From a virus (lineage: Duplodnaviria; Heunggongvirae; Uroviricota; Caudoviricetes), in IMG/VR virus record IMGVR_UViG_3300043172_000799, positions 92,944 to 156,943 of that record: a DNA stretch of 64,000 nucleotides; one strand, given 5' to 3'. The stretch's first letter is position 1, and each line of letters opens with the position of its first letter. The translations under genes and the position numbers were made by a program. This document shows, one piece after another, positions 1 to 64,000 of this stretch. The notes under the pieces were generated by a model, which was not told where the DNA came from, made no database searches, and worked only from the letters and a program-made list of their open reading frames with translations.

Positions 1-373
1 AACGCAGTGCTATTGAAGTAATATCTAAAACAGTTCCTCCTGAATCTCCCATGGGATCTGCTTTGAATCCATCTCTCTCAAAATATAATTCACATTGTGT
101 CCTATTATTCTTAGTGTCGAACTCTACTTTAAACTGATAGGGGTTTTCAAAGACGTATTCTAAGGCACTTGTCACAAGATTTTCAATCCTGAAGGAGAGC
201 TTCTCCTGTGTTTGTCTTCCTACAAGAGTGAGGATATCCAGTGCCATTTCTGCATCAATATAATCAATGCCTAATCTTTGATTCTGTAACGTCTCCGCTT
301 CGTACAATCGACTTATGGAACTAAGTTGTCCTTTGTACTCATGTAGCTTATTCGTGTACTGTGTGGCTGTCAT
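1..373 (-). CDS. SbcC/Rad50-family ABC ATPase, C-terminal half; gene runs off the window start
   Basis: Reverse complement of 1..373 starts with ATG at 373..371, overlapping the TGA stop of the upstream ORF (ATGA). Translation MTATQYTNKLHEYKGQLSSISRLYEAETLQNQRLGIDYIDAEMALDILTLVGRQTQEKLSFRIENLVTSALEYVFENPYQFKVEFDTKNNRTQCELYFERDGFKADPMGDSGGTVLDITSIALR. The 'DSGGTVLDITSIALR' segment looks like an ABC signature motif region of Rad50/SbcC (compare T4 gp46 C-terminal half). Not in the ORF track because the 3' end is truncated by the window edge. Confidence 0.55.
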   Translation of the reverse strand, partial: MTATQYTNKLHEYKGQLSSISRLYEAETLQNQRLGIDYIDAEMALDILTLVGRQTQEKLSFRIENLVTSALEYVFENPYQFKVEFDTKNNRTQCELYFERDGFKADPMGDSGGTVLDITSIALR

Positions 374-717
374 ACGTCATCTACCTCTTGACAGAATTCT
401 ATGTCAAGCTCATCTTCCTCAGATACAATGATAACAGCTCCTGATTCTTCATCTGTAGAAGTCCAATCTCCTGTATTTGTATCACTATAGAAAGGATAGA
501 AACCTTCAATAAACTTATAGAAAGTTTTCTTATCATGATCATACTTAGAATCTTCATGATGAAATCCCATTGTTACATGCTCACATATATCCTCTAGATC
601 ATCGAATGTATAAAAAGTATTTTTCCAATCTCCAAGAATGAAATAATCTATAACTTTTTTTTCATCAGGAAATGTAACCTGATACTTTGCTGATATATCT
701 ACATCATATTTTTTCAT
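370..717 (-). CDS. hypothetical acidic protein
   Basis: 115-aa ORF. Its stop overlaps the downstream start (ATGA). No motif recognised. Confidence 0.4.
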   Translation of the reverse strand: MKKYDVDISAKYQVTFPDEKKVIDYFILGDWKNTFYTFDDLEDICEHVTMGFHHEDSKYDHDKKTFYKFIEGFYPFYSDTNTGDWTSTDEESGAVIIVSEEDELDIEFCQEVDDV

Positions 718-1142
718 TTATTTACCTCCGGTGGTATTGTTGCAGATTCTCTGCCAGTGAACCATTGTTTATTCCTATATGTAGAGGAGCCAACATCCTC
801 CATAATCATATAACTATCTTTATGAACTCCTACTACTTTACACCATTGTCCATCGTTCAGCAGTTCATCAAACCACCATTTAGTACAAATCTCCTCATGG
901 CTCGGTATTTTTGGTTCTGGTAGTCGATAATATAATTTACCATCAAAGGATTCTCCAGATTCTTTATGTTTCCCATATTTGAGAGTATACATTACTGCTA
1001 TGAATCTGTCTTCACTTGAAAATATGTCTATTTCAGAGTTTACTTCTCTCTCTGGTGTAATCCATGCAAATTCATATTTACCTTCTTTAAACATCTCTTT
1101 ATCGGAGAGATTATCCAACTTTACTTTTTTCCACCCATCCAT
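714..1142 (-). CDS. hypothetical protein
   Basis: 142-aa ORF, 4-nt overlap with downstream gene. Start may be an internal Met, which would remove the 32-nt overlap with rnh. Confidence 0.4.
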   Translation of the reverse strand: MDGWKKVKLDNLSDKEMFKEGKYEFAWITPEREVNSEIDIFSSEDRFIAVMYTLKYGKHKESGESFDGKLYYRLPEPKIPSHEEICTKWWFDELLNDGQWCKVVGVHKDSYMIMEDVGSSTYRNKQWFTGRESATIPPEVNK

Positions 1143-1563
1143 ATTCTTTCTCCTTTCTAAATTCCTTACTCTTCTTATCCGCTATTTTTAGCATATGAGC
1201 ACTTCTGGAAAGATGCTCTGTTATAACGTCTATCTCATTCTTTTTAAAATAATCTAAAACAAATTTTAACGCAGGATGTTTGTTTAATAACTTCTTACTT
1301 GTTTTCTTATGCTTATCAAGCATGGCAACACTAATAATAGAGTCACAATATATTCTAAAACTTGTAATACTATATTTGTCATGTATTGCCTTTACTGCGT
1401 AGTATACCCCCATAATTTCTGCGGTATTATTATTTTCTGCTTCAAATACTTCTGAAGATTCTACCACCCTTCTGTTATTATCTGGAGAATGATAGACATA
1501 TCCTGCTTGAGATTTCCTGTCCGATTGAAAAGAAGAATCCACCCAAACTTTTAAATAGCCCAA
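1111..1563 (-). CDS. rnh: ribonuclease H (RNase HI-like)
   Basis: 'LKVWVDSSFQSDRKSQAGYVY' matches the RNase HI N-terminal DG(S/A)-GxGGyG motif. 'NNTAEIMGVYYAVK' matches TNNRMEL. Downstream 'YCDS' and C-terminal 'HLSRSAH' are also present. Confidence 0.7.
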   Translation of the reverse strand: MGYLKVWVDSSFQSDRKSQAGYVYHSPDNNRRVVESSEVFEAENNNTAEIMGVYYAVKAIHDKYSITSFRIYCDSIISVAMLDKHKKTSKKLLNKHPALKFVLDYFKKNEIDVITEHLSRSAHMLKIADKKSKEFRKEKEYGWVEKSKVG

Positions 1564-1790
1564 TCGTAGGCTTCATCAAGGGTTGTAGATTTTTCTTTTA
1601 TTTCTGTTTCAATCTCTGTAATCTCTTTGTCCCTTATAGATAGCTCCTTATCAATCCCTTTAATAGTCTTACAACCAAAATCAGTATCGGCAGTTTTATA
1701 CTCAGTTTCCAACTTTGTCTCAACCTGAATCTTTTTTTTCTGGTTCTCATCAATGATTTTCTTAATTGCTAGTACATCTTTCTTTTCCAA
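1551..1790 (-). CDS. hypothetical protein (coiled-coil)
   Basis: 79-aa ORF, charged. Confidence 0.35.
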   Translation of the reverse strand: MEKKDVLAIKKIIDENQKKKIQVETKLETEYKTADTDFGCKTIKGIDKELSIRDKEITEIETEIKEKSTTLDEAYDWAI

Positions 1791-1791
1791 A

Positions 1792-2019
1792 TTATTTCTC
1801 CTTTTTCATTTCTTTAGGTGTCTCTGTAGAGGGTTTATCTTTTACCCATTCTTTAGGACCATCTTTATACACAGGATCTCTATCCTCTATCACTGCAAGT
1901 ATTAATTCCATTCCATTGTACATACCATGCATGTATGGATCAAAATCCCAGTTTCCTGGTGAGCCTTGAGTTTTTAATAGCTCTTTGGCTTGTTCAATTA
2001 TTTCATCTTTTATTTCCAT
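1792..2019 (-). CDS. hypothetical protein
   Basis: 75-aa ORF in operon context. Confidence 0.35.
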   Translation of the reverse strand: MEIKDEIIEQAKELLKTQGSPGNWDFDPYMHGMYNGMELILAVIEDRDPVYKDGPKEWVKDKPSTETPKEMKKEK

Positions 2020-2310
2020 TTAACTTTCCTTATCAATTGCTTTTATTACTATATCAAGTTTATTTCGTAGTTTTTTCATCTCAAAGATAACTTGCTCTCT
2101 GATGGTTCTTTCGTAGTCGTCATTCTCATCATCCCATCCACGATCAGATTCAGCATCAGAGTACACAATAAAATCATCAAACTTTATATAATCTTCTCCG
2201 TTGTAAGTATACGAAAATCCAAGGAGATCACAATCATCATCTGTTTCCCAAATATCTTCATGAAGCTCATCTATCAAATTTATAAGTTCTATAATTCCTT
2301 TATTCATCAT
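2020..2310 (-). CDS. hypothetical acidic protein
   Basis: 96-aa ORF, Asp/Glu-rich. Confidence 0.35.
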   Translation of the reverse strand: MMNKGIIELINLIDELHEDIWETDDDCDLLGFSYTYNGEDYIKFDDFIVYSDAESDRGWDDENDDYERTIREQVIFEMKKLRNKLDIVIKAIDKES

Positions 2311-2316
2311 TTCCTC

Positions 2317-2601
2317 CTAATACTTTGTAATTTCTACAGGAGACACATGAACTATCTCTCCGTGTTCCTTAGTAACTATAATATTATATGTTGGTATTAT
2401 TTCACCTTCAGAAACTTCTCTAAAAAGCTCAGAAAATCCAATGTATTCAAATTCCATTTGGTGATATATGTGTTCCACTCTAGTAGGGATGAAACTCAAA
2501 ATCCCCAACACTGTAGCTGTTTCCATAGTCATTAACATACTTTGGGGTAAATAGAACTTACCTATTCTTCTACTCATCAGGATACCTTTCTTTCCAACCA
2601 T
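2317..2601 (-). CDS. hypothetical protein
   Basis: 94-aa ORF. Confidence 0.3.
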   Translation of the reverse strand: MVGKKGILMSRRIGKFYLPQSMLMTMETATVLGILSFIPTRVEHIYHQMEFEYIGFSELFREVSEGEIIPTYNIIVTKEHGEIVHVSPVEITKY

Positions 2602-3229
2602 GCTGATCTAAAGATTCACCATACCATTCCCAGTTATTTACTCCACCGGCTTCAAGGCAGGAAAGAAGAAAATCTCTTTTTCTAAGATATGCTAGAGTCT
2701 CATTCTTTTTAGCACCATCCAAATTATCTATAGAATCCTGCAAGTTGCTGTATTCTGAAGTTTTGTCTGTAAGCTTAATGGTGATTATGTCCATTTCATT
2801 TTGGATATCTCCTACTGATGTTTCAGATCTTTTATATAGATCTTCTAAATCAGTTATTTGTGTGGTTAGTTCCTTACTAAGTTTCTCCCCTTCTTTCATC
2901 GAGAGTTTCATATCCCCCAGAACTAAAGAAATGTCTTCAATTTCTTTCATCTTAGATTTATATTGCTTCCCCAACTTTTCCAGTGGCTCATGTTTAAATA
3001 AAGTATACACAATAGTTGGTAATCCTTCATGCTCATAATTCATACTAATCTCATGGTGAAACCCACCATCACCAGAAACTTCCATAGCTTCCCCTTCATA
3101 TAGAGGAATAACAAGATACTTTATTCTTCTATCTATTGTTTCCATCCAATCATCTAGCAACACTTCCTGCCCATTATCTAAAAAGAAAGGACCACCATCT
3201 TCTAAATTATACCCGTCTGTAGTTTTCAA
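2570..3229 (-). CDS. hypothetical protein
   Basis: 219-aa ORF, coiled-coil middle, stop overlaps downstream start. Confidence 0.4.
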   Translation of the reverse strand: MKTTDGYNLEDGGPFFLDNGQEVLLDDWMETIDRRIKYLVIPLYEGEAMEVSGDGGFHHEISMNYEHEGLPTIVYTLFKHEPLEKLGKQYKSKMKEIEDISLVLGDMKLSMKEGEKLSKELTTQITDLEDLYKRSETSVGDIQNEMDIITIKLTDKTSEYSNLQDSIDNLDGAKKNETLAYLRKRDFLLSCLEAGGVNNWEWYGESLDQHGWKERYPDE

Positions 3230-3468
3230 TTTTTCCTCCTAAGTTTCTTTCGCATATTTCTTCTTTTATTAGTATCCTTTTTTGCTTTTTCCAGATCAGC
3301 TTTAGTTTCCTCGTACATACGTATAATAGTATTCTCACGTATCTTCTTTTCCATTTTGGTTTTCATCATCATATTTCTTTGTTCAACCAGAATATCTTTC
3401 TCAAAATCAGTAGGATCATCTCCATTTATGATTTTCATTAATCTATCTGGTGGTATTATCCTATTCAA
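3226..3468 (-). CDS. hypothetical basic protein
   Basis: 80-aa Lys/Arg-rich ORF. The track start is a TTG preceded by AGGGGGA. Confidence 0.35.
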   Translation of the reverse strand: MNRIIPPDRLMKIINGDDPTDFEKDILVEQRNMMMKTKMEKKIRENTIIRMYEETKADLEKAKKDTNKRRNMRKKLRRKN

Positions 3469-3487
3469 TATTGTCCCCCTAGAATTA

Positions 3488-3525
3488 TCTGTTATTACCG
3501 ATAATTATCGTTTATTACCAATAAC
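3488..3525 (-). promoter_or_regulatory. palindromic operator-like element between gp47-like and downstream gene
   Basis: Perfect 12-bp palindrome 'CGATAATTATCG' (3499..3510) flanked by near-direct repeats 'TTATTACCGATAA' / 'TTATTACCAATAA'. Confidence 0.3.
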
Positions 3526-3569
3526 TTAATATATTTAGTGCATGATTATCTATTTTTTAATACATGAAC

Positions 3570-4514
3570 TTATTCAATATTTCCCTCCAAGGCTTTGTTT
3601 ATGAACTTCTCCATATTAGGATTAATCATAAGATCCTCTTCCTTGTTGTACTTATTTTCAGCAATGTATGCTTCCACATTCTTCTCAAAAGAATCAGTCA
3701 ATTCGTACTCCTCATCCATAGTTAGTACGAAACTATCAATTCTTTCTTCTCTTTCTTTCTCAATAACTAAGTGTTTATCAGATATTACACCATCTTCAAT
3801 AGGAAGGTATAATGGTTCAAACTCTTTTGTTTCAGTATCAATCAACCATACCCTAGGCTTGAAATCAATTTGGATAGCTGTTCTTCTCATCAAAGATCCG
3901 GTATTAATTAACGTACATCCTTCATAAGAATAGGTAAAGGGCTTGTGATGGTCTGCGGTAATAATGAAAGAGTAGTCTTTATAAAATTCATGAACAATAT
4001 CTTCTGCAACTAACCCCCCAATAAGAGTGTTCTCTCGCTCATCCACAAATCCATGATATAAACCAATATGAACATTCCCATCAGATCTCTCCTCCTCAGA
4101 AATATGAGATATCTCTTCTCCCCAATTGAAACCATGTACCATAACATTAGAGTCAGGGATTAAGTATGGTTCTTTCCATACATGTATAATATTACCATAT
4201 TTGATAGGAACACTAATTATAGATTCATCTAGGTAATCTAATGATTTATTTTTTAAACAATGGTTTCCTGCTATCGCAATCAATCCATCTATATTTTTTC
4301 TAATGAGATCAATGGTAGCAATTGCCTCAGATACACTCTGTCCAACAGCTCTGTCTACTATATCTCCTGCATCAATTCTTTTAGCATTGTATTTTTCTGT
4401 TAAATGGTTAACATACTCCAAAGCTGTAACTTGTGCTTGATAATAATTGTCTGTTCTGCAAATAGGAGTCTTTGACCCATCTAAGTGCATATCTCCACTA
4501 GCGAGTAGTTTCAT
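3570..4514 (-). CDS. Mre11/SbcD-like metallophosphoesterase nuclease (T4 gp47-like)
   Basis: Calcineurin-like phosphoesterase motifs: 'GDMHLD', 'AGDIVDR', 'AGNHC', 'YHGF', 'ITADHH'. N-terminus resembles T4 gp47 (MK..L.GD.HLG). Confidence 0.75.
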   Translation of the reverse strand: MKLLASGDMHLDGSKTPICRTDNYYQAQVTALEYVNHLTEKYNAKRIDAGDIVDRAVGQSVSEAIATIDLIRKNIDGLIAIAGNHCLKNKSLDYLDESIISVPIKYGNIIHVWKEPYLIPDSNVMVHGFNWGEEISHISEEERSDGNVHIGLYHGFVDERENTLIGGLVAEDIVHEFYKDYSFIITADHHKPFTYSYEGCTLINTGSLMRRTAIQIDFKPRVWLIDTETKEFEPLYLPIEDGVISDKHLVIEKEREERIDSFVLTMDEEYELTDSFEKNVEAYIAENKYNKEEDLMINPNMEKFINKALEGNIE

Positions 4515-5269
4515 GGTTTCTCCTCCTGATTCAGACTTGTAGGGGATTCTTTGTAATATATTTTCTCAAATTCCTGTCTAGCCTTACATGCCCCATTAAA
4601 ATCTGTAAATGAGCCTATATGATGTCGTTTTTTATTTATGCTTATTTGAGCAATCCATCTATTGTTTTTAGAACTCCAGTGAACACCTTTAATCCCAGAA
4701 GTATTATTTTTATATACTTTTGTATTTATGGCATTCTGAGATTTGTCACATATCCGCAAGTTCAATGTGCGATTATTTAAAGGATTTCTATCCCTGTGAT
4801 CCACCAAAGTACCTTCATCTGCGTCTAATATTATTCTATGCATACGCAATAATTTTCCGTCTTCTCTGGTATCTGCATATCCACCATTACAATACCAACA
4901 ATAATTTCGCACTTTAATGTAATCTTCCTTATCAATAATTGTATATCCATGAGCTTCATTGAAGAAAAATATTTTAACATAATCATCACAATCTTCTATT
5001 GGGTTTGTTTTAGAGTTAGCAGATCCTGATTCCTTCGCTGTTTCTATTCTGTAGCACCCACAACTTGTGGTATGTCCAGATACTAGATTTTGTTTTATAG
5101 CACAAATTACACTTTCAGTCGGACAAGAACATTTACAAAAATATTTCCATTGAGATGGTTTTACCCTATCGCCTTCTTTATCAATTTTACTATTTTCATC
5201 TACCCCAACGACAGTGAGCCTCCCAAACTCCATACCTTTCTTTAGATGTTTAGGGTATTTTTGTTTCAT
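4511..5269 (-). CDS. free-standing HNH-AP2 homing endonuclease
   Basis: N-terminal Cys cluster ('CKCSCP...SCGC'). HNH_3 motif 'VDHRDRNPLNNRTLNLRICDKSQN'. C-terminal AP2 domain 'SGIKGVHWSSKNNRWIAQISINKKRHHIGSF'. Overlaps both neighbours by 4 nt. Paralogous to 12781..13329, 22858..23628 and 27933..28721. Confidence 0.8.
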   Translation of the reverse strand: MKQKYPKHLKKGMEFGRLTVVGVDENSKIDKEGDRVKPSQWKYFCKCSCPTESVICAIKQNLVSGHTTSCGCYRIETAKESGSANSKTNPIEDCDDYVKIFFFNEAHGYTIIDKEDYIKVRNYCWYCNGGYADTREDGKLLRMHRIILDADEGTLVDHRDRNPLNNRTLNLRICDKSQNAINTKVYKNNTSGIKGVHWSSKNNRWIAQISINKKRHHIGSFTDFNGACKARQEFEKIYYKESPTSLNQEEKP

Positions 5270-5850
5270 CTACTCCCCTCCCCTTTTAAAAACCTCTTCG
5301 CTTGATAAATTATATTAGGAGTAATTCCCACATAAGGATCAATCCAAAAATAATTATCCTTTTGCCACAGTAGCATATCACTATCATCATCAAAGATCAC
5401 ATATTTTATTTCCCTATCAAATCCTTTAGCATAGTGCGTAAGCCAACAAGCTATTTCCATCCCTCTAGGTGGAGTGTAGTTCCAATCTGCAAGTCTAAAA
5501 GAGGGTGTTTTCCCAATAATGTTTCCTTTGAATCCTTTTAGTTTGAATGTATTTTGCAATTCCTCTATAGTTCTGCCTTGTCTCCAAGTAGAAGATATAA
5601 TAAAGTAGAGATTAGGAACATCTTCCGCTAACGTATTTAAGAATTCCACACGCTCTGAATCAATATCTGAAAGCATTATAGGTATTCCATCCCCAACTTC
5701 AGGATATAACACCTCTGAGGTGTTTCGTCTTTCATGTTGTCTCATCTCCTTATAGTATAGCTGATGATTCAATACACCGTCAATATCTAAAAATACTAAT
5801 TTTGTATCTTTAGTGAACTTAAAATTATCTATAATGAACTCACCCATCAT
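5266..5850 (-). CDS. HAD-superfamily phosphatase (nucleotidase / 3'-phosphatase-like)
   Basis: HAD motif I 'FLDIDGVLN', motif II 'ISSTW', motif IV 'FDDDSD'. Confidence 0.6.
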   Translation of the reverse strand: MMGEFIIDNFKFTKDTKLVFLDIDGVLNHQLYYKEMRQHERRNTSEVLYPEVGDGIPIMLSDIDSERVEFLNTLAEDVPNLYFIISSTWRQGRTIEELQNTFKLKGFKGNIIGKTPSFRLADWNYTPPRGMEIACWLTHYAKGFDREIKYVIFDDDSDMLLWQKDNYFWIDPYVGITPNIIYQAKRFLKGEGSR

Positions 5851-6524
5851 TTCCCCTTAAACAGCGTATCATTACGATAAACAACAACTTGATTCTGTGG
5901 ACTTAAAATCTGCACATCATGCCCACAAGTTACAATACTAATATTATTTTGTTCTAACTGCTGTGTACTTAATAATTGATGATTAGGCATACAACATGGG
6001 TTAGTATAAACATATTTCCAATTAGGGAAGGCTTTCATTACTTCCATAGTGTGTACATGTGAATGAACTAACACAATGGCAAGATGTTTCTTTTTTTGTG
6101 TTCCCATAGCATACCAACTATCCATAGCAGACATATTCTTTTCATAATCTTGCCATGTAGATTTATATGCATTAAAATCTACAACATCATACCGTTCCAT
6201 CCAATTATTCATAAATTTAAGATTGGTTTGTGGATCAATAGACACATTAACCGATTTACCCATGAAAGTAAAGAGTGCTCCGGTACGAGCTGTACTTCCA
6301 TCCCCAATATGAAGATTAAAAAAATCATCTAATTTCAATCCATCTTTATACACGGCATTTGCTACATGATGAAATGCCCCATAACTTTCTGTAATCTCTT
6401 TAATGGGATTTGCAGTATGTCCAAATAACGTACTGAGTTCTTCATAGCAATTTCTCTTTAATAAACTATTTGCATATTTCATTAACACACCTCCTTTTTC
6501 ATTTCTCCACCACATACAGGGCAA
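5847..6524 (-). CDS. hypothetical protein
   Basis: 225-aa ORF. No ABC signature, so it is not the missing SbcC C-terminal half. His-rich 'VHSHVHT' and 'TCGHD'. Confidence 0.4.
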   Translation of the reverse strand: MPCMWWRNEKGGVLMKYANSLLKRNCYEELSTLFGHTANPIKEITESYGAFHHVANAVYKDGLKLDDFFNLHIGDGSTARTGALFTFMGKSVNVSIDPQTNLKFMNNWMERYDVVDFNAYKSTWQDYEKNMSAMDSWYAMGTQKKKHLAIVLVHSHVHTMEVMKAFPNWKYVYTNPCCMPNHQLLSTQQLEQNNISIVTCGHDVQILSPQNQVVVYRNDTLFKGK

Positions 6525-7705
6525 GCTTCATCCTTGATCTTCTCAAAATCCTCTTCAATAGATTTATCATAATCTCTCAGATCATCTTCCCAATCTTCAA
6601 TACTAACAGAGATACCTTCAAGTGTTTGATACTCTTTCTTAAGAGTATCTAGCTCATCATAAAGAGTAAGGAGTTCTGCCACATTTCCTTTATACTTATC
6701 AACATCTGTATAGGTTTTGAGTTCTGCTTCATAAGCTTCAATATTTTCAATGCAATCCAGTCTCTTGTTATACTCATCTACCTTTTTTGATTTTAGATCA
6801 AACAGAGGCAGGAGTTTTTCTACTAGATCTTTATTCTTGACAGTCCTATCAATCTCTTTTAATTCTCTTTCTTTAGTGGAGATACTATCTTTAATATCAA
6901 AAAGATCAGTTCTCTGTTCAATTTTCTCATCGAGAGCATTGTGTAATTTTAGCACATTCTCTACTAAAGTGGAATTGGAAGTGATATCCTCTATTGACTT
7001 TAATTCTTTAGAAAGATTCTCCAAATTCTCCCTAATACCAACTAGATGCTCATGCCCCTCTTTATTCTCTATCAGTTCTTTTTCTAATTCCAGTAACTCA
7101 TTAACATCTTTTCCCATAGCTTCAATAAAATCGAATTTGGCAATTTCTTCACTGTACTTCTTAAGATTAATATCAGAAGCATCTTTTTCCTTTTTAATCT
7201 TTCTAATAATCTTTCCGGCATTGGAAATAGATTCATCAATGATCTCTAGATTCACCATCTTATTGAGTGTCTTAGCTACCGTAGATGAGTTGTCATTAAG
7301 CATAAAATGTGTTTCGAACTGACTCTGGGTATTGACCTCATTTATATTTAGGATGCGCTGTACGTCTTCTGGAACGCTCTGATTGAAGTTCTGAATAGGA
7401 TCATTATTATTGATGATGTACATATTCTCAGTACGGGTACGCACCCTCTTGATACTATCTCCTTCAAATGTTCTAATTTCTACAGAACACGTTTCTCCTT
7501 TCTTTATCTTTCCTTTATCATCTTGTATCCAGTGGGAAGCATAATTATTTCCTTGATAGTTTTTGAATACAAAAGCCATAGCGTGTTGTAGATTACTTTT
7601 TCCAGCATCTCCTGATGCTGTTATTGTGTTCAATCCATCTATAAAAGAAAATACTTCATGCTTGTACGGACCATAGTTTGTAAGTTCAACTTCCTTTATT
7701 TTCAT
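6482..7705 (-). CDS. SbcC/Rad50-like ATPase, N-terminal half ending at the zinc hook (T4 gp46-like)
   Basis: N-terminal Walker A 'TITASGDAGKSNLQHAMAFVF'. Then about 300 aa of Glu/Lys-rich coiled coil. Ends 'CPVCGGEMKKEVC', a Rad50-type CxxC hook. No signature, Walker B or H-loop. Confidence 0.7.
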   Translation of the reverse strand: MKIKEVELTNYGPYKHEVFSFIDGLNTITASGDAGKSNLQHAMAFVFKNYQGNNYASHWIQDDKGKIKKGETCSVEIRTFEGDSIKRVRTRTENMYIINNNDPIQNFNQSVPEDVQRILNINEVNTQSQFETHFMLNDNSSTVAKTLNKMVNLEIIDESISNAGKIIRKIKKEKDASDINLKKYSEEIAKFDFIEAMGKDVNELLELEKELIENKEGHEHLVGIRENLENLSKELKSIEDITSNSTLVENVLKLHNALDEKIEQRTDLFDIKDSISTKERELKEIDRTVKNKDLVEKLLPLFDLKSKKVDEYNKRLDCIENIEAYEAELKTYTDVDKYKGNVAELLTLYDELDTLKKEYQTLEGISVSIEDWEDDLRDYDKSIEEDFEKIKDEACPVCGGEMKKEVC

Positions 7706-8202
7706 TTGTAAGCTCCTTGTAATTCCTTGAGTATTCCCCGTAATACTTCAGTTCTCTCTTCCCATTGCTCTACTGTTTCGTGTTTAGGGATAGTCATCAA
7801 ATCTGTTTGAACATCAGCACAACCAGCACTGTAGTACTGAAAATATACATCGGCTTGTCTGTGATACACCAGATCAAGATTATACTTTTCTCTATCTATC
7901 ATAAACCTATCAACGAATCTTTCCCACTCCTCAACTGTTTCGTGTTTTGATGATTGTAACTGGTTAACTTCTTTTAATAGCCTATCAACCTGTTCCCTGT
8001 TTAAAATAAACTCATCCTTGAGATCTTTTGAAGCCAACATAAACCCGAGAGCTAAAATTACGCTCTGATCCCCTTCTCTCAATTTCTCATTCACTATTAT
8101 CCTCCAAGTCTGAGACGGTGGTGAGTTCCCACCAATTAGATTCAGATAAATAACAATCCTGCTCAGTGTCTTTGTCGTACAATTCATAAATAACATAATC
8201 AT
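7702..8202 (-). CDS. hypothetical protein with two 'KHETVE(E/Q)WE' repeats
   Basis: Internal repeats 'SKHETVEEWERF' and 'PKHETVEQWEER'. The true start is probably an internal Met, since the track ORF overlaps its upstream neighbour by 116 nt. Confidence 0.4.
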   Translation of the reverse strand: MIMLFMNCTTKTLSRIVIYLNLIGGNSPPSQTWRIIVNEKLREGDQSVILALGFMLASKDLKDEFILNREQVDRLLKEVNQLQSSKHETVEEWERFVDRFMIDREKYNLDLVYHRQADVYFQYYSAGCADVQTDLMTIPKHETVEQWEERTEVLRGILKELQGAYK

Positions 8203-8665
8203 TATCCATTACTCTTATCAATTGAGCTAAACGCCCTTTAACGGCTCCATGTTTAATTTTTACAATCGGTGACAATTTCGCGATTTCATCGGTTATTTTG
8301 ATTTCTGATATTGGTTTCCAAGACATAGGCAAATTGCCGTGTTTTTTCTGTATTAAGAACTTGTTTATATCCCATCCCCCATTATCAAGATCAGGATTAA
8401 AGCAGAATAAATCTACACCATCATCCAAAGCCACAAAAGTCTCACCACTCTTTTTAATAATTGGCTGTTCAGGTTCTGGTTTGAATTGGGGAATATCAGA
8501 CTGACAGCCTTTACAAAAAACTTTACCATTGCTTTGTCCAAAAGAATTTGTATCTGCTATAGGTTCAAAATCGTTGCACGGCTTAAACTTCCACTCAGTT
8601 GGTGAACCTTTGGCCTTGGTTCCAATCCATTCACACTTACCCATTTGAAGCCTCTTCCAACACAA
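8087..8665 (-). CDS. hypothetical Cys-containing protein
   Basis: 192-aa ORF. 'CKGCQSD' and other Cys pairs. Confidence 0.35.
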   Translation of the reverse strand: MCWKRLQMGKCEWIGTKAKGSPTEWKFKPCNDFEPIADTNSFGQSNGKVFCKGCQSDIPQFKPEPEQPIIKKSGETFVALDDGVDLFCFNPDLDNGGWDINKFLIQKKHGNLPMSWKPISEIKITDEIAKLSPIVKIKHGAVKGRLAQLIRVMDNDYVIYELYDKDTEQDCYLSESNWWELTTVSDLEDNSE

Positions 8666-9074
8666 CTGTATTATTGAAGAAGTCCTTAAAGAATTTATAA
8701 TCTTTTGAATAGATGAAATGATCTACACTAAACTTCTCCAAGTATTCATCCTTGTATTGATCCAATTCTCCGTAGGATTCTATAGTAGGTTTCCCACCCC
8801 CATATATTAAAGTATTCAAAGAGGTTATGGTTACAATGTTGTAATTCCACCATAGCATTTTCTCCACAAATATTTCATCTACACATTCATAGATGTCTTG
8901 CTTGTGATTACTCAGATTTGTATTGATCATATCGTTTGATACACATCTAAATAATTCGGTAAAACGAAACTTGTCTATGAAGAAGTCCATATTATTAAAT
9001 GGACTTCTTGACAACACCTCAAACTTTACATCAATCTCATTTATCTCATTTTCTTTTTTCTTTACAAATAGCAT
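8637..9074 (-). CDS. hypothetical protein
   Basis: 145-aa ORF. Confidence 0.35.
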   Translation of the reverse strand: MLFVKKKENEINEIDVKFEVLSRSPFNNMDFFIDKFRFTELFRCVSNDMINTNLSNHKQDIYECVDEIFVEKMLWWNYNIVTITSLNTLIYGGGKPTIESYGELDQYKDEYLEKFSVDHFIYSKDYKFFKDFFNNTVVLEEASNG

Positions 9075-9095
9075 ATTTTCTCCTAAGTTTTTAAT

Positions 9096-9851
9096 TTATT
9101 TCTTACGCAGTACACTGTTGGTGAAGTACAATTCCACATCCATTTCAGTAAGTATTTCTTCTTCCACATATCTTTCGAATAATGCCTCATAAAAAAGGAT
9201 CTCTCTTACCCATGCGAAGTTCTCTTTATTGCAGGGTGTATTGGATGCCCCATAATACCCTAGACCGAATAAAGAGGCACATCTTAAGATACCCCATGCT
9301 TCACTATTTAACTTTTCCATTCTTTTCTCTGATATAGGATCTTGAACACAACCATGATTGTCTTTATAGATATAGCCAATTTCCTGTTTGTAATTATGTT
9401 TTACAAAAGAGAGAATATCATCTAGGGTTTTCTTCTTAGAATTTCTGTTGATTTTACTTGCAACGAATCCATCTGATCTGTACCCATACATTGAGTCTGC
9501 ATCAAAATACTTTGCTGACAGTCCCGTGAAATTATCATATGCCCATCTAATAGACATTCCATGGGGTAGGCTTTCTAAAAAGTAAATCTCCCTCTTATGT
9601 TCTTTACTCTTAAAGATGCTAGAATTGAACTCATCATGTATCCACTCAACAAGATCTTCTTTTTTAAGCCAATACCCATCCATGTAATCTTGGTGTCTAG
9701 GGTTCAACCAAATTCTACCATCTTTTTCAGTGGAGAGGGCGTGAAATGTGTATGGGGAAGTGACATGCTCCCCATACATTTGTTGCCATTCAGTATCTTT
9801 CTTATGTAGCTTTTCCTTTAGAGAAGCAAAAGTACTCTTTTTAATAAACAT
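9096..9851 (-). CDS. hypothetical protein
   Basis: 251-aa ORF. Strong RBS (GGAGG 5 nt upstream of ATG at 9851). Confidence 0.45.
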   Translation of the reverse strand: MFIKKSTFASLKEKLHKKDTEWQQMYGEHVTSPYTFHALSTEKDGRIWLNPRHQDYMDGYWLKKEDLVEWIHDEFNSSIFKSKEHKREIYFLESLPHGMSIRWAYDNFTGLSAKYFDADSMYGYRSDGFVASKINRNSKKKTLDDILSFVKHNYKQEIGYIYKDNHGCVQDPISEKRMEKLNSEAWGILRCASLFGLGYYGASNTPCNKENFAWVREILFYEALFERYVEEEILTEMDVELYFTNSVLRKK

Positions 9852-9880
9852 CTATTCCTCCAAATATTCAATCTACAATA

Positions 9881-9909
9881 AACATAACACATCACGCATC
9901 ATTTGTCAA
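9881..9909 (-). promoter_or_regulatory. putative promoter (TTGACA-17-TATGTT)
   Basis: Minus strand TTGACA 9909..9904. Followed by GGAGG RBS and ATG at 9851. Confidence 0.35.
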
Positions 9910-9923
9910 TATACAAAATAAAA

Positions 9924-9973
9924 AAGTCAGAGTCCAATATGCTTATGAGACAAAGCACATCTTCTTCTGACTT
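9924..9973 (-). terminator. imperfect 9-bp stem with large loop followed by T-run (weak terminator candidate)
   Basis: 'aagtcagag' ... 'cttctgactt', then a T-run on the minus strand at 9924..9910 (outside the stem span). Confidence 0.3.
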
Positions 9974-9974
9974 A

Positions 9975-10607
9975 CTATTTACTTAACATTTTAATATAAC
10001 ACTCTTTTCTTTTAGCTTTGTTGGATATCTCTGAAGGAGTATACCCATTGTGAGAAAGCTCACGGGACTGATCCTTCACTGATTGTTTCATCTTTGCAAT
10101 AATAGCTTTATCCAATGAAGCCTCTTCCCATGACATCCCTGTACGTTCCATATGTGTAATTATCTTATGGGCATCTTTTGATATCAATCTCATATTATCA
10201 GGAGAAGTCAGTAATCTAAATAGAAATACACAAGCTTCCAGAGGAGAATTACAACTTCCTGCTGGAGAAATATGATCCACTTCTCCTTCTGTTTTTTTGG
10301 TTAATTCCCCTGTAACTTCACATATAAAGTACTTTTGTGTCTTTTGCTTCCCTGCATTCTTACCCGATTTAATCAGGACTGGATTTCCTTGCCCATCTGT
10401 CAGTGGGTGATCAAAACACTGCTTCTTTAAGTAGTCATTCTTAGGAACCCACTTTCTTGACCAGATTCCCCTTAACTGCCCTCTAAGCCATGAGAAGTAC
10501 TGTGATTGGGTCTTCCAATTAGAGGACCATTCCCATGGCTTGTGTTTATTAATTTCTACAAGAAGCTGTTCTACTAGTATAGCTTCTTCAGGATTATTCT
10601 TGGTCAC
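9975..10607 (-). CDS. putative HNH-family endonuclease
   Basis: 'CEVTG...GEVDHISPAG...NMRLIS...AHKIITH' fits the C...DH...N...H pattern of HNH nucleases. Confidence 0.4.
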   Translation of the reverse strand: MTKNNPEEAILVEQLLVEINKHKPWEWSSNWKTQSQYFSWLRGQLRGIWSRKWVPKNDYLKKQCFDHPLTDGQGNPVLIKSGKNAGKQKTQKYFICEVTGELTKKTEGEVDHISPAGSCNSPLEACVFLFRLLTSPDNMRLISKDAHKIITHMERTGMSWEEASLDKAIIAKMKQSVKDQSRELSHNGYTPSEISNKAKRKECYIKMLSK

Positions 10608-10785
10608 TATACATCATCCTCTTGAAGTATTTTATCATCATGAAGGGTAATAGCTCTACGAATAGATTCAGGATCTGTGCTTTCTCCTTCTTGCAGAGAG
10701 AGGGCACATTCACAAGCATATTTTTCAGAATACGTCTCGGGGTATATATGGAAATCCCCATTTATTACTTCTACTTTTATACTCA

Positions 10786-11049
10786 CTATGTTACCTCTTG
10801 CATAGTGAATTTCTCATGAAAATCCTCTGGAGAATAAACAATCAATTTATTATCTTCCTTTACAATGAAATCACCAAGAACACCATGCCCCAATATACCT
10901 TTTCCTTTTAGTGCAAAAGATGTTTCTTTTGTTGATACCCGAACAATTTTAGGAGAACATCCATTGGCTAAGTGCATGATATTCTCACTATCCTCTTCCA
11001 CAGTGAAATTCATTACTGCGTACTCATAACATTTTCTTTTACAAATCAT
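10786..11049 (-). CDS. hypothetical protein
   Basis: 87-aa ORF, stop overlaps next start. Confidence 0.3.
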   Translation of the reverse strand: MICKRKCYEYAVMNFTVEEDSENIMHLANGCSPKIVRVSTKETSFALKGKGILGHGVLGDFIVKEDNKLIVYSPEDFHEKFTMQEVT

Positions 11050-11246
11050 TTCACATCCTTTAATTTAGCATAATTTAACAGATATCCATCAGATGAGATG
11101 CCTGTATTCCATCTAGCTTTCTGTCTTTGTTCAACCATGAATCTATATGCCCTATCATTCTCTTTAGCAACATCACTGGCTGTATCAATGTCATCAATAA
11201 TTTGCCATAAATATTCAATGGTGTTTAATAGTAAGTTTTCATTCAT
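11046..11246 (-). CDS. hypothetical protein
   Basis: 66-aa ORF. Confidence 0.3.
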   Translation of the reverse strand: MNENLLLNTIEYLWQIIDDIDTASDVAKENDRAYRFMVEQRQKARWNTGISSDGYLLNYAKLKDVK

Positions 11247-11531
11247 CTATTCCTCCACGATATCATACGTCTTCTTAAATATATCTAACTTAATTGGGTA
11301 TATCTCACCCTCAATACCAGTTATTAGCATATCCTTTGGAGTCATCCTTTCAGTACCTTCAAGTGTATCAAAAAGATAACATTCATCATTTTCATGAGTT
11401 ATATAATGCCCATTGTAGTTAAATGACCATGGCAAACCTCCAACAATATTATCAGAGATATTTTTCCCATACTCCACGAATTCATTAAATGTAATAGCTT
11501 CTATAACGACAGATTTCTTTCTGTATTTCAT
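11247..11531 (-). CDS. hypothetical protein
   Basis: 94-aa ORF, 4-nt overlap with the recA-like gene. Confidence 0.3.
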   Translation of the reverse strand: MKYRKKSVVIEAITFNEFVEYGKNISDNIVGGLPWSFNYNGHYITHENDECYLFDTLEGTERMTPKDMLITGIEGEIYPIKLDIFKKTYDIVEE

Positions 11532-12793
11532 AATTCCACCTTCGGTCTTACCTTTCTATTCTTAGGTTTATCTTTTTGTTCAAGATAATCCCATTTCAGC
11601 TTTGCTCTTTTAGTAAGTTCTTCCTCTAAATCATTATCCTCAATGTAGGTCACTAAGTCATTAAAAGACATAACACCAAATTGTTTCACAAAGACTGCCA
11701 TGATATCAGAACGAGCAGAGATATATTTTTTAATATTAGAAACTCTGAGGCTATTAAATTCTTCTTTGATAGCATCCTCTATGTTTTGATCCTTACAGAA
11801 CCCTTTATACTCATCATTAGATACACCTTCCACTTCCTCACTATCAAAGGGGTCATAGGATCCTCCCCACTTCAATGCACCCATTCTGGCAGGGATATCC
11901 TTACCATACTCATCTAACAAATCATAGATAAAAGTTATGTTACTCCGCACATTGTCAAAGCCTGTATCAGTAATCACATCTACGTACACTTTTCTTTTTT
12001 CATATTTGGTTCTTGTTTTGTCTAAGAAAACTTTAACCCTATACCCATAAGGACGATCTTTAGGGCCTAGATCACAAACTCGTGAAATTTCAAATCGTTT
12101 ACTTGCAGTGAACTTACTTGAATGCCCTCCAGATACTATGTGCTTTTTCCCGAACGTTCCTGCGTTTAAGTTGTCTCTGATCTGAGAAATAATTAAAGCA
12201 TGAATATTATGCTCAAAGCAGGGAATAGTAACTTCCCTCCAAAGTTCACCAAGCTTCTTAGCCCTATCACCATACGTTCCAATATTAGTAGCTTCACCGC
12301 TTTTCTTAAATGCTTTCCTCTGATCATCCGTTCTACTTTTATCTGCTAAAGAGTAAAGTTGATCTTGACTGTCTGTAATATACACACCAACTTCACCTTT
12401 TGAAGCATCAACAGATTCACAAAAATCTAAAAGATCTGCCTTTACAGACTCAATAATAGGAATGTGAACTAAGTTTTTTGTGTTTAGTAGGGGGTATCCA
12501 TAACGATCTTCGGTATCAAAGGACATTGCTGCCTCTGCATCGTTATACCTATACTTAGTTTTCTTTCCACTGTATTTTAACATTGCCTGATATATTAGCT
12601 CTACGGCAAATTGGGTTTTACCACCCTTACTATCCGCAAAAATTTGTGATACACCACCAATGTCCCACCCCCCTTCCATTGCTATATCTAGAAGATCTAT
12701 TCCTGTAGGAATCTTTTTATCAAATATTAATCTTCTACTCTTTTTTTCTTTCTTATTTTCAAGGATTTTTTCTTTATCTTCTATTGTTGGCAT
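11528..12793 (-). CDS. RecA/UvsX-family recombinase
   Basis: 'IPTGIDLLDIAMEGGWDIGGVSQIFADSKGGKTQFAVELI' matches RecA 'ISTGSLSLDIALGAGGLP.GRIVEIYGPESSGKTT'. 'YRYNDAEAAMSFD' matches 'AFIDAEHALDP'. 'ALIISQIRDNLNAGTFGKKHIVSGGHSSKFTASKRFEISRV' matches RecA L2 'INQIR...GGNALKFYASVRLDIRR'. Confidence 0.85.
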   Translation of the reverse strand: MPTIEDKEKILENKKEKKSRRLIFDKKIPTGIDLLDIAMEGGWDIGGVSQIFADSKGGKTQFAVELIYQAMLKYSGKKTKYRYNDAEAAMSFDTEDRYGYPLLNTKNLVHIPIIESVKADLLDFCESVDASKGEVGVYITDSQDQLYSLADKSRTDDQRKAFKKSGEATNIGTYGDRAKKLGELWREVTIPCFEHNIHALIISQIRDNLNAGTFGKKHIVSGGHSSKFTASKRFEISRVCDLGPKDRPYGYRVKVFLDKTRTKYEKRKVYVDVITDTGFDNVRSNITFIYDLLDEYGKDIPARMGALKWGGSYDPFDSEEVEGVSNDEYKGFCKDQNIEDAIKEEFNSLRVSNIKKYISARSDIMAVFVKQFGVMSFNDLVTYIEDNDLEEELTKRAKLKWDYLEQKDKPKNRKVRPKVEL

Positions 12794-13329
12794 ATCCTAG
12801 TTTCTCCTCTGCTCTTTTTATACGAAAATTCATTATGAAGTTCTTCCTCAGCGTTTTGTCTTGCTTTTATAGCATCTTCTTTATGTGCAAATAACCCTAG
12901 CTCTTTTCTTTTATCATCTTTGTTTATATACGCTCTCCATTTCTTAGTCAATTTATGCCAAGATACACCTACATGTTTAGAAGTATTATTAGATTGAATT
13001 TCTTTATTCATTTGGTTTTGACCATTGGTTGCAGAACGTAAATTAATCTTTCTATTATTAAGCCCATCACCGTCTCTATGCTCTGGAATAAACCCTTTCT
13101 CTACAGTGTGAATTACTTGGTGCATTTTTATACGAGTTTTATTAAAGTTCCCCTTAGTACGGGCTACAGCGTAAAATAACTTCTTTGAGGTGGTGGGCAC
13201 TCTATACCAACAGTAGTCTTTTACTTTAAAATAATCTTCTTTGTCAATGATTGTAAATCCATGGTCTTTATTGAAGAAGAATATTTTAATATAGCCATCA
13301 TAGACTTCTATGTTATTTACTTTAGACAT
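12781..13329 (-). CDS. HNH-AP2 homing endonuclease paralogue (short form lacking the N-terminal Cys domain)
   Basis: 'YIKIFFFNKDHGFTIIDKEDYFKVKDYCWY', HNH 'EHRDGDGLNNRKINLRSATNGQNQMN', AP2 'VGVSWHKLTKKWRAYINKDDKRKELGLF'. Confidence 0.75.
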   Translation of the reverse strand: MSKVNNIEVYDGYIKIFFFNKDHGFTIIDKEDYFKVKDYCWYRVPTTSKKLFYAVARTKGNFNKTRIKMHQVIHTVEKGFIPEHRDGDGLNNRKINLRSATNGQNQMNKEIQSNNTSKHVGVSWHKLTKKWRAYINKDDKRKELGLFAHKEDAIKARQNAEEELHNEFSYKKSRGETRICQQ

Positions 13330-13379
13330 AATTTCTCCAAAAAATAAGGGAGAGATTTCTCCCTCCCATTAAAATCTAT

Positions 13380-14453
13380 CTAGTTATGAAGTTCCTCATA
13401 CTTTTTATCACACAATGAGTAAAACTCACAATCCTTAACACAAGTTTTGGTATCTATATCCTGTCCAAAAGTCAATTCCATTGGGCATTCAGGATCTGAA
13501 GGCTCTTCTTTAGCTCTTCTAGCTCGTCTCCGTGTGGAAGGTGTATCATCTTCAGAGTCAGTTTTCTCACTACGTCTAGAAGAACGTCCTGATGTTTCTT
13601 CCTTCTCCTCTTTTTTATCACCACGATCACGTTTAGATGTAGAAGGTTTATCCTCTTTATCGACACCATCTTTATCACTACCGTCATCATCATCATCATT
13701 ACCCCAGAAAGCATTAGATATCTCATCATAAGAAGAAATCTTAATCATAGTATCAAGTCTAGGAGAAGTATCAATATCCTCATCATTGTACTGGTTTTCC
13801 ATATCCTCAAAGTCAAAAGATTTTACTTCACCACAATACTCTTTACCATTGTATTTAGACTTAGAGAATTCAAATCCAATTGAGAATCCATCTTCAGAGA
13901 TATCACCAAGAAGATATTGTCTCTTTTTAGATTTTCTCTTAATCTGGTCTTTTAGATTACGGGTGAACCACCCATAGGAGTACTCAAAGATTTTCATCTT
14001 ATTGTTATCTTCTAAATCCACCACATTGTAGAAGGACTTTCTCTTTGGTCGAAGGGCATATAGCTTTTCATCATTCCACTCAAGGTCTTCATCTTCTTTA
14101 AGACGGTCATGTTCCTCACAGATAGGGCAGTCCTTGTCATAATTTTTCTTAGGACATACCATGTTCTTTTTAGAAGGGCCAACTTTAGTATGGACATATA
14201 GATCAAGGCGATCATCTTCCATGAAATCTGGATCTGCATCTTTCAGAGTGGCATATTTAGGATGCTTCTTTGATGTCACAACATATGGTATAATGTCAAA
14301 AAGATAATCTGTCTCTAACTCCGGCTTAACCCATGTGATATCAGGATACTCAGATGTGTCCAGCACTCTATAGCCCCCACCACTTTCTTCCTTCATGTCT
14401 CTTTCTTGTTTCTTTGCTAATCTTGCTCTTCTGTCATTACTTACGCTTGCCAT
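13380..14453 (-). CDS. putative zinc-binding ssDNA-binding protein (gp32-like?) with acidic/SR-rich C-terminus
   Basis: Sits immediately upstream of the recombinase. 'CPKKNYDKDCPICEEH' (Cx9CxxC..H) recalls the T4 gp32 zinc site. Poly-Asp stretch 'DDDDDGSDKDG'. C-terminal Cys cluster. Overall similarity to gp32 not established. Confidence 0.35.
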   Translation of the reverse strand: MASVSNDRRARLAKKQERDMKEESGGGYRVLDTSEYPDITWVKPELETDYLFDIIPYVVTSKKHPKYATLKDADPDFMEDDRLDLYVHTKVGPSKKNMVCPKKNYDKDCPICEEHDRLKEDEDLEWNDEKLYALRPKRKSFYNVVDLEDNNKMKIFEYSYGWFTRNLKDQIKRKSKKRQYLLGDISEDGFSIGFEFSKSKYNGKEYCGEVKSFDFEDMENQYNDEDIDTSPRLDTMIKISSYDEISNAFWGNDDDDDGSDKDGVDKEDKPSTSKRDRGDKKEEKEETSGRSSRRSEKTDSEDDTPSTRRRARRAKEEPSDPECPMELTFGQDIDTKTCVKDCEFYSLCDKKYEELHN

Positions 14454-14652
14454 TCTTTACTTCCTTATTCTTTTTAATTATTTTACTTACTTCATTTTGT
14501 TTAAACATTGCTTCTGGCTGATCTATGTCAGAACGATCTTCTTTGTTGTAAAAATAATACACAGCGTCCTCACATCTTACAAACTTTGATTTAACCAAAA
14601 GCGGTTTTTTCCAATTTCTTTTTACTTCGTAATAAACTTCACTATTACCCAT
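14437..14652 (-). CDS. hypothetical protein
   Basis: 71-aa ORF, stop overlaps next start. Confidence 0.3.
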   Translation of the reverse strand: MGNSEVYYEVKRNWKKPLLVKSKFVRCEDAVYYFYNKEDRSDIDQPEAMFKQNEVSKIIKKNKEVKNGKRK

Positions 14653-15172
14653 CTGTTTTCTTCCTTCTCCTTCGTTTCAACTCTGCTCGCTCATCAACCT
14701 CCTCTTCTTTTTCTTTGATTTCTGTAATCTCTTTTATGTAATTTCCACTATTTCTAGTAAAATCTACAGGGTCAGCAAAATATCCTCCTAGGTATAATCT
14801 CACTTCATCTTGTAGTGCGTATTTCTTTACATCCAAGGCTATAGTATAGTTTGTACAAATATCTACTTTCTTCTGTAGTACATTTGCTTCCTGTTCAAGT
14901 TTGTAGATCTCTTCATCAGATTCTACAGCATTAGCAATATCCGGCAGTGCCAATTTCACAGGCTTTTCATTTGTATCAAGTATACTTCTAATTCCCCTTT
15001 TATATTCTAAGGCAATATCAGATCTTCTTTTTTTGATGTATATTTTTTTGTTGCGTAGTTCATTAGCAACATCTGCTTGTTCATCCCCTGCCTCTCTTCT
15101 AAGGGATGCCTGTCTTTGCCACTCCGTATGTAGATTGTATAAATCTACCACTGTATTGTCTTCTATTTCCAT
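14645..15172 (-). CDS. hypothetical coiled-coil protein
   Basis: 175 aa, basic C-terminus 'RRRRKKTDG'. Confidence 0.4.
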   Translation of the reverse strand: MEIEDNTVVDLYNLHTEWQRQASLRREAGDEQADVANELRNKKIYIKKRRSDIALEYKRGIRSILDTNEKPVKLALPDIANAVESDEEIYKLEQEANVLQKKVDICTNYTIALDVKKYALQDEVRLYLGGYFADPVDFTRNSGNYIKEITEIKEKEEEVDERAELKRRRRKKTDG

Positions 15173-15513
15173 CTTTATTCAGTACCTTTACTCATTCTCT
15201 ACCTTCTTATCATCCACATACAAATTGTATTGCTTCCCACAAATCACATCATCCAGTTCTTTTACTGTTAAAGTAGTTATTAAAAATTCATTGTTGAATG
15301 TCACATCATTTCTACTGTAGGATTTCTTTGGATCGGTAATTATGATTTCCACCATTTCTTACTCCTCTCTGCCCTCCATGGGATTTCACTGCCATCCCCC
15401 AAAGTTCCTTTTCTAGTAGCTTGTCCAGCATGAAGTCTAATTTTTTCCTTATGAATGAAGTCCCTTCGATTCTTCCTATTCATTCTGTCTTCTATTTTAC
15501 CTTTTATTTTCAT

Positions 15514-15774
15514 CTATTCCTCCACGATATAAAAGTTACTTTCCTTTGACGCATCGTAATCCATAATTTCATTCTGAATAAAAGAAATGAACTTTGAATC
15601 TATTTCCCCAAACTCCAAAGCAGATCCTTCAAATGTTTCATCTTCACAGTTTGGATCTTGAATACATCTGTTATCCTGCATCTCTTCCCATAATTCTAGT
15701 GTGACATTAGGAAAAACCTCTTCAAAGTTCATAGCATCAAAACCATTCGTCTCCTCAATATAAATAATTTTCAT
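15514..15774 (-). CDS. hypothetical acidic protein
   Basis: 86-aa ORF. Confidence 0.35.
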   Translation of the reverse strand: MKIIYIEETNGFDAMNFEEVFPNVTLELWEEMQDNRCIQDPNCEDETFEGSALEFGEIDSKFISFIQNEIMDYDASKESNFYIVEE

Positions 15775-16079
15775 CTTGTATCTCCTATAAGAGTATTCAA
15801 AAAATTAATAGCAGAGGTATTTGCAATTTCATGTAGATCATTGTGGTCAATAACAAGATCACTACTCCCCACTTCATCTACAAAAGCCATTGCTATATTT
15901 GCTTGATATCCATAATATAATTCTTCATCTTCTTTTAAGGCTTTTCTCAATACATTAACCGATTCTTCTAAATTATCTTTAATCTCCTGATCCTTGTAAT
16001 ACACCTCGTTTTGCTCTATCTGCAAGTTTTTCAATATTCCCTGATAAAATATCAGAAAAATTAAATCCTTCATCTTCAC
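15771..16079 (-). CDS. hypothetical protein (overlaps MazG-like ORF by about 100 nt in another frame)
   Basis: 102-aa ORF. True start may be internal, or the locus carries a frameshift. Confidence 0.3.
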   Translation of the reverse strand: MKMKDLIFLIFYQGILKNLQIEQNEVYYKDQEIKDNLEESVNVLRKALKEDEELYYGYQANIAMAFVDEVGSSDLVIDHNDLHEIANTSAINFLNTLIGDTR

Positions 16080-16485
16080 ATATTTCTAATAGAAGAGTGT
16101 ACATTTTACTAAGTAATGTTTTAAGTTTTAAATGAGTTTCACTAGTTCTTATTTCCCAATCATTATCTCTAACTACTTTTTTTAATGTTTCTTGTATATG
16201 CCCTATAGTAATAAAACCATCTAGTATAATATCTCTTCTGCATTCAGCTTCATCCCAAACAAATAATTCAATTTCAACATTTAGGAAGTCAGAAAGAATT
16301 GCTAAGTACCAACTTGTATCTCCAATTTCTTTCCCTATCAAAGCATCTTCTGAATCCCATTGCAGATGGGTAATAAATTCTGACCATTCCCCCATCAATC
16401 CTGTAGTTGTGCAAAATAATAATTTCTCATGGGTGTCAAATGTGATCGTCTTCTTTGCTTCCTTTACATATTCATTCCAGTTCAA
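15979..16485 (-). CDS. MazG-like all-alpha NTP pyrophosphohydrolase
   Basis: 'LIGKEIGDTSWYLAILSDFLNV' and C-terminal 'NIEKLADRAKRG' resemble the MazG/HisE EExxE/D metal-binding helices. Confidence 0.5.
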   Translation of the reverse strand: MNWNEYVKEAKKTITFDTHEKLLFCTTTGLMGEWSEFITHLQWDSEDALIGKEIGDTSWYLAILSDFLNVEIELFVWDEAECRRDIILDGFITIGHIQETLKKVVRDNDWEIRTSETHLKLKTLLSKMYTLLLEICEDEGFNFSDILSGNIEKLADRAKRGVLQGSGD

Positions 16486-16488
16486 TAA

Positions 16489-16704
16489 TTACTCCTCTAT
16501 ATAGCACCATCTTTCCGGTGCTTCAAATACTTCCCCATCTGGGTTGAACCATTCCACCCAGTCCTCTCCATCAGCTTCACCTTCTTCATAAGAAAGCTGG
16601 AGATACCGCCATTCCTGATCTTTACCATAGTCACCCAGAATCGGAATACTTGATTTTCCCCAGTCTGTTGCAACGGTTATACTTGGGAGTTTATCTTCTG
16701 ATTT
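16489..16704 (-). CDS. small acidic hypothetical protein
   Basis: Start refined to ATG 16704..16702, preceded by AGGGGGA. The track's 16755 start is a TTG lying inside the promoter. Confidence 0.4.
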   Translation of the reverse strand, partial: KSEDKLPSITVATDWGKSSIPILGDYGKDQEWRYLQLSYEEGEADGEDWVEWFNPDGEVFEAPERWCYIEE

Positions 16705-16734
16705 ATTCCAAGTCATTATTCCCCCTATTCTAAT

Positions 16735-16763
16735 ATTATAGCATGACTTTAACAATCTGTCAA
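16735..16763 (-). promoter_or_regulatory. consensus sigma70-type promoter
   Basis: On the minus strand: TTGACA (16763..16758), 17 nt, TATAAT (16740..16735). Confidence 0.55.
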
Positions 16764-16798
16764 GTGGTTATTTTTAAATATTTTATTAAATTTGTTTT

Positions 16799-19090
16799 TT
16801 AATCACATTTTGAATAAAAGCATTCAGAACATGTAAGGCATCCTTCTTGAAATACAAGAGAAGTACTTCCACATTCAGGACATTTTTTTGAAGATAAACT
16901 CTTCTCTCCTTCCTTAATGTACTTCTTCAAAACTCTTCCTACACCTTTACTAAATGAAGTAAAGTCCTTATCCTTCAGTAGTGAGTCCACAATGAACTGG
17001 ATTGGTGTTTCTGCTCCTTGGTGTCGTAGAGATAGAGAGAGGAGGCGTGTTGCCATTCCATATTCTTTTTCAGCTCCTGCTCCTAAATCATCTATGACCA
17101 CCTCTTCTCCGTTGTTAAGAAGTTTATAGTGTCCTTTTTTGCTCTTTACAATACCACCTTCCTTATCATGGAAACCTTCTACTGGATGTGCTACAAATAA
17201 CTCATAAGGTTTGTCATCTAACATTCCTACCAACACCATAAACTTTTCACCTTTAGATTTTATATGGTGAATTTCACATCGTAGTGCATATGGTCTTTTT
17301 GGTGCAATTCTGGATTCAGAGTTTTCTGTCTTATTCTTAACAGCATTATAGTTAGCTTCCGTAATTAAGACTCCTGCCTTACTACCTTCCCTGTATACCG
17401 TAACTCCTTTCAATCCAGCCTTCCAAGTTGCCATATAAATATCTTCAACATCCGTAGATGTGGCATCTTTAGGGAGATTGTATGTAATAGATATAGATGA
17501 ATCTATATATCTCTGGAGAACAGCCATTAGTTGTATTTTTTCCATATTATTAATATTATGTGCTGTAGACCAAATAGAAGGATCAAGATTGTCTGCATTC
17601 TCCTTTGTCACTTCTAAATCATTATCTGTTAAATGCTGTACAACTAGATCATTAAATGTGAACCACTCTTTCCAATCATTTGTTGTACTCCTCTCTCTTC
17701 TCACATAATACTTAGCAAATAAAGGCTCCACTCCTCCTCCACCTGCTTCACAAATCATTTGTAGAGTCCCTGTAGGTGCATGGGCATTGTGTGTCATATG
17801 TGCTTGGAACTCTAGCATCCCATCATCTAAAACCCCATCTTCCAACATGTTTTGAATAAACATGGAGTTCTTTATTTGCTCCCTGTCATAGGATGGGTAT
17901 GATCCACAATTCTTCTGTGCAATCAAGTTTGAAGCCTTATATGAGTAATGCACCAAGTCCCTGCTTATTTCTTCTGCCAATACAAGAGATCTCTCTGACC
18001 CATATCTAACTTTGTGGTGGATAAAGAAATCTGCTAACCCAACAAATCCTAAACCTACACGGGGAGCATTCATAATTTTAAATCTTTGCTCCTCTGTAGG
18101 ACTTCTCTCATTTTCTATTTCATACAGTCGAAATGCATCAAGAACATATATCATGAAAACAATTAATTCTCTATACACATCTTTACCATACTCATTGTAT
18201 TTTGCAATATTAATAGAACTAAGCATACAAACATTGTCATCATCCAAGTTAATTTCAGAGCAACCATTGACTGACGTTATAGGGAACCCAACAGTATCTG
18301 AGTTGCTATATCTCTGTGCTGTATCCCAAAATAATAATCCAGGATCTCCAGATTTACAGGCATGTTTCGCTATCATTGTAAATAGTTTTTTAGCTTGAAT
18401 ATTCCTCTCAATTCTCTCATACTTATTCTCAAAGTATAATGTGAACATCTCATCTTTCTCTACTTTTCTCATGAAATCATCATCTATCATTATAGAGATG
18501 TTGGCATTTTCTAACGTACCTTCCTCATCTTTAACGGAGATGAACTCTAAAATATCTGGATGAGAGATCTTGAGGGACATTAGTCCAGCTCCTCTTCTTC
18601 CCTGTTGTGAGATTACCTTTAGGATATCATCATAAGTTCTCATGAAAGACACTGCTCCAGTGGATTCCTGTGAAGAATTATGAACTTGTGCTCCACGAGG
18701 GCGTAACTTAGAAAAATCTGCTCCTTCACCTTGTCCAAAGGCACTGTATTTGCTCCATTTATACCAGCCTCTTGAAATATCTTCTAGGCTATCATCTATA
18801 GCTCCTAATGTTGTACAGTTTATTACACTTACATTTTGGTTGGGGTTCATAGCCGATCTGTATAAACCTCCTGCAAACCCAACCCACTTTTTACTCCCAT
18901 ATTCAATGCATTTGCCTTCTAGTTCAGGGTAGTACTTAGTTACTACTGCATCAATTCTTTTTAGTGGATCTATCAGCTCCTTGTCTACTGGTATCATATA
19001 CTTTGATCTATAGACCTTCTCTGCCATTTCTGATTTAAATTCCAATGCTATGCTCCTCACTTCTTCCAAAGGGTTTTTCAAAACTCTCAA
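16799..19090 (-). CDS. ribonucleotide reductase, probably class II (NrdJ-like), with C-terminal zinc ribbon
   Basis: Active-site region 'NGCSEINLDDDNVCMLSSINIAKY' (N-C-E). C-terminal 'CPECGSTSLVFQEGCLTCSEC'. No NrdB-like small subunit in the window. Confidence 0.75.
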   Translation of the reverse strand: MRVLKNPLEEVRSIALEFKSEMAEKVYRSKYMIPVDKELIDPLKRIDAVVTKYYPELEGKCIEYGSKKWVGFAGGLYRSAMNPNQNVSVINCTTLGAIDDSLEDISRGWYKWSKYSAFGQGEGADFSKLRPRGAQVHNSSQESTGAVSFMRTYDDILKVISQQGRRGAGLMSLKISHPDILEFISVKDEEGTLENANISIMIDDDFMRKVEKDEMFTLYFENKYERIERNIQAKKLFTMIAKHACKSGDPGLLFWDTAQRYSNSDTVGFPITSVNGCSEINLDDDNVCMLSSINIAKYNEYGKDVYRELIVFMIYVLDAFRLYEIENERSPTEEQRFKIMNAPRVGLGFVGLADFFIHHKVRYGSERSLVLAEEISRDLVHYSYKASNLIAQKNCGSYPSYDREQIKNSMFIQNMLEDGVLDDGMLEFQAHMTHNAHAPTGTLQMICEAGGGGVEPLFAKYYVRRERSTTNDWKEWFTFNDLVVQHLTDNDLEVTKENADNLDPSIWSTAHNINNMEKIQLMAVLQRYIDSSISITYNLPKDATSTDVEDIYMATWKAGLKGVTVYREGSKAGVLITEANYNAVKNKTENSESRIAPKRPYALRCEIHHIKSKGEKFMVLVGMLDDKPYELFVAHPVEGFHDKEGGIVKSKKGHYKLLNNGEEVVIDDLGAGAEKEYGMATRLLSLSLRHQGAETPIQFIVDSLLKDKDFTSFSKGVGRVLKKYIKEGEKSLSSKKCPECGSTSLVFQEGCLTCSECFYSKCD

Positions 19091-19403
19091 TAACTAACTC
19101 TTCAAACAGACTCAGTACTTTCTCCTTATTTAGCATCCCACTAAATCGATCTAGATACTCCCCTTTATAAAAGAACATTACTGTAGGCACTACCATCAAG
19201 TCATATTCCGTTGCTATTGCATGTTCTTCTTCTGCATCCAGTTGATAAAAATCAATATGCCCATTCTCTTCTGATAGTTCCTTATAGATAGGAGAAAATA
19301 GTTTGCATGGGACACAAGACTTAGTGTACATTTTTACAATTACAGGCTTTTTAGCCTTGATCACCTTCTCTTCAAAATCTTCTGTTGTTAAATTATTTAC
19401 CAT
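19035..19403 (-). CDS. thioredoxin/glutaredoxin-like protein
   Basis: CxxC active site 'TKSCVPCKLFSP' in thioredoxin-fold context, adjacent to RNR. Confidence 0.7.
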   Translation of the reverse strand: MVNNLTTEDFEEKVIKAKKPVIVKMYTKSCVPCKLFSPIYKELSEENGHIDFYQLDAEEEHAIATEYDLMVVPTVMFFYKGEYLDRFSGMLNKEKVLSLFEELVIESFEKPFGRSEEHSIGI

Positions 19404-19409
19404 ATTCCC

Positions 19410-19604
19410 TCAATACACATCTTCCGCTAATTGCTTTAGTATATCAAAACATTCCTGTAGTTTTTCTCTATCTAGAGAATCTTCTCCCAATACTACCTCA
19501 AGCATATCTCTTGCTTCTACCACTTCCCCTTCGATATAATCAATGTACTCATTGAAAGATGATGTTACTTGATCTGTCAAATTTTCTAGTGCTTTTTTCC
19601 GCAT
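19410..19604 (-). CDS. hypothetical protein
   Basis: 64-aa ORF. Confidence 0.3.
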   Translation of the reverse strand: MRKKALENLTDQVTSSFNEYIDYIEGEVVEARDMLEVVLGEDSLDREKLQECFDILKQLAEDVY

Positions 19605-19609
19605 TACTT

Positions 19610-19930
19610 TTATCCTCCGTATTTGTCTTTCATTTCGGTAAGAAATCTGTTAAACTCTATATCAACTTGTATAAGTTTATGTTCTCGGCAATCCTCACAA
19701 GTCATTGAGGTGTTTGCATAGTATGCTTGCTTGTAGAAAGATTCCAATTTTGCTTGATCCCTACGCTCCAGTATTATAGCATTCCCTAACTCAGAGGAGG
19801 AAACAATAATATCTTCCTCCACCGAATAATACACATACTGTAGTCTTCCTAATGCATTTAGCTTCTCTGGGATTGCGTTCAATTCATTAAATAACATTAT
19901 TCCTCCTTTCTTAACTAATGTATACTTCAT
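19610..19930 (-). CDS. hypothetical protein
   Basis: 106-aa ORF. Confidence 0.35.
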   Translation of the reverse strand: MKYTLVKKGGIMLFNELNAIPEKLNALGRLQYVYYSVEEDIIVSSSELGNAIILERRDQAKLESFYKQAYYANTSMTCEDCREHKLIQVDIEFNRFLTEMKDKYGG

Positions 19931-20231
19931 TAATCCACAGCAGATCAGTCTTCTCCAGATTCGTGAATCCTATCATGTGCATCTCACTGATAAAATCAAC
20001 AATACCAAATATGGGATCAGAAGCAAACAGGCAGAAGAATGTGTTTCCAGACCATGCATTTCCACCTTGCTCAAAATCAATACACTCACTTTCTACTAAA
20101 AGTTCTTCTAAGAAGTCAAACCCAGAATCGGATTCTATAAATCTCTCCCAGAGATCTGAATCAAATTTCATAACAGTTTCTTCATTAAACTTAATGCCAA
20201 TTCCGGCACAAGCACTGTAATCTACACACAT
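19911..20231 (-). CDS. hypothetical acidic protein
   Basis: 106-aa ORF. Confidence 0.35.
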   Translation of the reverse strand: MCVDYSACAGIGIKFNEETVMKFDSDLWERFIESDSGFDFLEELLVESECIDFEQGGNAWSGNTFFCLFASDPIFGIVDFISEMHMIGFTNLEKTDLLWINEVYIS

Positions 20232-20232
20232 T

Positions 20233-20769
20233 CTATTCCTCCAATTTATCTATTTCCCTAACAATGATACGATAATCATCTACAACAGATAGTGCTACAG
20301 GGAACTTTCCATCCTCCTGATCTTTCCAAAGCTTGAAGATCCCCTTAGTTATATCTAAAGAAATTCCAAGCTTTCCACCAATGATTAGGAGCACTTCTTT
20401 CTCCATTCTGTTTTTCAAATCCTCTTTGTTGGTATTGTTTTCTACAATTTGCTTAAATACTTCCATTAAATCTTCATAGACATTTACTTCAAAATTAAAA
20501 TGTGATTTTCTTACAGATTTAATTTCAGTTACAGTCTCTATTCCAGCGTCTATTTCTAGAATTGTATTGAAATATTTTGTAACTTCTTTCTTAATCCTCT
20601 TAACTTCAAAAGGCTCAAAGGCACTTTCTTCTCCAAAGTGCCTCTCCATAAAAGCATCTTTCATATCCTTGTTATGGTCAGATAATTCTTTTTGCTCATT
20701 CATAAAAGATTTATATTTTTTATAGTAATCTTTTATATCTCCTGCTAGTTCTTTGTTAATTTCCTTCAT
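20233..20769 (-). CDS. hypothetical protein
   Basis: 178-aa ORF. Confidence 0.4.
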   Translation of the reverse strand: MKEINKELAGDIKDYYKKYKSFMNEQKELSDHNKDMKDAFMERHFGEESAFEPFEVKRIKKEVTKYFNTILEIDAGIETVTEIKSVRKSHFNFEVNVYEDLMEVFKQIVENNTNKEDLKNRMEKEVLLIIGGKLGISLDITKGIFKLWKDQEDGKFPVALSVVDDYRIIVREIDKLEE

Positions 20770-21148
20770 CTATTTTCTCCTTTTGCAATTCTATAAATTT
20801 GATCATTGCACTAAACCCAATAAGTAAAATAGTAAACATAATAATCACTATTTTGTAATATCCCATATAATATGTGGTTATCATAAGTAATACGGATAGG
20901 ATATTCGCGGTAACATAATTGTAATCCAGTTGAACCTGTGTATTGTTCTTGAGGATAAGGTCAATTTTCTCTTTATTCTCTTTATTCTTTGTAAAGAAAG
21001 AGGCTAATCCAATGGTTCCAAAGAAGAATACAAAGCCATAAAATATCCCAACAATGTTCCCTGCTAATTGCATATGCCCTGTATTATACCCAAGGTACAA
21101 TACCCCTACTATGAATACATCATACAATAAAACTTTTAATATCCTCAT
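20756..21148 (-). CDS. integral membrane protein (about 4 TM helices)
   Basis: Hydrophobic segments 'VFIVGVLYLGY', 'IVGIFYGFVFFFGTIGLASFF', 'ILSVLLMITTYYMGYY', 'IVIIMFTILLIGF'. Confidence 0.45.
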   Translation of the reverse strand: MRILKVLLYDVFIVGVLYLGYNTGHMQLAGNIVGIFYGFVFFFGTIGLASFFTKNKENKEKIDLILKNNTQVQLDYNYVTANILSVLLMITTYYMGYYKIVIIMFTILLIGFSAMIKFIELQKEKIDEGN

Positions 21149-21738
21149 TCAATTTCCCCTAATCCAAATTTCCTAATGTAATCCTTCATTATATTTTTTC
21201 GGTTTTCTATAACCAGTTTTTCCATCTCCTCATATTTATGTAGAGGAAGGATTAGGTCATATGCCTCAGTACAACCTTCAAAATCTGATACTATAAAGCC
21301 ATATCCATCTATAGGACTCTTTCCTACAAAGAGCATTTCATCAAAGTGTGGAAGTGCTTCAGTTAGGTATCCAGCCATTACAGGAGAGCCATTTTTAATA
21401 GTTTCATAAATGGCTCTGGTTGTTACTATAGGCTCATCAGTTTGGATAACATCTAAGTATACCTCCCCATCTACGTTTGCTGTAGCAGTTCTTTGTTTAG
21501 GAATATCTTCCAGCATCCACTCTTCCCACTCCCAATCATTACCTTCTGTTCGATATGTGTCTCCTATAACAGCTCTCACAATAAGCTCCATACCACAATG
21601 GTCTTTCATTCCCACTGCAAATACTGCGTTTCCTTCATCGAATTCTAATTCCCCGTCAGAATCCTTAACCACACCTACCATCCCTACCAAACCCTCATAG
21701 GATTTAACTTTAAACTTATCTCCTGTTTTGTATTCCAT
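21145..21738 (-). CDS. hypothetical protein
   Basis: 197-aa ORF. Confidence 0.4.
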   Translation of the reverse strand: MEYKTGDKFKVKSYEGLVGMVGVVKDSDGELEFDEGNAVFAVGMKDHCGMELIVRAVIGDTYRTEGNDWEWEEWMLEDIPKQRTATANVDGEVYLDVIQTDEPIVTTRAIYETIKNGSPVMAGYLTEALPHFDEMLFVGKSPIDGYGFIVSDFEGCTEAYDLILPLHKYEEMEKLVIENRKNIMKDYIRKFGLGEIE

Positions 21739-21750
21739 ATTTCCTCCTAT

Positions 21751-21942
21751 TTATGTACCTAAATATTCAACACAATATCTTTTTAATTCTGCCTTGCAAA
21801 TTTCTAACGTTGTAAAGGGACCATATAATTCACTGTAAGTTTCATTCTCAAAGTGGAATCCTTGTGCATGTTGTGCAGAGTCTTCTTCTAATAAAAAAAT
21901 GTGTGTATGTACTATTCCTTCTTCGTCTTTGTAATATGCCAT
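21751..21942 (-). CDS. hypothetical protein
   Basis: 63-aa ORF. Confidence 0.3.
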   Translation of the reverse strand: MAYYKDEEGIVHTHIFLLEEDSAQHAQGFHFENETYSELYGPFTTLEICKAELKRYCVEYLGT

Positions 21943-21950
21943 ATTCTCTC

Positions 21951-22865
21951 CTATATATTCTCATAAATTGCTAAAAGCAAACTCGGCAGTGGTGTATCAT
22001 ACATTTCCGTTTTAAAACTGTCCAGTATCAATGCACTATTTTTATCTCCGGTATTCAACAAAACTTTTGCATGGTAATTAAGAACCACTCTGCGAATACC
22101 TTCTACCTCACTAGCGGATACATTCTGTAATAGTTTGGTAATTGTGCTCCATTTTGTAGAAGAGCTATACAATGCCTTTGATAATTCATAGCCAATACCT
22201 TTCTCAGCTTCCTCTAGGCTACTTATTAGTTTAAGTTGTGTTTCACTATCATCTATCCCCACAAGTAGTTGTAGAGAGCTAATACAATCGCGTGGAATAG
22301 AATTGTTAATCTTACATATCTCAGTCAGTACTTTTCTTTCTACCGTTAAACTTTCTTCTTTACATATGTATACCAAATGATCTCGCATTGATTTCATATC
22401 AGGAGCTTTAAATTCTATCTTGGTAAATCTACTTTTAATGTTAGCAGGGATCTTCTTAAACTCTGTTGTACAAAGGATGAAAAACACATTCTCTGGTGGC
22501 TCCTCTGTAGCTTTTAATAGTGCATCAAAGAATGCCGAAGATGCTTTCTGAATTTCATCTAAGATAATAAGTTTATTTTTGTACCCTAGTGGTATCTGAT
22601 GAATATTATTAGCTATTTCTTTTGATTTAGCTACTCCGTTATCTACCGCAGAAGAGATTTCTTCAATGTAACAATCAGGGATATTAGAACCCATAACTCT
22701 AGCCATGGAAGTTTTTCCTAAACCGTGGATACCATAAAAAAGATAGGTATGATCTATGTTGCCAGATTCAATATCCTTCTTCAGTTTATTAAGATGTGCA
22801 AGATCTCCTATCGTTTCATCAAGTGATTTAAATCTATATTTATTATATAATTTAGTATTACTCAC
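21951..22865 (-). CDS. clamp-loader AAA+ ATPase (DnaX/HolB-like)
   Basis: 'YRFKSLDETIGD' matches yRP..fdd.vGQ. Walker A 'GIHGLGKTSMAR'. Walker B 'LIILDEIQ'. 'ALLKATEEPPENVFFILCTTEFKKIPANIKSRFTKIEF' matches 'ALLKTLEEPP...F.lATT....ip.TI.SRC'. Confidence 0.75.
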   Translation of the reverse strand: MSNTKLYNKYRFKSLDETIGDLAHLNKLKKDIESGNIDHTYLFYGIHGLGKTSMARVMGSNIPDCYIEEISSAVDNGVAKSKEIANNIHQIPLGYKNKLIILDEIQKASSAFFDALLKATEEPPENVFFILCTTEFKKIPANIKSRFTKIEFKAPDMKSMRDHLVYICKEESLTVERKVLTEICKINNSIPRDCISSLQLLVGIDDSETQLKLISSLEEAEKGIGYELSKALYSSSTKWSTITKLLQNVSASEVEGIRRVVLNYHAKVLLNTGDKNSALILDSFKTEMYDTPLPSLLLAIYENI

Positions 22866-23628
22866 GTACTACCCCTCTACTAGCATCTAGTGAAAAATCC
22901 TTTTGGTATCTCTGCTCTGCATCTTTACGTGCCTTTATTGCATCAGATTTATTTTTAAACAGTTTTCTCAACACTCTCTTTCCCCCAACAGATAAACAGG
23001 ACTCCCATTTATTCTGCTTAATATTCCAACTAATCCCCTTTACTCCAGAAGTATTTCTCTTGCTTACCTTTGTATTCATACTATTTTGGCTACTTGAGGC
23101 TGTCCTCATATTTAGCTTCCTATTGTTCAAACCATCGCCATCTTTATGTTCTGGGATGATTCCTTCCTTAGTAGGAAGTATTATGGAATGCATATATACA
23201 CTTGAAGAGTAGTGCTTCCCTTTTGCATTTGCTATACTGTAGAAAACCCCACCAATACCCACAGTCCTACACCAACAATAGTCTTTTACTTTGATGTAAT
23301 CTTCCTTGTCCACAAGAGTACATCCATGCTCCCTATTGAAGAAAAATATTTTAATGTACTCACCACAATCTTCTATGCTATTTACCTTGGAGTTTGTTGT
23401 GGATGCTGTTTCCTTTTGCAAACACCCACAACTTTTTGTCAATCCAGACACTAGTTTGGTTCGCTTCACTGTGGTTATAGTAGCATTGAGGCAACTACAC
23501 CTACACCAGTATTTCCACTGTGAAGGGGGTACATCTTTATCATCTTTAACTTTACTATCTTCATCAACCTCAATTATGTGTAACCTTCCAAATCTCATTT
23601 CTTTTTCTAGATATTTAGAATATCTCAT
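22858..23628 (-). CDS. free-standing HNH-AP2 homing endonuclease
   Basis: Same architecture as 4511..5269: 'CRCSCL...SCGC'. HNH 'EHKDGDGLNNRKLNMRTASSSQN'. AP2 'SGVKGISWNIKQNKWESCLSVGGKRVL'. Confidence 0.8.
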   Translation of the reverse strand: MRYSKYLEKEMRFGRLHIIEVDEDSKVKDDKDVPPSQWKYWCRCSCLNATITTVKRTKLVSGLTKSCGCLQKETASTTNSKVNSIEDCGEYIKIFFFNREHGCTLVDKEDYIKVKDYCWCRTVGIGGVFYSIANAKGKHYSSSVYMHSIILPTKEGIIPEHKDGDGLNNRKLNMRTASSSQNSMNTKVSKRNTSGVKGISWNIKQNKWESCLSVGGKRVLRKLFKNKSDAIKARKDAEQRYQKDFSLDASRGVVRE

Positions 23629-23927
23629 TGGATTTTCTCCATTAAAGTCATAACTGTACCATCCTCTAGGAAGATTAGTCCTACAATAGTTTTAGCAGTT
23701 ATGCGTTCTAGTTCTCTAATCTCTTGAATTATATCAGATTTTAATACTATACAATTTTCGGCTGACCCCGAATATCCATTTTTCCAAAAAAAATCACCAG
23801 AAACTTCAGCATTCTCTACACTTGTGTTCATGATATCGGAGGGAGCTTTAACCTCCTCTTCGATCACTTCTTCTACCGAAGGAGGTTGTCTTCCAAGTTC
23901 CTTACTCGTTTTATATTTATCAACCAT
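23625..23927 (-). CDS. hypothetical protein
   Basis: 100-aa ORF. Confidence 0.3.
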   Translation of the reverse strand: MVDKYKTSKELGRQPPSVEEVIEEEVKAPSDIMNTSVENAEVSGDFFWKNGYSGSAENCIVLKSDIIQEIRELERITAKTIVGLIFLEDGTVMTLMEKIQ

Positions 23928-25206
23928 TATCTTTTATCCAATCCTCTATTGTGATTTTCTCATATTCTTCCTTAGATATTTCCCGTTTTACAAATACTTT
24001 TTTTGCACGTGGAGCACTATCATAAAAATCAAATATCATATCGTCATATTTCACTTCCAATTCCAAAATAACAGAATTAGCGTCATTACTATGAGGAAGC
24101 ACAGAAGGTGCAATCTCACCATATATCCCAGAAGAATATCTACCATAGTACCCTCTCATGACTGCCTCTATCTCTTCTCCTACTACATACTCAAAATCAG
24201 ATTGCCAATAGGAGATTAGCTTAGAGCCTTTCTTCTTTACATTTTTATACATCTTAAAGGAATCTAATTTTTGAATAGGGTGGATAATATCTTCTTCATC
24301 ATCCTTTGCTACGTACACCATTTTCATGTAATTACTACCAGCAATAATGAATGCCATTTCTCCAATTTTGTATACCTTAGAAGGGGTAGGGCACAAATCT
24401 TTATATATTTTGATTTGATAATCTTCCTCATCTATTGCACTACTATCAACCATATTTGCACCATCATTTCTACTACTACCAAACAAAATGACATCATTCT
24501 CTGGATACCCTGCTATACACAAATACTTTCCTTCCTTAAATGGGAGTATTTTTATGGTAGAAATAAAATCCATAACGTTAACTTCATTGAACTCACTATA
24601 TCCTTTCTTTTCCCATTCTTCTTTCAAATTGATACCATACATTCCTTGGATATGGTTTTCTACATCCTCTATACATGTAAGATTTAGAAAAGATGTTTTA
24701 AGAGCAATCTTTATCATTTCTCTCCTAGAGATGTGAAACCCCTTCTCTTTGTATTTATGAATTCTAAGAAGAGATCCTATGGGGTACATATTAGTACCGG
24801 AATAAATTAACTTCCTGCCTATTATATCTCTATGAAATCTAGGATCAAATACAAACTCCTCCGTTTCAAAATCAAATCCTGCCATACAAATGGTAAAGTC
24901 AAATGATTCAAATATTTCCTCCAGAGAATTGAAGTATTTAAATAAGATAAGATTACGAGGGATGGTAAACCCTACAATTATCATAGAGCGCTTTGTGTAA
25001 GATATTACTGCTTGTCCCTCATTGCATATGTAAAAATTGAAGGCATCTCCCTTTGATCTAAAGTAAAGATCAAAATCTTTTATTTCTGTGCCGGAGAAGA
25101 GAGATAGTATTGCTCCTCCGGCTAAGAATGCTTTCATTTTTTTTAACTCGTTGTATGTTACTTCTCCCATTAAAGAGATTAGTTTTTCTTTTTCATATTT
25201 GTACAT
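23920..25206 (-). CDS. CCA-adding enzyme / poly(A) polymerase-family nucleotidyltransferase-like protein
   Basis: 'GGAILSLFSGTEIKDFDL' matches the class II CCA-enzyme head motif 'GGAVRDLLLGRPPKDIDL' residue for residue in spacing. 'DFTICMAGFD' matches 'RRDFTINA'. 'DPRFHRDIIGRKLIYSG' matches 'DPfgGl.DL..k.iR.vG'. The RR of motif B is replaced by 'ES'. Confidence 0.55.
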   Translation of the reverse strand: MYKYEKEKLISLMGEVTYNELKKMKAFLAGGAILSLFSGTEIKDFDLYFRSKGDAFNFYICNEGQAVISYTKRSMIIVGFTIPRNLILFKYFNSLEEIFESFDFTICMAGFDFETEEFVFDPRFHRDIIGRKLIYSGTNMYPIGSLLRIHKYKEKGFHISRREMIKIALKTSFLNLTCIEDVENHIQGMYGINLKEEWEKKGYSEFNEVNVMDFISTIKILPFKEGKYLCIAGYPENDVILFGSSRNDGANMVDSSAIDEEDYQIKIYKDLCPTPSKVYKIGEMAFIIAGSNYMKMVYVAKDDEEDIIHPIQKLDSFKMYKNVKKKGSKLISYWQSDFEYVVGEEIEAVMRGYYGRYSSGIYGEIAPSVLPHSNDANSVILELEVKYDDMIFDFYDSAPRAKKVFVKREISKEEYEKITIEDWIKDNG

Positions 25207-26069
25207 TACACAGACACCTCTCCTCTAATTGATGGATGATAAGAATAATCTATTAAAACAATATCCTCACTAGAATTAAAATCTCTTATATCTTTTAATT
25301 TACTAGCAATAGTCACGGACGGTAATGTGAACTCTCTACCATCCCTAGAAATCTGCTTATCAACTTGTTCCGTGAGATTGTTGTAAATGTGTGTATCCCC
25401 TAAAAATCCAGTCAATATTCCAGACTTGTACCCAAATTGATGGGCAAGAAGCTCCAATAGCAATCCATAAGATGCAATATTGAATGGTAATCCTAAAAAT
25501 ACATCTACTGATCTTTGATACCATAATAAATCAAGATATCCTCCACGAACAATTACTTGCCAAAGCAGATGACAAGGAGGAAGAGCCATTTGATCTAACT
25601 GTAATGGATTCCATGCTGAAACTATCATTCTTCTATCATTGGGATGACACTCTAAACTATGTAATACTTTCTCTAACTGGTCGTAGTTATCACCATTGAA
25701 ATTTCTCCATTGCCTTCCATAGATTGGTCCTAAGTCCAATTCCTGTACTTGAAATGCTTTCCTTTCTTCATTATTAAGAACATCAGATGGGACTTGCATT
25801 GGATTACACCATTCATCCCAGATGTGGCAGTTTCTATTCTGATACCAATCTTTACTTGTTATTCCCTTAATAAAGCCTTCTAATTCGGTAGCCATGGTCT
25901 TAAAAGCTACTTTCTTAGTAGTAAGCAATGGAAATCCCTCTGCCATGTTATGTTGAATCATAGCCCCTGAAATAGATTGTGTCCCTGTACCTGTACGATC
26001 TCCTTTGTGCATTCCATTTTGTTTTATATTTCTCAATAAATTTATGTATTGTTTATCTAAAGTGTTCAT
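25206..26069 (-). CDS. thyA: thymidylate synthase (ThyA family; dCMP hydroxymethylase not excluded)
   Basis: 'MALPPCHLLWQVIV' active-site Cys motif. N-terminal 'LLRNIKQNG...GDRTGTGT' folate/dUMP-binding region. Confidence 0.8.
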   Translation of the reverse strand: MNTLDKQYINLLRNIKQNGMHKGDRTGTGTQSISGAMIQHNMAEGFPLLTTKKVAFKTMATELEGFIKGITSKDWYQNRNCHIWDEWCNPMQVPSDVLNNEERKAFQVQELDLGPIYGRQWRNFNGDNYDQLEKVLHSLECHPNDRRMIVSAWNPLQLDQMALPPCHLLWQVIVRGGYLDLLWYQRSVDVFLGLPFNIASYGLLLELLAHQFGYKSGILTGFLGDTHIYNNLTEQVDKQISRDGREFTLPSVTIASKLKDIRDFNSSEDIVLIDYSYHPSIRGEVSV

Positions 26070-26363
26070 CTACTCTCCCATTACTTCTTTTATTATTTCT
26101 TTCATAACTTTTTGGATTTCAGAAATGTGGCTTTGATTATTTTTTAAAACTCTAAGAATCTCTTGTTCTATTGTATTTTTGATCTCCTGATCAGTTATGA
26201 TATTTTCCATAACCCAATCATTTGTATCAAATAATACTGTATCTCCCCATGATAATGTATGGTGTACCCCCGAAAAAGAATATGTCAAGAAGGGGCTTAT
26301 ATCTACTTCTTGTATTTTTTCTACAATATCATAGAATGTGTTTCTTATCTCTTTATTTGTCAT
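26070..26363 (-). CDS. hypothetical protein
   Basis: 97-aa ORF, ATGA-coupled to thyA. Confidence 0.35.
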   Translation of the reverse strand: MTNKEIRNTFYDIVEKIQEVDISPFLTYSFSGVHHTLSWGDTVLFDTNDWVMENIITDQEIKNTIEQEILRVLKNNQSHISEIQKVMKEIIKEVMGE

Positions 26364-26375
26364 TAAATATCCCTC

Positions 26376-26792
26376 CTAAAGATTATTAATAAGTTCGGAA
26401 ATGCCATCAATTTCTAACTCGGTCTGTTTATCACTTGAAAGTAGGCTATCGAGCTGTTTCTCAAGAGCTGTCATTTCTTTCACTTTCTTTTTATATTCTT
26501 CTACCGCAACTCTACTTTTTAAATCGGAGATCCAATCCCCAAGTAAATAGCCATCATATTTAAAATCATCTTGCATCTTAAGATCTTTAGCTGAAAGGAA
26601 TAGCATGTTCACAGACACAAGTAAATGTTGTAATTCCTGACCTTTTAATGTGTTAATATTATACCTTTTATCTACTATGTTAAGGGAGCAATTGGTTATG
26701 GTTGTAACTTTAACACTACCTTTGGATAATTCTTTTTTCTTTTTTAGGATCTCTTCCTTCATTCCAATAATTTTATCATCGTTTTTACTCAT
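26376..26792 (-). CDS. hypothetical protein
   Basis: 138-aa ORF. Confidence 0.35.
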   Translation of the reverse strand: MSKNDDKIIGMKEEILKKKKELSKGSVKVTTITNCSLNIVDKRYNINTLKGQELQHLLVSVNMLFLSAKDLKMQDDFKYDGYLLGDWISDLKSRVAVEEYKKKVKEMTALEKQLDSLLSSDKQTELEIDGISELINNL

Positions 26793-27927
26793 TATTTTCC
26801 TCCTCCATAATGATTTCTTTTAAACTAATATCATATGTTCTAGATGTTCTACAAATTTTACCATTACTTAGATAGTAATTCTGGTAGTTACAATCTCCGT
26901 TATTAAATAGTTCTTCTATAGTATCGTATGTAGCTACAGCTACTTCATCATAATTATTATAGTAGCTATGTGTTGTATTTTTATTTACTTTTCTATACTT
27001 CTCAAACTTCTCTTCTTTTAATATAAACCTAACATAGAATAAAATACCTTCAGAATCAAAGAAACTTTCACTGTAGTTATAGTGGTAGTCTTTATTAAAA
27101 ATACACTCTCTAGAGAGATCTGTATAGGTGTAAGGTTTAGTCTTAGTAGTTTCCTCTGAACCTACATAACTACTTTTGTGCTCTAATGCTTCCATTAGCT
27201 CAGGATACTCAGGATGAACCTCCTCACTAATACAATACACTATTTTCTGAGGAACAGAAGTAATGGTACTTGCATACAAAGAAGTAAAATCCTCATAATA
27301 ATTTTTACTCCAACTACTTCGCTCTTCTTTATCTTCACCCTCTTCTGTCTGGTTAACATTTACAAACCAATGCTTCTTAAGTTTGCCATACTCAATAAAC
27401 CTACCTAAGTATATCCAACTCTGAGCTTGCTTTGTCATATAAGTATATCCAGCAACTAAGTCCTTTGCCTTGATAGTTGTATTACTCAAAAGTATTTTAG
27501 ACGTATTAGTCCACTCAGCATACTCTGGGGCACCTACTGGAACGAGCCAAAGCTCAGTCCCTTCCCACCCATATACAAAATCTCCTTCTAAAGCCTTTCC
27601 CTTATAGGAATTCGCATTTTCCAGTATGAAAATAAGATTGGGAATTGAGATTTCAAACTCAAAGCCTCTTGGATCATAAACTCTTGTATATGTATTTCTG
27701 GTATTCCAACTACACCGTTGTCCCCCAGCTTTCTTGTTTAGGACAAAGCCTTCTGTAGGCTCATTTGTATAATCATCCGAGCCTAACTTATCATCTTTCC
27801 AACTATTCCATGATGCTTCTTTTCTTAATTTGTCTTTTTCATCATAGTAAATGATGTAGGACAGTTTACCTGTGTAACAGTCCTCTCTTTCATTATATCC
27901 TGCTTTTATCTTCTTCGGCAAAAACAT
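26785..27927 (-). CDS. hypothetical protein
   Basis: 380-aa ORF, Tyr/Asn-rich. Confidence 0.4.
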   Translation of the reverse strand: MFLPKKIKAGYNEREDCYTGKLSYIIYYDEKDKLRKEASWNSWKDDKLGSDDYTNEPTEGFVLNKKAGGQRCSWNTRNTYTRVYDPRGFEFEISIPNLIFILENANSYKGKALEGDFVYGWEGTELWLVPVGAPEYAEWTNTSKILLSNTTIKAKDLVAGYTYMTKQAQSWIYLGRFIEYGKLKKHWFVNVNQTEEGEDKEERSSWSKNYYEDFTSLYASTITSVPQKIVYCISEEVHPEYPELMEALEHKSSYVGSEETTKTKPYTYTDLSRECIFNKDYHYNYSESFFDSEGILFYVRFILKEEKFEKYRKVNKNTTHSYYNNYDEVAVATYDTIEELFNNGDCNYQNYYLSNGKICRTSRTYDISLKEIIMEEENNE

Positions 27928-27932
27928 TCTTA

Positions 27933-28721
27933 TTATTCTCCTTTTCCTCTACTGTTATCAAAAGAGTGTTTGTTGAAGTACCTCTCTTCTGCTTCTTTTC
28001 TAACTTTAATAGCATCTTTTTTATATATAAAGGAACCTAAGTGTTTCCGTCCGGCACCCATACCTATACGAGCTATCCACCTCTTTTGTTTGTCATTCCA
28101 TACAACACCGGCAATTCCAGAGGTGTTATTTGACATCAAGGCTCTGTTCATATTGTTTTGGCTTCTTGTAGTAGGTCTTAGATTCCTGTTAATATTATTT
28201 AGACCATTTCCATCTTTATGATCAGGCATGTGTCCTTTCTCTGATGGGCATAGTATTTGATGCATCATAATAGTCTTCTTACCATAAAACTTTTGTTGAT
28301 CTATTGGGATGTTAGCAACAGCATAATATGTATTTGCCTTTGCTACTCTAAACCAGCAGATGCTTTTCACTTTATCATAATTTTCTTTATCTATAATAGC
28401 GTAATCATCACAGTTGAAGAAATAAATTTTAATGTAAGCACCACAATCTTCTGCAATGTTTATTTTGTGATTCTTAATGTGAGTTTTTCGTACAGCTTCC
28501 TTTTGTAGACAGCCACAACTCTTAGTTTTATTTCCTACCAAGTCTGCTCTTCTAATAGATCTTATACTCCCACTGGGACATGAGCATTTACATGAGTACT
28601 TCCAATCAGAAGGGCAGATATTTGCCTCGCCATTAATCTTACTATCCTCATCCACCTCAATAATGGTAAGTCTCCCAAATTCCATTCCTGCTTCTAAGTA
28701 CTTAGGATACTTTGCCATCAA
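27933..28721 (-). CDS. free-standing HNH-AP2 homing endonuclease
   Basis: 'CKCSCPSGS...SCGC'. HNH 'DHKDGNGLNNINRNLRPTTRSQNNMN'. AP2 'SGIAGVVWNDKQKRWIARIGMGAGRKHLGSF'. Confidence 0.8.
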   Translation of the reverse strand: MMAKYPKYLEAGMEFGRLTIIEVDEDSKINGEANICPSDWKYSCKCSCPSGSIRSIRRADLVGNKTKSCGCLQKEAVRKTHIKNHKINIAEDCGAYIKIYFFNCDDYAIIDKENYDKVKSICWFRVAKANTYYAVANIPIDQQKFYGKKTIMMHQILCPSEKGHMPDHKDGNGLNNINRNLRPTTRSQNNMNRALMSNNTSGIAGVVWNDKQKRWIARIGMGAGRKHLGSFIYKKDAIKVRKEAEERYFNKHSFDNSRGKGE

Positions 28722-29830
28722 ATAGCCTTTATCAACTTCTCTGAGGGGAAGTCCTCATAGTATTCCGCTACAGTCCCCACACTTCCATCTAGCCATTTAA
28801 AAGCAAGATCTTTATATGGTGTACCTACAACTAAGGTAGCAAATCTTTTTCTATTTGCTAATTCCTTATCAGAAAAGCTCTTAAGATATTTCAAGAATCC
28901 TTCTGCTTCTGCCATGTACAGATCATACTTATCCTTTACAGATGCCAAAACATTTTTGTATTCAGGAAAGTAAGTAAGCACCTCAGCCATCTCATTCTTT
29001 CTTATGATATCCAAAGCTCTCTTTTCTGTAAAGATCCCCTCTCCCCTCATATGGTGCAAATGAACGTATACTTCACCTTTAATCTTAATTCGATTGAAAT
29101 ATTTATCACAAACTACAATACCTTCTTTATCAGTCCCAAAATCTTGTACCAGATCTATACAATCCTCAAGATTGGCTAGATCATATTCTTGCAGACTACT
29201 CACTATAGCACTTATGGCAAGATGGTTCTTCTCTTCCCCTGTTTTATTGTCCTTGGAAGAAAGATAGAATATCTTTGGAGAATCATATCGTACCACCACT
29301 CTGTTAGAGGGAGTACACAATTCAAAGATATGCGTTTCATCTTCAAGATCATTAAGGAAGCTGAAATTCTGTACATTGTAATTAACCATTAAGGTATTGA
29401 TGAACAGTGCTCCAAAACTGTCAATAGGAATTCCTTCATCATTGAAAGTAAGTTCCTGAAGCCCTGCATTAAATCCATTTATTGTCCCATTGGTAGCAAT
29501 GAACCATCCACCATTTATACAGTATAGTTTTATGATGCTTCCATCTTCCTTAGAAGTAGCTCGTGCAGATTTCCAATCAATTTCTGGAACGTAACTCTCA
29601 CCATAATTTCCAAACTTATGAAAGGGATGACATACTATTTCCCAAGTACCTTCCCGAAGGATAATTCCTCTACATTCTCGCACTAATGGCTTGTGAAAAT
29701 CTGATTTAATTTGGTTATACTTAAATATGACTAATCCGTTATCTTTCTTAACCTTTATAGCATAATCTCTTTCTAAAAGCTCCTCATAGTTCTCTGGATG
29801 CTCTTTACAAAACTCTTGTATTTTTAACAT
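28718..29830 (-). CDS. rnlA: RNA ligase 1 (T4 RnlA-like)
   Basis: 'VRECRGIILRE' matches T4 Rnl1 'ALECRGIMFEM'. Motif I 'TSKEDGSIIKLY' matches 'TKEDGSLVS'. Confidence 0.8.
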   Translation of the reverse strand: MLKIQEFCKEHPENYEELLERDYAIKVKKDNGLVIFKYNQIKSDFHKPLVRECRGIILREGTWEIVCHPFHKFGNYGESYVPEIDWKSARATSKEDGSIIKLYCINGGWFIATNGTINGFNAGLQELTFNDEGIPIDSFGALFINTLMVNYNVQNFSFLNDLEDETHIFELCTPSNRVVVRYDSPKIFYLSSKDNKTGEEKNHLAISAIVSSLQEYDLANLEDCIDLVQDFGTDKEGIVVCDKYFNRIKIKGEVYVHLHHMRGEGIFTEKRALDIIRKNEMAEVLTYFPEYKNVLASVKDKYDLYMAEAEGFLKYLKSFSDKELANRKRFATLVVGTPYKDLAFKWLDGSVGTVAEYYEDFPSEKLIKAI

Positions 29831-30132
29831 TTGTGCTCCTTAGTAATTAAATTTCTTTTTCCATTTATATAAAGTTTGGAAAGGCATCTCTATTGTGCTA
29901 GAAATTTCTGGAATGGTCAACCCTTTCTCTTTAAAATACTATTAAGCCTATCTACGTGCTCAGAATAAGAAAGTCTCCTTATAGTGTGTTCTATACCATC
30001 ACTGCCAGTATAAGATAAAAAATTCTCCCTCTTTTAGGGACATGTATTCTCTCATTTTTCCAGCATATTTTATGTCCATTATACGCTTTTATTTGTTCAT
30101 CTGACAAAACTCTCATAAGAATCTCCTTTTTT

Positions 30133-31014
30133 TTAAAATTCAGTGTGGTAAATTCTATCATCAATATTAAATACGGTAAGTCCCATACTTTTCCATTCTC
30201 TGACCATAATCGGACGATCATCAAATACACCACACACAACAAAGCCCTTTCTGGCAACATGCTGGTCAAATAATTCCCGTTTAATAATAGCATCTTTCCT
30301 ACTGTCACCTTTGGCTCGCATGTATAATCCCTCGTATGGGATGATATAATCATCTAACCACTTTTCAGTAAGTTCTCGGCAAGAGCTATCTCTCCCAGAC
30401 ATAATGTAGATCGTATTTCCGGTTCTATGTAGTAGTCTCAAAATTAGAGCTACATCTACCCTTAACTTATCTTCTCCTACCCGATCCCACATAAAAGGTT
30501 TTCTACCATTCATTTGAGCAAGGGAGCCATCCAAATCAAAAATATAAAGTTGATTTAAATTTCCATCTCTGGGGTCTGCCTGATGCTTTTTGTTTTCCCT
30601 AACATCAAAATGTCTCATCCAAGTATTTTGAATGATACTAGCACCAAGACTATTCTCACGCTTAAGATCGTTCTCAATACATTTTTCCAAAGGCACATCT
30701 AGAAAACTTTTAATTTCAAATTCCACAGCCGGATAGTACCCTTTAATTACTGCCTTTCTCTCTTTGATTTTTTCCATACTTAAATTCATGGAATCAATAA
30801 TTGCATTCTTCCCACTATCCAAAATAGATAGAATCATTTCCTTCTCAACCTTGGAGATGAACTTCTCATTTTTGGCATTAAAATGAATATTATCAAACAT
30901 CAGCCGGAGATCGTCCCTGCATACTCGTTTCCAATTAGGGTCTTGAGCACGTTTCTTAGCATACGTACTCTTCCCTGATCCTTGAATACCACGCATAAAT
31001 AATACTTTACTCAC
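30133..31014 (-). CDS. pnk: polynucleotide 5'-kinase / 3'-phosphatase (T4 Pnk-like)
   Basis: N-terminal P-loop 'FMRGIQGSGKSTYAKK'. C-terminal HAD phosphatase 'LYIFDLDGSLAQMNGR...IMSGRDS...KGDSRKDAIIKRELF...VFDDRP' is collinear with T4 Pnk 'VIFDVDGTLAKMNGR...VVSGRES...QGDTRKDDVVKEEIF...AIDDRT'. Confidence 0.85.
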   Translation of the reverse strand: MSKVLFMRGIQGSGKSTYAKKRAQDPNWKRVCRDDLRLMFDNIHFNAKNEKFISKVEKEMILSILDSGKNAIIDSMNLSMEKIKERKAVIKGYYPAVEFEIKSFLDVPLEKCIENDLKRENSLGASIIQNTWMRHFDVRENKKHQADPRDGNLNQLYIFDLDGSLAQMNGRKPFMWDRVGEDKLRVDVALILRLLHRTGNTIYIMSGRDSSCRELTEKWLDDYIIPYEGLYMRAKGDSRKDAIIKRELFDQHVARKGFVVCGVFDDRPIMVREWKSMGLTVFNIDDRIYHTEF

Positions 31015-31264
31015 TAGTTCCCTCCTGCACTAATAACATAGGGGTGATAGCCAGAGTATTGGCAGAGAAGACACCTACGTTGTACACGTAAAACAATTTT
31101 CCATTATTGGACACAACAATATGACTATCATTATCTATTCGATATATTGTATCTTCTGGAAAAGCTTTAAGTACAGCTTCTCTGCATTTTAGCTCATCAT
31201 ATCCATCACATCCTACAAATGTAAAAATTGATAGCGTGATAATTATCATTAATAATTTTTTCAT
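31007..31264 (-). CDS. small secreted lipoprotein
   Basis: Start refined to Met19 'MKKLLMIIITLSIFTFVGC' (signal peptide plus lipobox-like FVGC), preceded by GAAGGAGA. Confidence 0.45.
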   Translation of the reverse strand: MKKLLMIIITLSIFTFVGCDGYDELKCREAVLKAFPEDTIYRIDNDSHIVVSNNGKLFYVYNVGVFSANTLAITPMLLVQEGTSE

Positions 31265-31336
31265 ACATTCTCCTTCATTCTTTTTAATAAGTATACCATG
31301 ATAATGTTTTCTTGTCAAGTATATTTGTTAAAAAGG

Positions 31337-31352
31337 AGGAGCCGAAGCTCCT
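31337..31352 (-). terminator. GC-rich hairpin plus T-run (intrinsic terminator candidate)
   Basis: 'AGGAGCcgaaGCTCCT' stem-loop 9 nt downstream of the SPFH gene stop, followed on the minus strand by CCTTTTT. Confidence 0.5.
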
Positions 31353-31360
31353 ATACTTAT

Positions 31361-32635
31361 TTACTGGTTCTTAACTGTTTCAGAAATATTCATGAAAGAT
31401 TCAAGACCAATGGCATCAAAAGGATTCATGGGAGATCCTTCACCACCACCAAAGATCATCATATCAGGAAGATCTATATTTGACATATTCCTAGATACTA
31501 CATCAGCGATTTTGAAATTCCATTCTGCTTTCTGCTGTGGTGTAAGTCCTGCTCTTACTTTTAATGCATTGGCATCTGCTTCAGCTTTTTCTTTAACAAG
31601 TCGCTGTGTAGCTGACTCTCTGGCTTCAGCAGTTGCAAGTTTAGCAACATTAAGATCCCTTTGGGCATTCATCTCAGCAACTTCTTTTGCCTGTTCTGCT
31701 TTAAGTTTAGCAACTGCCTTCGCTTTCTCAGCCTGTGTTACGGCAGTGATCTTAGCAACTTCTTCAGTAGCTCTTGCTTTGGCAATATCGGCTTCACCCT
31801 GAGCTTCAGCAGTTAAAGCATCCTGTACGGCTTTTTCAGCATTTGTAATAGCAACAGCTTTTTCCTGTTCCGCTTTTTTCTTCTGGGAGATCAAGCTATC
31901 AATAGTTTCATCATAATCAATATCTTTTAAAGTATGGTTAACAAGCTCAAGACCATACTCTTTGAAGATACCTGGTTTGATAATAATAGGAAACCCATCA
32001 GCATCAGTTTTAATAACTACTCTTGTAGAAGATGCCATGATTACATTACCTTCTTCATCTTCTTCATTTGTTGGAGTTAGTACTTTTTCAATAATTGTTG
32101 CATACAACCCATTGGCAATCTGATCTGTTATCAGTTGTGAAAACTCTCCACGGCGTGTTGAATATGTTTCATCAGCTTTAAATGTGGAAGCAGTCTGTTT
32201 AGAAACTTCAATTATCCATTGCCGTACCTGTGCAGATAAAGAAGCAAATCCTCTATAGTTTCTATGTATCTTAATAATAGGGACATCTCCTAAAGGCATT
32301 CTCCACTGGGTGACAGAACCTATCTCTGCTGTACCACCATCACCAAACCGAACAGTGGTTGCATTAGTTTCTGCACCTTTACCACCATCAAGCGCATCAT
32401 TTGATAAGTACGTCTCTGATGTTCTGTAGTACTCTGTGATCTTACCAAACATCTGAAGGTAAAGCCCCTCTTCTGCTCTTGTGGTTAGCGTTCCAGTCAA
32501 GGTCGCCTGTTTTACATGGATCTCTCCACCATCTACTGTCTCAACAATTGACTGTGAGAAGAGTAACACTACAATAAGTGCAATAACTCCTCCCCCTATA
32601 ATTCCTATTCTATTTGGGTTCATTTTTATATTCAT
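31361..32635 (-). CDS. SPFH/band-7 (flotillin/HflK-like) membrane protein
   Basis: N-terminal TM 'IGIIGGGVIALIVVLLF'. Central beta-rich domain. Long Ala/Glu/Lys-rich heptad region 'AEAQGEADIAKARATEEVAKITAVTQAEKAKAVAKLKAEQAKEV' typical of HflK/flotillin. Confidence 0.55.
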   Translation of the reverse strand: MNIKMNPNRIGIIGGGVIALIVVLLFSQSIVETVDGGEIHVKQATLTGTLTTRAEEGLYLQMFGKITEYYRTSETYLSNDALDGGKGAETNATTVRFGDGGTAEIGSVTQWRMPLGDVPIIKIHRNYRGFASLSAQVRQWIIEVSKQTASTFKADETYSTRRGEFSQLITDQIANGLYATIIEKVLTPTNEEDEEGNVIMASSTRVVIKTDADGFPIIIKPGIFKEYGLELVNHTLKDIDYDETIDSLISQKKKAEQEKAVAITNAEKAVQDALTAEAQGEADIAKARATEEVAKITAVTQAEKAKAVAKLKAEQAKEVAEMNAQRDLNVAKLATAEARESATQRLVKEKAEADANALKVRAGLTPQQKAEWNFKIADVVSRNMSNIDLPDMMIFGGGEGSPMNPFDAIGLESFMNISETVKNQ

Positions 32636-32648
32636 ATATTATTTCTCC

Positions 32649-32882
32649 TTATTTTGTTTCTTCCATAAATTCGGAAACTTTGGCTTTTTCTTTCTGTACT
32701 TTCTTAAGGTCTACATCCTTCACATTCTTATACAATTCATTTTCAATTTCTATTTCTTCTTTTCTTTTTCTTATTTCCTCCCTCTTTTCATCTCTACCTA
32801 TTTCATTCCATTTCTTAAGTCCCCATTTATAAAATATATAGAAAGCTAATAATGGAATACCAATACTTAATATTATTGACAT
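32649..32882 (-). CDS. small single-pass membrane protein
   Basis: N-terminal TM 'SIILSIGIPLLAFYIFY', then a charged coiled coil. Confidence 0.45.
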   Translation of the reverse strand: MSIILSIGIPLLAFYIFYKWGLKKWNEIGRDEKREEIRKRKEEIEIENELYKNVKDVDLKKVQKEKAKVSEFMEETK

Positions 32883-32895
32883 TTATTTCCTCCTA

Positions 32896-33048
32896 ACTAA
32901 ACATATTAAATGCAACTCTCCATAAAATAACTAAAACAACTACAAGACATGTGTTCCTTAAACTGAATCCCAATCCCCCAAAATCATACACAGGACATCC
33001 CAATGCAGATGTTACTGCACCTATGACAAAAGCTCCTATCATATACAT
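32896..33048 (-). CDS. 50-aa hydrophobic miniprotein (not in ORF track)
   Basis: ATG 33048, preceded by AAGGAG. MYMIGAFVIGAVTSALGCPVYDFGGLGFSLRNTCLVVVLVILWRVAFNMFS. Directly downstream of promoter 33079..33107. Confidence 0.35.
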
Positions 33049-33078
33049 ACTTTATCTCCTTATCTTTAAGATGTTTTA

Positions 33079-33107
33079 AATATAACACATCTATTTAGTT
33101 TTGTCAA
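33079..33107 (-). promoter_or_regulatory. sigma70-type promoter (TTGACA-17-TATATT)
   Basis: Minus strand TTGACA 33107..33102, TATATT 33084..33079. Its 22-nt core is duplicated at 33225..33246. Confidence 0.5.
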
Positions 33108-33217
33108 TCCCTATTCGGGGATACTTTAAATAATATTCCTTTTCACTAGCTACCTTTTTGCAGTGTTCATGAGAAACATGTGATACCTCCTAACTTACTC
33201 ATTTCTAAGTTAATCTA

Positions 33218-33246
33218 AGAATAGCACATCTATTTAGTTTTGTCAA
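33218..33246 (-). promoter_or_regulatory. second copy of the promoter element (TTGACA-17-TATTCT)
   Basis: Identical 22-mer 'cacatctatttagttttgtcaa' with a weaker -10. Confidence 0.3.
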
Positions 33247-33371
33247 CTAGTTTTTTGTCACGTACAGTTCCTCCAGAAACACAACCACCATCAGCTCCTC
33301 TATATCCATATACACAATACCCAACTAAACATCGTTTAGATCTCCCAAGATACAAAGGGCATACTTTAGGT

Positions 33372-33941
33372 TTATTTTCCATAAGCCAGCCTTGGATACA
33401 GCATTCCTATCTTTGACTGTAAACCGGCTATGGTTGAATCATTGTAAATAACACTGTCAGGAACGATACTGTCTATTTCCATTTCAGAGGAATGTGTATC
33501 GATAGAGATAAGTCCCTCTCGTTCCAGTTTAATAATATGTCCTCCCATAGATTTAATGGTGTTGGCTTCATTTAAGAATCTAACATCAGATATAACTACA
33601 TTTGGCTTCTCTGTAAAAGAATCATACCAGTACTGAAATCTTTTTACCCAGATATCGGACCCTATCAATTCCTTGAATAATGGTAATATCTCTTGTAGCC
33701 TTTGCCTGAATAATTCTGTGCCCATAGCTTGTTGTGCCTGTCTGGGAGAGATATTCCATCTAGGGTCAATTGTCTCTTTATATTTTCCATTAACCCATTC
33801 ATCATCCCAAAGGAAGATTTCTGCCACTGATGTTTTAATTGGATCTGCAAATTTGTATCTGGTAAATCCAAATTGATCTATCAAATAATCTGCTACCTCA
33901 TCTTTCCCTGATCTTTTTTTTCCTACTATTCCTAGTATCAT
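33372..33941 (-). CDS. deoxynucleoside monophosphate kinase (T4 gp1-like)
   Basis: 'MILGIVGKKRSGKDEVADYL...YKFADPIKTSVAEIF' matches T4 gp1 'LIFLSGVKRSGKDTTADFI...YQLAGPIKDALAYAW'. Confidence 0.75.
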   Translation of the reverse strand: MILGIVGKKRSGKDEVADYLIDQFGFTRYKFADPIKTSVAEIFLWDDEWVNGKYKETIDPRWNISPRQAQQAMGTELFRQRLQEILPLFKELIGSDIWVKRFQYWYDSFTEKPNVVISDVRFLNEANTIKSMGGHIIKLEREGLISIDTHSSEMEIDSIVPDSVIYNDSTIAGLQSKIGMLYPRLAYGK

Positions 33942-34933
33942 TCCATAACCACCTTATCCAAATAATTCATAAACCACATTCGTGCTTTCACACTCATGGC
34001 TTTCCCTACATCTTTAGGCTCCAAACCATTCTCATTTAATACATCCATTTCTTCCATAATAATATCTCTGTTAACCCACTTAAGGAAATCACTCATCATC
34101 TGGATTCTGGGTGTTTCAGATGCAGAAGTGAAAACCTGTTCAATAGCCTGATTCAATCTGTTCTCTGTGACTGCATATTCCACAAACTCATTGACTGAAT
34201 TCATCTTTTCAATGTCCACAGGAGCTACTGTCTTAACTTTAGATGCCGAGTGCTTCTCCCCCTTAGTTTTAAAAATATGATCTCTGTGTCCATTCTCATC
34301 ATAGTGTGACCACACAATCCCTTCCCCAATACCATGTGCATCAAAATGCTTTGAGAAAGGACATTCCTCCTCCACTTCATCCACTAACTTAATCATTTCT
34401 GCCTGTGCAATCTGTGAATAGTTAAAATCAATCTCCAGTTCATATGTGAGGAAATCAAAGATATTATACACATCAAGATCCTCATTCATAAAATCAGGCT
34501 GTGTGTAGAAATGATCTGCTTCATCTTCAATTCCTGTATATTTGATTGCAAAGACCACAAATCGTTTAGAGAGATGATTTAAAGCAACTCCTGTCTGGAT
34601 ATTTCCACCACACCATTCTCCGAAGATAGTGGTGATATATCCATCTTTATGTAGATAATCAAATATTTTATACCAAAAATCTTTTCTATTGCTGGCAAAG
34701 AAAGCAAATCCTGCATTATCTTTCTCTGGAGTAATTATATTCTTTCTACTCTGATACCAAATTCCATCTGCCGGTGTATGGCATATCCCTGCATTCGTTC
34801 CGTGGAGCTTAATTGCCCCTTCAAAAGTTAGCGTAGGGTGTGTAGCTCTAACCTCTCCTTCTGGCACATGGCATACATTTCTAATGATGTGCCGGTACTG
34901 TCCTATTTTTGTAAAACTAATAAATTTTTTCAT
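33938..34933 (-). CDS. RNA ligase 2 (T4 Rnl2-like)
   Basis: Motif I 'AIKLHGTNAGI' matches Rnl2 'EKIHGTNFSL'. 'IFGEWCGGNIQ' matches 'VFGEFAGPGIQ'. Motif V 'IFKTKGEKH'. 331 aa, similar in length to T4 Rnl2. Confidence 0.8.
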   Translation of the reverse strand: MKKFISFTKIGQYRHIIRNVCHVPEGEVRATHPTLTFEGAIKLHGTNAGICHTPADGIWYQSRKNIITPEKDNAGFAFFASNRKDFWYKIFDYLHKDGYITTIFGEWCGGNIQTGVALNHLSKRFVVFAIKYTGIEDEADHFYTQPDFMNEDLDVYNIFDFLTYELEIDFNYSQIAQAEMIKLVDEVEEECPFSKHFDAHGIGEGIVWSHYDENGHRDHIFKTKGEKHSASKVKTVAPVDIEKMNSVNEFVEYAVTENRLNQAIEQVFTSASETPRIQMMSDFLKWVNRDIIMEEMDVLNENGLEPKDVGKAMSVKARMWFMNYLDKVVME

Positions 34934-35148
34934 ACATCCTCCCCATCTTGTAAAACATCTTTTAATACGGCTCTTTGTACATCACTCCAACTAGCAACCT
35001 CTTCTAGTATCTTAGGCTCCTTCATTAGCAAGCACATAATGATTTCTGTTGCTTCTTCTGTTCCATATTTCTCCACAATAGCTTCTGCCAATTCATCCCA
35101 TGACCATGCATTAGGATCTTCTAATAGTTTTTCAAGTGCTTCTACCAT
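34930..35148 (-). CDS. hypothetical protein
   Basis: 72-aa ORF. Confidence 0.3.
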   Translation of the reverse strand: MVEALEKLLEDPNAWSWDELAEAIVEKYGTEEATEIIMCLLMKEPKILEEVASWSDVQRAVLKDVLQDGEDV

Positions 35149-35149
35149 C

Positions 35150-35545
35150 TTATATATCCTTTTTATGTACAGCAGTGTACCCTTTTACATAAACATTGAA
35201 ATTAAAATATAATTCTTCTATAGAATCAGCTTCACAAGATATAGTGAGGCTGGAGCAAAAGAACATATGCTCCCATTCTACAGAAATGTTTTTAGATACC
35301 ATGTAACCGTGAAATGATCCGAGCAACTCATTCAGATAGTCACATTCGGTATTTTTATCATAAAATATAAAAGCTGTTTCCACTCCAAGCATATACTTTT
35401 TTGTTTTCTTATCATACACGATATCAATATCATTAGCTTGGTATAAACTAGCTTCACCACTACAAGAGCTTATTCCCCAGATGAATTTTAGATTTCTTTC
35501 AGCATAACTAAAATAATCCCTAATTTTGTATATTAAACTTCTCAT
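35150..35545 (-). CDS. hypothetical protein
   Basis: 131-aa ORF. Confidence 0.35.
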   Translation of the reverse strand: MRSLIYKIRDYFSYAERNLKFIWGISSCSGEASLYQANDIDIVYDKKTKKYMLGVETAFIFYDKNTECDYLNELLGSFHGYMVSKNISVEWEHMFFCSSLTISCEADSIEELYFNFNVYVKGYTAVHKKDI

Positions 35546-35874
35546 CTATTTCTCCTTTGCAATACTTTCCAATATTTCCTGGTACCCTTTCTATCAACAT
35601 ACTCCAAAATTACTTTTGCCCACATTTTCGGGCTAAGTAACTTAATTCCTGTTCTAGAGTCAAGTTCTTCCCAATAGACTTTTGGAGTGTAGTACCCACC
35701 TTCTAGAAGATAAGTTAAAGATTGTCCTGCCATCCACTCTTTTCTACCTGTAAATCTTTCCTCCAGCTTATCTAATACAGATAGGATTACACCATCTATA
35801 TTAGAATAAATGTTGGATGTAGTAACTTTGATAGCAGATCTGCATCCTTCTTTTCCAACTAGGTACACAATCAT
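35542..35874 (-). CDS. hypothetical protein
   Basis: 110-aa ORF. Confidence 0.35.
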   Translation of the reverse strand: MIVYLVGKEGCRSAIKVTTSNIYSNIDGVILSVLDKLEERFTGRKEWMAGQSLTYLLEGGYYTPKVYWEELDSRTGIKLLSPKMWAKVILEYVDRKGTRKYWKVLQRRNR

Positions 35875-36260
35875 GGCTTTCCCTCATACTTTTCTTTCAA
35901 TTCTAAGTACGTAGCCTTTTCTTTAGCTTCCTTTAGAGCCTTGGCTTTCTTATCATTTTGAACTTGTACATTCATCACTTTCTTTTTAGCTTTTAATACC
36001 TCTGCTTTTTTCTCCTCTCTATACTCCTGATTGTATAAAAAATTAATATCTAAGTAGAAACCATAATCCTCATGACCACCATAAGCCCAGCTCTCTTCAC
36101 CACTAAATGTAATTCCATTACTACCTAATTCAGTCACAAAGAGGTGTTTCAATCCATCTATTTTTTTAATATTATCATTATACCATTGTAGAGCTTCTTC
36201 TGCTTCCTCACAAACTTTATCATACTCTTCTAAGAACTCATAATATCTTTCTTCAGTCAT
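35871..36260 (-). CDS. hypothetical protein
   Basis: 129-aa ORF. Confidence 0.35.
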   Translation of the reverse strand: MTEERYYEFLEEYDKVCEEAEEALQWYNDNIKKIDGLKHLFVTELGSNGITFSGEESWAYGGHEDYGFYLDINFLYNQEYREEKKAEVLKAKKKVMNVQVQNDKKAKALKEAKEKATYLELKEKYEGKP

Positions 36261-36448
36261 AGATCCTCCTTCTCTGTTAGATCTATGTATGGTTGTAATT
36301 CTTTTAGTTTCTGCTCAGTCCTTTTTATTAATTGTTCGTACTTTTCCTTTTGCTCTGAAGCCCATGCTCCCTCTAATTTCCCTGTGGAGATGACCAGTAA
36401 ATACTCTAGTCTATTTTGTTCTTCAATTATTATATCAGCTATTATCAT
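36257..36448 (-). CDS. hypothetical protein
   Basis: 63-aa ORF. Confidence 0.3.
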   Translation of the reverse strand: MIIADIIIEEQNRLEYLLVISTGKLEGAWASEQKEKYEQLIKRTEQKLKELQPYIDLTEKEDL

Positions 36449-37174
36449 TTACTCCTCCATATCACAATTAACCAAATTATCTATAACATTTGGTTCTTTT
36501 GAAAATATAGGTGCTTCATTTAAAAACTCCCATCCATTCTCAGTCTTTACACAGAAATTTCCATTCTTCCATTTATCTTTGTAGTCTTCCCATGTAATTT
36601 GGTGCTCATCCCACAACATCTGTTTGATGTCATTAGTATTCTTTTTATGCATTTTACTATGAGAGAACACAGATTGTCCTGCAAGCTGAATGGAATTCCT
36701 TTTCCAATCCATACTTCTCCACACAAAATAATTATTCACTTCTTCACGGGGAATGTTGAATACTCTGCTATCGAAATAAGCAGTCTTTGAGGAATTATAT
36801 ATACTGCTGTAGTAATGATTAAACTCCGCAGTAGCAATAGAAGCAGAGACACTACACATCTTCTGTATACCATAATCAAACCATGCATCCGTTGTAAGTT
36901 TGTCATAATCTGTGATTAGAATGGAAATTTCATCTGATTGCATATATGCACATTTAGCTCCCTGAATTTCTTCACAAAGCTTGATGGTGGTTGCTCTCAT
37001 CATAGCATTTAAATTTTCATCGAACGGTCTATCCATACCTTTTGTAATAGAATGAAAGCACTTCCCATCTAAGCGACAGATAACTGGTGTTCTCCTAGTT
37101 AAATACGTTCTAGCTCTCTTTTCATAATTATCTTTCATTCTATCTGCAATTTGTGTTTTATCCATCGACCTCAA
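36449..37174 (-). CDS. Thg1-like protein (tRNA-His guanylyltransferase family, 3'-5' nucleotide addition)
   Basis: 'RTPVICRLDGKCFHSITKGMDRPFDENLNAMMRATTIKL...AYMQSDEISILI' is collinear with Thg1 'IVVRIDGKKFHEF...KPNDENALKLMNACA...AFGESDEYSFIL'. Confidence 0.75.
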   Translation of the reverse strand: MRSMDKTQIADRMKDNYEKRARTYLTRRTPVICRLDGKCFHSITKGMDRPFDENLNAMMRATTIKLCEEIQGAKCAYMQSDEISILITDYDKLTTDAWFDYGIQKMCSVSASIATAEFNHYYSSIYNSSKTAYFDSRVFNIPREEVNNYFVWRSMDWKRNSIQLAGQSVFSHSKMHKKNTNDIKQMLWDEHQITWEDYKDKWKNGNFCVKTENGWEFLNEAPIFSKEPNVIDNLVNCDMEE

Positions 37175-37478
37175 ACTCCTTTTTTAATTCTGAATACTCA
37201 AATCTTCTCTTTTCTTTTTCTCGATCTTCCCTTATCTGCGCATTCTTCATTCTGCTTTCATATTCTGTATCAGTTTCAAGACGTTTGCCCCACAGTTGTA
37301 AATTAGAGCTATCCCAACTATCTTCAGTATTTACGTAAATGGAGTTAATCTTTCCGGCATGTTTATTTAGGATGGTGTCACAGTATTCCTTTATCTCTTC
37401 TAATGTTTTACCATCTAATTCAGAGGTAAAATCCCCTGATAGCATTACTGCTGTCTGTAGTCTAGGCATTACATCCAC
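37158..37478 (-). CDS. hypothetical protein
   Basis: 106-aa ORF. Confidence 0.3.
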   Translation of the reverse strand: MDVMPRLQTAVMLSGDFTSELDGKTLEEIKEYCDTILNKHAGKINSIYVNTEDSWDSSNLQLWGKRLETDTEYESRMKNAQIREDREKEKRRFEYSELKKEFEVDG

Positions 37479-37637
37479 CCTAGTAGCAACGGACTTAAAA
37501 AGAAAATACTACATAGCACAGCCCAACATATAAGTAATGTTAGTATTCCTCTATCTATCCTTCTGACTTGTTTCATAACGAATTTTCCAAATTTAGAAAA
37601 ATCTATTTCAATCGTAACTTCTTTCATTGGTTCCTCC

Positions 37638-38141
37638 TTAAAATCCAAATACTTCATCAAATGTATACTCATACAGTACATTCTGGTAGATACTAACAGA
37701 GCCATGTTGAGCACTATAGTTTACATTATTATATCTCACTGTCAAGTGATTACCTATCCCACCATTCACCACAGTACGACCAGTGGTGCCATTAGATAAT
37801 ACGTAGTCTGTCGTATCTACAATAACCAAACTCATCTTAATCCCAAGTGCTTCCTTAGCAATGCACATGAAAATTAAACTAAACTCATCACAGTCACCAA
37901 AGCCTCGCATAACAGCTACTCTAGGGGAATCTATTTGCTCTCCTATATCCGACTTATAAGTTATAAGTCTTCGATTCATATCTCCTATCTGCTTGAAGTT
38001 ATGCACTTCACTTAGATCATATTCTGCAAAATCATAATATTCCACATCGTCTAAAAAACTATACATGGCCATATCAATAAAGTTGAGCATACGACAGCCA
38101 CTAAGAGATACAAGTACAACTAAAATAATAATTTTTTTCAT
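37638..38141 (-). CDS. lipoprotein with transglutaminase-like Cys-protease core
   Basis: Start refined to 'MKKIIILVVLVSLSGC' (AGGAGG 6 nt upstream; lipobox LSGC). 'GDCDEFSLIFMCIAKEALG' resembles the transglutaminase-like catalytic Cys region. Confidence 0.4.
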   Translation of the reverse strand: MKKIIILVVLVSLSGCRMLNFIDMAMYSFLDDVEYYDFAEYDLSEVHNFKQIGDMNRRLITYKSDIGEQIDSPRVAVMRGFGDCDEFSLIFMCIAKEALGIKMSLVIVDTTDYVLSNGTTGRTVVNGGIGNHLTVRYNNVNYSAQHGSVSIYQNVLYEYTFDEVFGF

Positions 38142-38160
38142 ATTATTCCTCCTAAGTACT

Positions 38161-38189
38161 ATACTACTACATATTTGGAGTTTTGTCAA
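38161..38189 (-). promoter_or_regulatory. putative promoter (TTGACA-17-TAGTAT)
   Basis: Minus strand TTGACA 38189..38184. -10 TAGTAT 38166..38161. Upstream of the lipoprotein gene. Confidence 0.3.
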
Positions 38190-38557
38190 GTGCTATTCTC
38201 CCCATGATACAAACAATCTTCGCTAACCCATTTCCAGTCTATCCCAATAAGCTCCCTATTATCCATTTTTGGACAAGTACAGCCAGATAATTTCAGCCAA
38301 TAAGTATGGTAGTTTTTGTCTCTATCAAAACCCCATGCATCTTGAAGTGTAAATTCCAAATCAGTTAATCTTTCTAATATCACTTTAGCTTTGAAAGATG
38401 TTAATAGTTTTGCTTCTGCAAGAGTTTTATCCATATCCAGCAGGATACGAATTTCAATTCTAATCTCTATAATTTTAGGAAGACTCTCCCAGACATTGTT
38501 CTTCTCTAAAAGTCTTTCATTTACATTTAATATGTGCCCTTTATATACTATTTCCAT
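38186..38557 (-). CDS. hypothetical protein
   Basis: 123-aa ORF. Confidence 0.35.
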   Translation of the reverse strand: MEIVYKGHILNVNERLLEKNNVWESLPKIIEIRIEIRILLDMDKTLAEAKLLTSFKAKVILERLTDLEFTLQDAWGFDRDKNYHTYWLKLSGCTCPKMDNRELIGIDWKWVSEDCLYHGENST

Positions 38558-39103
38558 TTATTTATCCTCTAACATATTTCTGGCATTATTTAGTTCCTCA
38601 GCAGTATGAGGTGTACCTGTTCCGTTCAAACTTAAATAAAGCTCAATAGCTTCTTTCTCGGACTTAACTTTAAGCATATGTACTCTAAAATCTACACAAC
38701 CCCTAATCTCATACTCATCTGCAAATCTCCCAAAAACTTTTATTTCATGTTTGAGAAATCTACGTACAGCCGTTGTTCTCTGTAATCCATCAATTAAATA
38801 TAGTTTAACATGGAAGTCTTTATTACTACCAAACTCATTGAAATATTGCTCTGCTATAATAACTTCTGTAGCTGAACCACCCTGTAAGGGGGCTGTAAAG
38901 CAGTACTCAATGTAGGCAATTTGCTGTTCCTCTGTCCAAACGTGACCTCTTTGCCATTCTGGTACAATATATTCTACATAAGATTTGTCTTCTTTTTCAA
39001 AAGCAAAGCTAGTAGAATCATCTTCAAACTTCCATCTAAAGGAACACCCATTCCACGTCCAATTTAAGTTGGGTTGAAGATCTCTCACATTTATCTTACC
39101 CAT
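38558..39103 (-). CDS. DUF262 / ParB-like nuclease-domain protein (GmrSD N-terminal domain family)
   Basis: 'EWQRGHVWTEEQQIAYIEYCF' and 'LIDGLQRTTAV' match the two DUF262 signature blocks (QR..vW...q...LI.S and DGQQR). Confidence 0.55.
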   Translation of the reverse strand: MGKINVRDLQPNLNWTWNGCSFRWKFEDDSTSFAFEKEDKSYVEYIVPEWQRGHVWTEEQQIAYIEYCFTAPLQGGSATEVIIAEQYFNEFGSNKDFHVKLYLIDGLQRTTAVRRFLKHEIKVFGRFADEYEIRGCVDFRVHMLKVKSEKEAIELYLSLNGTGTPHTAEELNNARNMLEDK

Positions 39104-39104
39104 T

Positions 39105-39269
39105 ATTTTATTCCCTTGATTGCTTTCTCAATCTTATTCCAAAGCTTTGCTTCCGATCTTTCATTGATATAAAGAATGGGCTTTCCATTTATCTTAATAA
39201 CGAAAAGAGGATCTTCATCATTTTTTATTTCTTTTGTATTATGTTTCTTTACAGTAATTGTTCTTGCCA
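39105..39269 (-). CDS. 54-aa hypothetical protein (not in ORF track)
   Basis: ATG 39269 with GGAGGA 5 nt upstream. Stop overlaps the DUF262 start (TAATG). Confidence 0.3.
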
Positions 39270-39370
39270 TCTATTCCTCCGTTATATCTGTCTCTTCCCA
39301 TTTATCTGCTTTCTCCAAACTATCCTTCCTTCTACCAAACTCGGTTAATTCTCTTTCCTCTCCACAAGCA

Positions 39371-40231
39371 CTACATCTCTTCACTTATCAGCCTCTCCTT
39401 GCTGTACTTCCACAACACTTTAACTGGATACTCGCCCTGAAGAGTTCCAGGTAGTGGGATCATAGCATTCTTGTTTACAACTACCTCATAACTCTTTTCC
39501 TTAGTAATGACCTTCTCATCTGTTCTTTCTATTGGATACATATCTTTAGCTTTTGGGCTATTACACAAACATGTCCACAATATTCCCAGTCCCTCATTGC
39601 AAATTTTATACGGATCAAAATCCAAAGTATTTCTGTCCAGCAATAAATGAAATCCAGATTTTGTATCTATCCAGAAATATCTGAGTTTGGTTCTTTCTAA
39701 ATATTCCTCTAACAATTCTGGAGCATTAAAATCGTCTGGCACATCAAAATCAATATCAAGCCAATGCTTTGTACCTCTATTTCTTTGGTAACAATTCATT
39801 AGCTCCACATCTAGTTTATTGAACTTATCTTTGAAGCTGATTGCATTATTACTAGACAATTCGTATTGCCAATCATTCACCTTCCGATTAAACTCTTGTA
39901 AAGACTTCAATGAATTACTGGGATTAATATTAAAGTAAATCACCATACATTTAGCAGGAATAGGTAGCGCATTCTTTGATAAATACCCTCCTTCAGCTAC
40001 TTCATACTTTCTAATTGTTCTTAGAAATCTAGTCCATTCCCGTTTTCTCACAATAGCTCTACCAAACATCTCAGCTCTAGTGATGTGAAATTTCTCTCTT
40101 TCTTCTGCATTTAAGTATTTCTTCCTACAAGAAAGTGAGAGGAAGAACACTTCAAAATCTTTCAATTCAGGAACTATTTTAGTATAAAATTTAAACAGCT
40201 CCTCTTCATCGTAAATAAAACTATAGTTCAT
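39371..40231 (-). CDS. hypothetical protein; weak archaeo-eukaryotic primase (AEP)-like motifs
   Basis: 'HWLDIDFD' (hhhDhD) followed by 'TKSGFHLLL' (sGxxHhh) and 'LDFD', in AEP order. Fold not established. Confidence 0.3.
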   Translation of the reverse strand: MNYSFIYDEEELFKFYTKIVPELKDFEVFFLSLSCRKKYLNAEEREKFHITRAEMFGRAIVRKREWTRFLRTIRKYEVAEGGYLSKNALPIPAKCMVIYFNINPSNSLKSLQEFNRKVNDWQYELSSNNAISFKDKFNKLDVELMNCYQRNRGTKHWLDIDFDVPDDFNAPELLEEYLERTKLRYFWIDTKSGFHLLLDRNTLDFDPYKICNEGLGILWTCLCNSPKAKDMYPIERTDEKVITKEKSYEVVVNKNAMIPLPGTLQGEYPVKVLWKYSKERLISEEM

Positions 40232-40240
40232 TTTCTCCCC

Positions 40241-40717
40241 CTAATCAAACCATGTGCTTTTGATATTATTGTCAACAATGAACTTAGAGAATACCTCAAA
40301 ACCTTTCCATGTATCAATATGGTAGGTATCAATAAAGAAGTCTTCGGGATTAGTTTCTAATAATTTATTTTCCCGAATTTTGCAAATTTTATCTAAATCC
40401 TTTAAGGGAGTTCCTTGCTCAAGTAATTCATCCAAGTATTTCATTATAGCTTTATTAGAGCCTCTAGTCTCAGAAGGGGAAATGTTACAGCCATGTCCAT
40501 CAGCTCTTATTTCTAGTGCTTTTTCTACACTATTAAACAGCTTCAGAGCTTTAGTCACAGGCATCTGCCCGTAGATTACCATGTAATAGTTCTGGAAATG
40601 TGCTGTAAAACCGTTTAAGGCATATACATCAATAGATGAACCTATTGGCATATAGTAGTGTTTCTTCCAACCACTAGCTTTCATTAATGTTTTAAATGTA
40701 TATGTGTCTTTTCTCAT
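40241..40717 (-). CDS. hypothetical protein
   Basis: 158-aa ORF, ATGA-coupled to the HD hydrolase gene. Confidence 0.35.
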   Translation of the reverse strand: MRKDTYTFKTLMKASGWKKHYYMPIGSSIDVYALNGFTAHFQNYYMVIYGQMPVTKALKLFNSVEKALEIRADGHGCNISPSETRGSNKAIMKYLDELLEQGTPLKDLDKICKIRENKLLETNPEDFFIDTYHIDTWKGFEVFSKFIVDNNIKSTWFD

Positions 40718-41292
40718 TTTGTCATCCTTATATCCATGTAGTCTACGTCAATCCTGTATCTCTCAGCTAGCCAATTCACATGAGAAGCAATCCGATATGC
40801 AAACAGTTTATGAATGTGATCAGGATTATGCCCAATTCTATTCTGGTATACAGAAGAAATTAAAGCTTCTGTATCTATTACATACTTTGTGATAAACTTC
40901 AAAGGGATTCCATTCATTTCTAGAAACTGTACATTATGAAGTCTATCCACTAACTTAATTGTGAGAGCATCATCAGACATTCTCATCATTTTATCATATA
41001 AATATTCCAGTTTGGTTATTCCTTTGGGAATGATGGAAGTAAGTTCATCAACTAAGTTTCCCACTTTACTTCCAAATTCTTTATGGATCATTTCAGAAGT
41101 GATGTCAGTGTCTTCCACTACATCATGGAGCAATCCTGAAGCAACCAAGACGGGATCTTTCGTGAAATCTTCTAATATTCTAGCTACGAATTTAGGATGA
41201 ATAAAGTAAGGTAATTCCACCCATTTTCTTTCCTGTCCTTCGTGTGCTTCCTGAGCAAATGTGTATGCTCTATTTACCAAATTTTTTAACAT
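40714..41292 (-). CDS. HD-domain small alarmone ((p)ppGpp) hydrolase, RelA/SpoT-type
   Basis: 'FAQEAHEGQERKWVELPYFIHPKFVARIL...VASGLLHDVVEDTDITSEMIHKEFGSKVGNLVDELT' matches the SpoT/Mesh1 HD hydrolase consensus 'A..aH.GQ.Rk.G.PYi.Hpl.VA.iL......aALLHDvvEDT..t.eei...FG..Va.lV'. Confidence 0.75.
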   Translation of the reverse strand: MLKNLVNRAYTFAQEAHEGQERKWVELPYFIHPKFVARILEDFTKDPVLVASGLLHDVVEDTDITSEMIHKEFGSKVGNLVDELTSIIPKGITKLEYLYDKMMRMSDDALTIKLVDRLHNVQFLEMNGIPLKFITKYVIDTEALISSVYQNRIGHNPDHIHKLFAYRIASHVNWLAERYRIDVDYMDIRMTK

Positions 41293-41326
41293 TAAATACC
41301 TCCTAGATAATCTCTATTCTCTTGTT

Positions 41327-41911
41327 TCAAAATTCCCTCACTATAATCTCATATATTTCTTTCCAGTTATCTACTCTCTGCATACCATTAATTACCGCAG
41401 GATAATCCTTATTATGCCCCTGATTAAATAATATCCTTCTTCCATTAAACTCTTCCATATTTAATGGTCTATCGTCTACTATAAAATCCCCAGACACCAG
41501 ACTTTTATTAGTTCCAAAGAAGAAGTTCCTACTATCCAAGAATGGAAAATGACGTTCAAGCCACTTAACTTTATATGGTGCAATATCCCAGTTCCCTGAT
41601 ATAGAGGATACTACGAATATTTCCACCATCTTTTCCAAATACCCAACAATTTCTATAGCATCATCCATTGGCAACATATTATCCCACAGAGTTGTTACTA
41701 CTCCATATCTGTTTTCTTCTGGCTTCAAATAAGTGTAGATAGTATTCCCACATTTAGGTTTGGTGAACTTAGCTATATCCCAATCTGTGATTATCTTAGT
41801 ATCCAAGTTATCATCCCAGACATTGTTGTATACTGCTATCCATGGGGTAAGTAAATCTCCCAATGTATCATCGAGATCCAAGATCAATCTTTTTCTTTTC
41901 ATCCATCCCAC
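41327..41911 (-). CDS. HAD-family 5'(3')-deoxyribonucleotidase-like phosphatase
   Basis: Motif I 'LILDLDDTL'. Motif IV-like 'FIVDDRP'. Confidence 0.45.
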   Translation of the reverse strand: MGWMKRKRLILDLDDTLGDLLTPWIAVYNNVWDDNLDTKIITDWDIAKFTKPKCGNTIYTYLKPEENRYGVVTTLWDNMLPMDDAIEIVGYLEKMVEIFVVSSISGNWDIAPYKVKWLERHFPFLDSRNFFFGTNKSLVSGDFIVDDRPLNMEEFNGRRILFNQGHNKDYPAVINGMQRVDNWKEIYEIIVREF

Positions 41912-42363
41912 TCCACTAATGTAATTTCAATATCAGGTGTTACCTCATTGATTATCTCTTTGATTTTATTCCAATTCCCACCGGCTAATCCAGCACCTAT
42001 TTTAGGTATCCCAACTACGTCTCCTCTAAAGTCATAATTAATAGTGGTAAATACTTCTCGTATAGCCATATAGTCAACTGGCTTTTCACCTCTATAGTCA
42101 TATTGTGTATAGGCATTGATTACTAGAAGATTCCCAACTGTCCCTAAATAATTAGTAAAAGCACAAGTATACGTCCCAAGTTTGTCTTTATCTCCTTTTT
42201 TTGAGTCCTTATCAATCTGGTAAGCATCTGGAAAATTTCTCTTAATTCCAAAGGCAATTCCCTTGCCCATTGTGCAAAAGCAATTACTCCCATGTACAAT
42301 GATATCAAAATTTCCCTGTTTCGCCAATTTTATTAAATCACCCTTTATTACTTTAGTTATCAC
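41899..42363 (-). CDS. macro-domain protein (ADP-ribose binding/processing)
   Basis: 'FDIIVHGSNCFCTMGKGIAFGI' matches 'VNAAN..L..GgGVa.AI'. 'GIPKIGAGLAGGNW' matches the macro 'iafPaIsTGiyG.p' block. Confidence 0.65.
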   Translation of the reverse strand: MITKVIKGDLIKLAKQGNFDIIVHGSNCFCTMGKGIAFGIKRNFPDAYQIDKDSKKGDKDKLGTYTCAFTNYLGTVGNLLVINAYTQYDYRGEKPVDYMAIREVFTTINYDFRGDVVGIPKIGAGLAGGNWNKIKEIINEVTPDIEITLVEWDG

Positions 42364-42948
42364 TTAGTACTCCTTTCTTTTCCACTCTAGCATTACAGCA
42401 CTCACTACATGTCCTCTATGCCAATTTGTAACCCTTTCTCGATAATTGTTTCTATCTCTCGTAGATTCATTTCTGCCTTTCTGTTTAAAGTCGGCTACAA
42501 AGTAATCACCAACTTCCTGTGATTCAAATATATTTTTAGTTATATAAATGTACCTAGTTAGTATTTTATCTTTTATCTTTTGAGATGGGGATGTGATAAA
42601 TAAAATAAAATCCTCACCATCAAAATGCTTCACTACACAATATTCATAGTGATCAAAAACCTGTCTGCTACGTGTAACTATATTCCCATCGGAATCTGTA
42701 GTTACATAAAACTCAGTTCTGGTTACTGATTTTGAGTCTTCAATATAACCAACATGTTCTTCATCATATAATCGTTCTTTTATTGTCCCTTCTTTTATAG
42801 GAAGCTCAAAAAACCGAACAAACAGAAATGTTACCAAACTTATAACAGCTAATATACTGCATATAATGGCTATAGTTTTCCCATAGTTTCTAAAAAATCT
42901 TTTAATATCTTCTCCTGTAATTTCAATTTCAACTTCGTTTTTACTCAT
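42364..42948 (-). CDS. membrane-anchored hypothetical protein
   Basis: TM 'TIAIICSILAVISLVTFLFV' near the N-terminus. Confidence 0.35.
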   Translation of the reverse strand: MSKNEVEIEITGEDIKRFFRNYGKTIAIICSILAVISLVTFLFVRFFELPIKEGTIKERLYDEEHVGYIEDSKSVTRTEFYVTTDSDGNIVTRSRQVFDHYEYCVVKHFDGEDFILFITSPSQKIKDKILTRYIYITKNIFESQEVGDYFVADFKQKGRNESTRDRNNYRERVTNWHRGHVVSAVMLEWKRKEY

Positions 42949-42974
42949 TTTTTTACTCCTTGTGTTTAATACTG

Positions 42975-43358
42975 CTACAGTAATTTATACTCACTAGTCA
43001 TATCCTTTACAAGAATACTTCTATAGGGACCAATGGCTATGCATGTCACAGTTGGTATTCCATGAAACTCTGTCTTGCCACAGTCAGTTATGATGGCATA
43101 TGGTATATCTAATCTCTTGGCTCTTTCTGCTAAAGAGTGGATATCAGACTCGGAATCACATCCCAATACTATTTTGGTAAAGATACCATTAATCCACTCC
43201 TTCTGCTCAGGAGTGACTGATATTATTAAGCAGTCATCTTCTAGCCAATTACCCTGATCTAAAATTACCTTCATGGAAGCATGTGCTACCTGAGATGCTA
43301 TTTTACCTTTTCTCATTTTAAGATCTTTTCTTACCACTATGGTCTGTTGTGTTAGCAT
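42975..43358 (-). CDS. peptidyl-tRNA hydrolase, PTH2 family
   Basis: 'QTIVVRKDLKMRKGKIASQVAHAS...GIFTKIVLGCDSESDIHSLAERAKRLDIPYAIITDCGKTEFHGIPTVTCIAIGP' is collinear with PTH2 '[25 protein letters not shown]...KVVLKV.dee.L..l...A...gLp..li.DAGrTqi..gs.TVLgiGP'. Confidence 0.85.
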   Translation of the reverse strand: MLTQQTIVVRKDLKMRKGKIASQVAHASMKVILDQGNWLEDDCLIISVTPEQKEWINGIFTKIVLGCDSESDIHSLAERAKRLDIPYAIITDCGKTEFHGIPTVTCIAIGPYRSILVKDMTSEYKLL

Positions 43359-43588
43359 TTATTCACTCCAATACTAAATATTTTCCCATCTTTTGGCAAG
43401 CCCAATTCCTCCCGTGAGTAACGTGTATTGAAATACGCTGTCACTTCACTAGGATTATCTGGATTACCATAAACAGGGTGATTGTATCTTGCCTCCGCAG
43501 GAAATCCTGCTTTACATAAGGAGCAGTCTATTTCTTCATTATTTATTTTTAGTTTTTTAATCCAAGGTATTTTATAATCATATTCCAT
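43352..43588 (-). CDS. hypothetical protein
   Basis: 78-aa ORF. Confidence 0.3.
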   Translation of the reverse strand: MEYDYKIPWIKKLKINNEEIDCSLCKAGFPAEARYNHPVYGNPDNPSEVTAYFNTRYSREELGLPKDGKIFSIGVNKC

Positions 43589-43596
43589 TTTGGCTC

Positions 43597-44031
43597 CTAA
43601 TCTAATATTCCATTTTTGATTTCTGTATACACTTCCAGATCGTTCTTTTTGGCTAGGCTTTCCATATATATTTTAGCCTTATCCTTATGCTCATATTGCC
43701 AGTATTTTTCAGTGGCTAGATCAAATACAGAACTTAGAAACTGTGGTCTAATTGTGATGCAAGTAAGTCTAAGTTGTCCTGCAAAATGCAGAATTACCCA
43801 ATTTCTTCTTGGCTTTAACTTGTCAATCCTATTGAAAATGTTAGAAAGTTGAGAAAAGATAAACTTGGTGAGACATTTCCCAACATCAGTATTTCCTTTC
43901 TTGATTTGGTCTTTTTTGTAAAATTCATATTGCTTCATCACTTTAGGCGTGCTCCATTCTGTTCCCATAAAAAACTCCTCATACCATACTTTATTAGAAG
44001 CATAGCACAAGGAGTATCTTTTGTCAAGCAC
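43597..44031 (-). CDS. hypothetical protein
   Basis: 144-aa ORF. Confidence 0.35.
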   Translation of the reverse strand: MLDKRYSLCYASNKVWYEEFFMGTEWSTPKVMKQYEFYKKDQIKKGNTDVGKCLTKFIFSQLSNIFNRIDKLKPRRNWVILHFAGQLRLTCITIRPQFLSSVFDLATEKYWQYEHKDKAKIYMESLAKKNDLEVYTEIKNGILD

Positions 44032-44164
44032 TTAATTAAATGTTTCAAAGAAAAGTTTCTTGAATGTAGAAAAGTTGGAGGCTTTGAATTTCAGATTAAC
44101 TACCACACTTAATTCCTCATCACCAACACACTTCTCCTATTTTTGCTAATAACATGCAAGTATA

Positions 44165-46960
44165 TTATGCACTTTCTTCATAGTCCCATTCATATCCGTA
44201 ACTCCTTATCAATTCTGCCTCTTTCTTTTCATCATCCCAATCTTTATCAGCATAAATATGATCATACCAATTCCCATTATCATAGTATTCTACATCCGCT
44301 TTCATGGTATGTATAACCCATCTGTGTTTCTTCATTAGATATGTAGTCATATAATAAACAACTTTCTCACGCAAACCCTTCCCTATCCATTCAGATAGAT
44401 CTTCTGGTGTATCAAAGTATATAGCATCATGAATCTGGGCTACTATTTTTGTCTTTAACTTGTTTTTATCTATATATTCTTGTATTTTAGTTTGTGCCTG
44501 AAGAATAAGATGAAAAGCAGGTCCTTGTATCACGTAATTGTTACACTGATTTCTATTCATAACTGTAGTTGAATAGAAGCCTGTTGCTAATTTTGTTCTC
44601 ATATTTTTTACATAATTTTTCCAGTTATCTTTTCTCCATTGTCCAAACTCTCCATAATTATCCTCCCAGTACCAATCACACACAGTTTTTATATGCTCTG
44701 TAAATTTCTTTTCTGTATCTATTTTAGACTCTTTGAAATATTGTTTGTGGTATTCCTGTAGATGTTTATTGTACACTGTTGGACCTATACTGAGATATAT
44801 ATCTCCAAATTGTAATGAAAAGGACATACCATTTTTACCTATATACCTAAGATCTTTCCACATATGAGCTTCCGTGTCATTTTTAGCATCATAATTTCCC
44901 ATTTCTTTTTTAATCTCTATCATGTCTTTAGATACTTGAGACAATTCCCCCATAAACAATTTTTCAGCTAAGCCAAGATGCATATCTAATCCTTCCTCTA
45001 ATTGTTTGAGCATGGTTTTATCATGATGTACAGAACACCCTACACCCACTTCTAAACTACTTGCATCTGCTCCTATGATTCTGTTTCCTTCTGAAGACAT
45101 TAAGAAAGACTTTGACATCTCTGCTGCAAATGGATCATGTTGACTTTGATTCTGCCAGTTTGGATTTTGAGAAGATCCTCTATAACTTTTTGGTATATTC
45201 AAAGAGAACATAGGGTATATGTGCCCTTCTACCATTTCTCTTCTAACACCTTTCAAATCTTGTGTTAATTTTATCAATTTAGCAAGCTCCAAGTACATTT
45301 TCAAAAACTCAGATAACGGAGCTATGTCTTTTAGCTCTTTAGCTTCTGTTGAATATTGATCCCCTCCTGTTTTTTTTGTTTTAGGTAATCTCAAAATATT
45401 AAAAAGAAAATCCGACAATTGTTTGCCAGAACTATAGTTGAACTCTGTATCTCTATTCTCATACCACTTATCAATTTCTGGACAATTTTTAATATTGTAT
45501 TGCAATTTGACTATTTTCTTTTCTAATATCATTTCATTTTTTATCAATCTTTCTTCATCTATTCTAAACCCATTCTCCATCATTCTACAAAAAGATAACA
45601 TACCATCATGAAATAAGTGAAAACCCTTCATCAAATGTGGATCACCTTCTATTTGTGGCCTCTGCCATTCATAAAGATGATATGTAAAATGGCTATCTTT
45701 TGCACAATATAAACACATATCCTTTAAATCCATAAGATGCATTGTATTGAAGCCATTTGCACCATATAATGCTTTCTCTTCTTTTGTAGATTTAATATAA
45801 CTATCTGCCATACTATCATATCCTAGAATTCCAAATCTCATATATGTCTGTACTTTTAAACCTGTGATATTAGATCTATTATCCAAAATGTGAGAAACTA
45901 GCATTGTGTCCCATACAAAGTTTTCAGATCTGTATCCAAATATGGAAATACTAGCTTGATACTCATATGCCATATTGTGTGATATTTTTCCAACCCTATT
46001 AGATTGAAGCAATCTCTTTAGATTATCCATAAATGGTTTGTTGTCATAGAATATAGGAAAACCATAAGATACAATACCATTACTAAAGGACACACAATAT
46101 ATTTTATGTCCTTTTTTTTGTAATTTTATACCACTTGCCTCATAGTCAAAAGATACTAAACTTTCCTTTTGCATACATTTCAGAACATGAGTAGCATCCT
46201 CCTCATGCATTACGGTACAACACTCTGACTCATATGTATCTTTTCTAAATTCTTTTTTTGATAATATATTTTTTAAATATTTTATAAAGAATTTTTCCTT
46301 TAATATAAAATCATCATACTCACATAATTTTTCATTCTTCCATAAAACAATTTTATCATCAGAACTTTTCCATTTCCCCCATTTTTTCAAGGAGTCTCTT
46401 CTTTTTTTAAGAGGCTGGAGTACAAAATTAATGTCATAATTTGGCATAACTAGCTTATGCAATTCTTGATCTGGTATTATAGTTCCATAGAACTTTTCTG
46501 TAGGTTTAAGGCTCATCCTTCCATTACATCTATCCCCTAAAAGAATCTCTAAAGGAAGTTCTCCTAGTGTTATTATTTTTTTAGGATTTAATTGCTTGAT
46601 TGTTTTATGCAATTTGTATTTGCAACTATTTATAATCTGAGTACTAGGTCCTCCCCAGTCCTCAGAAAAACATCTCACAGAAGGCACATACCAGCAATCT
46701 CTTTCTAAGTCAATATTAATTTTCTGTAAAGCATGTTTTAAATATTTCCCTTGTATATTACTTAAAAGTTTTCCAGATTGGTCTTCCCTTTCACTTGGAG
46801 GTGCTCCCACAATTAAGATGGATTTATCTCCGTTACCTACCACTCCTAGTTTTGGATTTTGGCAGTCCATATAAGCTTTACAACTTTCACAGCCTCCAAT
46901 TTTCTTTTTATTAACTTTCTTTCTAACTATTTCTTTTTCTATTTCAAAGAATCCTCGCAT
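44165..46960 (-). CDS. family A DNA polymerase with N-terminal family-4 UDG-like domain
   Basis: N-terminus 'GCESCKAYMDC...ILIVGAPPSEREDQSGKLL...SVRCF...IITLGELPLEIL' fits the UDG family 4 layout (GCxxC...GEAPGxxED..G.pF...N.vkCrPP). Motif A-like 'GADASSLEVGVGCSVHHD'. Motif B-like 'RYIGKNGMSFSLQFG'. Motif C 'VAQIHDAIYFD'. Confidence 0.8.
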   Translation of the reverse strand: MRGFFEIEKEIVRKKVNKKKIGGCESCKAYMDCQNPKLGVVGNGDKSILIVGAPPSEREDQSGKLLSNIQGKYLKHALQKINIDLERDCWYVPSVRCFSEDWGGPSTQIINSCKYKLHKTIKQLNPKKIITLGELPLEILLGDRCNGRMSLKPTEKFYGTIIPDQELHKLVMPNYDINFVLQPLKKRRDSLKKWGKWKSSDDKIVLWKNEKLCEYDDFILKEKFFIKYLKNILSKKEFRKDTYESECCTVMHEEDATHVLKCMQKESLVSFDYEASGIKLQKKGHKIYCVSFSNGIVSYGFPIFYDNKPFMDNLKRLLQSNRVGKISHNMAYEYQASISIFGYRSENFVWDTMLVSHILDNRSNITGLKVQTYMRFGILGYDSMADSYIKSTKEEKALYGANGFNTMHLMDLKDMCLYCAKDSHFTYHLYEWQRPQIEGDPHLMKGFHLFHDGMLSFCRMMENGFRIDEERLIKNEMILEKKIVKLQYNIKNCPEIDKWYENRDTEFNYSSGKQLSDFLFNILRLPKTKKTGGDQYSTEAKELKDIAPLSEFLKMYLELAKLIKLTQDLKGVRREMVEGHIYPMFSLNIPKSYRGSSQNPNWQNQSQHDPFAAEMSKSFLMSSEGNRIIGADASSLEVGVGCSVHHDKTMLKQLEEGLDMHLGLAEKLFMGELSQVSKDMIEIKKEMGNYDAKNDTEAHMWKDLRYIGKNGMSFSLQFGDIYLSIGPTVYNKHLQEYHKQYFKESKIDTEKKFTEHIKTVCDWYWEDNYGEFGQWRKDNWKNYVKNMRTKLATGFYSTTVMNRNQCNNYVIQGPAFHLILQAQTKIQEYIDKNKLKTKIVAQIHDAIYFDTPEDLSEWIGKGLREKVVYYMTTYLMKKHRWVIHTMKADVEYYDNGNWYDHIYADKDWDDEKKEAELIRSYGYEWDYEESA

Positions 46961-47118
46961 TAATACCCCACTTTATTCAGTGCCTCTGTAGCTATGTTAT
47001 ACACTTCGTCTTTTTCATGCTCAGGGATAAGCTTATTCCTTCTAATCTTTCGTATTTCCATAAGAGCCGTTCGTAAACATGTCACTTTTTCTTTTTCAAA
47101 AAGCATTTCTAATCCCAT

Positions 47119-47598
47119 TTATTCCTCCCTCATTTCATCCCAACTATCCTGTCCCTTCTTATGTCTCATATTCAAATATCTATGCATTATCTTAGTATTA
47201 ATAAACTTAAGATTCTGTGTAGTCAATGGTTCTTTCCATAAAACAGGGGCATTTTTAACAGTAGTAAGACCGTATTTATTACATGTGATCAATCCTGCAT
47301 ACTCTGGGACATCTTCTACAGAAATATCAAATCCATAACACACATAGTAAAAGTGCTTTGGCTTTATACTCATTTTATCACTGCGGTCAAGAAATAATTG
47401 ATGCCTTTTCTTTTTGAAATCTGCCTTAAAATCTGCCTTGCTACATTTTATTTCATAAAAATATGCCCTATTAGTAGATGTAAGATAAAGGGCATCAACT
47501 TCCGACCCACCATGTTCATCTGTATGTACATTTGGAATGACTGTCTTAAAATTATGATGACAATACAGCATGTACTGTATTGCACTTTCCTTATTCAT
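47119..47598 (-). CDS. putative PD-(D/E)xK nuclease
   Basis: 'GSEVDALYLTSTNRAYFYEIKCS' gives a D-x17-E-x-K arrangement. Confidence 0.4.
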   Translation of the reverse strand: MNKESAIQYMLYCHHNFKTVIPNVHTDEHGGSEVDALYLTSTNRAYFYEIKCSKADFKADFKKKRHQLFLDRSDKMSIKPKHFYYVCYGFDISVEDVPEYAGLITCNKYGLTTVKNAPVLWKEPLTTQNLKFINTKIMHRYLNMRHKKGQDSWDEMREE

Positions 47599-48875
47599 GC
47601 CATTCTTTCTCCATCATAGATGTACTTCAAAGTAGGAAATCTCAAACTGATTCCACCCTTTTCATTAGTTGTCTCCTCAAAATATTGTACAGTTATTGTC
47701 TTCCCAAGTATTTTACGAGGATCAGCATAGAATGCTTTCCTCTGATCGAGTGAGAATCCAGAGCCTACTTTTACATCAAATCCTTTATGGGTAATATGGA
47801 CTGCTGTGAGAGTTTCAATCTCTTTACGCTCACCATCTTCCACAACCTGATACATTCCCTTTTCAATTGAGTTAACTACGTATTCAGCATCAAAAAACTT
47901 CTTTACTTTGAGAAGATCGTTACTTCTTTTCCCTTTGTAGATAGTATCTCTTCGTAGAATTAATCCTTCCCATCCATTATCGGTGGCTTTCTTCTGCATC
48001 TCAGCAAAGGTATCTTCATTCATTTTTACTTGTTCTAGTACATCTAAATGTAAGTTCTGGTCAGCAAAATACTCATTTAATTTTTCTAATCGTTTTGACA
48101 ATATGCGTTTAGAAGTTTTGCTTTCAAACTCTTCAATGGTGAGCATATCAAAAATCTTATATTTGGGATTTGGGATAGTAAAATCTTTTTTCTTATACAC
48201 TTTCATGATTGCAGTGAAGTCTTCTTTTCCCTCTGCATCTACAATACACAATTCCCCATCTAATACAAAATTAGATTTATAGTTCAAGTTTAAGATAGCA
48301 TTTTTAATTTTATCTAATGTAAGGAACTCTTTTCCTTTTCTGGAATAGAATCTAACGTCATTTCCATTTTTAATACAAATACAACGTAGACCATCAAGCT
48401 TATGTGAGCCATAGTATTCTTCTTTATTAATCTTTCCTGATACCTTGTCATAGGAATTTGCCAGTGCTACATCAAATTTTGGGATGAGATTCTTAAATAC
48501 CTTATTGATATTGGAAGTTCCCATTCCAATCATTAAATCTTTGTCAATTATCTTAAGGATAATGTCTTCGTATTCTGGGTAATATGATATAAAGCCTTTT
48601 ACGGATGACACAGCCTTGTGACCTGTGATATTACCATTAGCTAAAGCATCCAATAATACAAATATATCACTGTAACTCTTGATAGCTGGTACATCTACTA
48701 ATTTACTAATTCTGGCAGAGGTTATTCCATACATCTTAAACTCATTATAGATGTAATGCAGTATTTGCTTACACTCAGGATGTTCTGCTAATGTTTTCAT
48801 TTTATCATTTGACCCATTTGTTTTGTTTAGTTCTTCAATTAATATTCTTGTTTGTTGTAATATTTCTTTACTCAC
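47595..48875 (-). CDS. ATP-dependent DNA ligase
   Basis: Motif I 'SHKLDGLRCICIK' (KxDGxR). Motif V-like 'EGLILRRDTIYKGKRSNDLLKVKKF'. Confidence 0.75.
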   Translation of the reverse strand: MSKEILQQTRILIEELNKTNGSNDKMKTLAEHPECKQILHYIYNEFKMYGITSARISKLVDVPAIKSYSDIFVLLDALANGNITGHKAVSSVKGFISYYPEYEDIILKIIDKDLMIGMGTSNINKVFKNLIPKFDVALANSYDKVSGKINKEEYYGSHKLDGLRCICIKNGNDVRFYSRKGKEFLTLDKIKNAILNLNYKSNFVLDGELCIVDAEGKEDFTAIMKVYKKKDFTIPNPKYKIFDMLTIEEFESKTSKRILSKRLEKLNEYFADQNLHLDVLEQVKMNEDTFAEMQKKATDNGWEGLILRRDTIYKGKRSNDLLKVKKFFDAEYVVNSIEKGMYQVVEDGERKEIETLTAVHITHKGFDVKVGSGFSLDQRKAFYADPRKILGKTITVQYFEETTNEKGGISLRFPTLKYIYDGERMA

Positions 48876-49204
48876 TTTTTCTCCTCTTGTAAAAACTCTA
48901 CCAGTTTTATCATATCAGATGTAGTCATCCAACTATCATTTAACACATCTTCCACTCTCTCACATAGATATTTTATTTCTTCATTGCTTTCTGTCATGCA
49001 AACTACAACTTTTGATTCCTGTCTACTTCTTCTCCCATAATACTCTCTTGTTATAAGATTTTCAAGTAAAGAAACTTTATGTTTTTTACCAGATTCTATT
49101 CTGTTTTTAAGTTCTTCCTCGGCAGATTTACAAAATAATTGTAGGTCATAGTTGCTCATGTCATTTAGTACTAGCTTACGTTTTAGCTTCTCAATTACTT
49201 TCAT
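48872..49204 (-). CDS. hypothetical protein
   Basis: 110-aa ORF. Confidence 0.3.
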   Translation of the reverse strand: MKVIEKLKRKLVLNDMSNYDLQLFCKSAEEELKNRIESGKKHKVSLLENLITREYYGRRSRQESKVVVCMTESNEEIKYLCERVEDVLNDSWMTTSDMIKLVEFLQEEKK

Positions 49205-49689
49205 TCATCCTCCCACATATCTAATCTACCAGCATAAGGACTGGAGTTTGGTTTTGGGGCTATATTCAATGGTCTAAAGCCTTTCTCCACCATTTTCTGT
49301 ATCCTGCCTTCTATTCTATTTGGTTTGTGCATTACATTATCCTCAAGAACATTGAAAACTCCTTCTTCAATGTTCTTGATGGCATCTTCAATAAGCTCAA
49401 CTACTCCCTCTCTTGGGGAATAGTAAATTCCACAAATGTCAATATCAACGTTGGCTACTACTCTTTTTAACGAGGATCTGTATCTCTTTGTACTGGAGTT
49501 GTCTCTTAGCCTTAACAGTACATGTCTTGGGTTTATATTGATTATGTGTATCTTAATTTTTCCATATTCCATTATGAAAGGATTACTGAACAAACCCTCA
49601 CCATGATACAGTTCATCCATCTCTTCTATAGTATCTCCATTAGTGTACTTGTGTAATCCTAGGAATGACAGTGTGTCATTAATAGACAT
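49201..49689 (-). CDS. hypothetical protein
   Basis: 162-aa ORF. An upstream 55-codon ORF (49857..49690) in another frame abuts it, which could reflect a frameshift or a separate miniprotein. Confidence 0.35.
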   Translation of the reverse strand: MSINDTLSFLGLHKYTNGDTIEEMDELYHGEGLFSNPFIMEYGKIKIHIININPRHVLLRLRDNSSTKRYRSSLKRVVANVDIDICGIYYSPREGVVELIEDAIKNIEEGVFNVLEDNVMHKPNRIEGRIQKMVEKGFRPLNIAPKPNSSPYAGRLDMWEDE

Positions 49690-50085
49690 ACTGAAGCCAA
49701 CTATATCAATATCATTAATGGGATTCCCTGCAATAGAGTCTCTGACAGCTCCTCCAAAATACTAAGGCATCTGTATTACCTAAAATTTCCTGAATTGTCA
49801 CCCCAGACTCTTTAAGGTATTCGTTTATTTTATCTTCTACTTTTCTTGTATAATCCATATTTTTCTCCTTTCAAAAGTAAAATTACTAAAACCATTCCAG
49901 TATGTCTTTGGTGAACAACTCTGTGTTTCCCGACTCTAAGATTGGTTTTCCATTGTATTTAAATTCTTTGTTATCTCTAATAATGGATTGCTCTAGTGTG
50001 TATGTCTCTCGCCCTATCATCTTAACTGTAAGTACACCCTATCCAAAAATTCAGATTGCATTAATTTTCTAGGCATAGATCCTCT

Positions 50086-51483
50086 TTAAAATGGTATTTC
50101 ATCAAAGGAATTACTCTCATCAAAAATATCTATATTTTCTATTTCTGCTTCTCCATCATCAAATGTTTTCATAAATTCCAAAACATAGGGATTTATTTTA
50201 ATATCGTCATGATGTATGCTTCTCTTCAACCCAACTTTATCAAAATCCCTAAATCTACTTAGTGCTACATATACTAAGTGCTCTGCAAAGACACTAACAC
50301 TTGCAAAATCCACATAACCATCATTAAATGTCAGACCTTGTGCCTTCCAAGGAGTTAAAGCATATGCAATTTTTAAAGGGTATTGTGAAAATACTCCCTT
50401 CTTCTGTTTGGTAATACTTCCTTTAATTAAAGTGTATCTATATTCCTCAAAATTATACCTAGCTACAACTACCTTATTCTCATCTATTATTACCTGGATC
50501 TCCTGATTATTTAACATCTTATCAAATATGCCAAGAGTTCCATTTTGGTAACGACCACTAGGATCATTTGTCAGAAGCATAATCTTGCACCCTTCCCGTA
50601 GACATAGTCTAGACGGTGCTGGTATGTGCTTATGATTTATATCTCCAATAATTCTTGCAGATAGTATTATCTCAGGTTTTTCTATCTTTGACAACTCCAT
50701 CTGGTTGATTTCGTCTACCAGATTGTTGAATGGTGCTAAGCAAATGCTGTTATTAAATTTAGCTTTAAATCTCCTATATGGTTGTCTATTCCCATTTATA
50801 TAGGTTAGATCCTTGTCTGTTTGATCCCCAACTCTAATTCTATTTAAAATATCCTTAAACTCAGAATCTTCCTGTCTGTATATTTTGCTGAATTTAACTT
50901 TAGAAAACTCACTACTATGCTTTTTATAACACTCACTATTAAAGAAGAATGGGTTTGCCCCATACCTATTAGTATAGAATGCTTGTTCCTCTTTTGAAGA
51001 TCCAATTATCGGAGTCAACTGATAATAGTCACCAGAGAGGATCAAAGTTATTCCCCCAAATAATTTTGTATTGCCTTTAGCTTTCTGACACAGTAGATTC
51101 ATAGCATCAAAGTGACTCCCTGTAGTCATGCTTACTTCATCCATGATTATAACCTCTACTCTTTCTAATACTCCTCTCACATTTGGATATAATCCAAAAT
51201 CTTCTGGTCTTTTTGGATGTATGCCCAAGCCAAAAGTACTGTGCATTGTTGCACCTTTTATGTTGACAGCAGCAATTCCTGTTGGGGCAATTAAAATCAC
51301 CTGAGTTTTATTCTCTTTGAATATTGCTGTTATGAGGTGGATGAACTCTGATTTACCTGATCCGGCTTCCCCCGTAATTATTACATTTCTTTTCTTTTCA
51401 TAAATACTATTGAGAGCCTTTTCCCAATCCTCATTTATATCTAAGTAGCTGAATTTCTTAGGGATCTGTATCTGCACTAACAT
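50086..51483 (-). CDS. SF1 DNA helicase, Dda/Pif1/RecD-like
   Basis: 'NVIITGEAGSGKSEFIHLITAIF...VILIAPTGIAAVNIKGATMHSTFGL' gives helicase motifs I and Ia as in T4 Dda/Pif1. Confidence 0.8.
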   Translation of the reverse strand: MLVQIQIPKKFSYLDINEDWEKALNSIYEKKRNVIITGEAGSGKSEFIHLITAIFKENKTQVILIAPTGIAAVNIKGATMHSTFGLGIHPKRPEDFGLYPNVRGVLERVEVIIMDEVSMTTGSHFDAMNLLCQKAKGNTKLFGGITLILSGDYYQLTPIIGSSKEEQAFYTNRYGANPFFFNSECYKKHSSEFSKVKFSKIYRQEDSEFKDILNRIRVGDQTDKDLTYINGNRQPYRRFKAKFNNSICLAPFNNLVDEINQMELSKIEKPEIILSARIIGDINHKHIPAPSRLCLREGCKIMLLTNDPSGRYQNGTLGIFDKMLNNQEIQVIIDENKVVVARYNFEEYRYTLIKGSITKQKKGVFSQYPLKIAYALTPWKAQGLTFNDGYVDFASVSVFAEHLVYVALSRFRDFDKVGLKRSIHHDDIKINPYVLEFMKTFDDGEAEIENIDIFDESNSFDEIPF

Positions 51484-51630
51484 CCTCCACTATCTTCTTC
51501 CATTGTCTTTTAATATGCCATTTCAGTAAGTAATGTGCCAATATTGTCAACCCAATTACTGTGAGACATAACAAGATAAACATCTGTGCCCAAATAGGAT
51601 AAATGTCCCAATCACAATCCCATGGGAGTA

Positions 51631-52023
51631 TCATGTAATACCTCTATTATAGAATAATATTAGTCCTGCAATTATAGCATTTTCTTCATTGTCCAAATCT
51701 TTATAGAAATAAGTAACATCTTCTTCATCATGATCTAGGTAGCATTGCACACAATCCCCTTCAATATTTATCCAATTAGCAGAAGATATTTTATTTAGCC
51801 CTAAAACTGCTTTGAAAAGAAGTAGGGGAAAATAAGTCTCATCTTCCAATATATCTTGATAACTCCCAAATATATACTCTTCATTATAGAATAGTCCTTC
51901 CATCTTATTTTCTATTTCTATTCTAAATTCTTCTGTTAAATTTATTGCCCACTTAAGTAAATCATCTGTCATTGTTTTTCTCCTCTGGTTTGCCATGATG
52001 GTTGGTGACGATAGGTAGGTCAA
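51631..52023 (-). CDS. hypothetical protein
   Basis: 130-aa ORF. Confidence 0.3.
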   Translation of the reverse strand: MTYLSSPTIMANQRRKTMTDDLLKWAINLTEEFRIEIENKMEGLFYNEEYIFGSYQDILEDETYFPLLLFKAVLGLNKISSANWINIEGDCVQCYLDHDEEDVTYFYKDLDNEENAIIAGLILFYNRGIT

Positions 52024-52366
52024 TCACATATATCTTATTTTTTGAATTGGTGCTTTTTACTGCATAATAACGATATAATTGATATTCTATTCTATAATTA
52101 GACCAAACAATAGTAAGCCCATCATTAGGATAAATATCCCCTGTTCGATCTTCCCATTGATCTACTGTTTCGTGTTTGGGTTGGTTTAGAGTTATCCTAT
52201 AGCAAGAGGAGAATCCTCTCCATTGGGCTGTCGTATTCCTGCATTGATATTCTAACACTGGATCTTCACCATAATACATATAGTCTTCACCATCAAAATC
52301 CAGAAAATCAGGGACTCTAAATCTTTTCTCAAACGCTTGTTTTGCTTCTCTTAATTTCTCATTCAT
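51962..52366 (-). CDS. hypothetical protein containing a 'PKHETVDQWEDR' motif
   Basis: Shares the KHETV(D/E)(Q/E)WE motif with 7702..8202. Confidence 0.35.
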   Translation of the reverse strand: MNEKLREAKQAFEKRFRVPDFLDFDGEDYMYYGEDPVLEYQCRNTTAQWRGFSSCYRITLNQPKHETVDQWEDRTGDIYPNDGLTIVWSNYRIEYQLYRYYAVKSTNSKNKIYVIDLPIVTNHHGKPEEKNNDR

Positions 52367-53431
52367 TTAGTCCCCCAAATTTTTTATCACAATAATCCTC
52401 TCTATACTATCTTCAACATTACAGCAGTATAGCATTCTATCCAGTACATTAAAGTAATCAAACTTCTCATATAATAATTTCATATAATCAACGTTTATTT
52501 CAAATTGCTCTGCTTCTCCGGCATTATACTTCTCTAAAGTAATAGAAGCTTTTGTTTCCTGTGTACCATCATTTCCCTTTGCTAGAATCAACAGTCTATG
52601 ACTACTAATAATATCTACCAATACTTTTTTATCTAGAGTTTTGTAATCTAGTAAAAAAGAGTCAATAAAATCAATGTCTTCTTCTTTATTCATATAAATA
52701 GAATAACCATAATCCATATCTTCATTAGCACTCTCCATGTAGTCTTCATATCCAAAAATATTATTTATATCATTCCTACAAATTAGTTCATAGTTGTCTT
52801 TACTAAAGGATAAGATATCTTCAGAACATCCATACTTGGTAAAAGCATTATCTAATACATGCTTCAAGATATCCCACCTAATGGCAAATCTGCCGGAGAA
52901 ATCCTCATCATTAAATTCCATCCTTGTTATATTGTATCTGTCCGATGAAACAACGTATCCATTCTCAAAGATAATATTTTTACAACTTTTGTCATTTTTA
53001 TCATACATACAATATGTTTTGAATAAGTAATCGAGATTAGCTGGAAGGATATTATTACTAGTTAGTTCTATTTCTAGTTTTTTAATATCAGACATGCGAT
53101 CAGATATGGCAAAAGTATTAGAGGATCTTCCATTTCTTACGCAAAAAGTAGTTCCAACCTGCTTTACATTAATTTCTTCTTTCTTAATCTTTTTAATAAG
53201 AGTGAATAGTTCTTTTGCAGGAATGGCAATCTCCTCATCAATAATTTCAAAGTCATCTGCAAGAGACCCAACATACTTATGTCTGTAAATAAGTGTATCT
53301 GAATATGCCCAAATTACACCTTGATGGGTGTTGAAGTAAATATAGTTGGAATCCTCAATGTAATTGTTTGACATAAAAACAAATTTGAGGTGATCCAAAA
53401 TATCTAGAAGTGTTTTTGTTTTAATTTTCAT
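52367..53431 (-). CDS. possible sliding clamp (DnaN/gp45-like)
   Basis: 354 aa. N-terminus 'MKIKTKTLLDILDHLKFVF' resembles the first strand/helix of beta clamps. Clamp-like length. Partner clamp loader is present. No strong motif support. Confidence 0.35.
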   Translation of the reverse strand: MKIKTKTLLDILDHLKFVFMSNNYIEDSNYIYFNTHQGVIWAYSDTLIYRHKYVGSLADDFEIIDEEIAIPAKELFTLIKKIKKEEINVKQVGTTFCVRNGRSSNTFAISDRMSDIKKLEIELTSNNILPANLDYLFKTYCMYDKNDKSCKNIIFENGYVVSSDRYNITRMEFNDEDFSGRFAIRWDILKHVLDNAFTKYGCSEDILSFSKDNYELICRNDINNIFGYEDYMESANEDMDYGYSIYMNKEEDIDFIDSFLLDYKTLDKKVLVDIISSHRLLILAKGNDGTQETKASITLEKYNAGEAEQFEINVDYMKLLYEKFDYFNVLDRMLYCCNVEDSIERIIVIKNLGD

Positions 53432-53696
53432 TCATTTCCTCTACATTGTTAAATGTATACGTTGTCTCTTCTACAAACTCTACAAATTTACCACCCCTTA
53501 TCTCAGAATGGTGGTTTGGTGTCACGTAGTATTCTGGGGACTTGGATCTATCTAGTTTTATATAGAAAAACCTTACCTTGTCAAAATCTCCAAAATCCTC
53601 ACAGTGGCTGTGACCATCAGAATATTGAACTCCCCAATATTTCCCATCACGAACTATCACAAATCCTTCTCTCTTATTTTTGATTATTTTATTCAT
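53421..53696 (-). CDS. hypothetical protein
   Basis: 91-aa ORF. Confidence 0.3.
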   Translation of the reverse strand: MNKIIKNKREGFVIVRDGKYWGVQYSDGHSHCEDFGDFDKVRFFYIKLDRSKSPEYYVTPNHHSEIRGGKFVEFVEETTYTFNNVEEMNEN

Positions 53697-53742
53697 TAAT
53701 ACTCCTCAAAAAATAGAGGGAAGCGAACCTCCCTCTATTACA

Positions 53743-54123
53743 CTACTTCAATTCATCCAGTTTCTTCTGTAGCTCTGCTTCAGTCATGGTTTCTAGAGCA
53801 TCATCCTGTTTCTTAGCTAGAATACCCATGATTTTTTCTCTCTCAGCTTTTCTAGAAGAAGCCTCTGCACGTGCATCTCTCTCAGCTTTCTTTGTCTCTA
53901 GTATACTCAGAACAATATCAAACCGAAGTTTGGTGGTTGCATCCTCTACACTTGTCTCTTCCAAAAAGTTTTCCTCGGAAGAGGCTTTAACTTCCTTATT
54001 CAAAGACACTGCTAGTTTGTTCAACTTTGACAGTGGCAGATCCCAAAGATCCTCCGTAACTATAACGCCTTTGTCTGTCACAAAGCTTAACTTCATTCTG
54101 CTTGCTTTTTCAAATTTACTCAT
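53743..54123 (-). CDS. hypothetical coiled-coil protein
   Basis: 126-aa ORF. Confidence 0.35.
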   Translation of the reverse strand: MSKFEKASRMKLSFVTDKGVIVTEDLWDLPLSKLNKLAVSLNKEVKASSEENFLEETSVEDATTKLRFDIVLSILETKKAERDARAEASSRKAEREKIMGILAKKQDDALETMTEAELQKKLDELK

Positions 54124-54135
54124 CTATATTTCTCC

Positions 54136-56178
54136 TTAAAAATTAATTTTAATTACTCTTGAAAAATTTCCTTCAATCTTAGTGGTTATACTATTGCGCT
54201 GTGTTGAAGAAAATCCCAAACCTGATAATTGTCTATCTGAAGATGCAACTCGCATTTTTGACCCCATAGCTTCGAAGACTCTTTTGTGCTCCATAAGCTT
54301 AGTATTTAAATGCTCATTGTAGAATCCTCTTGGGGCATTCTCATTTTTGCATTCATCCATGAAGAAGAAATAATGTTTATTCATAATCTCTTCCTGACCA
54401 TCCCAATAATTTGGTGACAGCATTGCTACAGATACTTTTGTGAACTTATTAGTATTTACTCCCCAGATCTCTTTAGAGGAAGTTGTAGAATCTAGAGATT
54501 TAATAAACTTAATGCCATTCTCTCTACTAAACTCAAGGGTAGCTACAGGAACATTCTCTTGGCTTCTAAGCTCTTTTGGGTATTCATAGGAATAAATCTC
54601 TCCCTCATATTCAATCTCGGCAGTAAATCCACTTCTGCCTCCATTATGGGAATAGTTGTGTACGAAGAATTCATATCTTCCCTCTAGCATCTTATGCTTG
54701 TCAGTCCACGTAATATTCTCTACTGCCGGACCATTTGGGCGTTCTCTCATAGGGCGCTGGATATCTACATCAAGTTTCCCACTAGTTCTGCTGGTACGAT
54801 TACCATAATAAAGATGCTCTCCACCTCTAGGTTCCCGTACATGTGCATCAAAGTCATTATCATTGTCCCGATCATCATTCCATTGTATTGAAAATCTGAG
54901 AACACCATCTACATCTCCACCGGCACTCTTAACATTCTGTTTCATACTATCTGCAACATCACCATTATATGCCCACGAAAAATTATTATTCCACTGTAAA
55001 ATACTCTTGGCATCTTTGTCAGTTGGAGCTACTAAACTCATGAAATTCCCTTTGTGTCTATTTTCCATCATAACCTCTACATTGGTAGCTGTAGGAAGAA
55101 TATTCTCTACAAAATCCTCAATAGATACTTCCTCTACCTTATTGAACTTTTTAGGATTCTCAGCCACTTCATCCTTAAGTTCATCAAAGATAGATCCACC
55201 CATTTTATTCTGGGCATCTCTATTTGTCCACAATACATTATTGATAGTGATGTCTTCAAGTACTGCGTGTTTTCTTCCAAGAGATTTCTCCAGCCCCAAT
55301 TCTATCATAGTCTTCTCTGCCTGTTCAACCATCTTCTTGGTGAAAATAGCTTTGGGTCTTTTGTAATTGGAAGGAGCCATTACTCTTTCAAACTTTTTTA
55401 CAGCCTCATCCAGATCCATCTCTTTAGATAAATCAATTAAAAGTGTCCCAACAGCCGTGTTTCGAATTTTAGCTATAGAACTTGCTCCTGAAGTTACCCA
55501 ACACCAGTTGTCCTTTTCTGAGTCGGGAACATCCATAAAAAGTGTTTTGTACTTGATGAACTCAGAAATAGCCTTTCTGTGCTCTTTTCCCCGATAAATA
55601 GATTTCTGATCAATTAGATCTAGAAAGGTATTTCCGGCTTCTAAGGTAAGCTCTACCATAGATCTCTGGAATACCTGTTTAAAGGAGAGAGCAGTTCCCT
55701 GTAAATCTCCTGCCGATTTGCTTGTAGTATTTACAAATTTAGCAGGAAGTTTGTAGTGAAAATGTTCCCATGTAAGAATGCTTTTGTCTTCCAACTGTTC
55801 CCGATTATAATCTGTACCCATGTTTGCTTCTTTAGTTACAAAGATATTTCGTATCGGAGCAGACTTTACCAACGCAGACATCTTCTCTGTTACGACAGCA
55901 AATGTAGGATCAGACACTTCCATATCCCAAATTGAAATCAGGGAGTTGTTCTTGACCACAACCATATTTCCGAAAGGTCTAATAAACTGTCTACAACAAT
56001 TACAGTCAAATTCTCTGCGTTCCCTATGGATCTCGTTTGTACCCTCTGGAAAACTATCCAGATAGGTGTGCCATAAATCATCTTTAGAAACATCTGTCAC
56101 AAAAAGCCTGTCCTGTCCAACCAACATCATGGCAATGTGCTTTTGCATCTCTTTCTTAAATACCTTAAAGTTACTCAT
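54136..56178 (-). CDS. large hypothetical protein (680 aa)
   Basis: Long uninterrupted ORF. 'DCNCCRQF' Cys cluster. No family recognised. Confidence 0.5.
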   Translation of the reverse strand: MSNFKVFKKEMQKHIAMMLVGQDRLFVTDVSKDDLWHTYLDSFPEGTNEIHRERREFDCNCCRQFIRPFGNMVVVKNNSLISIWDMEVSDPTFAVVTEKMSALVKSAPIRNIFVTKEANMGTDYNREQLEDKSILTWEHFHYKLPAKFVNTTSKSAGDLQGTALSFKQVFQRSMVELTLEAGNTFLDLIDQKSIYRGKEHRKAISEFIKYKTLFMDVPDSEKDNWCWVTSGASSIAKIRNTAVGTLLIDLSKEMDLDEAVKKFERVMAPSNYKRPKAIFTKKMVEQAEKTMIELGLEKSLGRKHAVLEDITINNVLWTNRDAQNKMGGSIFDELKDEVAENPKKFNKVEEVSIEDFVENILPTATNVEVMMENRHKGNFMSLVAPTDKDAKSILQWNNNFSWAYNGDVADSMKQNVKSAGGDVDGVLRFSIQWNDDRDNDNDFDAHVREPRGGEHLYYGNRTSRTSGKLDVDIQRPMRERPNGPAVENITWTDKHKMLEGRYEFFVHNYSHNGGRSGFTAEIEYEGEIYSYEYPKELRSQENVPVATLEFSRENGIKFIKSLDSTTSSKEIWGVNTNKFTKVSVAMLSPNYWDGQEEIMNKHYFFFMDECKNENAPRGFYNEHLNTKLMEHKRVFEAMGSKMRVASSDRQLSGLGFSSTQRNSITTKIEGNFSRVIKINF

Positions 56179-56196
56179 TCATTTCCTCCATTTTCC

Positions 56197-56403
56197 TTAA
56201 TTCATCTTTCTTCTGTGTCTTTTCTTATACGTTCTTCTAACTTGTTTCTTAATATGTGATTTCATATTACCATGACCAGAATGTCTTTTGTCCCATGGAT
56301 CACTATATTCTACAATTACTTCTCTAGGCACTCCATAATGTAATATCTTATTCGCTCCCATCAATATACCCAAAATACCAATAAGGATAACCATTTGAAA
56401 CAT
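56197..56403 (-). CDS. small membrane protein with basic tail
   Basis: TM 'MVILIGILGILMGA'. C-terminus 'KKQVRRTYKKRHRRKMN'. Confidence 0.35.
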   Translation of the reverse strand: MFQMVILIGILGILMGANKILHYGVPREVIVEYSDPWDKRHSGHGNMKSHIKKQVRRTYKKRHRRKMN

Positions 56404-56731
56404 TACAACCTTCCAGAATATGAACTAATTCCAATTTAGGGTTATTTAGTCTATCTCTTAGAAATCCCTCTACTAATTCAGGACTGCTTCTAGGGTAGTA
56501 ATCTCCTGTACGCTCAGGGAAATGCTTAGTTATTAGATTTCTTGTTAATGTATAATCCCATTGTCGTAACCTATCTGAGTAGCAACCATCTGTTGCTTTA
56601 TCTCTAGTTTGATAAATAATATAATCATCATAGGAATAAGGATATTTATCTGGAGTTTTTTCAATCGGATTTCCTTCTAAATCTAGATACCTACTATAAC
56701 TACCAAAACCGTCTGAGTTGTATACTATCAT
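56348..56731 (-). CDS. hypothetical protein
   Basis: 127-aa ORF. Confidence 0.35.
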   Translation of the reverse strand: MIVYNSDGFGSYSRYLDLEGNPIEKTPDKYPYSYDDYIIYQTRDKATDGCYSDRLRQWDYTLTRNLITKHFPERTGDYYPRSSPELVEGFLRDRLNNPKLELVHILEGCNVSNGYPYWYFGYIDGSE

Positions 56732-56732
56732 A

Positions 56733-57314
56733 TTATTTTCCTCCCCATTGAGAACGTCTTTCCAAAGAGTTCATTCGCTTTCTTTTCTTCTTCTTGGGCA
56801 TATCTATAAAATCCCCCTCTATTACAGGATCTAAATCGATAAGACTAGTGAGTGTTAATGTTGCCATTGCATCTAAGGTGCAATATCTTTTGAGGAGGTA
56901 TTCTTCGTCATCCATAACAATACCTTCTGCTTCAAACATTGCATTCTCCACAGCTTCTCTTTCTTCCATTCTCTGTATTTCTAGCATTGTGGCTACTACA
57001 ATAGGAAGATTAGTATTTGCAACAGCCAGTGCTTCACGTAGAGCTAGTCCGCCGGAAGAACCCCTAATTATAGCTATATTCATAGTTTCTTTATCAGATA
57101 CCATCTCTTTCTCCTCACACTTTTTGCAAACTACTCTTCTTTTATAACCTATAAACTCAAATTGGCAGATGGAACATACACAATAGTGGTTTCCATTTTC
57201 ATCACTGAAGTCTTCTCGAAAGCTTCTATTGGAGAGCTTCATCATCCTTAAGTTATAGTCAAAGTCGTTCACTGGACATTCCACGAAAGATATTAAAGAA
57301 CCTACTTGGATCAC
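56733..57314 (-). CDS. hypothetical Cys-cluster protein
   Basis: 'CVCSICQF...CKKCEEKE' and a C-terminal 'KKKKRKR'. Confidence 0.35.
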   Translation of the reverse strand: MIQVGSLISFVECPVNDFDYNLRMMKLSNRSFREDFSDENGNHYCVCSICQFEFIGYKRRVVCKKCEEKEMVSDKETMNIAIIRGSSGGLALREALAVANTNLPIVVATMLEIQRMEEREAVENAMFEAEGIVMDDEEYLLKRYCTLDAMATLTLTSLIDLDPVIEGDFIDMPKKKKRKRMNSLERRSQWGGK

Positions 57315-57642
57315 AGATGAGAGAGATTAAGGTATCTAGCACATTATCTTCTAAGATTGTGTGATCCATCTTAGCTATAGTTATGAATTTCTTCTTCATA
57401 AAGTCTGAAATAGATTCAATTTCTACCAGCATAAGAATAATGTCAATTGGTAATTCTTCATTTTCTGTAGCTTCTTCAAGACATTCCATTAAGAATTCAT
57501 CGAAGAAAGCATCTAGTACCTTTGAGAACTCCCTCTCTCTACTTGTTACAAATAAAAACTCAGAGATTGATGCATCTTTAATGAGAAAGCTATCCATGAA
57601 TTTTTTATCTACAAACCATTTTTTGTAATAATTTTCTGTCAC
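57259..57642 (-). CDS. hypothetical protein
   Basis: 127-aa ORF with a good RBS. Confidence 0.35.
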   Translation of the reverse strand: MTENYYKKWFVDKKFMDSFLIKDASISEFLFVTSREREFSKVLDAFFDEFLMECLEEATENEELPIDIILMLVEIESISDFMKKKFITIAKMDHTILEDNVLDTLISLICDPSRFFNIFRGMSSERL

Positions 57643-57661
57643 TTATTCCTCCACTTACAAT

Positions 57662-57690
57662 AACTATACCACATGACTCATTATTTGTCA
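57662..57690 (-). promoter_or_regulatory. putative promoter (TTGACA-17-TATAGT)
   Basis: Minus strand TTGACA 57690..57685. -10 57667..57662. Confidence 0.4.
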
Positions 57691-57694
57691 AGCA

Positions 57695-58282
57695 TTAAAT
57701 CATTCCTTCAACAGCTCCCCAAAGTATCTCCACTGATGGTGTGTAATCTGCACCATAATAAATACTAAAAGCATACTCAATAACCTGTAGGGGGATTCTC
57801 TTGTCTGATTGCATGTTGCCAATGCCCCATGCATATGCCATATATGCTCCGATCCAATCACCCTCTAATTTCTCTACTAAATATCGCATATATATTGCAC
57901 CAATTCGGATGTTCTCATATTTGTCAAGAAGATCTATTGTCTTTCCATTGTTAAATTTATTACTAAAGTATTCTAAATTAGAATCGTTTATCTGGGAGTA
58001 CCCAATACTAGTAGATCCATTCCTCTCATGCCTAATTGCATGTGGATTCATCTGGCTTTCTATTTTATGTTGTCGATATAAGAACTTCACAGGAATCATA
58101 AACCCTCTGCTGATTTCCAAAATGTATTCTCTATCCTCTACTGGGTATTGATATAGAAATCTTTGTTCTTCTGTAATTGTCATCCTTACATAGTCATCTT
58201 CCGGTAGTTCTGTCGGTTTGAATTCTCCGGCATTTGCATAGCTCATCACTGCAAACATTAGTATTAATAAACTTTTTTTCAT
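57695..58282 (-). CDS. secreted lytic transglycosylase (SLT domain)
   Basis: Signal peptide 'MKKSLLILMFAVMSYANA'. 'NGSTSIGYSQINDSNLEYF' matches SLT 'nGS.DiGLMQIN'. 'IGAIYMRYL'. Confidence 0.65.
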   Translation of the reverse strand: MKKSLLILMFAVMSYANAGEFKPTELPEDDYVRMTITEEQRFLYQYPVEDREYILEISRGFMIPVKFLYRQHKIESQMNPHAIRHERNGSTSIGYSQINDSNLEYFSNKFNNGKTIDLLDKYENIRIGAIYMRYLVEKLEGDWIGAYMAYAWGIGNMQSDKRIPLQVIEYAFSIYYGADYTPSVEILWGAVEGMI

Positions 58283-58314
58283 AAAATAAAACTCCTATGT
58301 GTTTTCTATAAATC

Positions 58315-58343
58315 AATATAGCACATAGGAGTCGTGTTGTCAA
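58315..58343 (-). promoter_or_regulatory. putative promoter (TTGACA-17-TATATT)
   Basis: Minus strand TTGACA 58343..58338. TATATT 58320..58315. Upstream of the transglycosylase gene. Confidence 0.45.
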
Positions 58344-58351
58344 GTAGTTTT

Positions 58352-58969
58352 TTAAATATCAGTATATTTCCTTATATCCTTTATTATTTCAAACTTGGTG
58401 GTCTTGAATTTCTTTTGTTTATCAGAATCAGAAGTGAAGATATGCCAAGCATAGCAAGACATCCCGCCCCATTTAATTTTGTCAGGTAGATCTTCTGTCA
58501 TAAAGAACTTGGGATAGCATTTAATTTTCCCTATGTATGCATCATCATCAAAGAACTTTTCATTCATTATAGTGTAGTTCTCCACCCCAATAGGAAGTAA
58601 TGAAAATACAAAGTTACTAATCTCCAAAGCATGTTCTATAAATGCATTCTTTTTTGTGTAGGGTGAATTGAATATGATATAATCATACCACCCATCTTCT
58701 TTTAAGAAATCCTTCTCATATGTGTAACCTGAGTATAAATCAAATTCTGTTACTTGTTCAAAATGCTTCTTTAAAACGTTTCCAATAGCCCCATTTCCAG
58801 CACAAGGATCTAGCACTCTAGCCATTCTTCCAATATTATGGGTGTACAACTTCAGATCCCTCATACCCTCTATTAATGCCATTATTAACGGTGGTGAAGT
58901 TTGATAAAAATCTTTTTTGTTCTCATCATCACTCTTTATCTTTCTATGTATTGCATCATGTACTGCCAT
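58352..58969 (-). CDS. DNA methyltransferase (amino-MTase, likely N6-adenine)
   Basis: Motif I 'LDPCAGNGAIG'. Motif IV 'IIFNSPYTKKN' ((D/N/S)PP(Y/F)-like). Confidence 0.65.
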   Translation of the reverse strand: MAVHDAIHRKIKSDDENKKDFYQTSPPLIMALIEGMRDLKLYTHNIGRMARVLDPCAGNGAIGNVLKKHFEQVTEFDLYSGYTYEKDFLKEDGWYDYIIFNSPYTKKNAFIEHALEISNFVFSLLPIGVENYTIMNEKFFDDDAYIGKIKCYPKFFMTEDLPDKIKWGGMSCYAWHIFTSDSDKQKKFKTTKFEIIKDIRKYTDI

Positions 58970-59410
58970 CTACTCTCCTACAATCTGGTGGTATTTTCCG
59001 TCAATTACTTCTAATTTTATTCTTTCCTTATGGGCAATTACCACATGCTGGCAGTCCGAGCAAAATATCTTTCCCGTTGGCATTTTGTATGTACCCATAT
59101 TATCAGATCCACATTTCGTACATACCAGTTTTATATATTTATCTTCTTTTTTTAATATATTAATATCTACATATGTCTCATCCACACCATCATTTGTAAC
59201 AGAGAGAGTGCAATTTGTTATGTCATGTACTTTTCGTGTTTTTTCCATTACCTCTAACCTTTCAGCCCATGCTGTGGCGATTAAATGTGTTGCTTCTTTG
59301 TACATATTTATAGGGCAATTGACTAAATCCTCAATTGTCTTTATATGATACATTTCTCCCTTTGGTAAACTTAATGGGTTAGCTTCCTTTCCTGTATCAA
59401 TTATATCCAT
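58970..59410 (-). CDS. hypothetical zinc-ribbon protein
   Basis: 'CTKCGSDNMGTYKMPTGKIFCSDCQ'. Confidence 0.35.
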   Translation of the reverse strand: MDIIDTGKEANPLSLPKGEMYHIKTIEDLVNCPINMYKEATHLIATAWAERLEVMEKTRKVHDITNCTLSVTNDGVDETYVDINILKKEDKYIKLVCTKCGSDNMGTYKMPTGKIFCSDCQHVVIAHKERIKLEVIDGKYHQIVGE

Positions 59411-59418
59411 CTCTTCTC

Positions 59419-60960
59419 CTATTTCATTTCAATTTGATATATTTTATTCTTATATTCTAACAATACTTTCTCGCCATAGGCATCAGTGCATAGAATCCCA
59501 TCGAGTGGTATTTTTACATCTCTTAATATTTTATACTGATCCTTTTTAACATGTGTAATAATAAGATCCTCATCAGGGTTTAATAAGATAATCATTCCAT
59601 TTTTCAGAACAGTATAATTACATTCCGCAGGGGCATCTACTTCTACAATATATGATTCATTAAAATCTCTGGAGAATCCATTGGTATTCTGTTTAAAGAT
59701 TCCCACAAAATATTTCTTATCTTTTTCCATAGAGACTACTAAAACATTATTTCTGTATGAACAGTCAGTTATTTTGTACCCATCCAATTTCCCATCTAAA
59801 TTTGTATGAACTAGTGATGTATCATTGGCGACAATAAAATGATTTTTTTTAAAAATTGGATAATAAGCTGCACCATCATACAGTTTTGTATTTAGTGGGA
59901 CATTCATATTAAACGTGGCAGCCATCACATTATATGAAAAGGTGTTTAGCTTCAACATTCCTGATGAAAGCTCCACAAAGGAATCCTCAGAGAGTATAGA
60001 TAGGTTTTTGTGCCCTATAATATCTGCCAACTCGGTGTACCCAACCTTATCTTCTTTCATCTTAAAGAACTTCTTCATTCTGATATCTTTTACTTCGGTT
60101 ATCTTGAGTTTATCAGAGCCTTTCATTGAGATCTCCTTAACTTTTGGAGGCACATTCTGAAACATATTCATAGGAGGAAGAGATCTATTTCCCTTTACAA
60201 ATGTATCCTCATACCAAGTGAGTAACCCTTTTGGGATTATACTAAAATCCTCTACCGAAGCAGGAAGGTTTGTTTTTGAATCAAATACCGAAACATTATT
60301 TTTCATTCTAAGAAGAACATCTTTCTTTGTGTAGTCAGGATGCTTACCTTTAAATGGGTGTATGTTAGTCAGTAGCTGAAAAGTAATAATAGCATAAGAA
60401 TACCAATCAGTTATTTCATTGAATATCTTTTTATCAATTGCCTTTGGATCTGTAATCATGGGGGAAAAAGCTGTAGCTTTATGTCCCTTAGTTTGGTATG
60501 AGTCAATATCAATAAAGTATGGCATATCCAACTTAGCTTTTTCAAATAAGAAATTATTTTCATTTCCATCTACAATAACACAATTGTTCTTATGAATATA
60601 CTCCGTAGTTGTGCGAAGAGTTTCAATCAATTTCAGAATTGAATCTGTTGTAATGTTATTTCTAGTTTTATAACTTTTGGTGAAAAGCTTTGTTAGACTT
60701 TCAGTATTGTGTAGATACTTCATGGAATACCCTACAAAAGTATTATTCTGATCATACAGCACATCTTTAGGACTGACTATATTTGGCTTATCTAAAGTCT
60801 GGAGAATATTTAATTTGCTAATGAAATTATGTGATCTTTCTTTCTGAAATATCTTGTATATGATTCCATCTTTTAGATATATGTCTGCTTCTCCACCGGA
60901 AGTAAGAAAATGAGAATCTGCAATTTTAACCTTATGTCCATTTCTACTAGATATTGTCAT
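59419..60960 (-). CDS. Hanks-type (eukaryotic-like) Ser/Thr protein kinase with about 260-aa C-terminal extension
   Basis: Gly loop 'TSGGEADIYL'. Beta3 Lys 'IYKIFQK'. Catalytic loop 'VIVDGNENNFLF' (D...N). 'FIDIDSY' (DFG-like). 'DWYSYAIITFQLLTNIHPF' matches subdomain IX 'DvWSlGvilyeLltG.pPF'. Confidence 0.6.
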   Translation of the reverse strand: MTISSRNGHKVKIADSHFLTSGGEADIYLKDGIIYKIFQKERSHNFISKLNILQTLDKPNIVSPKDVLYDQNNTFVGYSMKYLHNTESLTKLFTKSYKTRNNITTDSILKLIETLRTTTEYIHKNNCVIVDGNENNFLFEKAKLDMPYFIDIDSYQTKGHKATAFSPMITDPKAIDKKIFNEITDWYSYAIITFQLLTNIHPFKGKHPDYTKKDVLLRMKNNVSVFDSKTNLPASVEDFSIIPKGLLTWYEDTFVKGNRSLPPMNMFQNVPPKVKEISMKGSDKLKITEVKDIRMKKFFKMKEDKVGYTELADIIGHKNLSILSEDSFVELSSGMLKLNTFSYNVMAATFNMNVPLNTKLYDGAAYYPIFKKNHFIVANDTSLVHTNLDGKLDGYKITDCSYRNNVLVVSMEKDKKYFVGIFKQNTNGFSRDFNESYIVEVDAPAECNYTVLKNGMIILLNPDEDLIITHVKKDQYKILRDVKIPLDGILCTDAYGEKVLLEYKNKIYQIEMK

Positions 60961-61714
60961 TTTTCCATACTCCTATAGAGAAATCATCATGGGGAAATAT
61001 ATTTTCTTTAGTGAACTGTTTTATCATGAAGCTCATACGTCTACTTAGGAATTCTCCCGAACCCTTAAACCCAGTTATATGTCTAAGTACTATTTGAGGG
61101 TCAATAACTTTTCCATTTTTTCTGAAATCAAAAATTCCATCGGATGCTATTCCAACATATTCTAGATTTTCTTTTCGAAAAAACTTGTTTGGAAAATTAC
61201 ATTCCTGAAATTCCTCTACCTCTTCTCCTTCAATGTTAAACCACTTCGCAATGTATTTTTGATCCTTTGTAGATTCATCGTACAATTCCTTCCGTTTATT
61301 GTCTATCAGATAAGACGGATACATAGGAGTGTTCTCTGAGTAAGAGTATTCAATAAAGGTAGGAAACTCATCTTCTTTTTTCTTGAAGAATAATAGTCCA
61401 TCACCAATTATACTAACTCGAATATCATTCTTTTCTTCTTTTAATACTAAGCATGTAGCATCAAGATAACTTGTACCTTTTTTCTCTAATGTAGCAGAAC
61501 ATATATGAGCTAAAGCTTCCCAGTTAGGACTATCCATTCTCTTTCTCGATTGCAAATATTTATATCCTACTTCAGAGTATAATAATGCTCCTAGATGACT
61601 ATTCTTAGAGGAGCTACACCCATCTGCTAGAATTATCATATTATTGTCTATATTAGACACGTAATCTTCACAGCGTTCTTTTTGAAATGCTGTTTTCTGA
61701 TATATATCTATCAT
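60947..61714 (-). CDS. PP2C-family Ser/Thr phosphatase
   Basis: 'MIILADGCSSS' matches 'lfaVaDGhGG'. 'VSIIGDGLLFF' matches 'vanvGDSRa'. 'VGIASDGIFDF' matches 'lvlaSDGlwd'. C-terminal 'DDFSIGVW' matches 'DNiTvivv'. Confidence 0.7.
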   Translation of the reverse strand: MIDIYQKTAFQKERCEDYVSNIDNNMIILADGCSSSKNSHLGALLYSEVGYKYLQSRKRMDSPNWEALAHICSATLEKKGTSYLDATCLVLKEEKNDIRVSIIGDGLLFFKKKEDEFPTFIEYSYSENTPMYPSYLIDNKRKELYDESTKDQKYIAKWFNIEGEEVEEFQECNFPNKFFRKENLEYVGIASDGIFDFRKNGKVIDPQIVLRHITGFKGSGEFLSRRMSFMIKQFTKENIFPHDDFSIGVWKNDNI

Positions 61715-61717
61715 TAT

Positions 61718-61942
61718 TCATTTCCTTTGGATATGTTCTCTATTTTTACAGATGTCTTTAATCATGTCTATTTGAGACCATGCTTCTGAGTCTACTGCTC
61801 TTTCGTATTTACAATCTTCACAAGAGCAATAGGATGTCCAGTCCTCAGATAATCCAGTCTGCTTATATGTCTTCTTCTTTAAAGCAAGTAATCTTTTTGT
61901 AGGTAGTTTGTTTAGCAATTCGTAAGAGTAAATGTTAACCAT
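61718..61942 (-). CDS. hypothetical Cys-containing protein
   Basis: 74-aa ORF. 'CSCEDCKYE'. Confidence 0.3.
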   Translation of the reverse strand: MVNIYSYELLNKLPTKRLLALKKKTYKQTGLSEDWTSYCSCEDCKYERAVDSEAWSQIDMIKDICKNREHIQRK

Positions 61943-61949
61943 ATCATTT

Positions 61950-62111
61950 TACCTTTTTATATATTACATCAAACTCAGAACAGTTTTCTAGATTAAACTC
62001 TTTAATAATTTTATCAGCTTCTGATCTACAAGTCTTTATTCCTTTCGCTTTAAAACAGCAACCTGAACATAAACCATTAGGACTTGTTCTTTCTATTGCT
62101 ACATATTCCAT
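61950..62111 (-). CDS. 53-aa Cys-rich miniprotein (not in ORF track)
   Basis: MEYVAIERTSPNGLCSGCCFKAKGIKTCRSEADKIIKEFNLENCSEFDVIYKKVK. Stop overlaps downstream ATG (ATGATATGG). Confidence 0.3.
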
Positions 62112-62139
62112 ATTATATATTCCTTTCTGATGATCATGC

Positions 62140-62174
62140 CTAAAGTTTAATTTTTAATAATGCTTAAACTTTAG
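62140..62174 (-). repeat. perfect 11-bp inverted repeat (stem-loop), 14 nt downstream of a gene stop
   Basis: 'ctaaagtttaa' ... 13-nt loop ... 'ttaaactttag'. No T-run follows. Confidence 0.4.
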
Positions 62175-62187
62175 ACATACTATTGTT

Positions 62188-62583
62188 TTAGTTATCACTC
62201 GCTTCAATGCTAACTTCATCTGCTATAGACATAACTGGTTTATGAATCTTGACTAATTCGTAATTAACTATACTACTTATAATTTTGATCCAAGTTTCAA
62301 AAGAAAAATCACCATCTGGTAAATCACTTCCTCTTGTCCAAACTTCTCCAGCTCTAGGAGTTCTACAACTAGTTGTACAACCAAGATAGCCTTTATCATC
62401 CTCTTTTCTATTTAGGTCTGGTAAGCTAGCAGATATACTATATTTGTTTGTTTTAGTAAATAAGTATACTCGTACTCTTGTGTTTTCTTCATCAATAGTT
62501 GAACAATCTTCCATTTTATATTTAAAATGACTTCCAATACCTAACCATTCTTCTAACTGTGTTTTCATCTCATTTAGTTCCAT
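62188..62583 (-). CDS. hypothetical protein
   Basis: 131-aa ORF. Confidence 0.35.
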   Translation of the reverse strand: MELNEMKTQLEEWLGIGSHFKYKMEDCSTIDEENTRVRVYLFTKTNKYSISASLPDLNRKEDDKGYLGCTTSCRTPRAGEVWTRGSDLPDGDFSFETWIKIISSIVNYELVKIHKPVMSIADEVSIEASDN

Positions 62584-62626
62584 AACAGAACCTCCTATTT
62601 TTATTTATACTAGAATCATAACAATT

Positions 62627-63793
62627 CTAATCTTTAATTTTAAAAACCTGTTTAACGTATTTTACATAATCAGCATCTTCGCACATAAGCTTACCTTTTG
62701 AATCACTAAGTTTAGCTACAGGTCTTCCATTACATTTTACAATTTTCATAACTATTTGTAAAGGAGTAATATTTTCAAAATCATTTGTTAGATGAGTCCC
62801 AATTCCAAATGATAGTTTAGCTTGATCTTTAAATGCATAGTATAAGTCGGCACATTTCTGCATGGTCAAACTATCTGAGAATATTAATGTTTTAGTTTTT
62901 GGATCTATACCTAATTTCTTATAATGAGCTATAGCTTTATCAGCCCATACTTCAGGAGTTCCACTATCATGACGTAAGCCATCAAAGAGTTTAGCAAAGT
63001 ATAAATCAAAATCCACAAGGAATGCATCCATTCCATATGTATCACTAAGTGCTATACCTAAATCTCCTCTATATTCATCTGCCCATTTTTGTAACATATA
63101 GCTTTGAGATTTAACAAGACGTATATCATCCTGTCCAGCTCCTACCATAATATATTCATGAGCCATTGTTCCAATAGGTTTCAGATTATACAGTTTTGCA
63201 AAGTATACATTAGAAGTTCCTTGAAAATTAGGAAGCTTAGAAAATGTAGATATAACAAATTCCTGCCATTCTCTCCCATATCTTCTACGTGTACCAAAAT
63301 CAGCAAATGGAATACCATGCTCTTTTGCATACGCATATTTCTCTTCTAATCGTGTGTACCCACTATTTACTTCTTCTGTACCCATGAGACATGAATGAAA
63401 ACCAAAATAAACTTCATTTACTATTGCTAAAACAGGCACTTCAAACATCACAGTTAGATACCATGGACCTTCTACTTCTATCTGGAGTTCCCAATTGCTG
63501 TCAAGCCAAATTTTAATATGATTTCTATTAGGCTGGTATAGTCTGAGAAAGTCAATAAAATCCTGTTTAAAGAAAGAGAAGGAGGACAGGTATCCTAACT
63601 CACCTTCCTTGAATTTCAGTGTACAGTAATGATCCACTTCTTTGTTGATGTGCTCTAGCATAGCCTCAGTCCAATCTGCTTTGTTCCTGCATTTGAACTT
63701 ATACTTTACATGAGTTGTGTTAAACTGATGTAAGGCACTTTGAAACATAGTAAATTTATATAAGTCAGTATCTAGTAAGCTGTTTATTATCAT
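62627..63793 (-). CDS. pncB: nicotinate phosphoribosyltransferase (PncB)
   Basis: Collinear with E. coli PncB: 'LLDTDLYKFTM', 'GPWYLTVMFEVPVLAIVNE', 'DFGTRRRYGREWQE', 'GTSNVYFAKLYNLKPIGTMAHEY', 'LGIALSDTYGMDAFL', 'GLRHDSGTPEVWADKAIAHYKKLGIDPKTKTLIFSDSL', 'LSFGIGTHLT', 'KIVKCNGRPVAKLSDSKGK'. Confidence 0.9.
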   Translation of the reverse strand: MIINSLLDTDLYKFTMFQSALHQFNTTHVKYKFKCRNKADWTEAMLEHINKEVDHYCTLKFKEGELGYLSSFSFFKQDFIDFLRLYQPNRNHIKIWLDSNWELQIEVEGPWYLTVMFEVPVLAIVNEVYFGFHSCLMGTEEVNSGYTRLEEKYAYAKEHGIPFADFGTRRRYGREWQEFVISTFSKLPNFQGTSNVYFAKLYNLKPIGTMAHEYIMVGAGQDDIRLVKSQSYMLQKWADEYRGDLGIALSDTYGMDAFLVDFDLYFAKLFDGLRHDSGTPEVWADKAIAHYKKLGIDPKTKTLIFSDSLTMQKCADLYYAFKDQAKLSFGIGTHLTNDFENITPLQIVMKIVKCNGRPVAKLSDSKGKLMCEDADYVKYVKQVFKIKD

Positions 63794-63839
63794 ATAGTCC
63801 TCCTAATTATCTTTATAGTGCAACACTATTTATTTTTTG

Positions 63840-64000
63840 TCAAGGTAATCTTCTCTCAAATCTACTATTAATAAATTTTATATTTGCAGTAACCATGTGT
63901 TTATGTTTATTGGCAATATGCCTATTCCAGATGAAATGAAATAATGTTGCCTCATTCCCAGTGTACCATAAATCTATCCACTCAGTGCCTATGGTATCAT
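63840..64000 (-). CDS. 3' end of a minus-strand gene running off the window end
   Basis: Open frame '...DTIGTEWIDLWYTGNEATLFHFIWNRHIANKHKHMVTANIKFINSRFERRLP*'. Its stop overlaps the -35 TTGACA upstream of pncB. Confidence 0.3.
   Translation of the reverse strand, partial: DTIGTEWIDLWYTGNEATLFHFIWNRHIANKHKHMVTANIKFINSRFERRLP

Follow-up and report, generated by a model that had tools for sequence, protein, structure and literature searches.

According to the textbook view, Pth2 is the archaeal and eukaryotic form of peptidyl-tRNA hydrolase (Pth). The archaeal enzymes of S. solfataricus (1xty), P. horikoshii (1wn2), and M. jannaschii (2zv3) belong to the same Pfam family as the phage protein analyzed here (referred to as phage Pth2) and have the same alpha/beta fold and the same K/D/T residues. 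They differ in serving as the sole Pth of the cell, whereas the gene for phage Pth2 belongs to a phage that infects bacteria, and in lacking a 9-residue beta-hairpin that follows helix 1 in the phage protein. Bacterial Pth1 (PF01195) presumably catalyzes the same reaction, the hydrolysis of N-blocked aminoacyl-tRNA esters (PMC5959882), but its sequence and fold are unrelated to those of phage Pth2, and activity against GNAT toxins has been shown for Pth1 only.

Pth2 genes have been described in phages. The 2013 paper on Klebsiella phage RaK2 pointed to Pth2 in that phage (PMC3622015), a 2018 survey located PTH2 among the arrayed tRNA genes of cluster C mycobacteriophages (PMC5966550), and Iyer et al. 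2021 grouped PTH2 with the RNA-repair functions of jumbo phages and suggested that it is of ancient origin (PMC7824862). The Viral AlphaFold Database paper (2025) described Pths as common in phages and viruses, superposed them on M. jannaschii Pth2, and gave as a rationale for viral Pths the dependence of lambda on the host Pth owing to minigene drop-off (PMC12487901). No experimental test of any phage Pth2 was found in our literature searches.

The gene examined here lies in a 64-kb stretch of phage DNA, which was analyzed as a whole and is referred to as the window. At E ≤ 1e-5, 935 homologues of phage Pth2 were retrieved. The top identity is 48% in GenBank phages and 61% in metagenomes, and PHROGs already holds the family as phrog_1866. 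A tblastn search identified homologues in 35 GenBank phage records, mostly annotated as peptidyl-tRNA hydrolase and mainly from jumbo phages and mycobacteriophages. The named homologues (Xanthomonas phages Xoo-sp13 and XacN1, Agrobacterium phage Atu_ph07, Sinorhizobium phiM12-like phages, and mycobacteriophages Myrna, Baka, and Pound) are encoded by large phages with an annotated Pth2 and share 40–48% identity with phage Pth2; RaK2 was absent from these matches and is known to us through PMC3622015 alone. The initial annotation had singled out the presence of a Pth2 in a phage. Such a presence is nothing out of the ordinary, as dozens of such genes are annotated in GenBank phages and the enzyme is covered in PMC3622015, PMC7824862, and PMC12487901; the gene is an ordinary, diverged addition to a known and already catalogued class of phage genes. 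A megablast of the 16 kb around Pth2 (positions 36000–52000) against GenBank phages returned no match, and the phage therefore has no annotated close relative there.

Scanning one genome per prokaryotic species retrieved at least 572 cellular relatives. The best 80 of these showed 37–53% identity and were almost all bacterial, with Myxococcota (Kofleriaceae) in the majority and Chitinophaga, Phocaeicola, and Singulisphaera among the others (Bacteroidota are also represented); some of the bacterial copies sit on complete chromosomes of 7–9.8 Mb. This big bacterial PTH2-family clade (loci L088–L167, especially Myxococcota/Kofleriaceae) conflicts with the textbook view of Pth2. The bacterial chromosomal proteins are the closest cellular relatives of phage Pth2, and the motifs HASMK and WxxGxFTK are common to both, although some of the genome-bin contigs may be misassigned phages. 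For example, L094, a 57-kb contig from a 'Bdellovibrionales' genome bin with 14 tRNAs adjoining Pth2, resembles a misassigned phage.

The Pth2 gene, its fold, and its active site

The Pth2 ORF covers exactly 42975..43358 on the minus strand, with 127 codons plus a stop codon and an ATG at 43358..43356. The features of the gene are as follows.

42975..43358, minus strand: Pth2 (PF01981) coding sequence, from the ORF call, Pfam, PDB, AlphaFold, and Foldseek
43302..43304, minus strand: codon AAA for Lys19, aligned with Lys18 of S. solfataricus Pth2 (alignment and sequence)
43083..43085, minus strand: codon GAC for Asp92, aligned with Asp86 of S. solfataricus Pth2 (alignment and sequence)
43071..43073, minus strand: codon ACA for Thr96, aligned with Thr90 of S. 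solfataricus Pth2 (alignment and sequence)
43366..43369, minus strand: Shine-Dalgarno-like GGAG, 7 nt 5' of the Pth2 ATG (read from the sequence)

The TAA of the upstream 78-aa gene (43352..43354) overlaps the Pth2 start as ATGCTAA, and the orientation of Pth2 is that of all genes of at least 100 aa judged real in the 64-kb window. The strand, the start/stop overlap, and the GGAG fit a genuine gene. In a scan for promoters and terminators, the number of promoter-like sites was 23, whereas 36 were expected; the best of these on the minus strand (44027..43999) lies upstream of the 123-aa gene and is a match to the consensus only.

The PF01981 search that the initial annotation had named gave 102.7 bits (E 1.8e-29) over profile positions 2–115 of 115, compared with a gathering cutoff of 23 bits, while no Pfam match to bacterial Pth1 (PF01195) was obtained at E ≤ 0.1. 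All seven PDB sequence matches at E ≤ 1 were Pth2/Bit1 proteins, and the top match was 1xty (E 2.8e-18), to which phage Pth2 is 38% identical by BLASTP. A recent PDB entry labeled 'peptidyl-tRNA hydrolase' and also of 127 aa (24bt_A) matched phage Pth2 at E 4.7e-6. The AlphaFold2 model, which was built on an alignment of 28 relatives, reached a pLDDT of 96.1 and a pTM of 0.89. Foldseek of this model against the PDB returned 14 matches at E ≤ 0.001, all of them Pth2/Bit1 chains, with 1xty at the top (E 6e-11, TM-score 0.81/0.86) and the next match at E 0.1. The assignment to the PTH2 family rather than to bacterial Pth was thus upheld by the PF01981 score, the lack of a PF01195 match, and the recovery of Pth2 folds only. 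On sequence grounds, the identity of the gene as that of a Pth2-type peptidyl-tRNA hydrolase is confirmed far above chance.

Residues K19, D92, and T96 of phage Pth2 align with K18, D86, and T90 of S. solfataricus Pth2, which we take to be the active-site residues of that enzyme and which were reportedly assigned by Fromant and coworkers in 2005. The catalytic residues on which the initial annotation had made its claim depend are therefore present, and they are invariant in the 28 relatives (45–61% identity to phage Pth2), as are G18, H26, G94, and the G110-P111 motif. Based on this conservation, phage Pth2 is apparently catalytically active. The sole structural difference noted from the archaeal enzymes was the beta-hairpin insertion (approximately residues 36–46), the length of which varies within the clade.

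The protein aligned over its full length with two NCBIfam models for archaeal Pth2 equivalogs but scored below their cutoffs (NF003314, 97.2 bits with a cutoff of 126; TIGR00283, 75.6 bits with a cutoff of 82), and the same function as archaeal Pth2 is therefore not guaranteed. As the nearest cellular relatives are also bacterial, phage Pth2 belongs to a phage/bacterial subclade and is no direct archaeal copy. The description of the protein as 'archaeal/eukaryotic-type' was accordingly retained at the family level and dropped at the equivalog level.

Linkage to tRNA genes and the gene neighborhood

The surroundings of phage Pth2 genes were compared in 80 IMG/VR loci that encode relatives at 39–51% identity, taking up to 10 kb on each side where the contig allowed; the sample includes duplicates (six are duplicate pairs). 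A tRNA gene was present within 10 kb of Pth2 in 54 of the 80 loci, within 1 kb in 39, and within 200 bp in 26. ARAGORN identified 688 tRNA genes in 1.44 Mb, of which 666 were on the Pth2 strand, and their density on either side of Pth2 was 0.3–0.9 per kb. For example, the loci L026, L021, L012, and L019 (among L005–L084) carry 27–33 tRNAs each in 15–20 kb. In contrast, the control set of 80 cellular Pth2 loci contained 21 tRNAs in 0.81 Mb, and a tRNA was found within 6 kb in only four loci, one of which resembles a misassigned phage contig; unlike the phage loci, the bacterial chromosomal loci are thus not tRNA-linked. Phage Pth2 genes are therefore typically embedded in tRNA arrays. Such embedding had been reported for cluster C mycobacteriophages, and it apparently extends to many large phages that are uncultured. 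The difference between 54 of 80 phage loci and four of 80 cellular loci is a statistic that any functional model must account for.

The phage studied here is atypical in this respect, as a search of 83 kb, covering the window plus flanks of 10 kb, found no tRNA gene, and the tRNA-array linkage of its relatives is therefore not directly applicable to it. Whereas most phage relatives have Pth2 in a tRNA array, the gene here lies between the gene for a UDG-fused PolA and genes for repair and reversal enzymes. Downstream of Pth2, the order is a 194-aa membrane protein, a macrodomain protein, an NT5C nucleotidase, a RelA/SpoT-type HD hydrolase, and a GmrSD_N protein, followed by Thg1, a PF09414 RNA ligase, Pnkp, and a T4 Rnl1-type ligase. 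The genes relevant to the interpretation of Pth2 are as follows.

41899..42363, minus strand: macrodomain protein, DarG-like, 154 aa (phrog_335, E 4.9e-55)
40714..41292, minus strand: stand-alone RelA/SpoT-type HD hydrolase, 192 aa (PF13328 HD_4, 54.2 bits; TIGR00691)
36449..37165, minus strand: Thg1-family tRNA 5'-end (3'-5') nucleotidyltransferase (PF04446, 100.1 bits; phrog_4717, E 2.1e-84)
33938..34933, minus strand: RNA ligase of the PF09414 type (PF09414, 46.7 bits; phrog_548, E 2.8e-55)
30133..31014, minus strand: Pnkp, T4-like (HAD_PNKP, 128.8 bits, and AAA_33; phrog_505, E 1.6e-74)
28718..29830, minus strand: T4 Rnl1-type RNA ligase (PF09511, 54.2 bits; phrog_562, E 1.3e-49)

From the gene order and these matches, the surroundings of Pth2 are therefore rich in genes for tRNA healing and sealing and for the reversal of modifications. 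The tRNA repair set (Rnl1, Pnkp, the PF09414 ligase, and Thg1) is found 6–15 kb downstream of Pth2 on one strand, and its proximity is weak evidence because this distance falls within a 64-kb block whose genes are uniformly on one strand. At 28718..37165 (minus strand), the phage encodes a complete set of tRNA repair enzymes, while the 83 kb searched contains no tRNA gene.

The macrodomain protein scored 20.7 bits against Pfam Macro, just short of the cutoff of 22, and its best NCBIfam match was the DarG antitoxin macrodomain (E 1.9e-12, far under the model cutoff). Judging from these matches, it may be an ADP-ribose-removing counter-defense enzyme. The HD hydrolase matched positions 1–123 of the 687 positions of TIGR00691 (E 7.3e-28), corresponding to the N-terminal (p)ppGpp-hydrolase domain of RelA/SpoT only, and its sequence resembles that of small alarmone hydrolases. 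Small alarmone hydrolases can degrade toxic alarmones or strip the 3' pyrophosphate added to tRNA by toxSAS enzymes (CapRel, FaRel2). By analogy, the HD hydrolase gene may serve in counter-defense.

For the 101 ORFs of the window, recurrence within 10 kb of Pth2 in the 80 viral loci was searched by single-sequence tblastn, the sensitivity of which is limited. By this measure, Rnl1 was the most frequent companion (11 of 80 loci), followed by the HD hydrolase (five), NAPRTase (four), Pnkp (two), and Thg1 (one). No synteny with the immediate neighbors (the 78-aa, 123-aa, and 194-aa membrane proteins, the macrodomain protein, and NT5C) was detected in the 80 loci. A fixed operon partner for Pth2 was ruled out, as no neighbor was conserved in these loci. 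A conserved pairing of Pth2 with a RelA/SpoT hydrolase was also considered, prompted by phiM19, in which a 'RelA/SpoT family protein' is encoded at a distance of 1 kb from Pth2; the pairing was rejected because the phiM19 protein is a weak synthetase-domain match and is not homologous to the HD hydrolase of the window.

Candidate functions of the phage enzyme

We infer the enzymatic activity, substrate range, and physiological role of phage Pth2 as follows. The gene probably encodes a catalytically competent Pth2-family esterase, whose most likely task is tRNA recycling supplied by the phage, independently of the host and alongside phage tRNA repair. Peptidyl-tRNA would accumulate during infection through drop-off, stalling, or host attack on tRNA, and the Pth2 esterase would free the tRNA from peptidyl-tRNA or N-acyl-aminoacyl-tRNA. 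Acting beside the Rnl1, Pnkp, second RNA ligase, and Thg1 of the phage, it would keep the tRNA pool usable and allow translation to go on. The sequence analysis establishes the family, the fold, the conservation of the active-site residues, and the linkage of phage Pth2 genes to genes for tRNAs and for tRNA repair, all of which support this explanation. The lack of a tRNA gene in 83 kb, the non-conservation of the immediate neighbors, and the scores below the equivalog cutoffs argue against this explanation. A further counterpoint is that bacterial hosts already possess Pth1, which is essential, raising the question of why a phage needs another enzyme.

A specialized form of this explanation makes Pth2 a dedicated component of the repair pathway. 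Host anticodon nucleases would cut tRNAs, including ribosome-bound peptidyl-tRNAs, and Pth2 would strip the peptide, thereby freeing the ribosome and letting Pnkp, RNA ligase, and Thg1 mend the tRNA. Such ribosome rescue is consistent with the full T4-like healing and sealing set (Pnkp and Rnl1), which is encoded on one strand together with Thg1 and the second RNA ligase, and with the finding that no other window gene recurs near Pth2 as often as Rnl1 does (11 of 80 loci). However, no Rnl1 was detectable within 10 kb of Pth2 in the other 69 loci (single-sequence tblastn, with limited sensitivity), and Pnkp and Thg1 were near Pth2 in only two loci and one locus, respectively. To our knowledge, T4 Pnkp and Rnl1 function without any phage-encoded Pth, which also argues against a dedicated role. 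Ribosome rescue was put forward explicitly by Iyer et al. 2021 (PMC7824862); we consider it unlikely as the specific role of this gene.

It is also doubtful, with a modest chance of being correct, that Pth2 goes beyond a housekeeping role and belongs to a phage island for the reversal of damage from host toxins, in which it would specifically undo a defense directed at the aminoacyl end of tRNA. Such an island would also comprise the DarG-like macrodomain protein, the RelA/SpoT-type hydrolase, the enzymes for tRNA healing and sealing, and the NAD-salvage genes, and the target defense might be acetylation by GNAT toxins or the trapping of peptidyl-tRNA induced by nucleases. The cluster of repair and reversal enzymes around Pth2 provides only circumstantial support for a counter-defense role in general. 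If the damage-reversal reading is true, the non-host fold would make Pth2 immune to whatever blocks or saturates the host Pth1.

The more specific proposal of the initial annotation that Pth2 deacylates the N-acetyl-aminoacyl-tRNA made by GNAT toxins (TacT, AtaT, and ItaT) activated during infection is improbable, even though neutralization of such toxins by phage Pth2 is biochemically plausible by analogy with Pth1. Pth2 assays use N-acetylated aminoacyl-tRNA. The proximity of Pth2 to the DarG-like macrodomain protein and the RelA/SpoT-type hydrolase, two possible reversers of toxin-made modifications, is in line with this proposal. In vitro, bacterial Pth1 clears the acetyl-aminoacyl groups made by TacT, and overexpressing Pth1 counters the toxins (PMC5959882, PMC9241777); a passage of PMC12487901 that cites Cuzin 1967 also names N-acetylated aminoacyl-tRNAs as classical Pth substrates. 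However, the host Pth1 already has such activity, and in the genomes phage Pth2 is associated mainly with tRNA arrays rather than with any marker specific for GNAT toxins. Our literature searches found no paper in which GNAT/DUF1778 systems restrict phage and none in which a phage Pth2 was tried against GNAT toxins.

Support for phage tRNAs or relief of codon mismatch would require Pth2 to recycle peptidyl-tRNAs formed on phage tRNAs, on the assumption that the host Pth1 may process them poorly, or to relieve drop-off at rare codons. The occurrence of Pth2 within same-strand tRNA arrays in most phage relatives, including the arrays of cluster C mycobacteriophages (PMC5966550), agrees with such a role. 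For the present phage, which is without a tRNA gene in 83 kb, there is little reason to expect it. Retention of the fold for another function, such as hydrolysis of a different ester or protein binding as proposed for human Bit1/PTRH2, is very improbable: the scores below the NCBIfam equivalog cutoffs and the beta-hairpin of variable length, absent from the archaeal enzymes, would be compatible with it, but the three active-site residues and the GxT and GP motifs are invariant, the whole PF01981 profile is matched, and a tRNA substrate is favored because phage Pth2 is linked to tRNA genes.

By itself, the gene adds one more diverged Pth2 to a catalogued phage family, which carries little weight and would not surprise a specialist. 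The protein has a well-folded predicted structure and intact catalytic residues, and it is encoded by a phage without the usual tRNA array but with many tRNA-repair and modification-reversal genes; it is therefore a sensible choice for a first experiment on the role of a phage Pth2.

The phage genome and other genes of the window

The window corresponds to positions 27945..91944 of a 102-kb Logan contig, and the identical Pth2 protein was found on contigs of up to 168 kb. The G+C content is 0.32–0.36. The minus-strand replication and nucleotide genes of the window and flanks encode DNA ligase, Pif1 and DnaB helicases, a RecA-family protein, ribonucleotide reductase, the UDG-exonuclease-PolA fusion (44165..46960), a thymidylate-synthase-family protein, and a dNMP kinase, and the phage hallmarks include a T7 Gp5.9-like protein and tail genes. 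The tail, T7 Gp5.9-like, RecA-family, and Rnl1/Pnkp genes, together with the PHROG matches, support a large tailed phage as the probable source of the DNA.

The 931-aa DNA polymerase (44165..46960, minus strand) combines a family-4-like UDG domain with a 3'-5' exonuclease and PolA in one fused protein. Polymerases of a Pseudomonas phage and of SPO1-like Bacillus phages gave the fullest matches (at least 85% of its length), at only 20–23% identity. A thymidylate-synthase-family gene, the dNMP kinase gene, and the NT5C nucleotidase gene are located at 25206..26069, 33372..33941, and 41327..41911. As a set, the UDG-PolA fusion and these three genes could point to a modified pyrimidine in the phage DNA.

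A 428-aa protein encoded at 23920..25206 (minus strand) carries the precomputed Pfam label PF26128 'Gad2' (Gabija anti-defense). The hmmscan against Pfam returned nothing for this protein at E ≤ 0.001, and Gad2 was kept as a lead only. Its PHROG matches were mainly to families of unknown function, with a weak match to a nucleotidyltransferase.

The NAPRTase gene (62627..63793, minus strand) is followed by a gene for NAD synthase (NadE) just past the end of the window (9115..9954 of L086). These two genes are a possible phage pair for NAD+ salvage or reconstitution, judging from their sequence matches. At 59419..61714 (minus strand), genes for a 513-aa Ser/Thr protein kinase and for a PP2C phosphatase overlap.

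Follow-up and report, generated by a model that had tools for sequence, protein, structure and literature searches.

A phage PP2C phosphatase-kinase gene pair lies within a conserved nicotinamidase-vWA-PP2C-kinase cassette, a probable counterpart of the bacterial TerY-P triad in an NAD+ gene context

The TerY-P triad, reportedly described by Anantharaman, Iyer and Aravind in 2012, is said to combine a TerY-like vWA protein, a PP2C phosphatase and a Ser/Thr kinase. Bacterial vWA-PP2C-kinase triads (TerY-P; YegL/PphC/YegI) occur widely, and one of their variants reportedly protects against phage. The TerY-P triad has been hypothesised to work as a switch that depends on metal and on phosphorylation (PMC11090510; PMC4978471). 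PMC11090510 credits Gao et al. 2020 with TerY-P-like modules that act as stand-alone anti-phage systems, and describes TerY-P kinases as ending in a zinc ribbon (classical form) or in an OB fold (the Gao defence variant). By profile comparison, the closest characterised relative of the locus described here is the YegL/PphC/YegI triad of E. coli. YegI autophosphorylates in vitro, its DSD motif, Ser162, K39 and D141 are essential by experiment, and the active enzyme has an Asp at the αC Glu position as well as other non-canonical residues; in the B strains of E. coli there is a 4-nt overlap between pphC and yegI (bioRxiv 10.1101/819920). PphC removes phosphate from phosphorylated YegI in vitro, and YegI itself and PphC are the only demonstrated substrates of YegI (bioRxiv 10.1101/303594).

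On the phage side, NAD+ genes occur commonly among jumbo phages as a whole, and the so-called NAD-jumbo phages carry clustered NAD+ salvage genes of the Preiss-Handler type, pncB-nadD-nadE (PMC11662467). Restoration of NAD+ is an established counter-defence, with NARP1 comprising Adps and Namat, NARP2 comprising Nampt and Nmnat, and NARP3 comprising PnuC and NadR (bioRxiv 10.1101/2024.02.11.579819; PMC13464706).

We analysed a 64,000-nt stretch of an uncultured tailed-phage genome (the window), in which positions 59419-61714 are exactly filled by two minus-strand ORFs. The upstream member of the pair (60947..61714, 255 aa; Pfam PP2C_2) is a PP2C/PPM-type Ser/Thr phosphatase gene, and the downstream member (59419..60960, 513 aa; Pfam Pkinase) is a kinase gene. 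Both proteins score above their Pfam cutoffs, with 46.4 bits for the kinase against PF00069 (cutoff 31.7, residues 40-230) and 35.5 bits for the phosphatase against PF13672 (cutoff 24), so that the overlapping Hanks-type kinase and PP2C pair proposed in the initial annotation is borne out by the Pfam searches which it had called for. The direction of the overlap has to be reversed, since it is the 3' end of the PP2C gene that overlaps the 5' end of the kinase gene, not the kinase stop that overlaps the PP2C start. In our reading of the sequence, the minus-strand overlap spans 14 nt (60947..60960), from the PP2C stop codon TAG at 60947-60949 to the kinase ATG at 60958-60960, and a GGAG Shine-Dalgarno motif stands 8-9 nt upstream of this ATG, within the end of the PP2C coding sequence. 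Given this motif and the overlap, translation of the kinase is likely coupled to that of the phosphatase. Among relatives, the PP2C-kinase junctions overlap or lie at most 20 nt apart in about 33 of 84 cases, and the PP2C gene is upstream of the kinase gene in 86 of 87 viral loci.

The pair belongs to a long same-strand block whose other genes, PolB, RNR, Dda, ligase, UvsX and DnaB, concern replication and nucleotide metabolism. A scan for promoters and terminators found 29 against 31.6 expected, hence no enrichment, and no minus-strand terminator inside the gene block; the latter is compatible with co-transcription, the scan being otherwise uninformative. A neighbouring SLT lytic transglycosylase carries the N-terminal sequence MKKSLLILMFAVMSYANA, which, judged by eye, looks like a signal peptide and permits no firm conclusion about the envelope of the host.

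The window phosphatase is assigned to the PP2C/PPM family by its profile match and its metal-binding motifs, and is predicted to be active. The DG/GD/DG motifs already noticed are present and, across 62 family sequences, D17, D31-G32, G104-D105-G106 and D192-G193 are all invariant, as is D244 in the D243-D244 pair, of which D243 is nearly so. The family profile matches the bacterial PP2C structures 6ihw and 5f1m with E values of about 4e-4, and a search for transmembrane segments in the protein gave none, so that it is predicted to be soluble. A word-indexed search returned only 4 PP2C homologues; the PP2C family, like the vWA and nicotinamidase families discussed below, was instead gathered from neighbouring ORFs with iterated HMMs.

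The kinase domain (residues 1-263; 60172..60960, minus strand) is YegI-like and of the Hanks type, and we predict it to be a Ser/Thr kinase capable of phosphotransfer. In the AF2 model, residues 1-260 have pLDDT values of about 90 or higher, and Foldseek against the PDB returns DRAK2, DAPK and PDK1 with probability 1.0 and TM scores of 0.64-0.70, so the modelled fold is that of a bilobal Hanks-type kinase, as the initial annotation had expected of a structure prediction. The motifs which it listed are all found: the Gly loop (S21-G22-G23-E24-A25), the β3 Lys (K36), the catalytic loop (D131-G-N133-E-N-N136, of the non-RD type with IVD), D151-I-D153 at the DFG position with S154 directly after it, and subdomain IX (D185-W186-Y-S-Y-A-I-I-T-F-Q-L-L). 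Most of these vary little or not at all in an alignment of 45 family members; G22, G23, K36, H123, D131, N133, N136 and D151 never vary, the catalytic Lys and Asp residues thus being kept in orthologues, and S154 is kept in 42 of 45. One residue departs from the pattern expected of Hanks-type kinases, namely the αC Glu, which is found in 38 of the 45 members and is replaced by Ile52 in the window kinase and by Thr in its closest relative; the other catalytic residues conform.

The remainder of the protein (residues 264-513 and the stop codon; 59419..60171, minus strand) consists of a linker and a β-propeller. The initial annotation had described it as an unknown domain of 260 aa; the size was about right (some 250 aa), and the fold can now be named. 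Neither the zinc ribbon nor the OB fold of TerY-P kinases was found at this C-terminus, which has the propeller instead. In most of the family the domain has about 300 aa, roughly 50 aa more than here, and the AF2 model is of low confidence over residues 294-347. The shortened propeller, together with Ile52 at the αC Glu position, means that this particular copy could be weakened.

Several comparisons connect the pair with YegL/PphC/YegI. The kinase family HMM scores YegI at 79.3 bits, against at most 33.4 bits for any PDB kinase, and hhalign aligns the family with YegI over 231 columns (probability 98.7%, E 4e-16; about 19% identity over the kinase domain). Because the kinase is specifically YegI-like, we regard TerY-P, the vWA-PP2C-kinase triad of bacteria, as the system to which the phage triad corresponds. 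The match of the PP2C protein to PphC is modest (probability 86%, E 5e-6). The order vWA, PP2C, kinase is the same in yegL-pphC-yegI as in the phage. YegI and the phage kinase share GGEG/A, the (V/G)D-x-N-x-N loop, D-x-D-S at the DFG position and H-P-(F/Y)-x-G; PphC and the phage PP2C share C-Q/E-D and (A/S)DG motifs; and YegL and the phage vWA protein share a MIDAS site and a Ser-rich tail. The kinases differ in that YegI has two transmembrane helices and a non-propeller C-terminal region, whereas the phage kinase is soluble and ends in the propeller, and in that the canonical Asn at D+5 is present in the phage kinases and missing from YegI.

The pair had been proposed as a self-contained phosphorylation switch, a view that the gene neighbourhood does not uphold, as the two genes form the distal half of a conserved nicotinamidase-vWA-PP2C-kinase cassette. 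This order, on one strand, is found in 64 of 87 kinase-anchored viral loci (the viral loci are partly redundant and come from the best 80 of 152 and the best 80 of 251 matches), and when the kinases are clustered at 50% identity, the full set of four genes is retained in 41 of 50 clusters. The linkage is reciprocal: around 79 nicotinamidase-anchored loci, vWA occurs in 74, PP2C in 71 and the kinase in 68. Only the four cassette families are conserved across loci (82, 82, 72 and 68 loci), the next family reaching 25. In rearranged loci, the nicotinamidase-vWA pair and the PP2C-kinase pair each stay unbroken, and most of the 87 viral and 53 MAG loci have vWA, PP2C and kinase genes that adjoin or nearly adjoin one another. 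Insertions of up to 5.5 kb occur between cassette genes, which shows that a tight operon structure is not required.

The window phage is itself such a case, with NadE and NAPRTase genes inserted between the vWA and PP2C genes, the latter being the third gene of the cassette. Its vWA gene lies 3.1 kb upstream of the PP2C gene, and the vWA and nicotinamidase genes are found 0.8-2.8 kb past the window end, at 64793-65521 and 65988-66779 respectively; these coordinates are extrapolated from a locus (L001, 5440-6168 and 4182-4973) that shares 14,581 nt with the window at 100% identity and reaches beyond it.

Other candidate components were set aside. A 146-aa zinc-ribbon ORF directly downstream of the kinase gene was considered because TerY-P kinases carry a zinc ribbon, and is not conserved with the cassette; the same holds for a methyltransferase-like ORF and for ORFs of 74, 55 and 131 aa. 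A search for Rosetta-stone fusions among the four families gave a single in-frame vWA-PP2C ORF, in one MAG locus, which may be an assembly error and was not used as evidence.

The first cassette gene encodes, as judged from profiles and conserved residues, a PncA-like nicotinamidase, an isochorismatase-like hydrolase of predicted activity. Pfam Isochorismatase is matched by 46 of 58 family members (family p263), and the top five PDB profile matches are all nicotinamidases or pyrazinamidases, the best being 2h0r (E 7e-19) and the others including 3pl1, 1ilw and 2wt9. Six residues are invariant or near-invariant: D9, K154 and C204, which we take to be the catalytic triad, and D52, H54 and H120, presumably the metal site. 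The vWA protein is apparently of the TerY/YegL type, with an intact MIDAS site (D40, S44, T108 and D145, invariant in the family alignment). About 20 family members match Pfam VWA and about 20 match VWA_2, many are named YegL by JGI, and the profile match to E. coli YegL is modest (hhalign probability 75%, E 2.5e-5), with an alignment that spans the Ser-rich tail.

The cassette is conserved across many large uncultured phages and is apparently previously undescribed, no earlier description having been found in the literature searched. The kinase family comprises 1,995 clusters (about 2,000) at 50% identity and E<=1e-30, on contigs of up to about 600 kb. Megablast with this region as query gave no match in 50,697 phage records, and tblastn found only four uncultured-phage matches to the kinase and a single one to the PP2C protein, mostly in unannotated 460-595 kb 'huge phage' records. 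Neither protein matches any of 38,880 PHROG families (E<=0.01), so that phage annotation relying on PHROG assigns them no family, and NCBIfam gave only sub-threshold matches to the lanthionine-synthetase and MAD6 kinase domains. A GTDB scan with an 11-sequence alignment returned 53 matches, all on contigs binned with very diverse MAGs and with GC contents from 0.23 to 0.75; some lie on Mb-scale contigs, which may reflect prophage or mis-binning.

The wider neighbourhood points to NAD+ metabolism, a connection absent from the initial annotation. After the cassette genes themselves, the commonest neighbours are NAPRTase, Gln-dependent NAD synthase, two NUDIX families, an NAD-dependent ligase and a cytidylyltransferase-like family, which we take to be NadD-like (NaMN adenylyltransferase-like). 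Counting around the cassette only, a PncB, NadE or NadD-like gene lies within 8 kb in 38 of 87 loci. The recurrent PncA-like, NAPRTase, NadE, NadD-like and NUDIX genes form a Preiss-Handler-type set. In the window, the NAPRTase gene (62627..63793, minus strand, 388 aa), a PncB-like nicotinate phosphoribosyltransferase gene located between the vWA and PP2C genes, scores 544 bits against an HMM of the NAPRTase family from 30 related loci and belongs to phrog_448, and the identical gene in L001 matches Pfam NAPRTase_N and NAPRTase. The NAD synthase (NadE) gene is represented by its 3' end only (63840..64000, minus strand) and continues past the window end; the same gene in L001 (6282-7121) matches Pfam NAD_synthase.

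Taken together, we consider it somewhat more probable than an even chance that the PP2C-kinase pair, half of a conserved phage cassette, belongs to a counterpart of TerY-P and to a switch tied to nicotinamide/NAD+ salvage. The cassette likely functions during infection as an Mn2+/Mg2+-dependent phospho-switch coupled to this salvage. The propeller of the kinase would bind a cytoplasmic ligand or protein, and the kinase would self-activate by autophosphorylation of S154, the Ser that follows the D-x-D motif. It may then phosphorylate a cassette partner, for which the best candidate is the vWA protein, at its conserved, Ser-rich C-terminal tail, and a phosphate on this tail could ligate the MIDAS metal. 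The PP2C protein, co-translated from the same mRNA, would reset the switch. The most likely output would concern nicotinamide/NAD+ salvage within the infected cell, where the switch could control or scaffold the adjacent nicotinamidase and the Preiss-Handler enzymes, for instance under NAD+-depleting host defences. The adjacency of the nicotinamidase could also reflect co-inheritance of two independent functions, and jumbo phages often carry NAD+ genes in any case (PMC11662467).

A bolder form of this proposal, which we hold only tentatively and consider rather unlikely, is a phosphorylation-gated NAD+ counter-defence, in which the propeller-kinase would sense some effect of NAD+-depleting host immunity, or the infection state, and phosphorylate the vWA tail, the resulting MIDAS-phosphoserine switch would activate or scaffold the nicotinamidase as the entry step of a Preiss-Handler pathway encoded by the phage, and PP2C would reset the system. 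If true, this would be the first phage system of NAD+ reconstitution under regulation, and a TerY-P-type triad would have an assigned output for the first time. The triad might instead be a TerY-P-like defence or superinfection-exclusion system, carried by the phage against competing phages next to an unrelated nicotinamidase. The triad architecture and the relationship to YegI fit such a role, TerY-P-like modules are reported to act as stand-alone anti-phage systems (Gao et al. 2020, as cited in PMC11090510), and PADLOC returns PD-T4-6, mad6 and MkoA for the kinase, PD-T4-6 in 33 of 45 family members and mad6 in 29 of 45. These matches are, however, confined to the generic kinase domain; the PADLOC PP2C model is matched by only 8 of 62 PP2C members, and no PADLOC model repeatedly matched the vWA family and none of those matched bears a TerY name, so that we do not take them as a sign of defence-system membership. 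The propeller is moreover unlike an OB fold or zinc ribbon, the cassette is near-universal in a deep and diverse phage lineage (1,995 clusters), unlike patchy accessory defence genes, and the reciprocal nicotinamidase linkage and the NAD+ gene context would be left unexplained, making a defence role improbable.

We regard as similarly improbable that the kinase is a general host-takeover enzyme like T7 gp0.7, with host targets in transcription, translation or RNA decay early in infection, limited or timed by PP2C, and with vWA and nicotinamidase as merely syntenic genes. The position among replication and nucleotide-metabolism genes of a long same-strand block is in keeping with it, and the propeller could recruit host substrates. 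Nevertheless, the likeness to gp0.7 suggested at first is not reflected in any similarity, as no PHROG match means no detectable similarity to characterised phage kinases; YegI, the closest characterised relative, has only itself and its phosphatase as demonstrated substrates (bioRxiv 10.1101/303594), and the restriction of shared neighbours to a cognate phosphatase, a vWA protein and a nicotinamidase argues for a closed module, not a lone effector. Could the window copy be a decaying or regulatory pseudokinase, whatever its family does? Ile52 and the short C-terminal domain with its low-confidence segment would agree with this, but G-loop, K36, D131, N136, D151, D153 and S154 are all intact, YegI is active despite its own Asp for Glu and other non-canonical residues (bioRxiv 10.1101/819920), the ORF is intact and coupled to an intact PP2C gene, and a 56%-identical relative from another sample has identical features, so we consider this very unlikely. 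Hardly probable, finally, is the other role suggested at first, antagonism or mimicry of a host Stk/Stp pathway of abortive infection, for example with PP2C erasing a host kinase signal. It is conceivable in principle that Ser/Thr phosphorylation in the host is reversed by a phage PP2C, and kinase-based defences exist among the PADLOC families; yet nothing points to a Gram-positive host, the spread over very diverse MAGs of GC 0.23 to 0.75 ill suits one lineage-specific pathway, and the vWA protein, the propeller and the nicotinamidase linkage find no explanation in it.

Under the favoured reading, a TerY-P counterpart tied to NAD+ salvage, the cassette adds to the triad family a very large phage-borne branch, a distinct sensor domain in the form of the β-propeller, and a near-obligate partner enzyme, the nicotinamidase, amid NAD+ salvage genes. 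It also gives the triad a testable candidate output in nicotinamide/NAD+ metabolism, with ties to phage survival of NAD+-depleting immunity.

Set against the known systems, T7 gp0.7 and the window kinase are both phage-encoded Ser/Thr protein kinases with no detectable sequence relationship (no PHROG match), and we know of no cognate phosphatase, vWA partner or propeller for gp0.7. The NAD-jumbo phages and the window phage both have clustered NAD+ salvage genes, which in the latter include nicotinamidase, NAPRTase and NadE; the words kinase, phosphatase and von Willebrand are absent from the jumbo-phage NAD+ paper (PMC11662467). NARP1, NARP2 and NARP3 have neither PncA nor a kinase, phosphatase or vWA protein, whereas the phage cassette has all four. 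The E. coli yegL-pphC-yegI locus lacks nicotinamidase and NAD+ genes, both of which accompany the phage cassette. The TerY-P triad and the phage triad apparently have the same three components, and differ at the kinase C-terminus, a zinc ribbon or OB fold in the former and a β-propeller in the latter. They also differ in the company they keep, as McrBC/CoCoNuT and genes for DNA processing or type VII secretion are found with the bacterial triads (PMC11090510; PMC4978471), whereas the phage version adjoins a nicotinamidase and NAD+ salvage genes.

Two minus-strand ORFs in our ORF listing exactly fill the interval 59419-61714: a PP2C phosphatase of 255 aa (60947-61714) and a Ser/Thr kinase of 513 aa (59419-60960), which match Pfam PP2C_2 (35.5 bits, gathering score 24) and Pkinase (46.4 bits, gathering score 31.7), respectively. 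The sequence places the phosphatase TAG (60947-60949) 14 nt within the kinase ORF, and a GGAG inside the phosphatase coding sequence stands just ahead of the kinase ATG (60958-60960). The initial annotation, made from the sequence alone, had described an overlapping kinase-PP2C pair at this position. The overlap and both enzyme identities are right, as are all the motifs it listed, and only the order has to be reversed: since both genes are on the minus strand, PP2C is the upstream gene.

In an alignment of 45 full-length kinase relatives, the Gly loop (G22, G23), the β3 Lys (K36), the αE His (H123), the catalytic Asp (D131), N133, the D+5 Asn (N136), and the first Asp (D151) of the D-I-D motif replacing DFG are all invariant, and S154, D185, W186, H201, and P202 are kept in at least 42 of the 45. 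The catalytic Lys and Asp, on whose presence in orthologues the annotation had made its kinase reading depend, are thus conserved throughout. The same holds for the 62 aligned PP2C sequences, in which the metal-binding motifs D17, D31-G32, G104-D105-G106, and D192-G193 are invariant, as is D244 of the D243-D244 pair, D243 being nearly so. An AlphaFold2 model of the kinase, built from the family alignment, has a mean pLDDT of 83.7, and about 90 over residues 1-260, for which Foldseek returns eukaryotic-like kinases with a probability of 1.0 and target TM-scores of 0.64-0.70. These results support a kinase fold, so that the reading also survives the structural check proposed for it.

Kinase relatives are widespread: 62 homologues were found by word index, 152 IMG/VR viral contigs encode a relative, and a 1.84-billion-protein representative library holds 1,995 kinase clusters at E<=1e-30, the 150 best of them all being full-length, at about 535-660 aa. 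The first three neighbourhoods have PP2C ahead of the kinase, with proteins of ~245 aa and ~265 aa farther upstream. We built HMMs from these three proteins and iterated them over the mechanically called ORFs of 87 kinase loci; our kinase loci and 265-aa loci come from the best 80 of 152 and the best 80 of 251 hits, respectively, and are partly redundant. Among the 87 kinase loci, the HMMs recover 86 PP2C, 82 245-aa, and 78 265-aa proteins, and 64 loci show the one-strand order 265-aa, 245-aa, PP2C, kinase; departures are mostly at contig ends, and in rearranged loci the sub-pairs 265-aa/245-aa and PP2C/kinase each stay unbroken. Neighbouring cassette genes may overlap or be separated by inserted genes spanning up to 5.5 kb. 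When the kinases are dereplicated at 50% identity, all four genes are kept in 41 of 50 clusters. Clustering of every locus ORF places the four cassette families in 82, 82, 72, and 68 loci and the next family in 25; only the cassette families are conserved around the kinase, so their linkage does not simply follow from a conserved block of core genome. The picture is the same when loci are anchored on the 265-aa protein, with the 245-aa protein in 74, PP2C in 71, and the kinase in 68 of 79 loci (from the best 80 of 251). Rather than a self-contained switch, as initially proposed, the pair very probably belongs to a larger, widely conserved four-gene phage cassette resembling the bacterial TerY-P and YegL/PphC/YegI sets of vWA protein, PP2C, and kinase.

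GTDB species genomes yield 53 further cassette loci, all from MAGs and none from an isolate genome, with GC contents of 0.23-0.75. Six Mb-scale MAG contigs (L111, L127, L129, L130, L134, L135) carry the full cassette with flanks resembling the viral loci, the first three being Capsulimonadaceae MAG chromosomes of 3.8-4.4 Mb; they could be large-phage prophages, or chimeric assemblies or bins. In another locus, L120, a 693-aa ORF (5888-7969) joins vWA (161-400) and PP2C (439-691) in frame, through either a sequencing error or a rare fusion of natural origin. Other MAG contigs (L137, L138, L141, and L139) harbour remoter forms of the module, in which the kinases are longer (614-651 aa) and the genes run PP2C-kinase-nicotinamidase-vWA or kinase-vWA-PP2C; these forms may link the phage cassette with the bacterial triads.

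The 245-aa protein belongs to a vWA family with a complete MIDAS (D40-x-S-x-S44, T108, and D145 invariant) and a conserved Ser-rich C-terminal tail (consensus FVSxSISSQSQALGTGGPSQ). Pfam VWA and VWA_2 are each matched by about 20 members, and 2,053 relatives turn up in a profile search, many of them labelled "uncharacterized protein YegL" by JGI. Sequence comparison identifies the 265-aa family as probable nicotinamidases: 46 of 58 members match Pfam Isochorismatase, and the best matches of the profile among solved structures are all nicotinamidases/pyrazinamidases (2h0r, 3pl1, 1ilw, 2wt9), led by yeast Pnc1 (2h0r, E 7e-19). D9, K154, and C204, presumably the Asp-Lys-Cys triad, and D52, H54, and H120, which we take to be the Asp/His/His metal site, are invariant or near-invariant. 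This protein is a near-obligate partner in the cassette. For the phage studied here, L001, a locus from the same contig in opposite orientation (100% identity over 14,581 nt), runs beyond the window end, where extrapolated coordinates place the vWA gene at 64793-65521 and the nicotinamidase gene at 65988-66779.

Genes of NAD+ metabolism surround many cassettes. Within the loci from the best 80 of 152, NAPRTase is the commonest non-cassette neighbour (30 loci by HMM), along with two NUDIX families (23 and 20), glutamine-dependent NAD synthase (20), a cytidylyltransferase-like family (13), which we assume to be a NadD-like NaMN/NMN adenylyltransferase, and NAD-dependent DNA ligase (6). With the nicotinamidase, these NAD+ enzymes would form the Preiss-Handler route from nicotinamide to NAD+. 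Counting near the cassette only, a PncB, NadE, or NadD-like gene lies at most 8 kb from the kinase in 38 of 87 loci. In the window, the neighbour HMMs find one NAD+ gene, a PncB-like NAPRTase for NAD+ salvage (62627-63793, minus strand), 0.9 kb from PP2C; the 3' end of a NadE gene (63840-64000, minus strand) runs to the window end, and the NadD-like family HMM has zero matches in the window. NadE, NAPRTase, and three small ORFs sit between PP2C and the vWA/nicotinamidase genes in this phage, and NAPRTase, NadE, and the nicotinamidase beyond the window would together supply most of the Preiss-Handler salvage route. Jumbo phages carry NAD+ synthesis gene clusters (PMC11662467), and phages are known to counter host defence by reconstituting NAD+, as in NARP1, NARP2, and NARP3 (bioRxiv 10.1101/2024.02.11.579819; PMC13464706). 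The reports on both mention no kinase, phosphatase, or vWA protein, and our literature search for nicotinamidase/vWA/kinase or YegL/TerY in phages found nothing relevant.

The source of the window is a large, uncultured, deeply divergent phage. Its long ORFs, nearly all on the minus strand, include a family-B DNA polymerase, ribonucleotide reductase, a Dda-like helicase, an ATP-dependent ligase, and a UvsX-like recombinase besides the NAPRTase; GC skew stays negative throughout the 64 kb (-0.12 to -0.31), GC content is 32-38%, and no tRNA genes were found in the window. Contigs of up to 168 kb carry the identical kinase. Megablast of the region against deposited phage genomes gave zero matches, and the polymerase (44165-46960, minus strand) reaches no more than about 22% identity with any of 50,697 such genomes, which indicates a lineage without close cultured or deposited relatives. 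Downstream of the kinase, also on the minus strand, lies a 146-aa ORF (58970-59410, 8 nt from the kinase stop) whose C-terminus carries a CxxC...CxxC zinc ribbon. Classical TerY-P kinases bear such a ribbon, which made the ORF suggestive, but we rejected it as part of the system, since all other loci retrieved lack a homologue. Farther along the same strand are a 205-aa protein (58352-58969) that lacks a Pfam match and corresponds only to part of phrog_799, a DNA methyltransferase family (profile 201-369 of 458), and that might be a methyltransferase, either divergent or cut short; a 195-aa SLT-domain lytic transglycosylase (57695-58282), whose N-terminal MKKSLLILMFAVMSYANA looks to us like a signal peptide on visual inspection and which could be a lysis or entry enzyme; and a 680-aa protein (54136-56178) matching phrog_1735 end to end (E 1e-259), with a Cys-rich N-terminus (CNCC) and a DUF8224 label that comes from the identical gene in L001.

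The cassette encodes four predicted soluble proteins, none with a TM-like hydrophobic stretch, whose active or binding sites are intact, from genes that are co-oriented and often, by their overlaps, translationally coupled. We propose that the propeller forming the kinase C-terminal domain would bind a ligand or protein, and that the kinase would switch on by autophosphorylating S154 and phosphorylate one of its cassette partners, the vWA tail being the likeliest target, where the phosphate would then act as an acidic ligand of the MIDAS metal. PP2C would reset the switch, whose output would act on the nicotinamidase and on the salvage of NAD+ in the infected cell. We put forward an NAD+-related output tentatively; the overall reading, blending cassette membership with such an output, is one towards which we lean slightly.

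Other explanations can be weighed against this reading. A degenerating copy in this phage seems very improbable: the αC Glu, present in 38 of 45 kinases, is Ile52 here and Thr in P0002, the closest relative, a defect specific to these two, and the C-terminal domain is ~50 residues below the family norm, that of the nearest relative being likewise short; the other catalytic residues are those of the family. Members such as P0033 have both the Glu and a full propeller. A host-takeover kinase comparable to gp0.7 is unlikely for a gene so constantly accompanied by three others. Antagonism of host Stk/Stp signalling, raised in the initial annotation, we regard as highly unlikely. We also doubt that the phage carries a TerY-P-type defence or exclusion system. 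The TerY-P triad combines a TerY-like vWA protein, PP2C, and a Ser/Thr kinase with a zinc ribbon, and is hypothesised to be a metal-sensing phospho-switch, an OB-fold variant being an anti-phage system (PMC11090510; PMC4978471). The phage kinase differs in one defining feature, having a propeller as its C-terminal domain, and none of the PADLOC models matched by the vWA family bears a TerY name. We therefore call the cassette TerY-P-like and a homologue of YegL/PphC/YegI, not a member of the described defence.

In E. coli K-12, yegL (vWA), pphC (PP2C), and yegI (kinase) follow the same order as in the phage cassette. The kinase profile aligns with YegI over 231 columns (hhalign probability 98.7%, E 4e-16), and the family HMM scores YegI at 79.3 bits against 33.4 bits for the best of 177,635 PDB sequences, so that the likeness is specific, beyond that of kinases in general. 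PP2C and the vWA protein match PphC and YegL more weakly (probabilities of 86% and 75%), the latter alignment including the Ser-rich tail. The phage D-x-D-S corresponds to D159-S-D161-S162 of YegI, an enzyme that loses its activity when DSD is replaced by DFG or DSG, or S162 by Ala; K39 and D141 are essential and Mn2+ is preferred (bioRxiv 10.1101/819920). Autophosphorylated YegI is dephosphorylated by PphC (bioRxiv 10.1101/303594). The phage triad thus appears specifically homologous to one for which experiments have established that the kinase autophosphorylates and that PP2C reverses this, and the cassette would tie this TerY-P/YegL-PphC-YegI kinship in phages to nicotinamide and NAD+ salvage.

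Follow-up and report, generated by a model that had tools for sequence, protein, structure and literature searches.

Bacterial immunity commonly ends in the depletion of NAD. NADases of the SIR2/TIR type release nicotinamide, and deamidating salvage leads from nicotinamide to nicotinate (PncA), from nicotinate, which is the substrate of PncB, to NaMN, from NaMN to NaAD (NadD or NadM) and from NaAD to NAD (NadE). Experiments have established three phage pathways for rebuilding NAD, none of which takes the deamidated route. NARP1, made up of Adps and Namat, re-ligates ADPR-PP to nicotinamide, and NARP2 of Vibrio phage KVP40, made up of Nampt and Nmnat, leads from nicotinamide through NMN to NAD (Osterman et al., bioRxiv 10.1101/2024.02.11.579819). 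NARP3, the combination of PnuC and NadR, imports nicotinamide riboside (PMC13464706). PncA, PncB and NadE go unmentioned in the papers on NARP1/2 and NARP3 (bioRxiv 10.1101/2024.02.11.579819; PMC13464706), and our literature search for a fourth phage NAD-rebuilding pathway found no paper. Deamidated NAD gene sets have already been described by computation in large phages, so the idea itself is not new: a 2024 survey in Microbiome of 'NAD-jumbo phages' reported complete Preiss-Handler sets, such as pncB-nadD-nadE of Kuafu_71, and mentioned phage pncA (PMC11662467). In bacteria, P. aeruginosa PA4918-4920 constitutes a pncA-pncB1-nadE salvage operon (PMC7318152).

Here we analyse a phage locus in which pncB closes a cluster of genes on one strand, preceded in order by a pncA-like gene, a 148-aa ORF, a 242-aa vWA-like ORF and nadE. 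The window, by which we mean the whole stretch of DNA analysed, is 64,000 nucleotides long. Like the NAD-jumbo phages, this phage carries clustered genes for PncB and NadE and a predicted deamidated route, the evidence being computational in both cases (PMC11662467). It differs from them in its genome of ~168 kb, which is under the 200-kb jumbo threshold, and in a cluster that includes a nicotinamidase and so starts from nicotinamide. In contrast to the Kuafu_71 set, no nadD or other adenylyltransferase gene was found here in the ~92 kb inspected.

Bacterial salvage operons (P. aeruginosa PA4918-4920; nadM-pncA-pncB-nadE of Lachnospiraceae) likewise bring these three enzymes together, the adenylyltransferase often being encoded elsewhere (PMC7318152). 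Unlike these operons, the phage cluster has the order pncA..nadE-pncB with two unrelated ORFs inserted, lies in the replication-module arm, encodes PncA in a long form of ~265 aa and shows no detectable NrtR-type regulator or riboswitch. With NARP2 it shares the rebuilding of NAD from nicotinamide and PRPP by means of a type II phosphoribosyltransferase of superfamily PF04095. However, NARP2 takes two steps and brings its own adenylyltransferase, whereas the predicted route here takes four deamidated steps with no such enzyme found; the transferase is a PncB equivalog rather than Nampt, and no homologue of Nmnat or Nudix was found in the window, L014 and L006. NARP1 and NARP3 have in common with this locus the predicted outcome, a phage-driven restoration of the NAD pool, but their chemistry and proteins are unrelated, and no Prs-like protein, PnuC or NadR was found in the inspected regions. 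The features of its own are thus the sub-jumbo genome, the long-form nicotinamidase and the lack of an adenylyltransferase in the part read. The locus is a compact and clean example of the deamidated route in a non-jumbo phage, with the catalytic residues intact.

The phage and its genome

The cluster belongs to the ~168-kb genome of an uncultured tailed phage. Independent assemblies from three samples gave one sequence, represented by a 102-kb Logan contig, a 168,378-bp JGI contig (3300037245, Ga0392328_0000030) that begins inside the 64-kb window and shorter JGI contigs; P0001 is recorded on a 168,384-bp contig as well. Our reading covered ~92 kb of the ~168-kb genome, namely the window, 19 kb upstream and about 10 kb past the window start. 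Exact-match scans of IMG/VR and of metagenomes for the full contig found nothing. Among the regions referred to below, L001 is the 10 kb past the window edge, and L014 reaches a further 9 kb.

Every substantial ORF of the window is on the minus strand. The GC content is ~0.32-0.38 across it, and both GC and strand skew are even, including through pncB. The window genes make up the replication and nucleotide-metabolism arm of the phage. The following were recognised in the inspected regions:

Family A DNA polymerase fused to a UDG domain
Dda-like helicase
ATP-dependent DNA ligase (PF01068)
RecA, ribonucleotide reductase and thymidylate synthase
RNA ligases and a PNKP-like protein
Homologue of Gad2 (Pfam), an anti-Gabija family
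~8 kb beyond the window start, other strand: 1406-aa tail protein with GpJ and Phage-tail_3 domains

The first-pass annotation had assigned the gene to a phage, and the dense genes on one strand, the phage polymerase and helicase families and the tail gene past the window bear this out. Comparison with 50,697 phage records brought up no close relative: megablast with the locus returned no match, and the phage's DNA polymerase is ~22% identical at most to any known phage polymerase.

Identity of the pncB product

The gene itself and its immediate surroundings are as follows:

62627..63793, minus strand: pncB, 388 aa, called as an ORF from ATG to stop
63799..63804, minus strand: AGGAGG ribosome-binding site, 5 nt 5' of the pncB ATG, read from the sequence
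63840..64000, minus strand: 3' end of nadE, last 52 codons and stop, equal to the C-terminus of the full 279-aa protein
62188..62583, minus strand: 131-aa ORF from the ORF list, 43 nt downstream of pncB

Two Pfam domains, NAPRTase_N (PF17767, residues 7-126, E 4e-32) and NAPRTase (PF04095, residues 163-386, E 6e-72), are found in the protein, so that the two-domain architecture of PncB, an N-terminal domain and a catalytic barrel, is matched over the full length. The NCBIfam equivalog model for PncB, TIGR01514, scores 439.2 bits (cut-off 269.55), and PRK05321 scores 525.1 bits (cut-off 379). The remaining NCBIfam models of NAPRTase type, including the Nampt and archaeal-type ones, all stay under their cut-offs, and the PHROG Nampt family reaches only 3e-21. 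Solved structures align from end to end, 1yir at E 8e-104 (residues 2-387) and 3os4 at E 2e-89; we take these to be the Pseudomonas and Yersinia PncB, respectively. The match is far above chance level.

In a MAFFT alignment of 124 homologues, the phage protein retains all invariant columns, that is, His212 (in GTMAHE), R169-R171 (in DFGTRRR), D276/S277, G330/G332/T333 and K361/S363. The GT-AHE motif also lines up with 1yir and 3os4. We read His212 as the phospho-histidine, and its conservation points to ATP coupling; its presumed counterpart in Salmonella PncB is His219, a phospho-histidine. The predicted reaction is that of nicotinate with PRPP to give NaMN.

The identification of a PncB at 62627..63793, made earlier from the DNA alone, is therefore confirmed by the Pfam domains, by TIGR01514 above its cut-off and by 1yir at E 8e-104, and analysis of sequence could hardly make the annotation more secure. 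The coordinates given for pncB and for the partial gene upstream (63840..64000) proved exact. That nothing could realistically refute the annotation was an overstatement, although in practice it held against Pfam, TIGR01514 and the PDB.

The adjoining NAD synthetase gene

Directly upstream of pncB, across a 46-nt gap, lies nadE. Its stretch within the window reads through without a stop (63840..63998, minus strand), and the full gene was recovered from identical contigs (L001:9115-9954, the same as L014:18081-18920). The protein matches PF02540 (E 5e-50) and scores 156 bits with TIGR00552, the nadE model, against a cut-off of 63.65; with the full-length equivalog PRK13980 it stays under the cut-off (182 versus 255). 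The PP-loop motif SGGADS is present. The CN_hydrolase glutaminase domain is absent from the 279 aa according to Pfam, and the best PDB matches are single-domain chains that their depositors named NH3-dependent NAD synthetases, led by 2e18 (E 6e-31). On this evidence, the predicted enzyme is a single-domain NAD synthetase of the ammonia type. The upstream gene had been expected to be a partner, either an adenylyltransferase or a synthetase; the synthetase turned out to be right (NadE, by PF02540 and TIGR00552) and the adenylyltransferase did not.

A different function for this protein can be envisaged. As in Francisella, the phage NadE might act as an NMN synthetase that converts NaMN to NMN, after which host NadR or NadM would finish the synthesis and NadD would be bypassed. 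The protein does fall in the short NadE group together with 3fiu (E 8e-23), which is presumably the Francisella NMN synthetase, and related clusters carry adenylyltransferases of the NadM type rather than NadD. However, 2e18, 3p52 and 1xng, all named NAD synthetases by their depositors, outscore 3fiu, and the NadE proteins of two phage contigs described below (L011 and L012) have the conventional two domains and depend on glutamine. The amidated branch of Francisella has been described, but an archaeal enzyme of the short group that was characterised proved active as an NAD synthetase and inactive as an NMN synthetase (PMC3376133). Taken together, we regard an amidated branch in this phage as distinctly improbable.

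A predicted nicotinamidase upstream

The third NAD gene of the cluster was recognised by a family profile and a structural model:

L001:7015-7806, outside the window, ~2.2 kb further upstream: pncA-like gene, 263 aa

With the single sequence, Pfam gave no match, and the NCBIfam PncA model matched weakly (E 3e-9, score 37 against a cut-off of 174). The protein belongs to a family of ~265 aa that several sources name nicotinamidase. When a profile of 23 members of this family was used, the top PDB matches were all nicotinamidases, with yeast Pnc1 (2h0r) first at E 1e-17. Six residues, D9, K154, C204, D52, H54 and H120, are invariant among the 23 sequences and align with D8, K122, C167, D51, H53 and H94 of Pnc1, which we take to be its catalytic triad and zinc ligands. 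In other words, the protein shows the Cys-Lys-Asp triad of the isochorismatase-like fold and the Asp-His-His metal site by which nicotinamidases differ from the rest of that family. The AlphaFold model has a pLDDT of 93.5, and the best 26 matches of a Foldseek search with it against the PDB are nicotinamidases without exception. We therefore call the protein a predicted, divergent nicotinamidase of the long form.

Proposed pathway and its possible role

The three predicted phage enzymes cover three of the four on the route from nicotinamide to NAD, namely steps 1, 2 and 4; their activities are those that we infer from homology and conserved residues. For the third step we found no phage candidate. 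Among the genes called in the ~92 kb read, Pfam gave no match to an adenylyltransferase of the PF01467 type, Nudix, PnuC or NadR. Phmmer searches with NadM-Nudix, NadR-like, PnuC and NMNAT-like proteins from related phage loci returned nothing in the window, L014 and L006, nor did a scan of the same regions for the HxGH motif reveal an adenylyltransferase candidate. A Prs-family domain was likewise absent from the Pfam matches in the inspected regions. The lack of an adenylyltransferase in the ~92 kb read means that the phage set is incomplete there and likely reliant on the host, whose NadD probably supplies the step from NaMN to NaAD. NadD is essential for most bacteria. The advice to look beyond the window for NadD, NadE, NMNAT or Nudix thus paid off for NadE, whereas no adenylyltransferase or Nudix turned up in the ~92 kb.

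According to the proposed mechanism, phage PncA would deamidate nicotinamide to nicotinate, and phage PncB would couple nicotinate with PRPP to NaMN, using ATP via phospho-His212. An adenylyltransferase, most likely host NadD, would then turn NaMN into NaAD, which phage NadE would amidate to NAD with ammonia and ATP. The most likely benefit would be that NAD is kept available during infection, including in hosts with NAD-depleting defences of the SIR2/TIR type. It had been suggested that PncB can rebuild the NAD pool. Alone it would not recycle the product of the defence, since it takes nicotinate and not nicotinamide; the PncA-like protein encoded upstream would close the gap between the two compounds.

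Our main reading, to which we give a probability of roughly 60%, is that a functional phage PncB in a cluster with the pncA-like gene and nadE adds Preiss-Handler and nicotinamidase capacity, by which NAD would be rebuilt from nicotinamide. A counter-defence benefit is plausible by analogy: with other enzyme sets, experiments have shown the rebuilding of NAD by phages to be a counter-defence (NARP1/2, bioRxiv 10.1101/2024.02.11.579819; NARP3, PMC13464706). The Gad2-family homologue, the RNA ligases and the PNKP-like protein of this genome are in keeping with the main reading.

Some considerations speak against this main model. Flux would be limited by host NadD, and in ATP cost as well as number of steps the deamidating route exceeds NARP1 and NARP2. 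The cluster also resembles an ordinary bacterial operon, so a general metabolic booster is possible.

Such a booster would raise the NAD supply for host metabolism on which the phage draws in a large-genome infection, for example redox reactions or the NAD-dependent ligase of the host, with no specific link to immune NADases. The arrangement pncA-pncB-nadE(-nadM) is indeed that of a normal bacterial salvage operon, and NadE occurs alone in cyanophages and phage G. Furthermore, a jumbo phage up-regulates pncA-pncB1-nadE of a host that is not known to deplete NAD (PMC7318152), and the 2024 jumbo-phage survey reads such genes as NAD supply for propagation (PMC11662467). On the other hand, the ~92 kb inspected revealed no phage enzyme that consumes NAD, and the ligase of the phage depends on ATP (PF01068). 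Moreover, a nicotinamidase points specifically to the recycling of an NAD cleavage product, and all phage NAD pathways tested experimentally so far are counter-defences. We consider a booster without an immune link less likely, though a serious alternative, and note that the booster and counter-defence readings are not mutually exclusive.

Going beyond the main reading, one may ask whether pncA-nadE-pncB constitutes a fourth, deamidating pathway of phage NAD reconstitution, one that requires no more than nicotinamide, PRPP, ATP, ammonia and the essential NadD of the host. We put this forward tentatively, as a possibility that falls short of even odds. If this is the case, the pathway would be effective wherever an NADase sets nicotinamide free, even against defences that leave NARP1 with unusable ADPR, and its reliance on host NadD would be a specific vulnerability of the phage. 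More generally, the set, if active, would widen the known phage counter-measures by a pathway tied to a single enzyme that is essential to the host. Its genes are small enough for direct synthesis, and the compact locus is a good candidate for a first experimental look at the deamidated route as counter-defence.

Recurrence and origin of the cluster

PncB together with NadE, usually accompanied by PncA, is present on five other viral or phage-like contigs (L008-L012) and in several metagenomic phage records. In all three IMG/VR contigs that have a PncB relative (L008, L009 and L010), nadE lies beside pncB. The five contigs are:

L008, 140 kb, GC 47%: pncA-pncB-nadE
L009, 168 kb, GC 32%: pncA-like gene, homologue of the 242-aa protein (p242), nadE and pncB, then a PP2C and kinase pair as here
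L010, 42 kb, GC 28%: pncA-pncB-nadE between two cytidylyltransferase-like genes
L011, with T4 rIIB and Phage_VG64 domains: PncA, two-domain NadE, NadM-Nudix, PnuC, a NadR-like protein and a NADAR-domain protein
L012, 292 kb: a larger NAD island with PncA, two-domain NadE and NadM-Nudix

L009 is a distant syntenic relative, the shared proteins being 23-44% identical. One of the cytidylyltransferase-like genes of L010 is NMNAT-like and has the motif GRFSPIHKGH. The closest PncB proteins overall are those of the phage contigs L011 (69%) and L012 (67%). The type of NadE varies among phages with close PncB, being the short ammonia type here and the two-domain glutamine type in L011 and L012, so that the phage NAD modules are mosaics. 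Elsewhere, pncB adjoins nadE in LR756501/LR756503, metagenomic phage records of 735 kb, and in two gut phage contigs, MT839920 and MT835470. Long-form PncA is encoded by one gut phage contig and by three large phage records of metagenomic origin (462-595 kb).

The public phage collection contains few genuine phage PncB proteins. Fourteen of its records were matched, four of which are bacterial DNA (the MD-2021a contigs, the Mcat17 flank and one further, very weak match). Two of the best matches were accordingly rejected as examples of phage PncB: Acinetobacter phage MD-2021a, its records being bacterial chromosome contigs, and Moraxella Mcat17, in which the match lies in the host flank, outside attR. 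Cultured phages are represented among the matches by just two jumbo phages, Atu_ph07 and Phosso (32% identity); around the pncB of Atu_ph07 there is an ADP-ribose pyrophosphatase and no annotated nadE. As for NadE alone, it is found in cyanophages and phage G, and PHROGs already has 'NAD synthetase' families.

The PncB proteins of this phage, L011 and L012 form a group of 66-73% mutual identity with those of the Spirochaetales MAGs Oceanispirochaeta and Spirochaeta UBA5339. The nearest cellular PncB, at 66%, is from these Spirochaetales MAGs, so the gene has clearly been exchanged with bacteria; on the Oceanispirochaeta contig pncB stands alone. Many bacteria, Lachnospiraceae and Treponema among them, normally have pncA, pncB and nadE in a cluster, often joined by a NadM-like gene. 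The clustering in phages therefore shows a shared pathway and not, by itself, a phage-specific invention. The argument that clustering proves phage-specific selection was dropped, identical clustering being standard in bacterial genomes.

It might be argued from the 66% identity to Spirochaetales PncB, and from public 'phage' PncB records that are really bacterial DNA, that the cluster is a passenger, i.e. recently captured host DNA with no phage role, or that the contig is bacterial or chimeric. We consider this very improbable. The gene order is identical on independent assemblies from three samples, GC and strand bias run evenly through pncB with phage genes on both sides, and every family-invariant residue of PncB is intact. 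Furthermore, L009 keeps the pncA-like gene, p242, nadE and pncB at 23-44% identity, which argues for long retention.

Transcription signals and neighbouring ORFs

Sigma-70-like sites matching at 11 of 12 positions are located in the gaps just upstream of the pncA-like gene and of the 132-aa gene that precedes it. Promoter and terminator scans as a whole gave counts no higher than shuffled controls; these two 11/12 promoter matches in intergenic gaps are the only ones worth pointing out. Upstream of the genes, no known RNA, NAD riboswitches included, came up at E values as high as 1, and no NrtR-type regulator was detected. A perfect 12-bp hairpin, which has no U-tract, lies between the 242-aa gene and nadE. 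We infer co-transcription of the cluster. Nonetheless, the pncA-like gene is separated from nadE-pncB by two unrelated ORFs and this strong hairpin, and co-regulation of all three genes is consequently no more than a possibility.

With regard to the neighbouring ORFs, the 242-aa protein has a weak vWA-like match (DUF2201, E 8e-4), under the Pfam cut-off. The 131-aa ORF (62188..62583) has no match in Pfam, NCBIfam or PHROG. No terminator-like site was found between it and pncB, with which this ORF is probably co-transcribed.

Cofactor genes in related phages

An NAD island of unusual completeness was found in a phage contig (L011:1-17179; ENA ERZ23495071, 46-kb contig) whose PncB shares 69% identity with that of the present phage. 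This island encodes NadM-Nudix, PnuC, a NadR-like protein, PncA, a two-domain NadE and PncB, and a NADAR-domain protein is encoded about 4.5 kb downstream of pncB. L011 juxtaposes elements of NARP3-like and deamidated routes. A hint of further cofactor metabolism beside the NAD genes comes from L009, a distant syntenic relative, where pncB is immediately followed by this gene:

L009:7347-8978, 543-aa protein whose N-terminus carries a DFP domain (DNA/pantothenate metabolism flavoprotein, PF04127)

Some apparent phage PncB records had to be rejected. Those of 'Acinetobacter phage MD-2021a' (CAKLQH020000008.1 and CAKLQF020000012.1) are contigs of bacterial chromosomes in which pncB has serB, dtd, psd and phoBR as neighbours, and in Moraxella phage Mcat17 (KR093641.1) the record runs past attR, with pncB lying in host DNA. 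Such records inflate apparent phage PncB counts.

Surroundings of nadE and pncB

Upstream of nadE, contigs that carry the same phage sequence beyond the window edge (L001 and L014) provided the following features, together with a counterpart in L009:

L001:8273-9001, 242-aa protein, weakly vWA-like (DUF2201 match at E 8e-4, below the cut-off)
L009:4193-4969, homologue of the 242-aa protein (23% identity, E 2e-7)
L014:17977-18005, 12-bp perfect hairpin without a U-tract, some 75 nt ahead of the nadE start

The 242-aa vWA-like gene adjoins nadE upstream in both the present phage and L009. The hairpin is positioned between this gene and nadE, in a 115-nt region with a z-score of -2.3; this could be an element for processing or stability, or else an atypical terminator setting pncA apart from nadE-pncB.

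About 0.9 kb downstream of pncB, beyond three small ORFs, there is a pair of genes overlapping by 14 nt:

59419-60960, minus strand, Ser/Thr protein kinase, 513 aa
60947-61714, minus strand, PP2C-type phosphatase, 255 aa

Downstream of its own pncB (10215-10889, 11500-13155), L009 encodes a kinase homologue with 33% identity, as well as an ORF whose N-terminus resembles PP2C, the latter match being judged by eye only. An annotated Ser/Thr phosphatase is likewise present in the pncB neighbourhood of the cultured jumbo phage Atu_ph07.

Replication and candidate counter-defence genes

The window also encodes a DNA polymerase and a DNA ligase:

44165-46960, minus strand, family A DNA polymerase with a uracil-DNA glycosylase domain at its N-terminus (PF03167 + PF01612 + PF00476)
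47595-48875, minus strand, DNA ligase of the ATP-dependent type

Since the phage ligase is ATP-dependent, the NAD genes do not serve to feed a phage NAD-dependent ligase.

Candidate counter-defence genes include a member of Gad2, the anti-Gabija protein family, and an RNA-repair-type set:

23920-25206, minus strand, 428-aa Gad2-family protein (precomputed PF26128 Gad2 match)
28718-29830, minus strand, T4 Rnl1-like RNA ligase
30133-31014, minus strand, PNKP-like kinase/phosphatase
33938-34933, minus strand, second RNA ligase
36449-37174, minus strand, Thg1-like protein
42975-43358, minus strand, PTH2 peptidyl-tRNA hydrolase

The set with the two RNA ligases, the PNKP-like and Thg1-like proteins and PTH2 may represent a tRNA-repair counter-measure against anticodon nucleases. 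The Gad2-family gene lies immediately downstream, in the direction of transcription, of that for thymidylate synthase.
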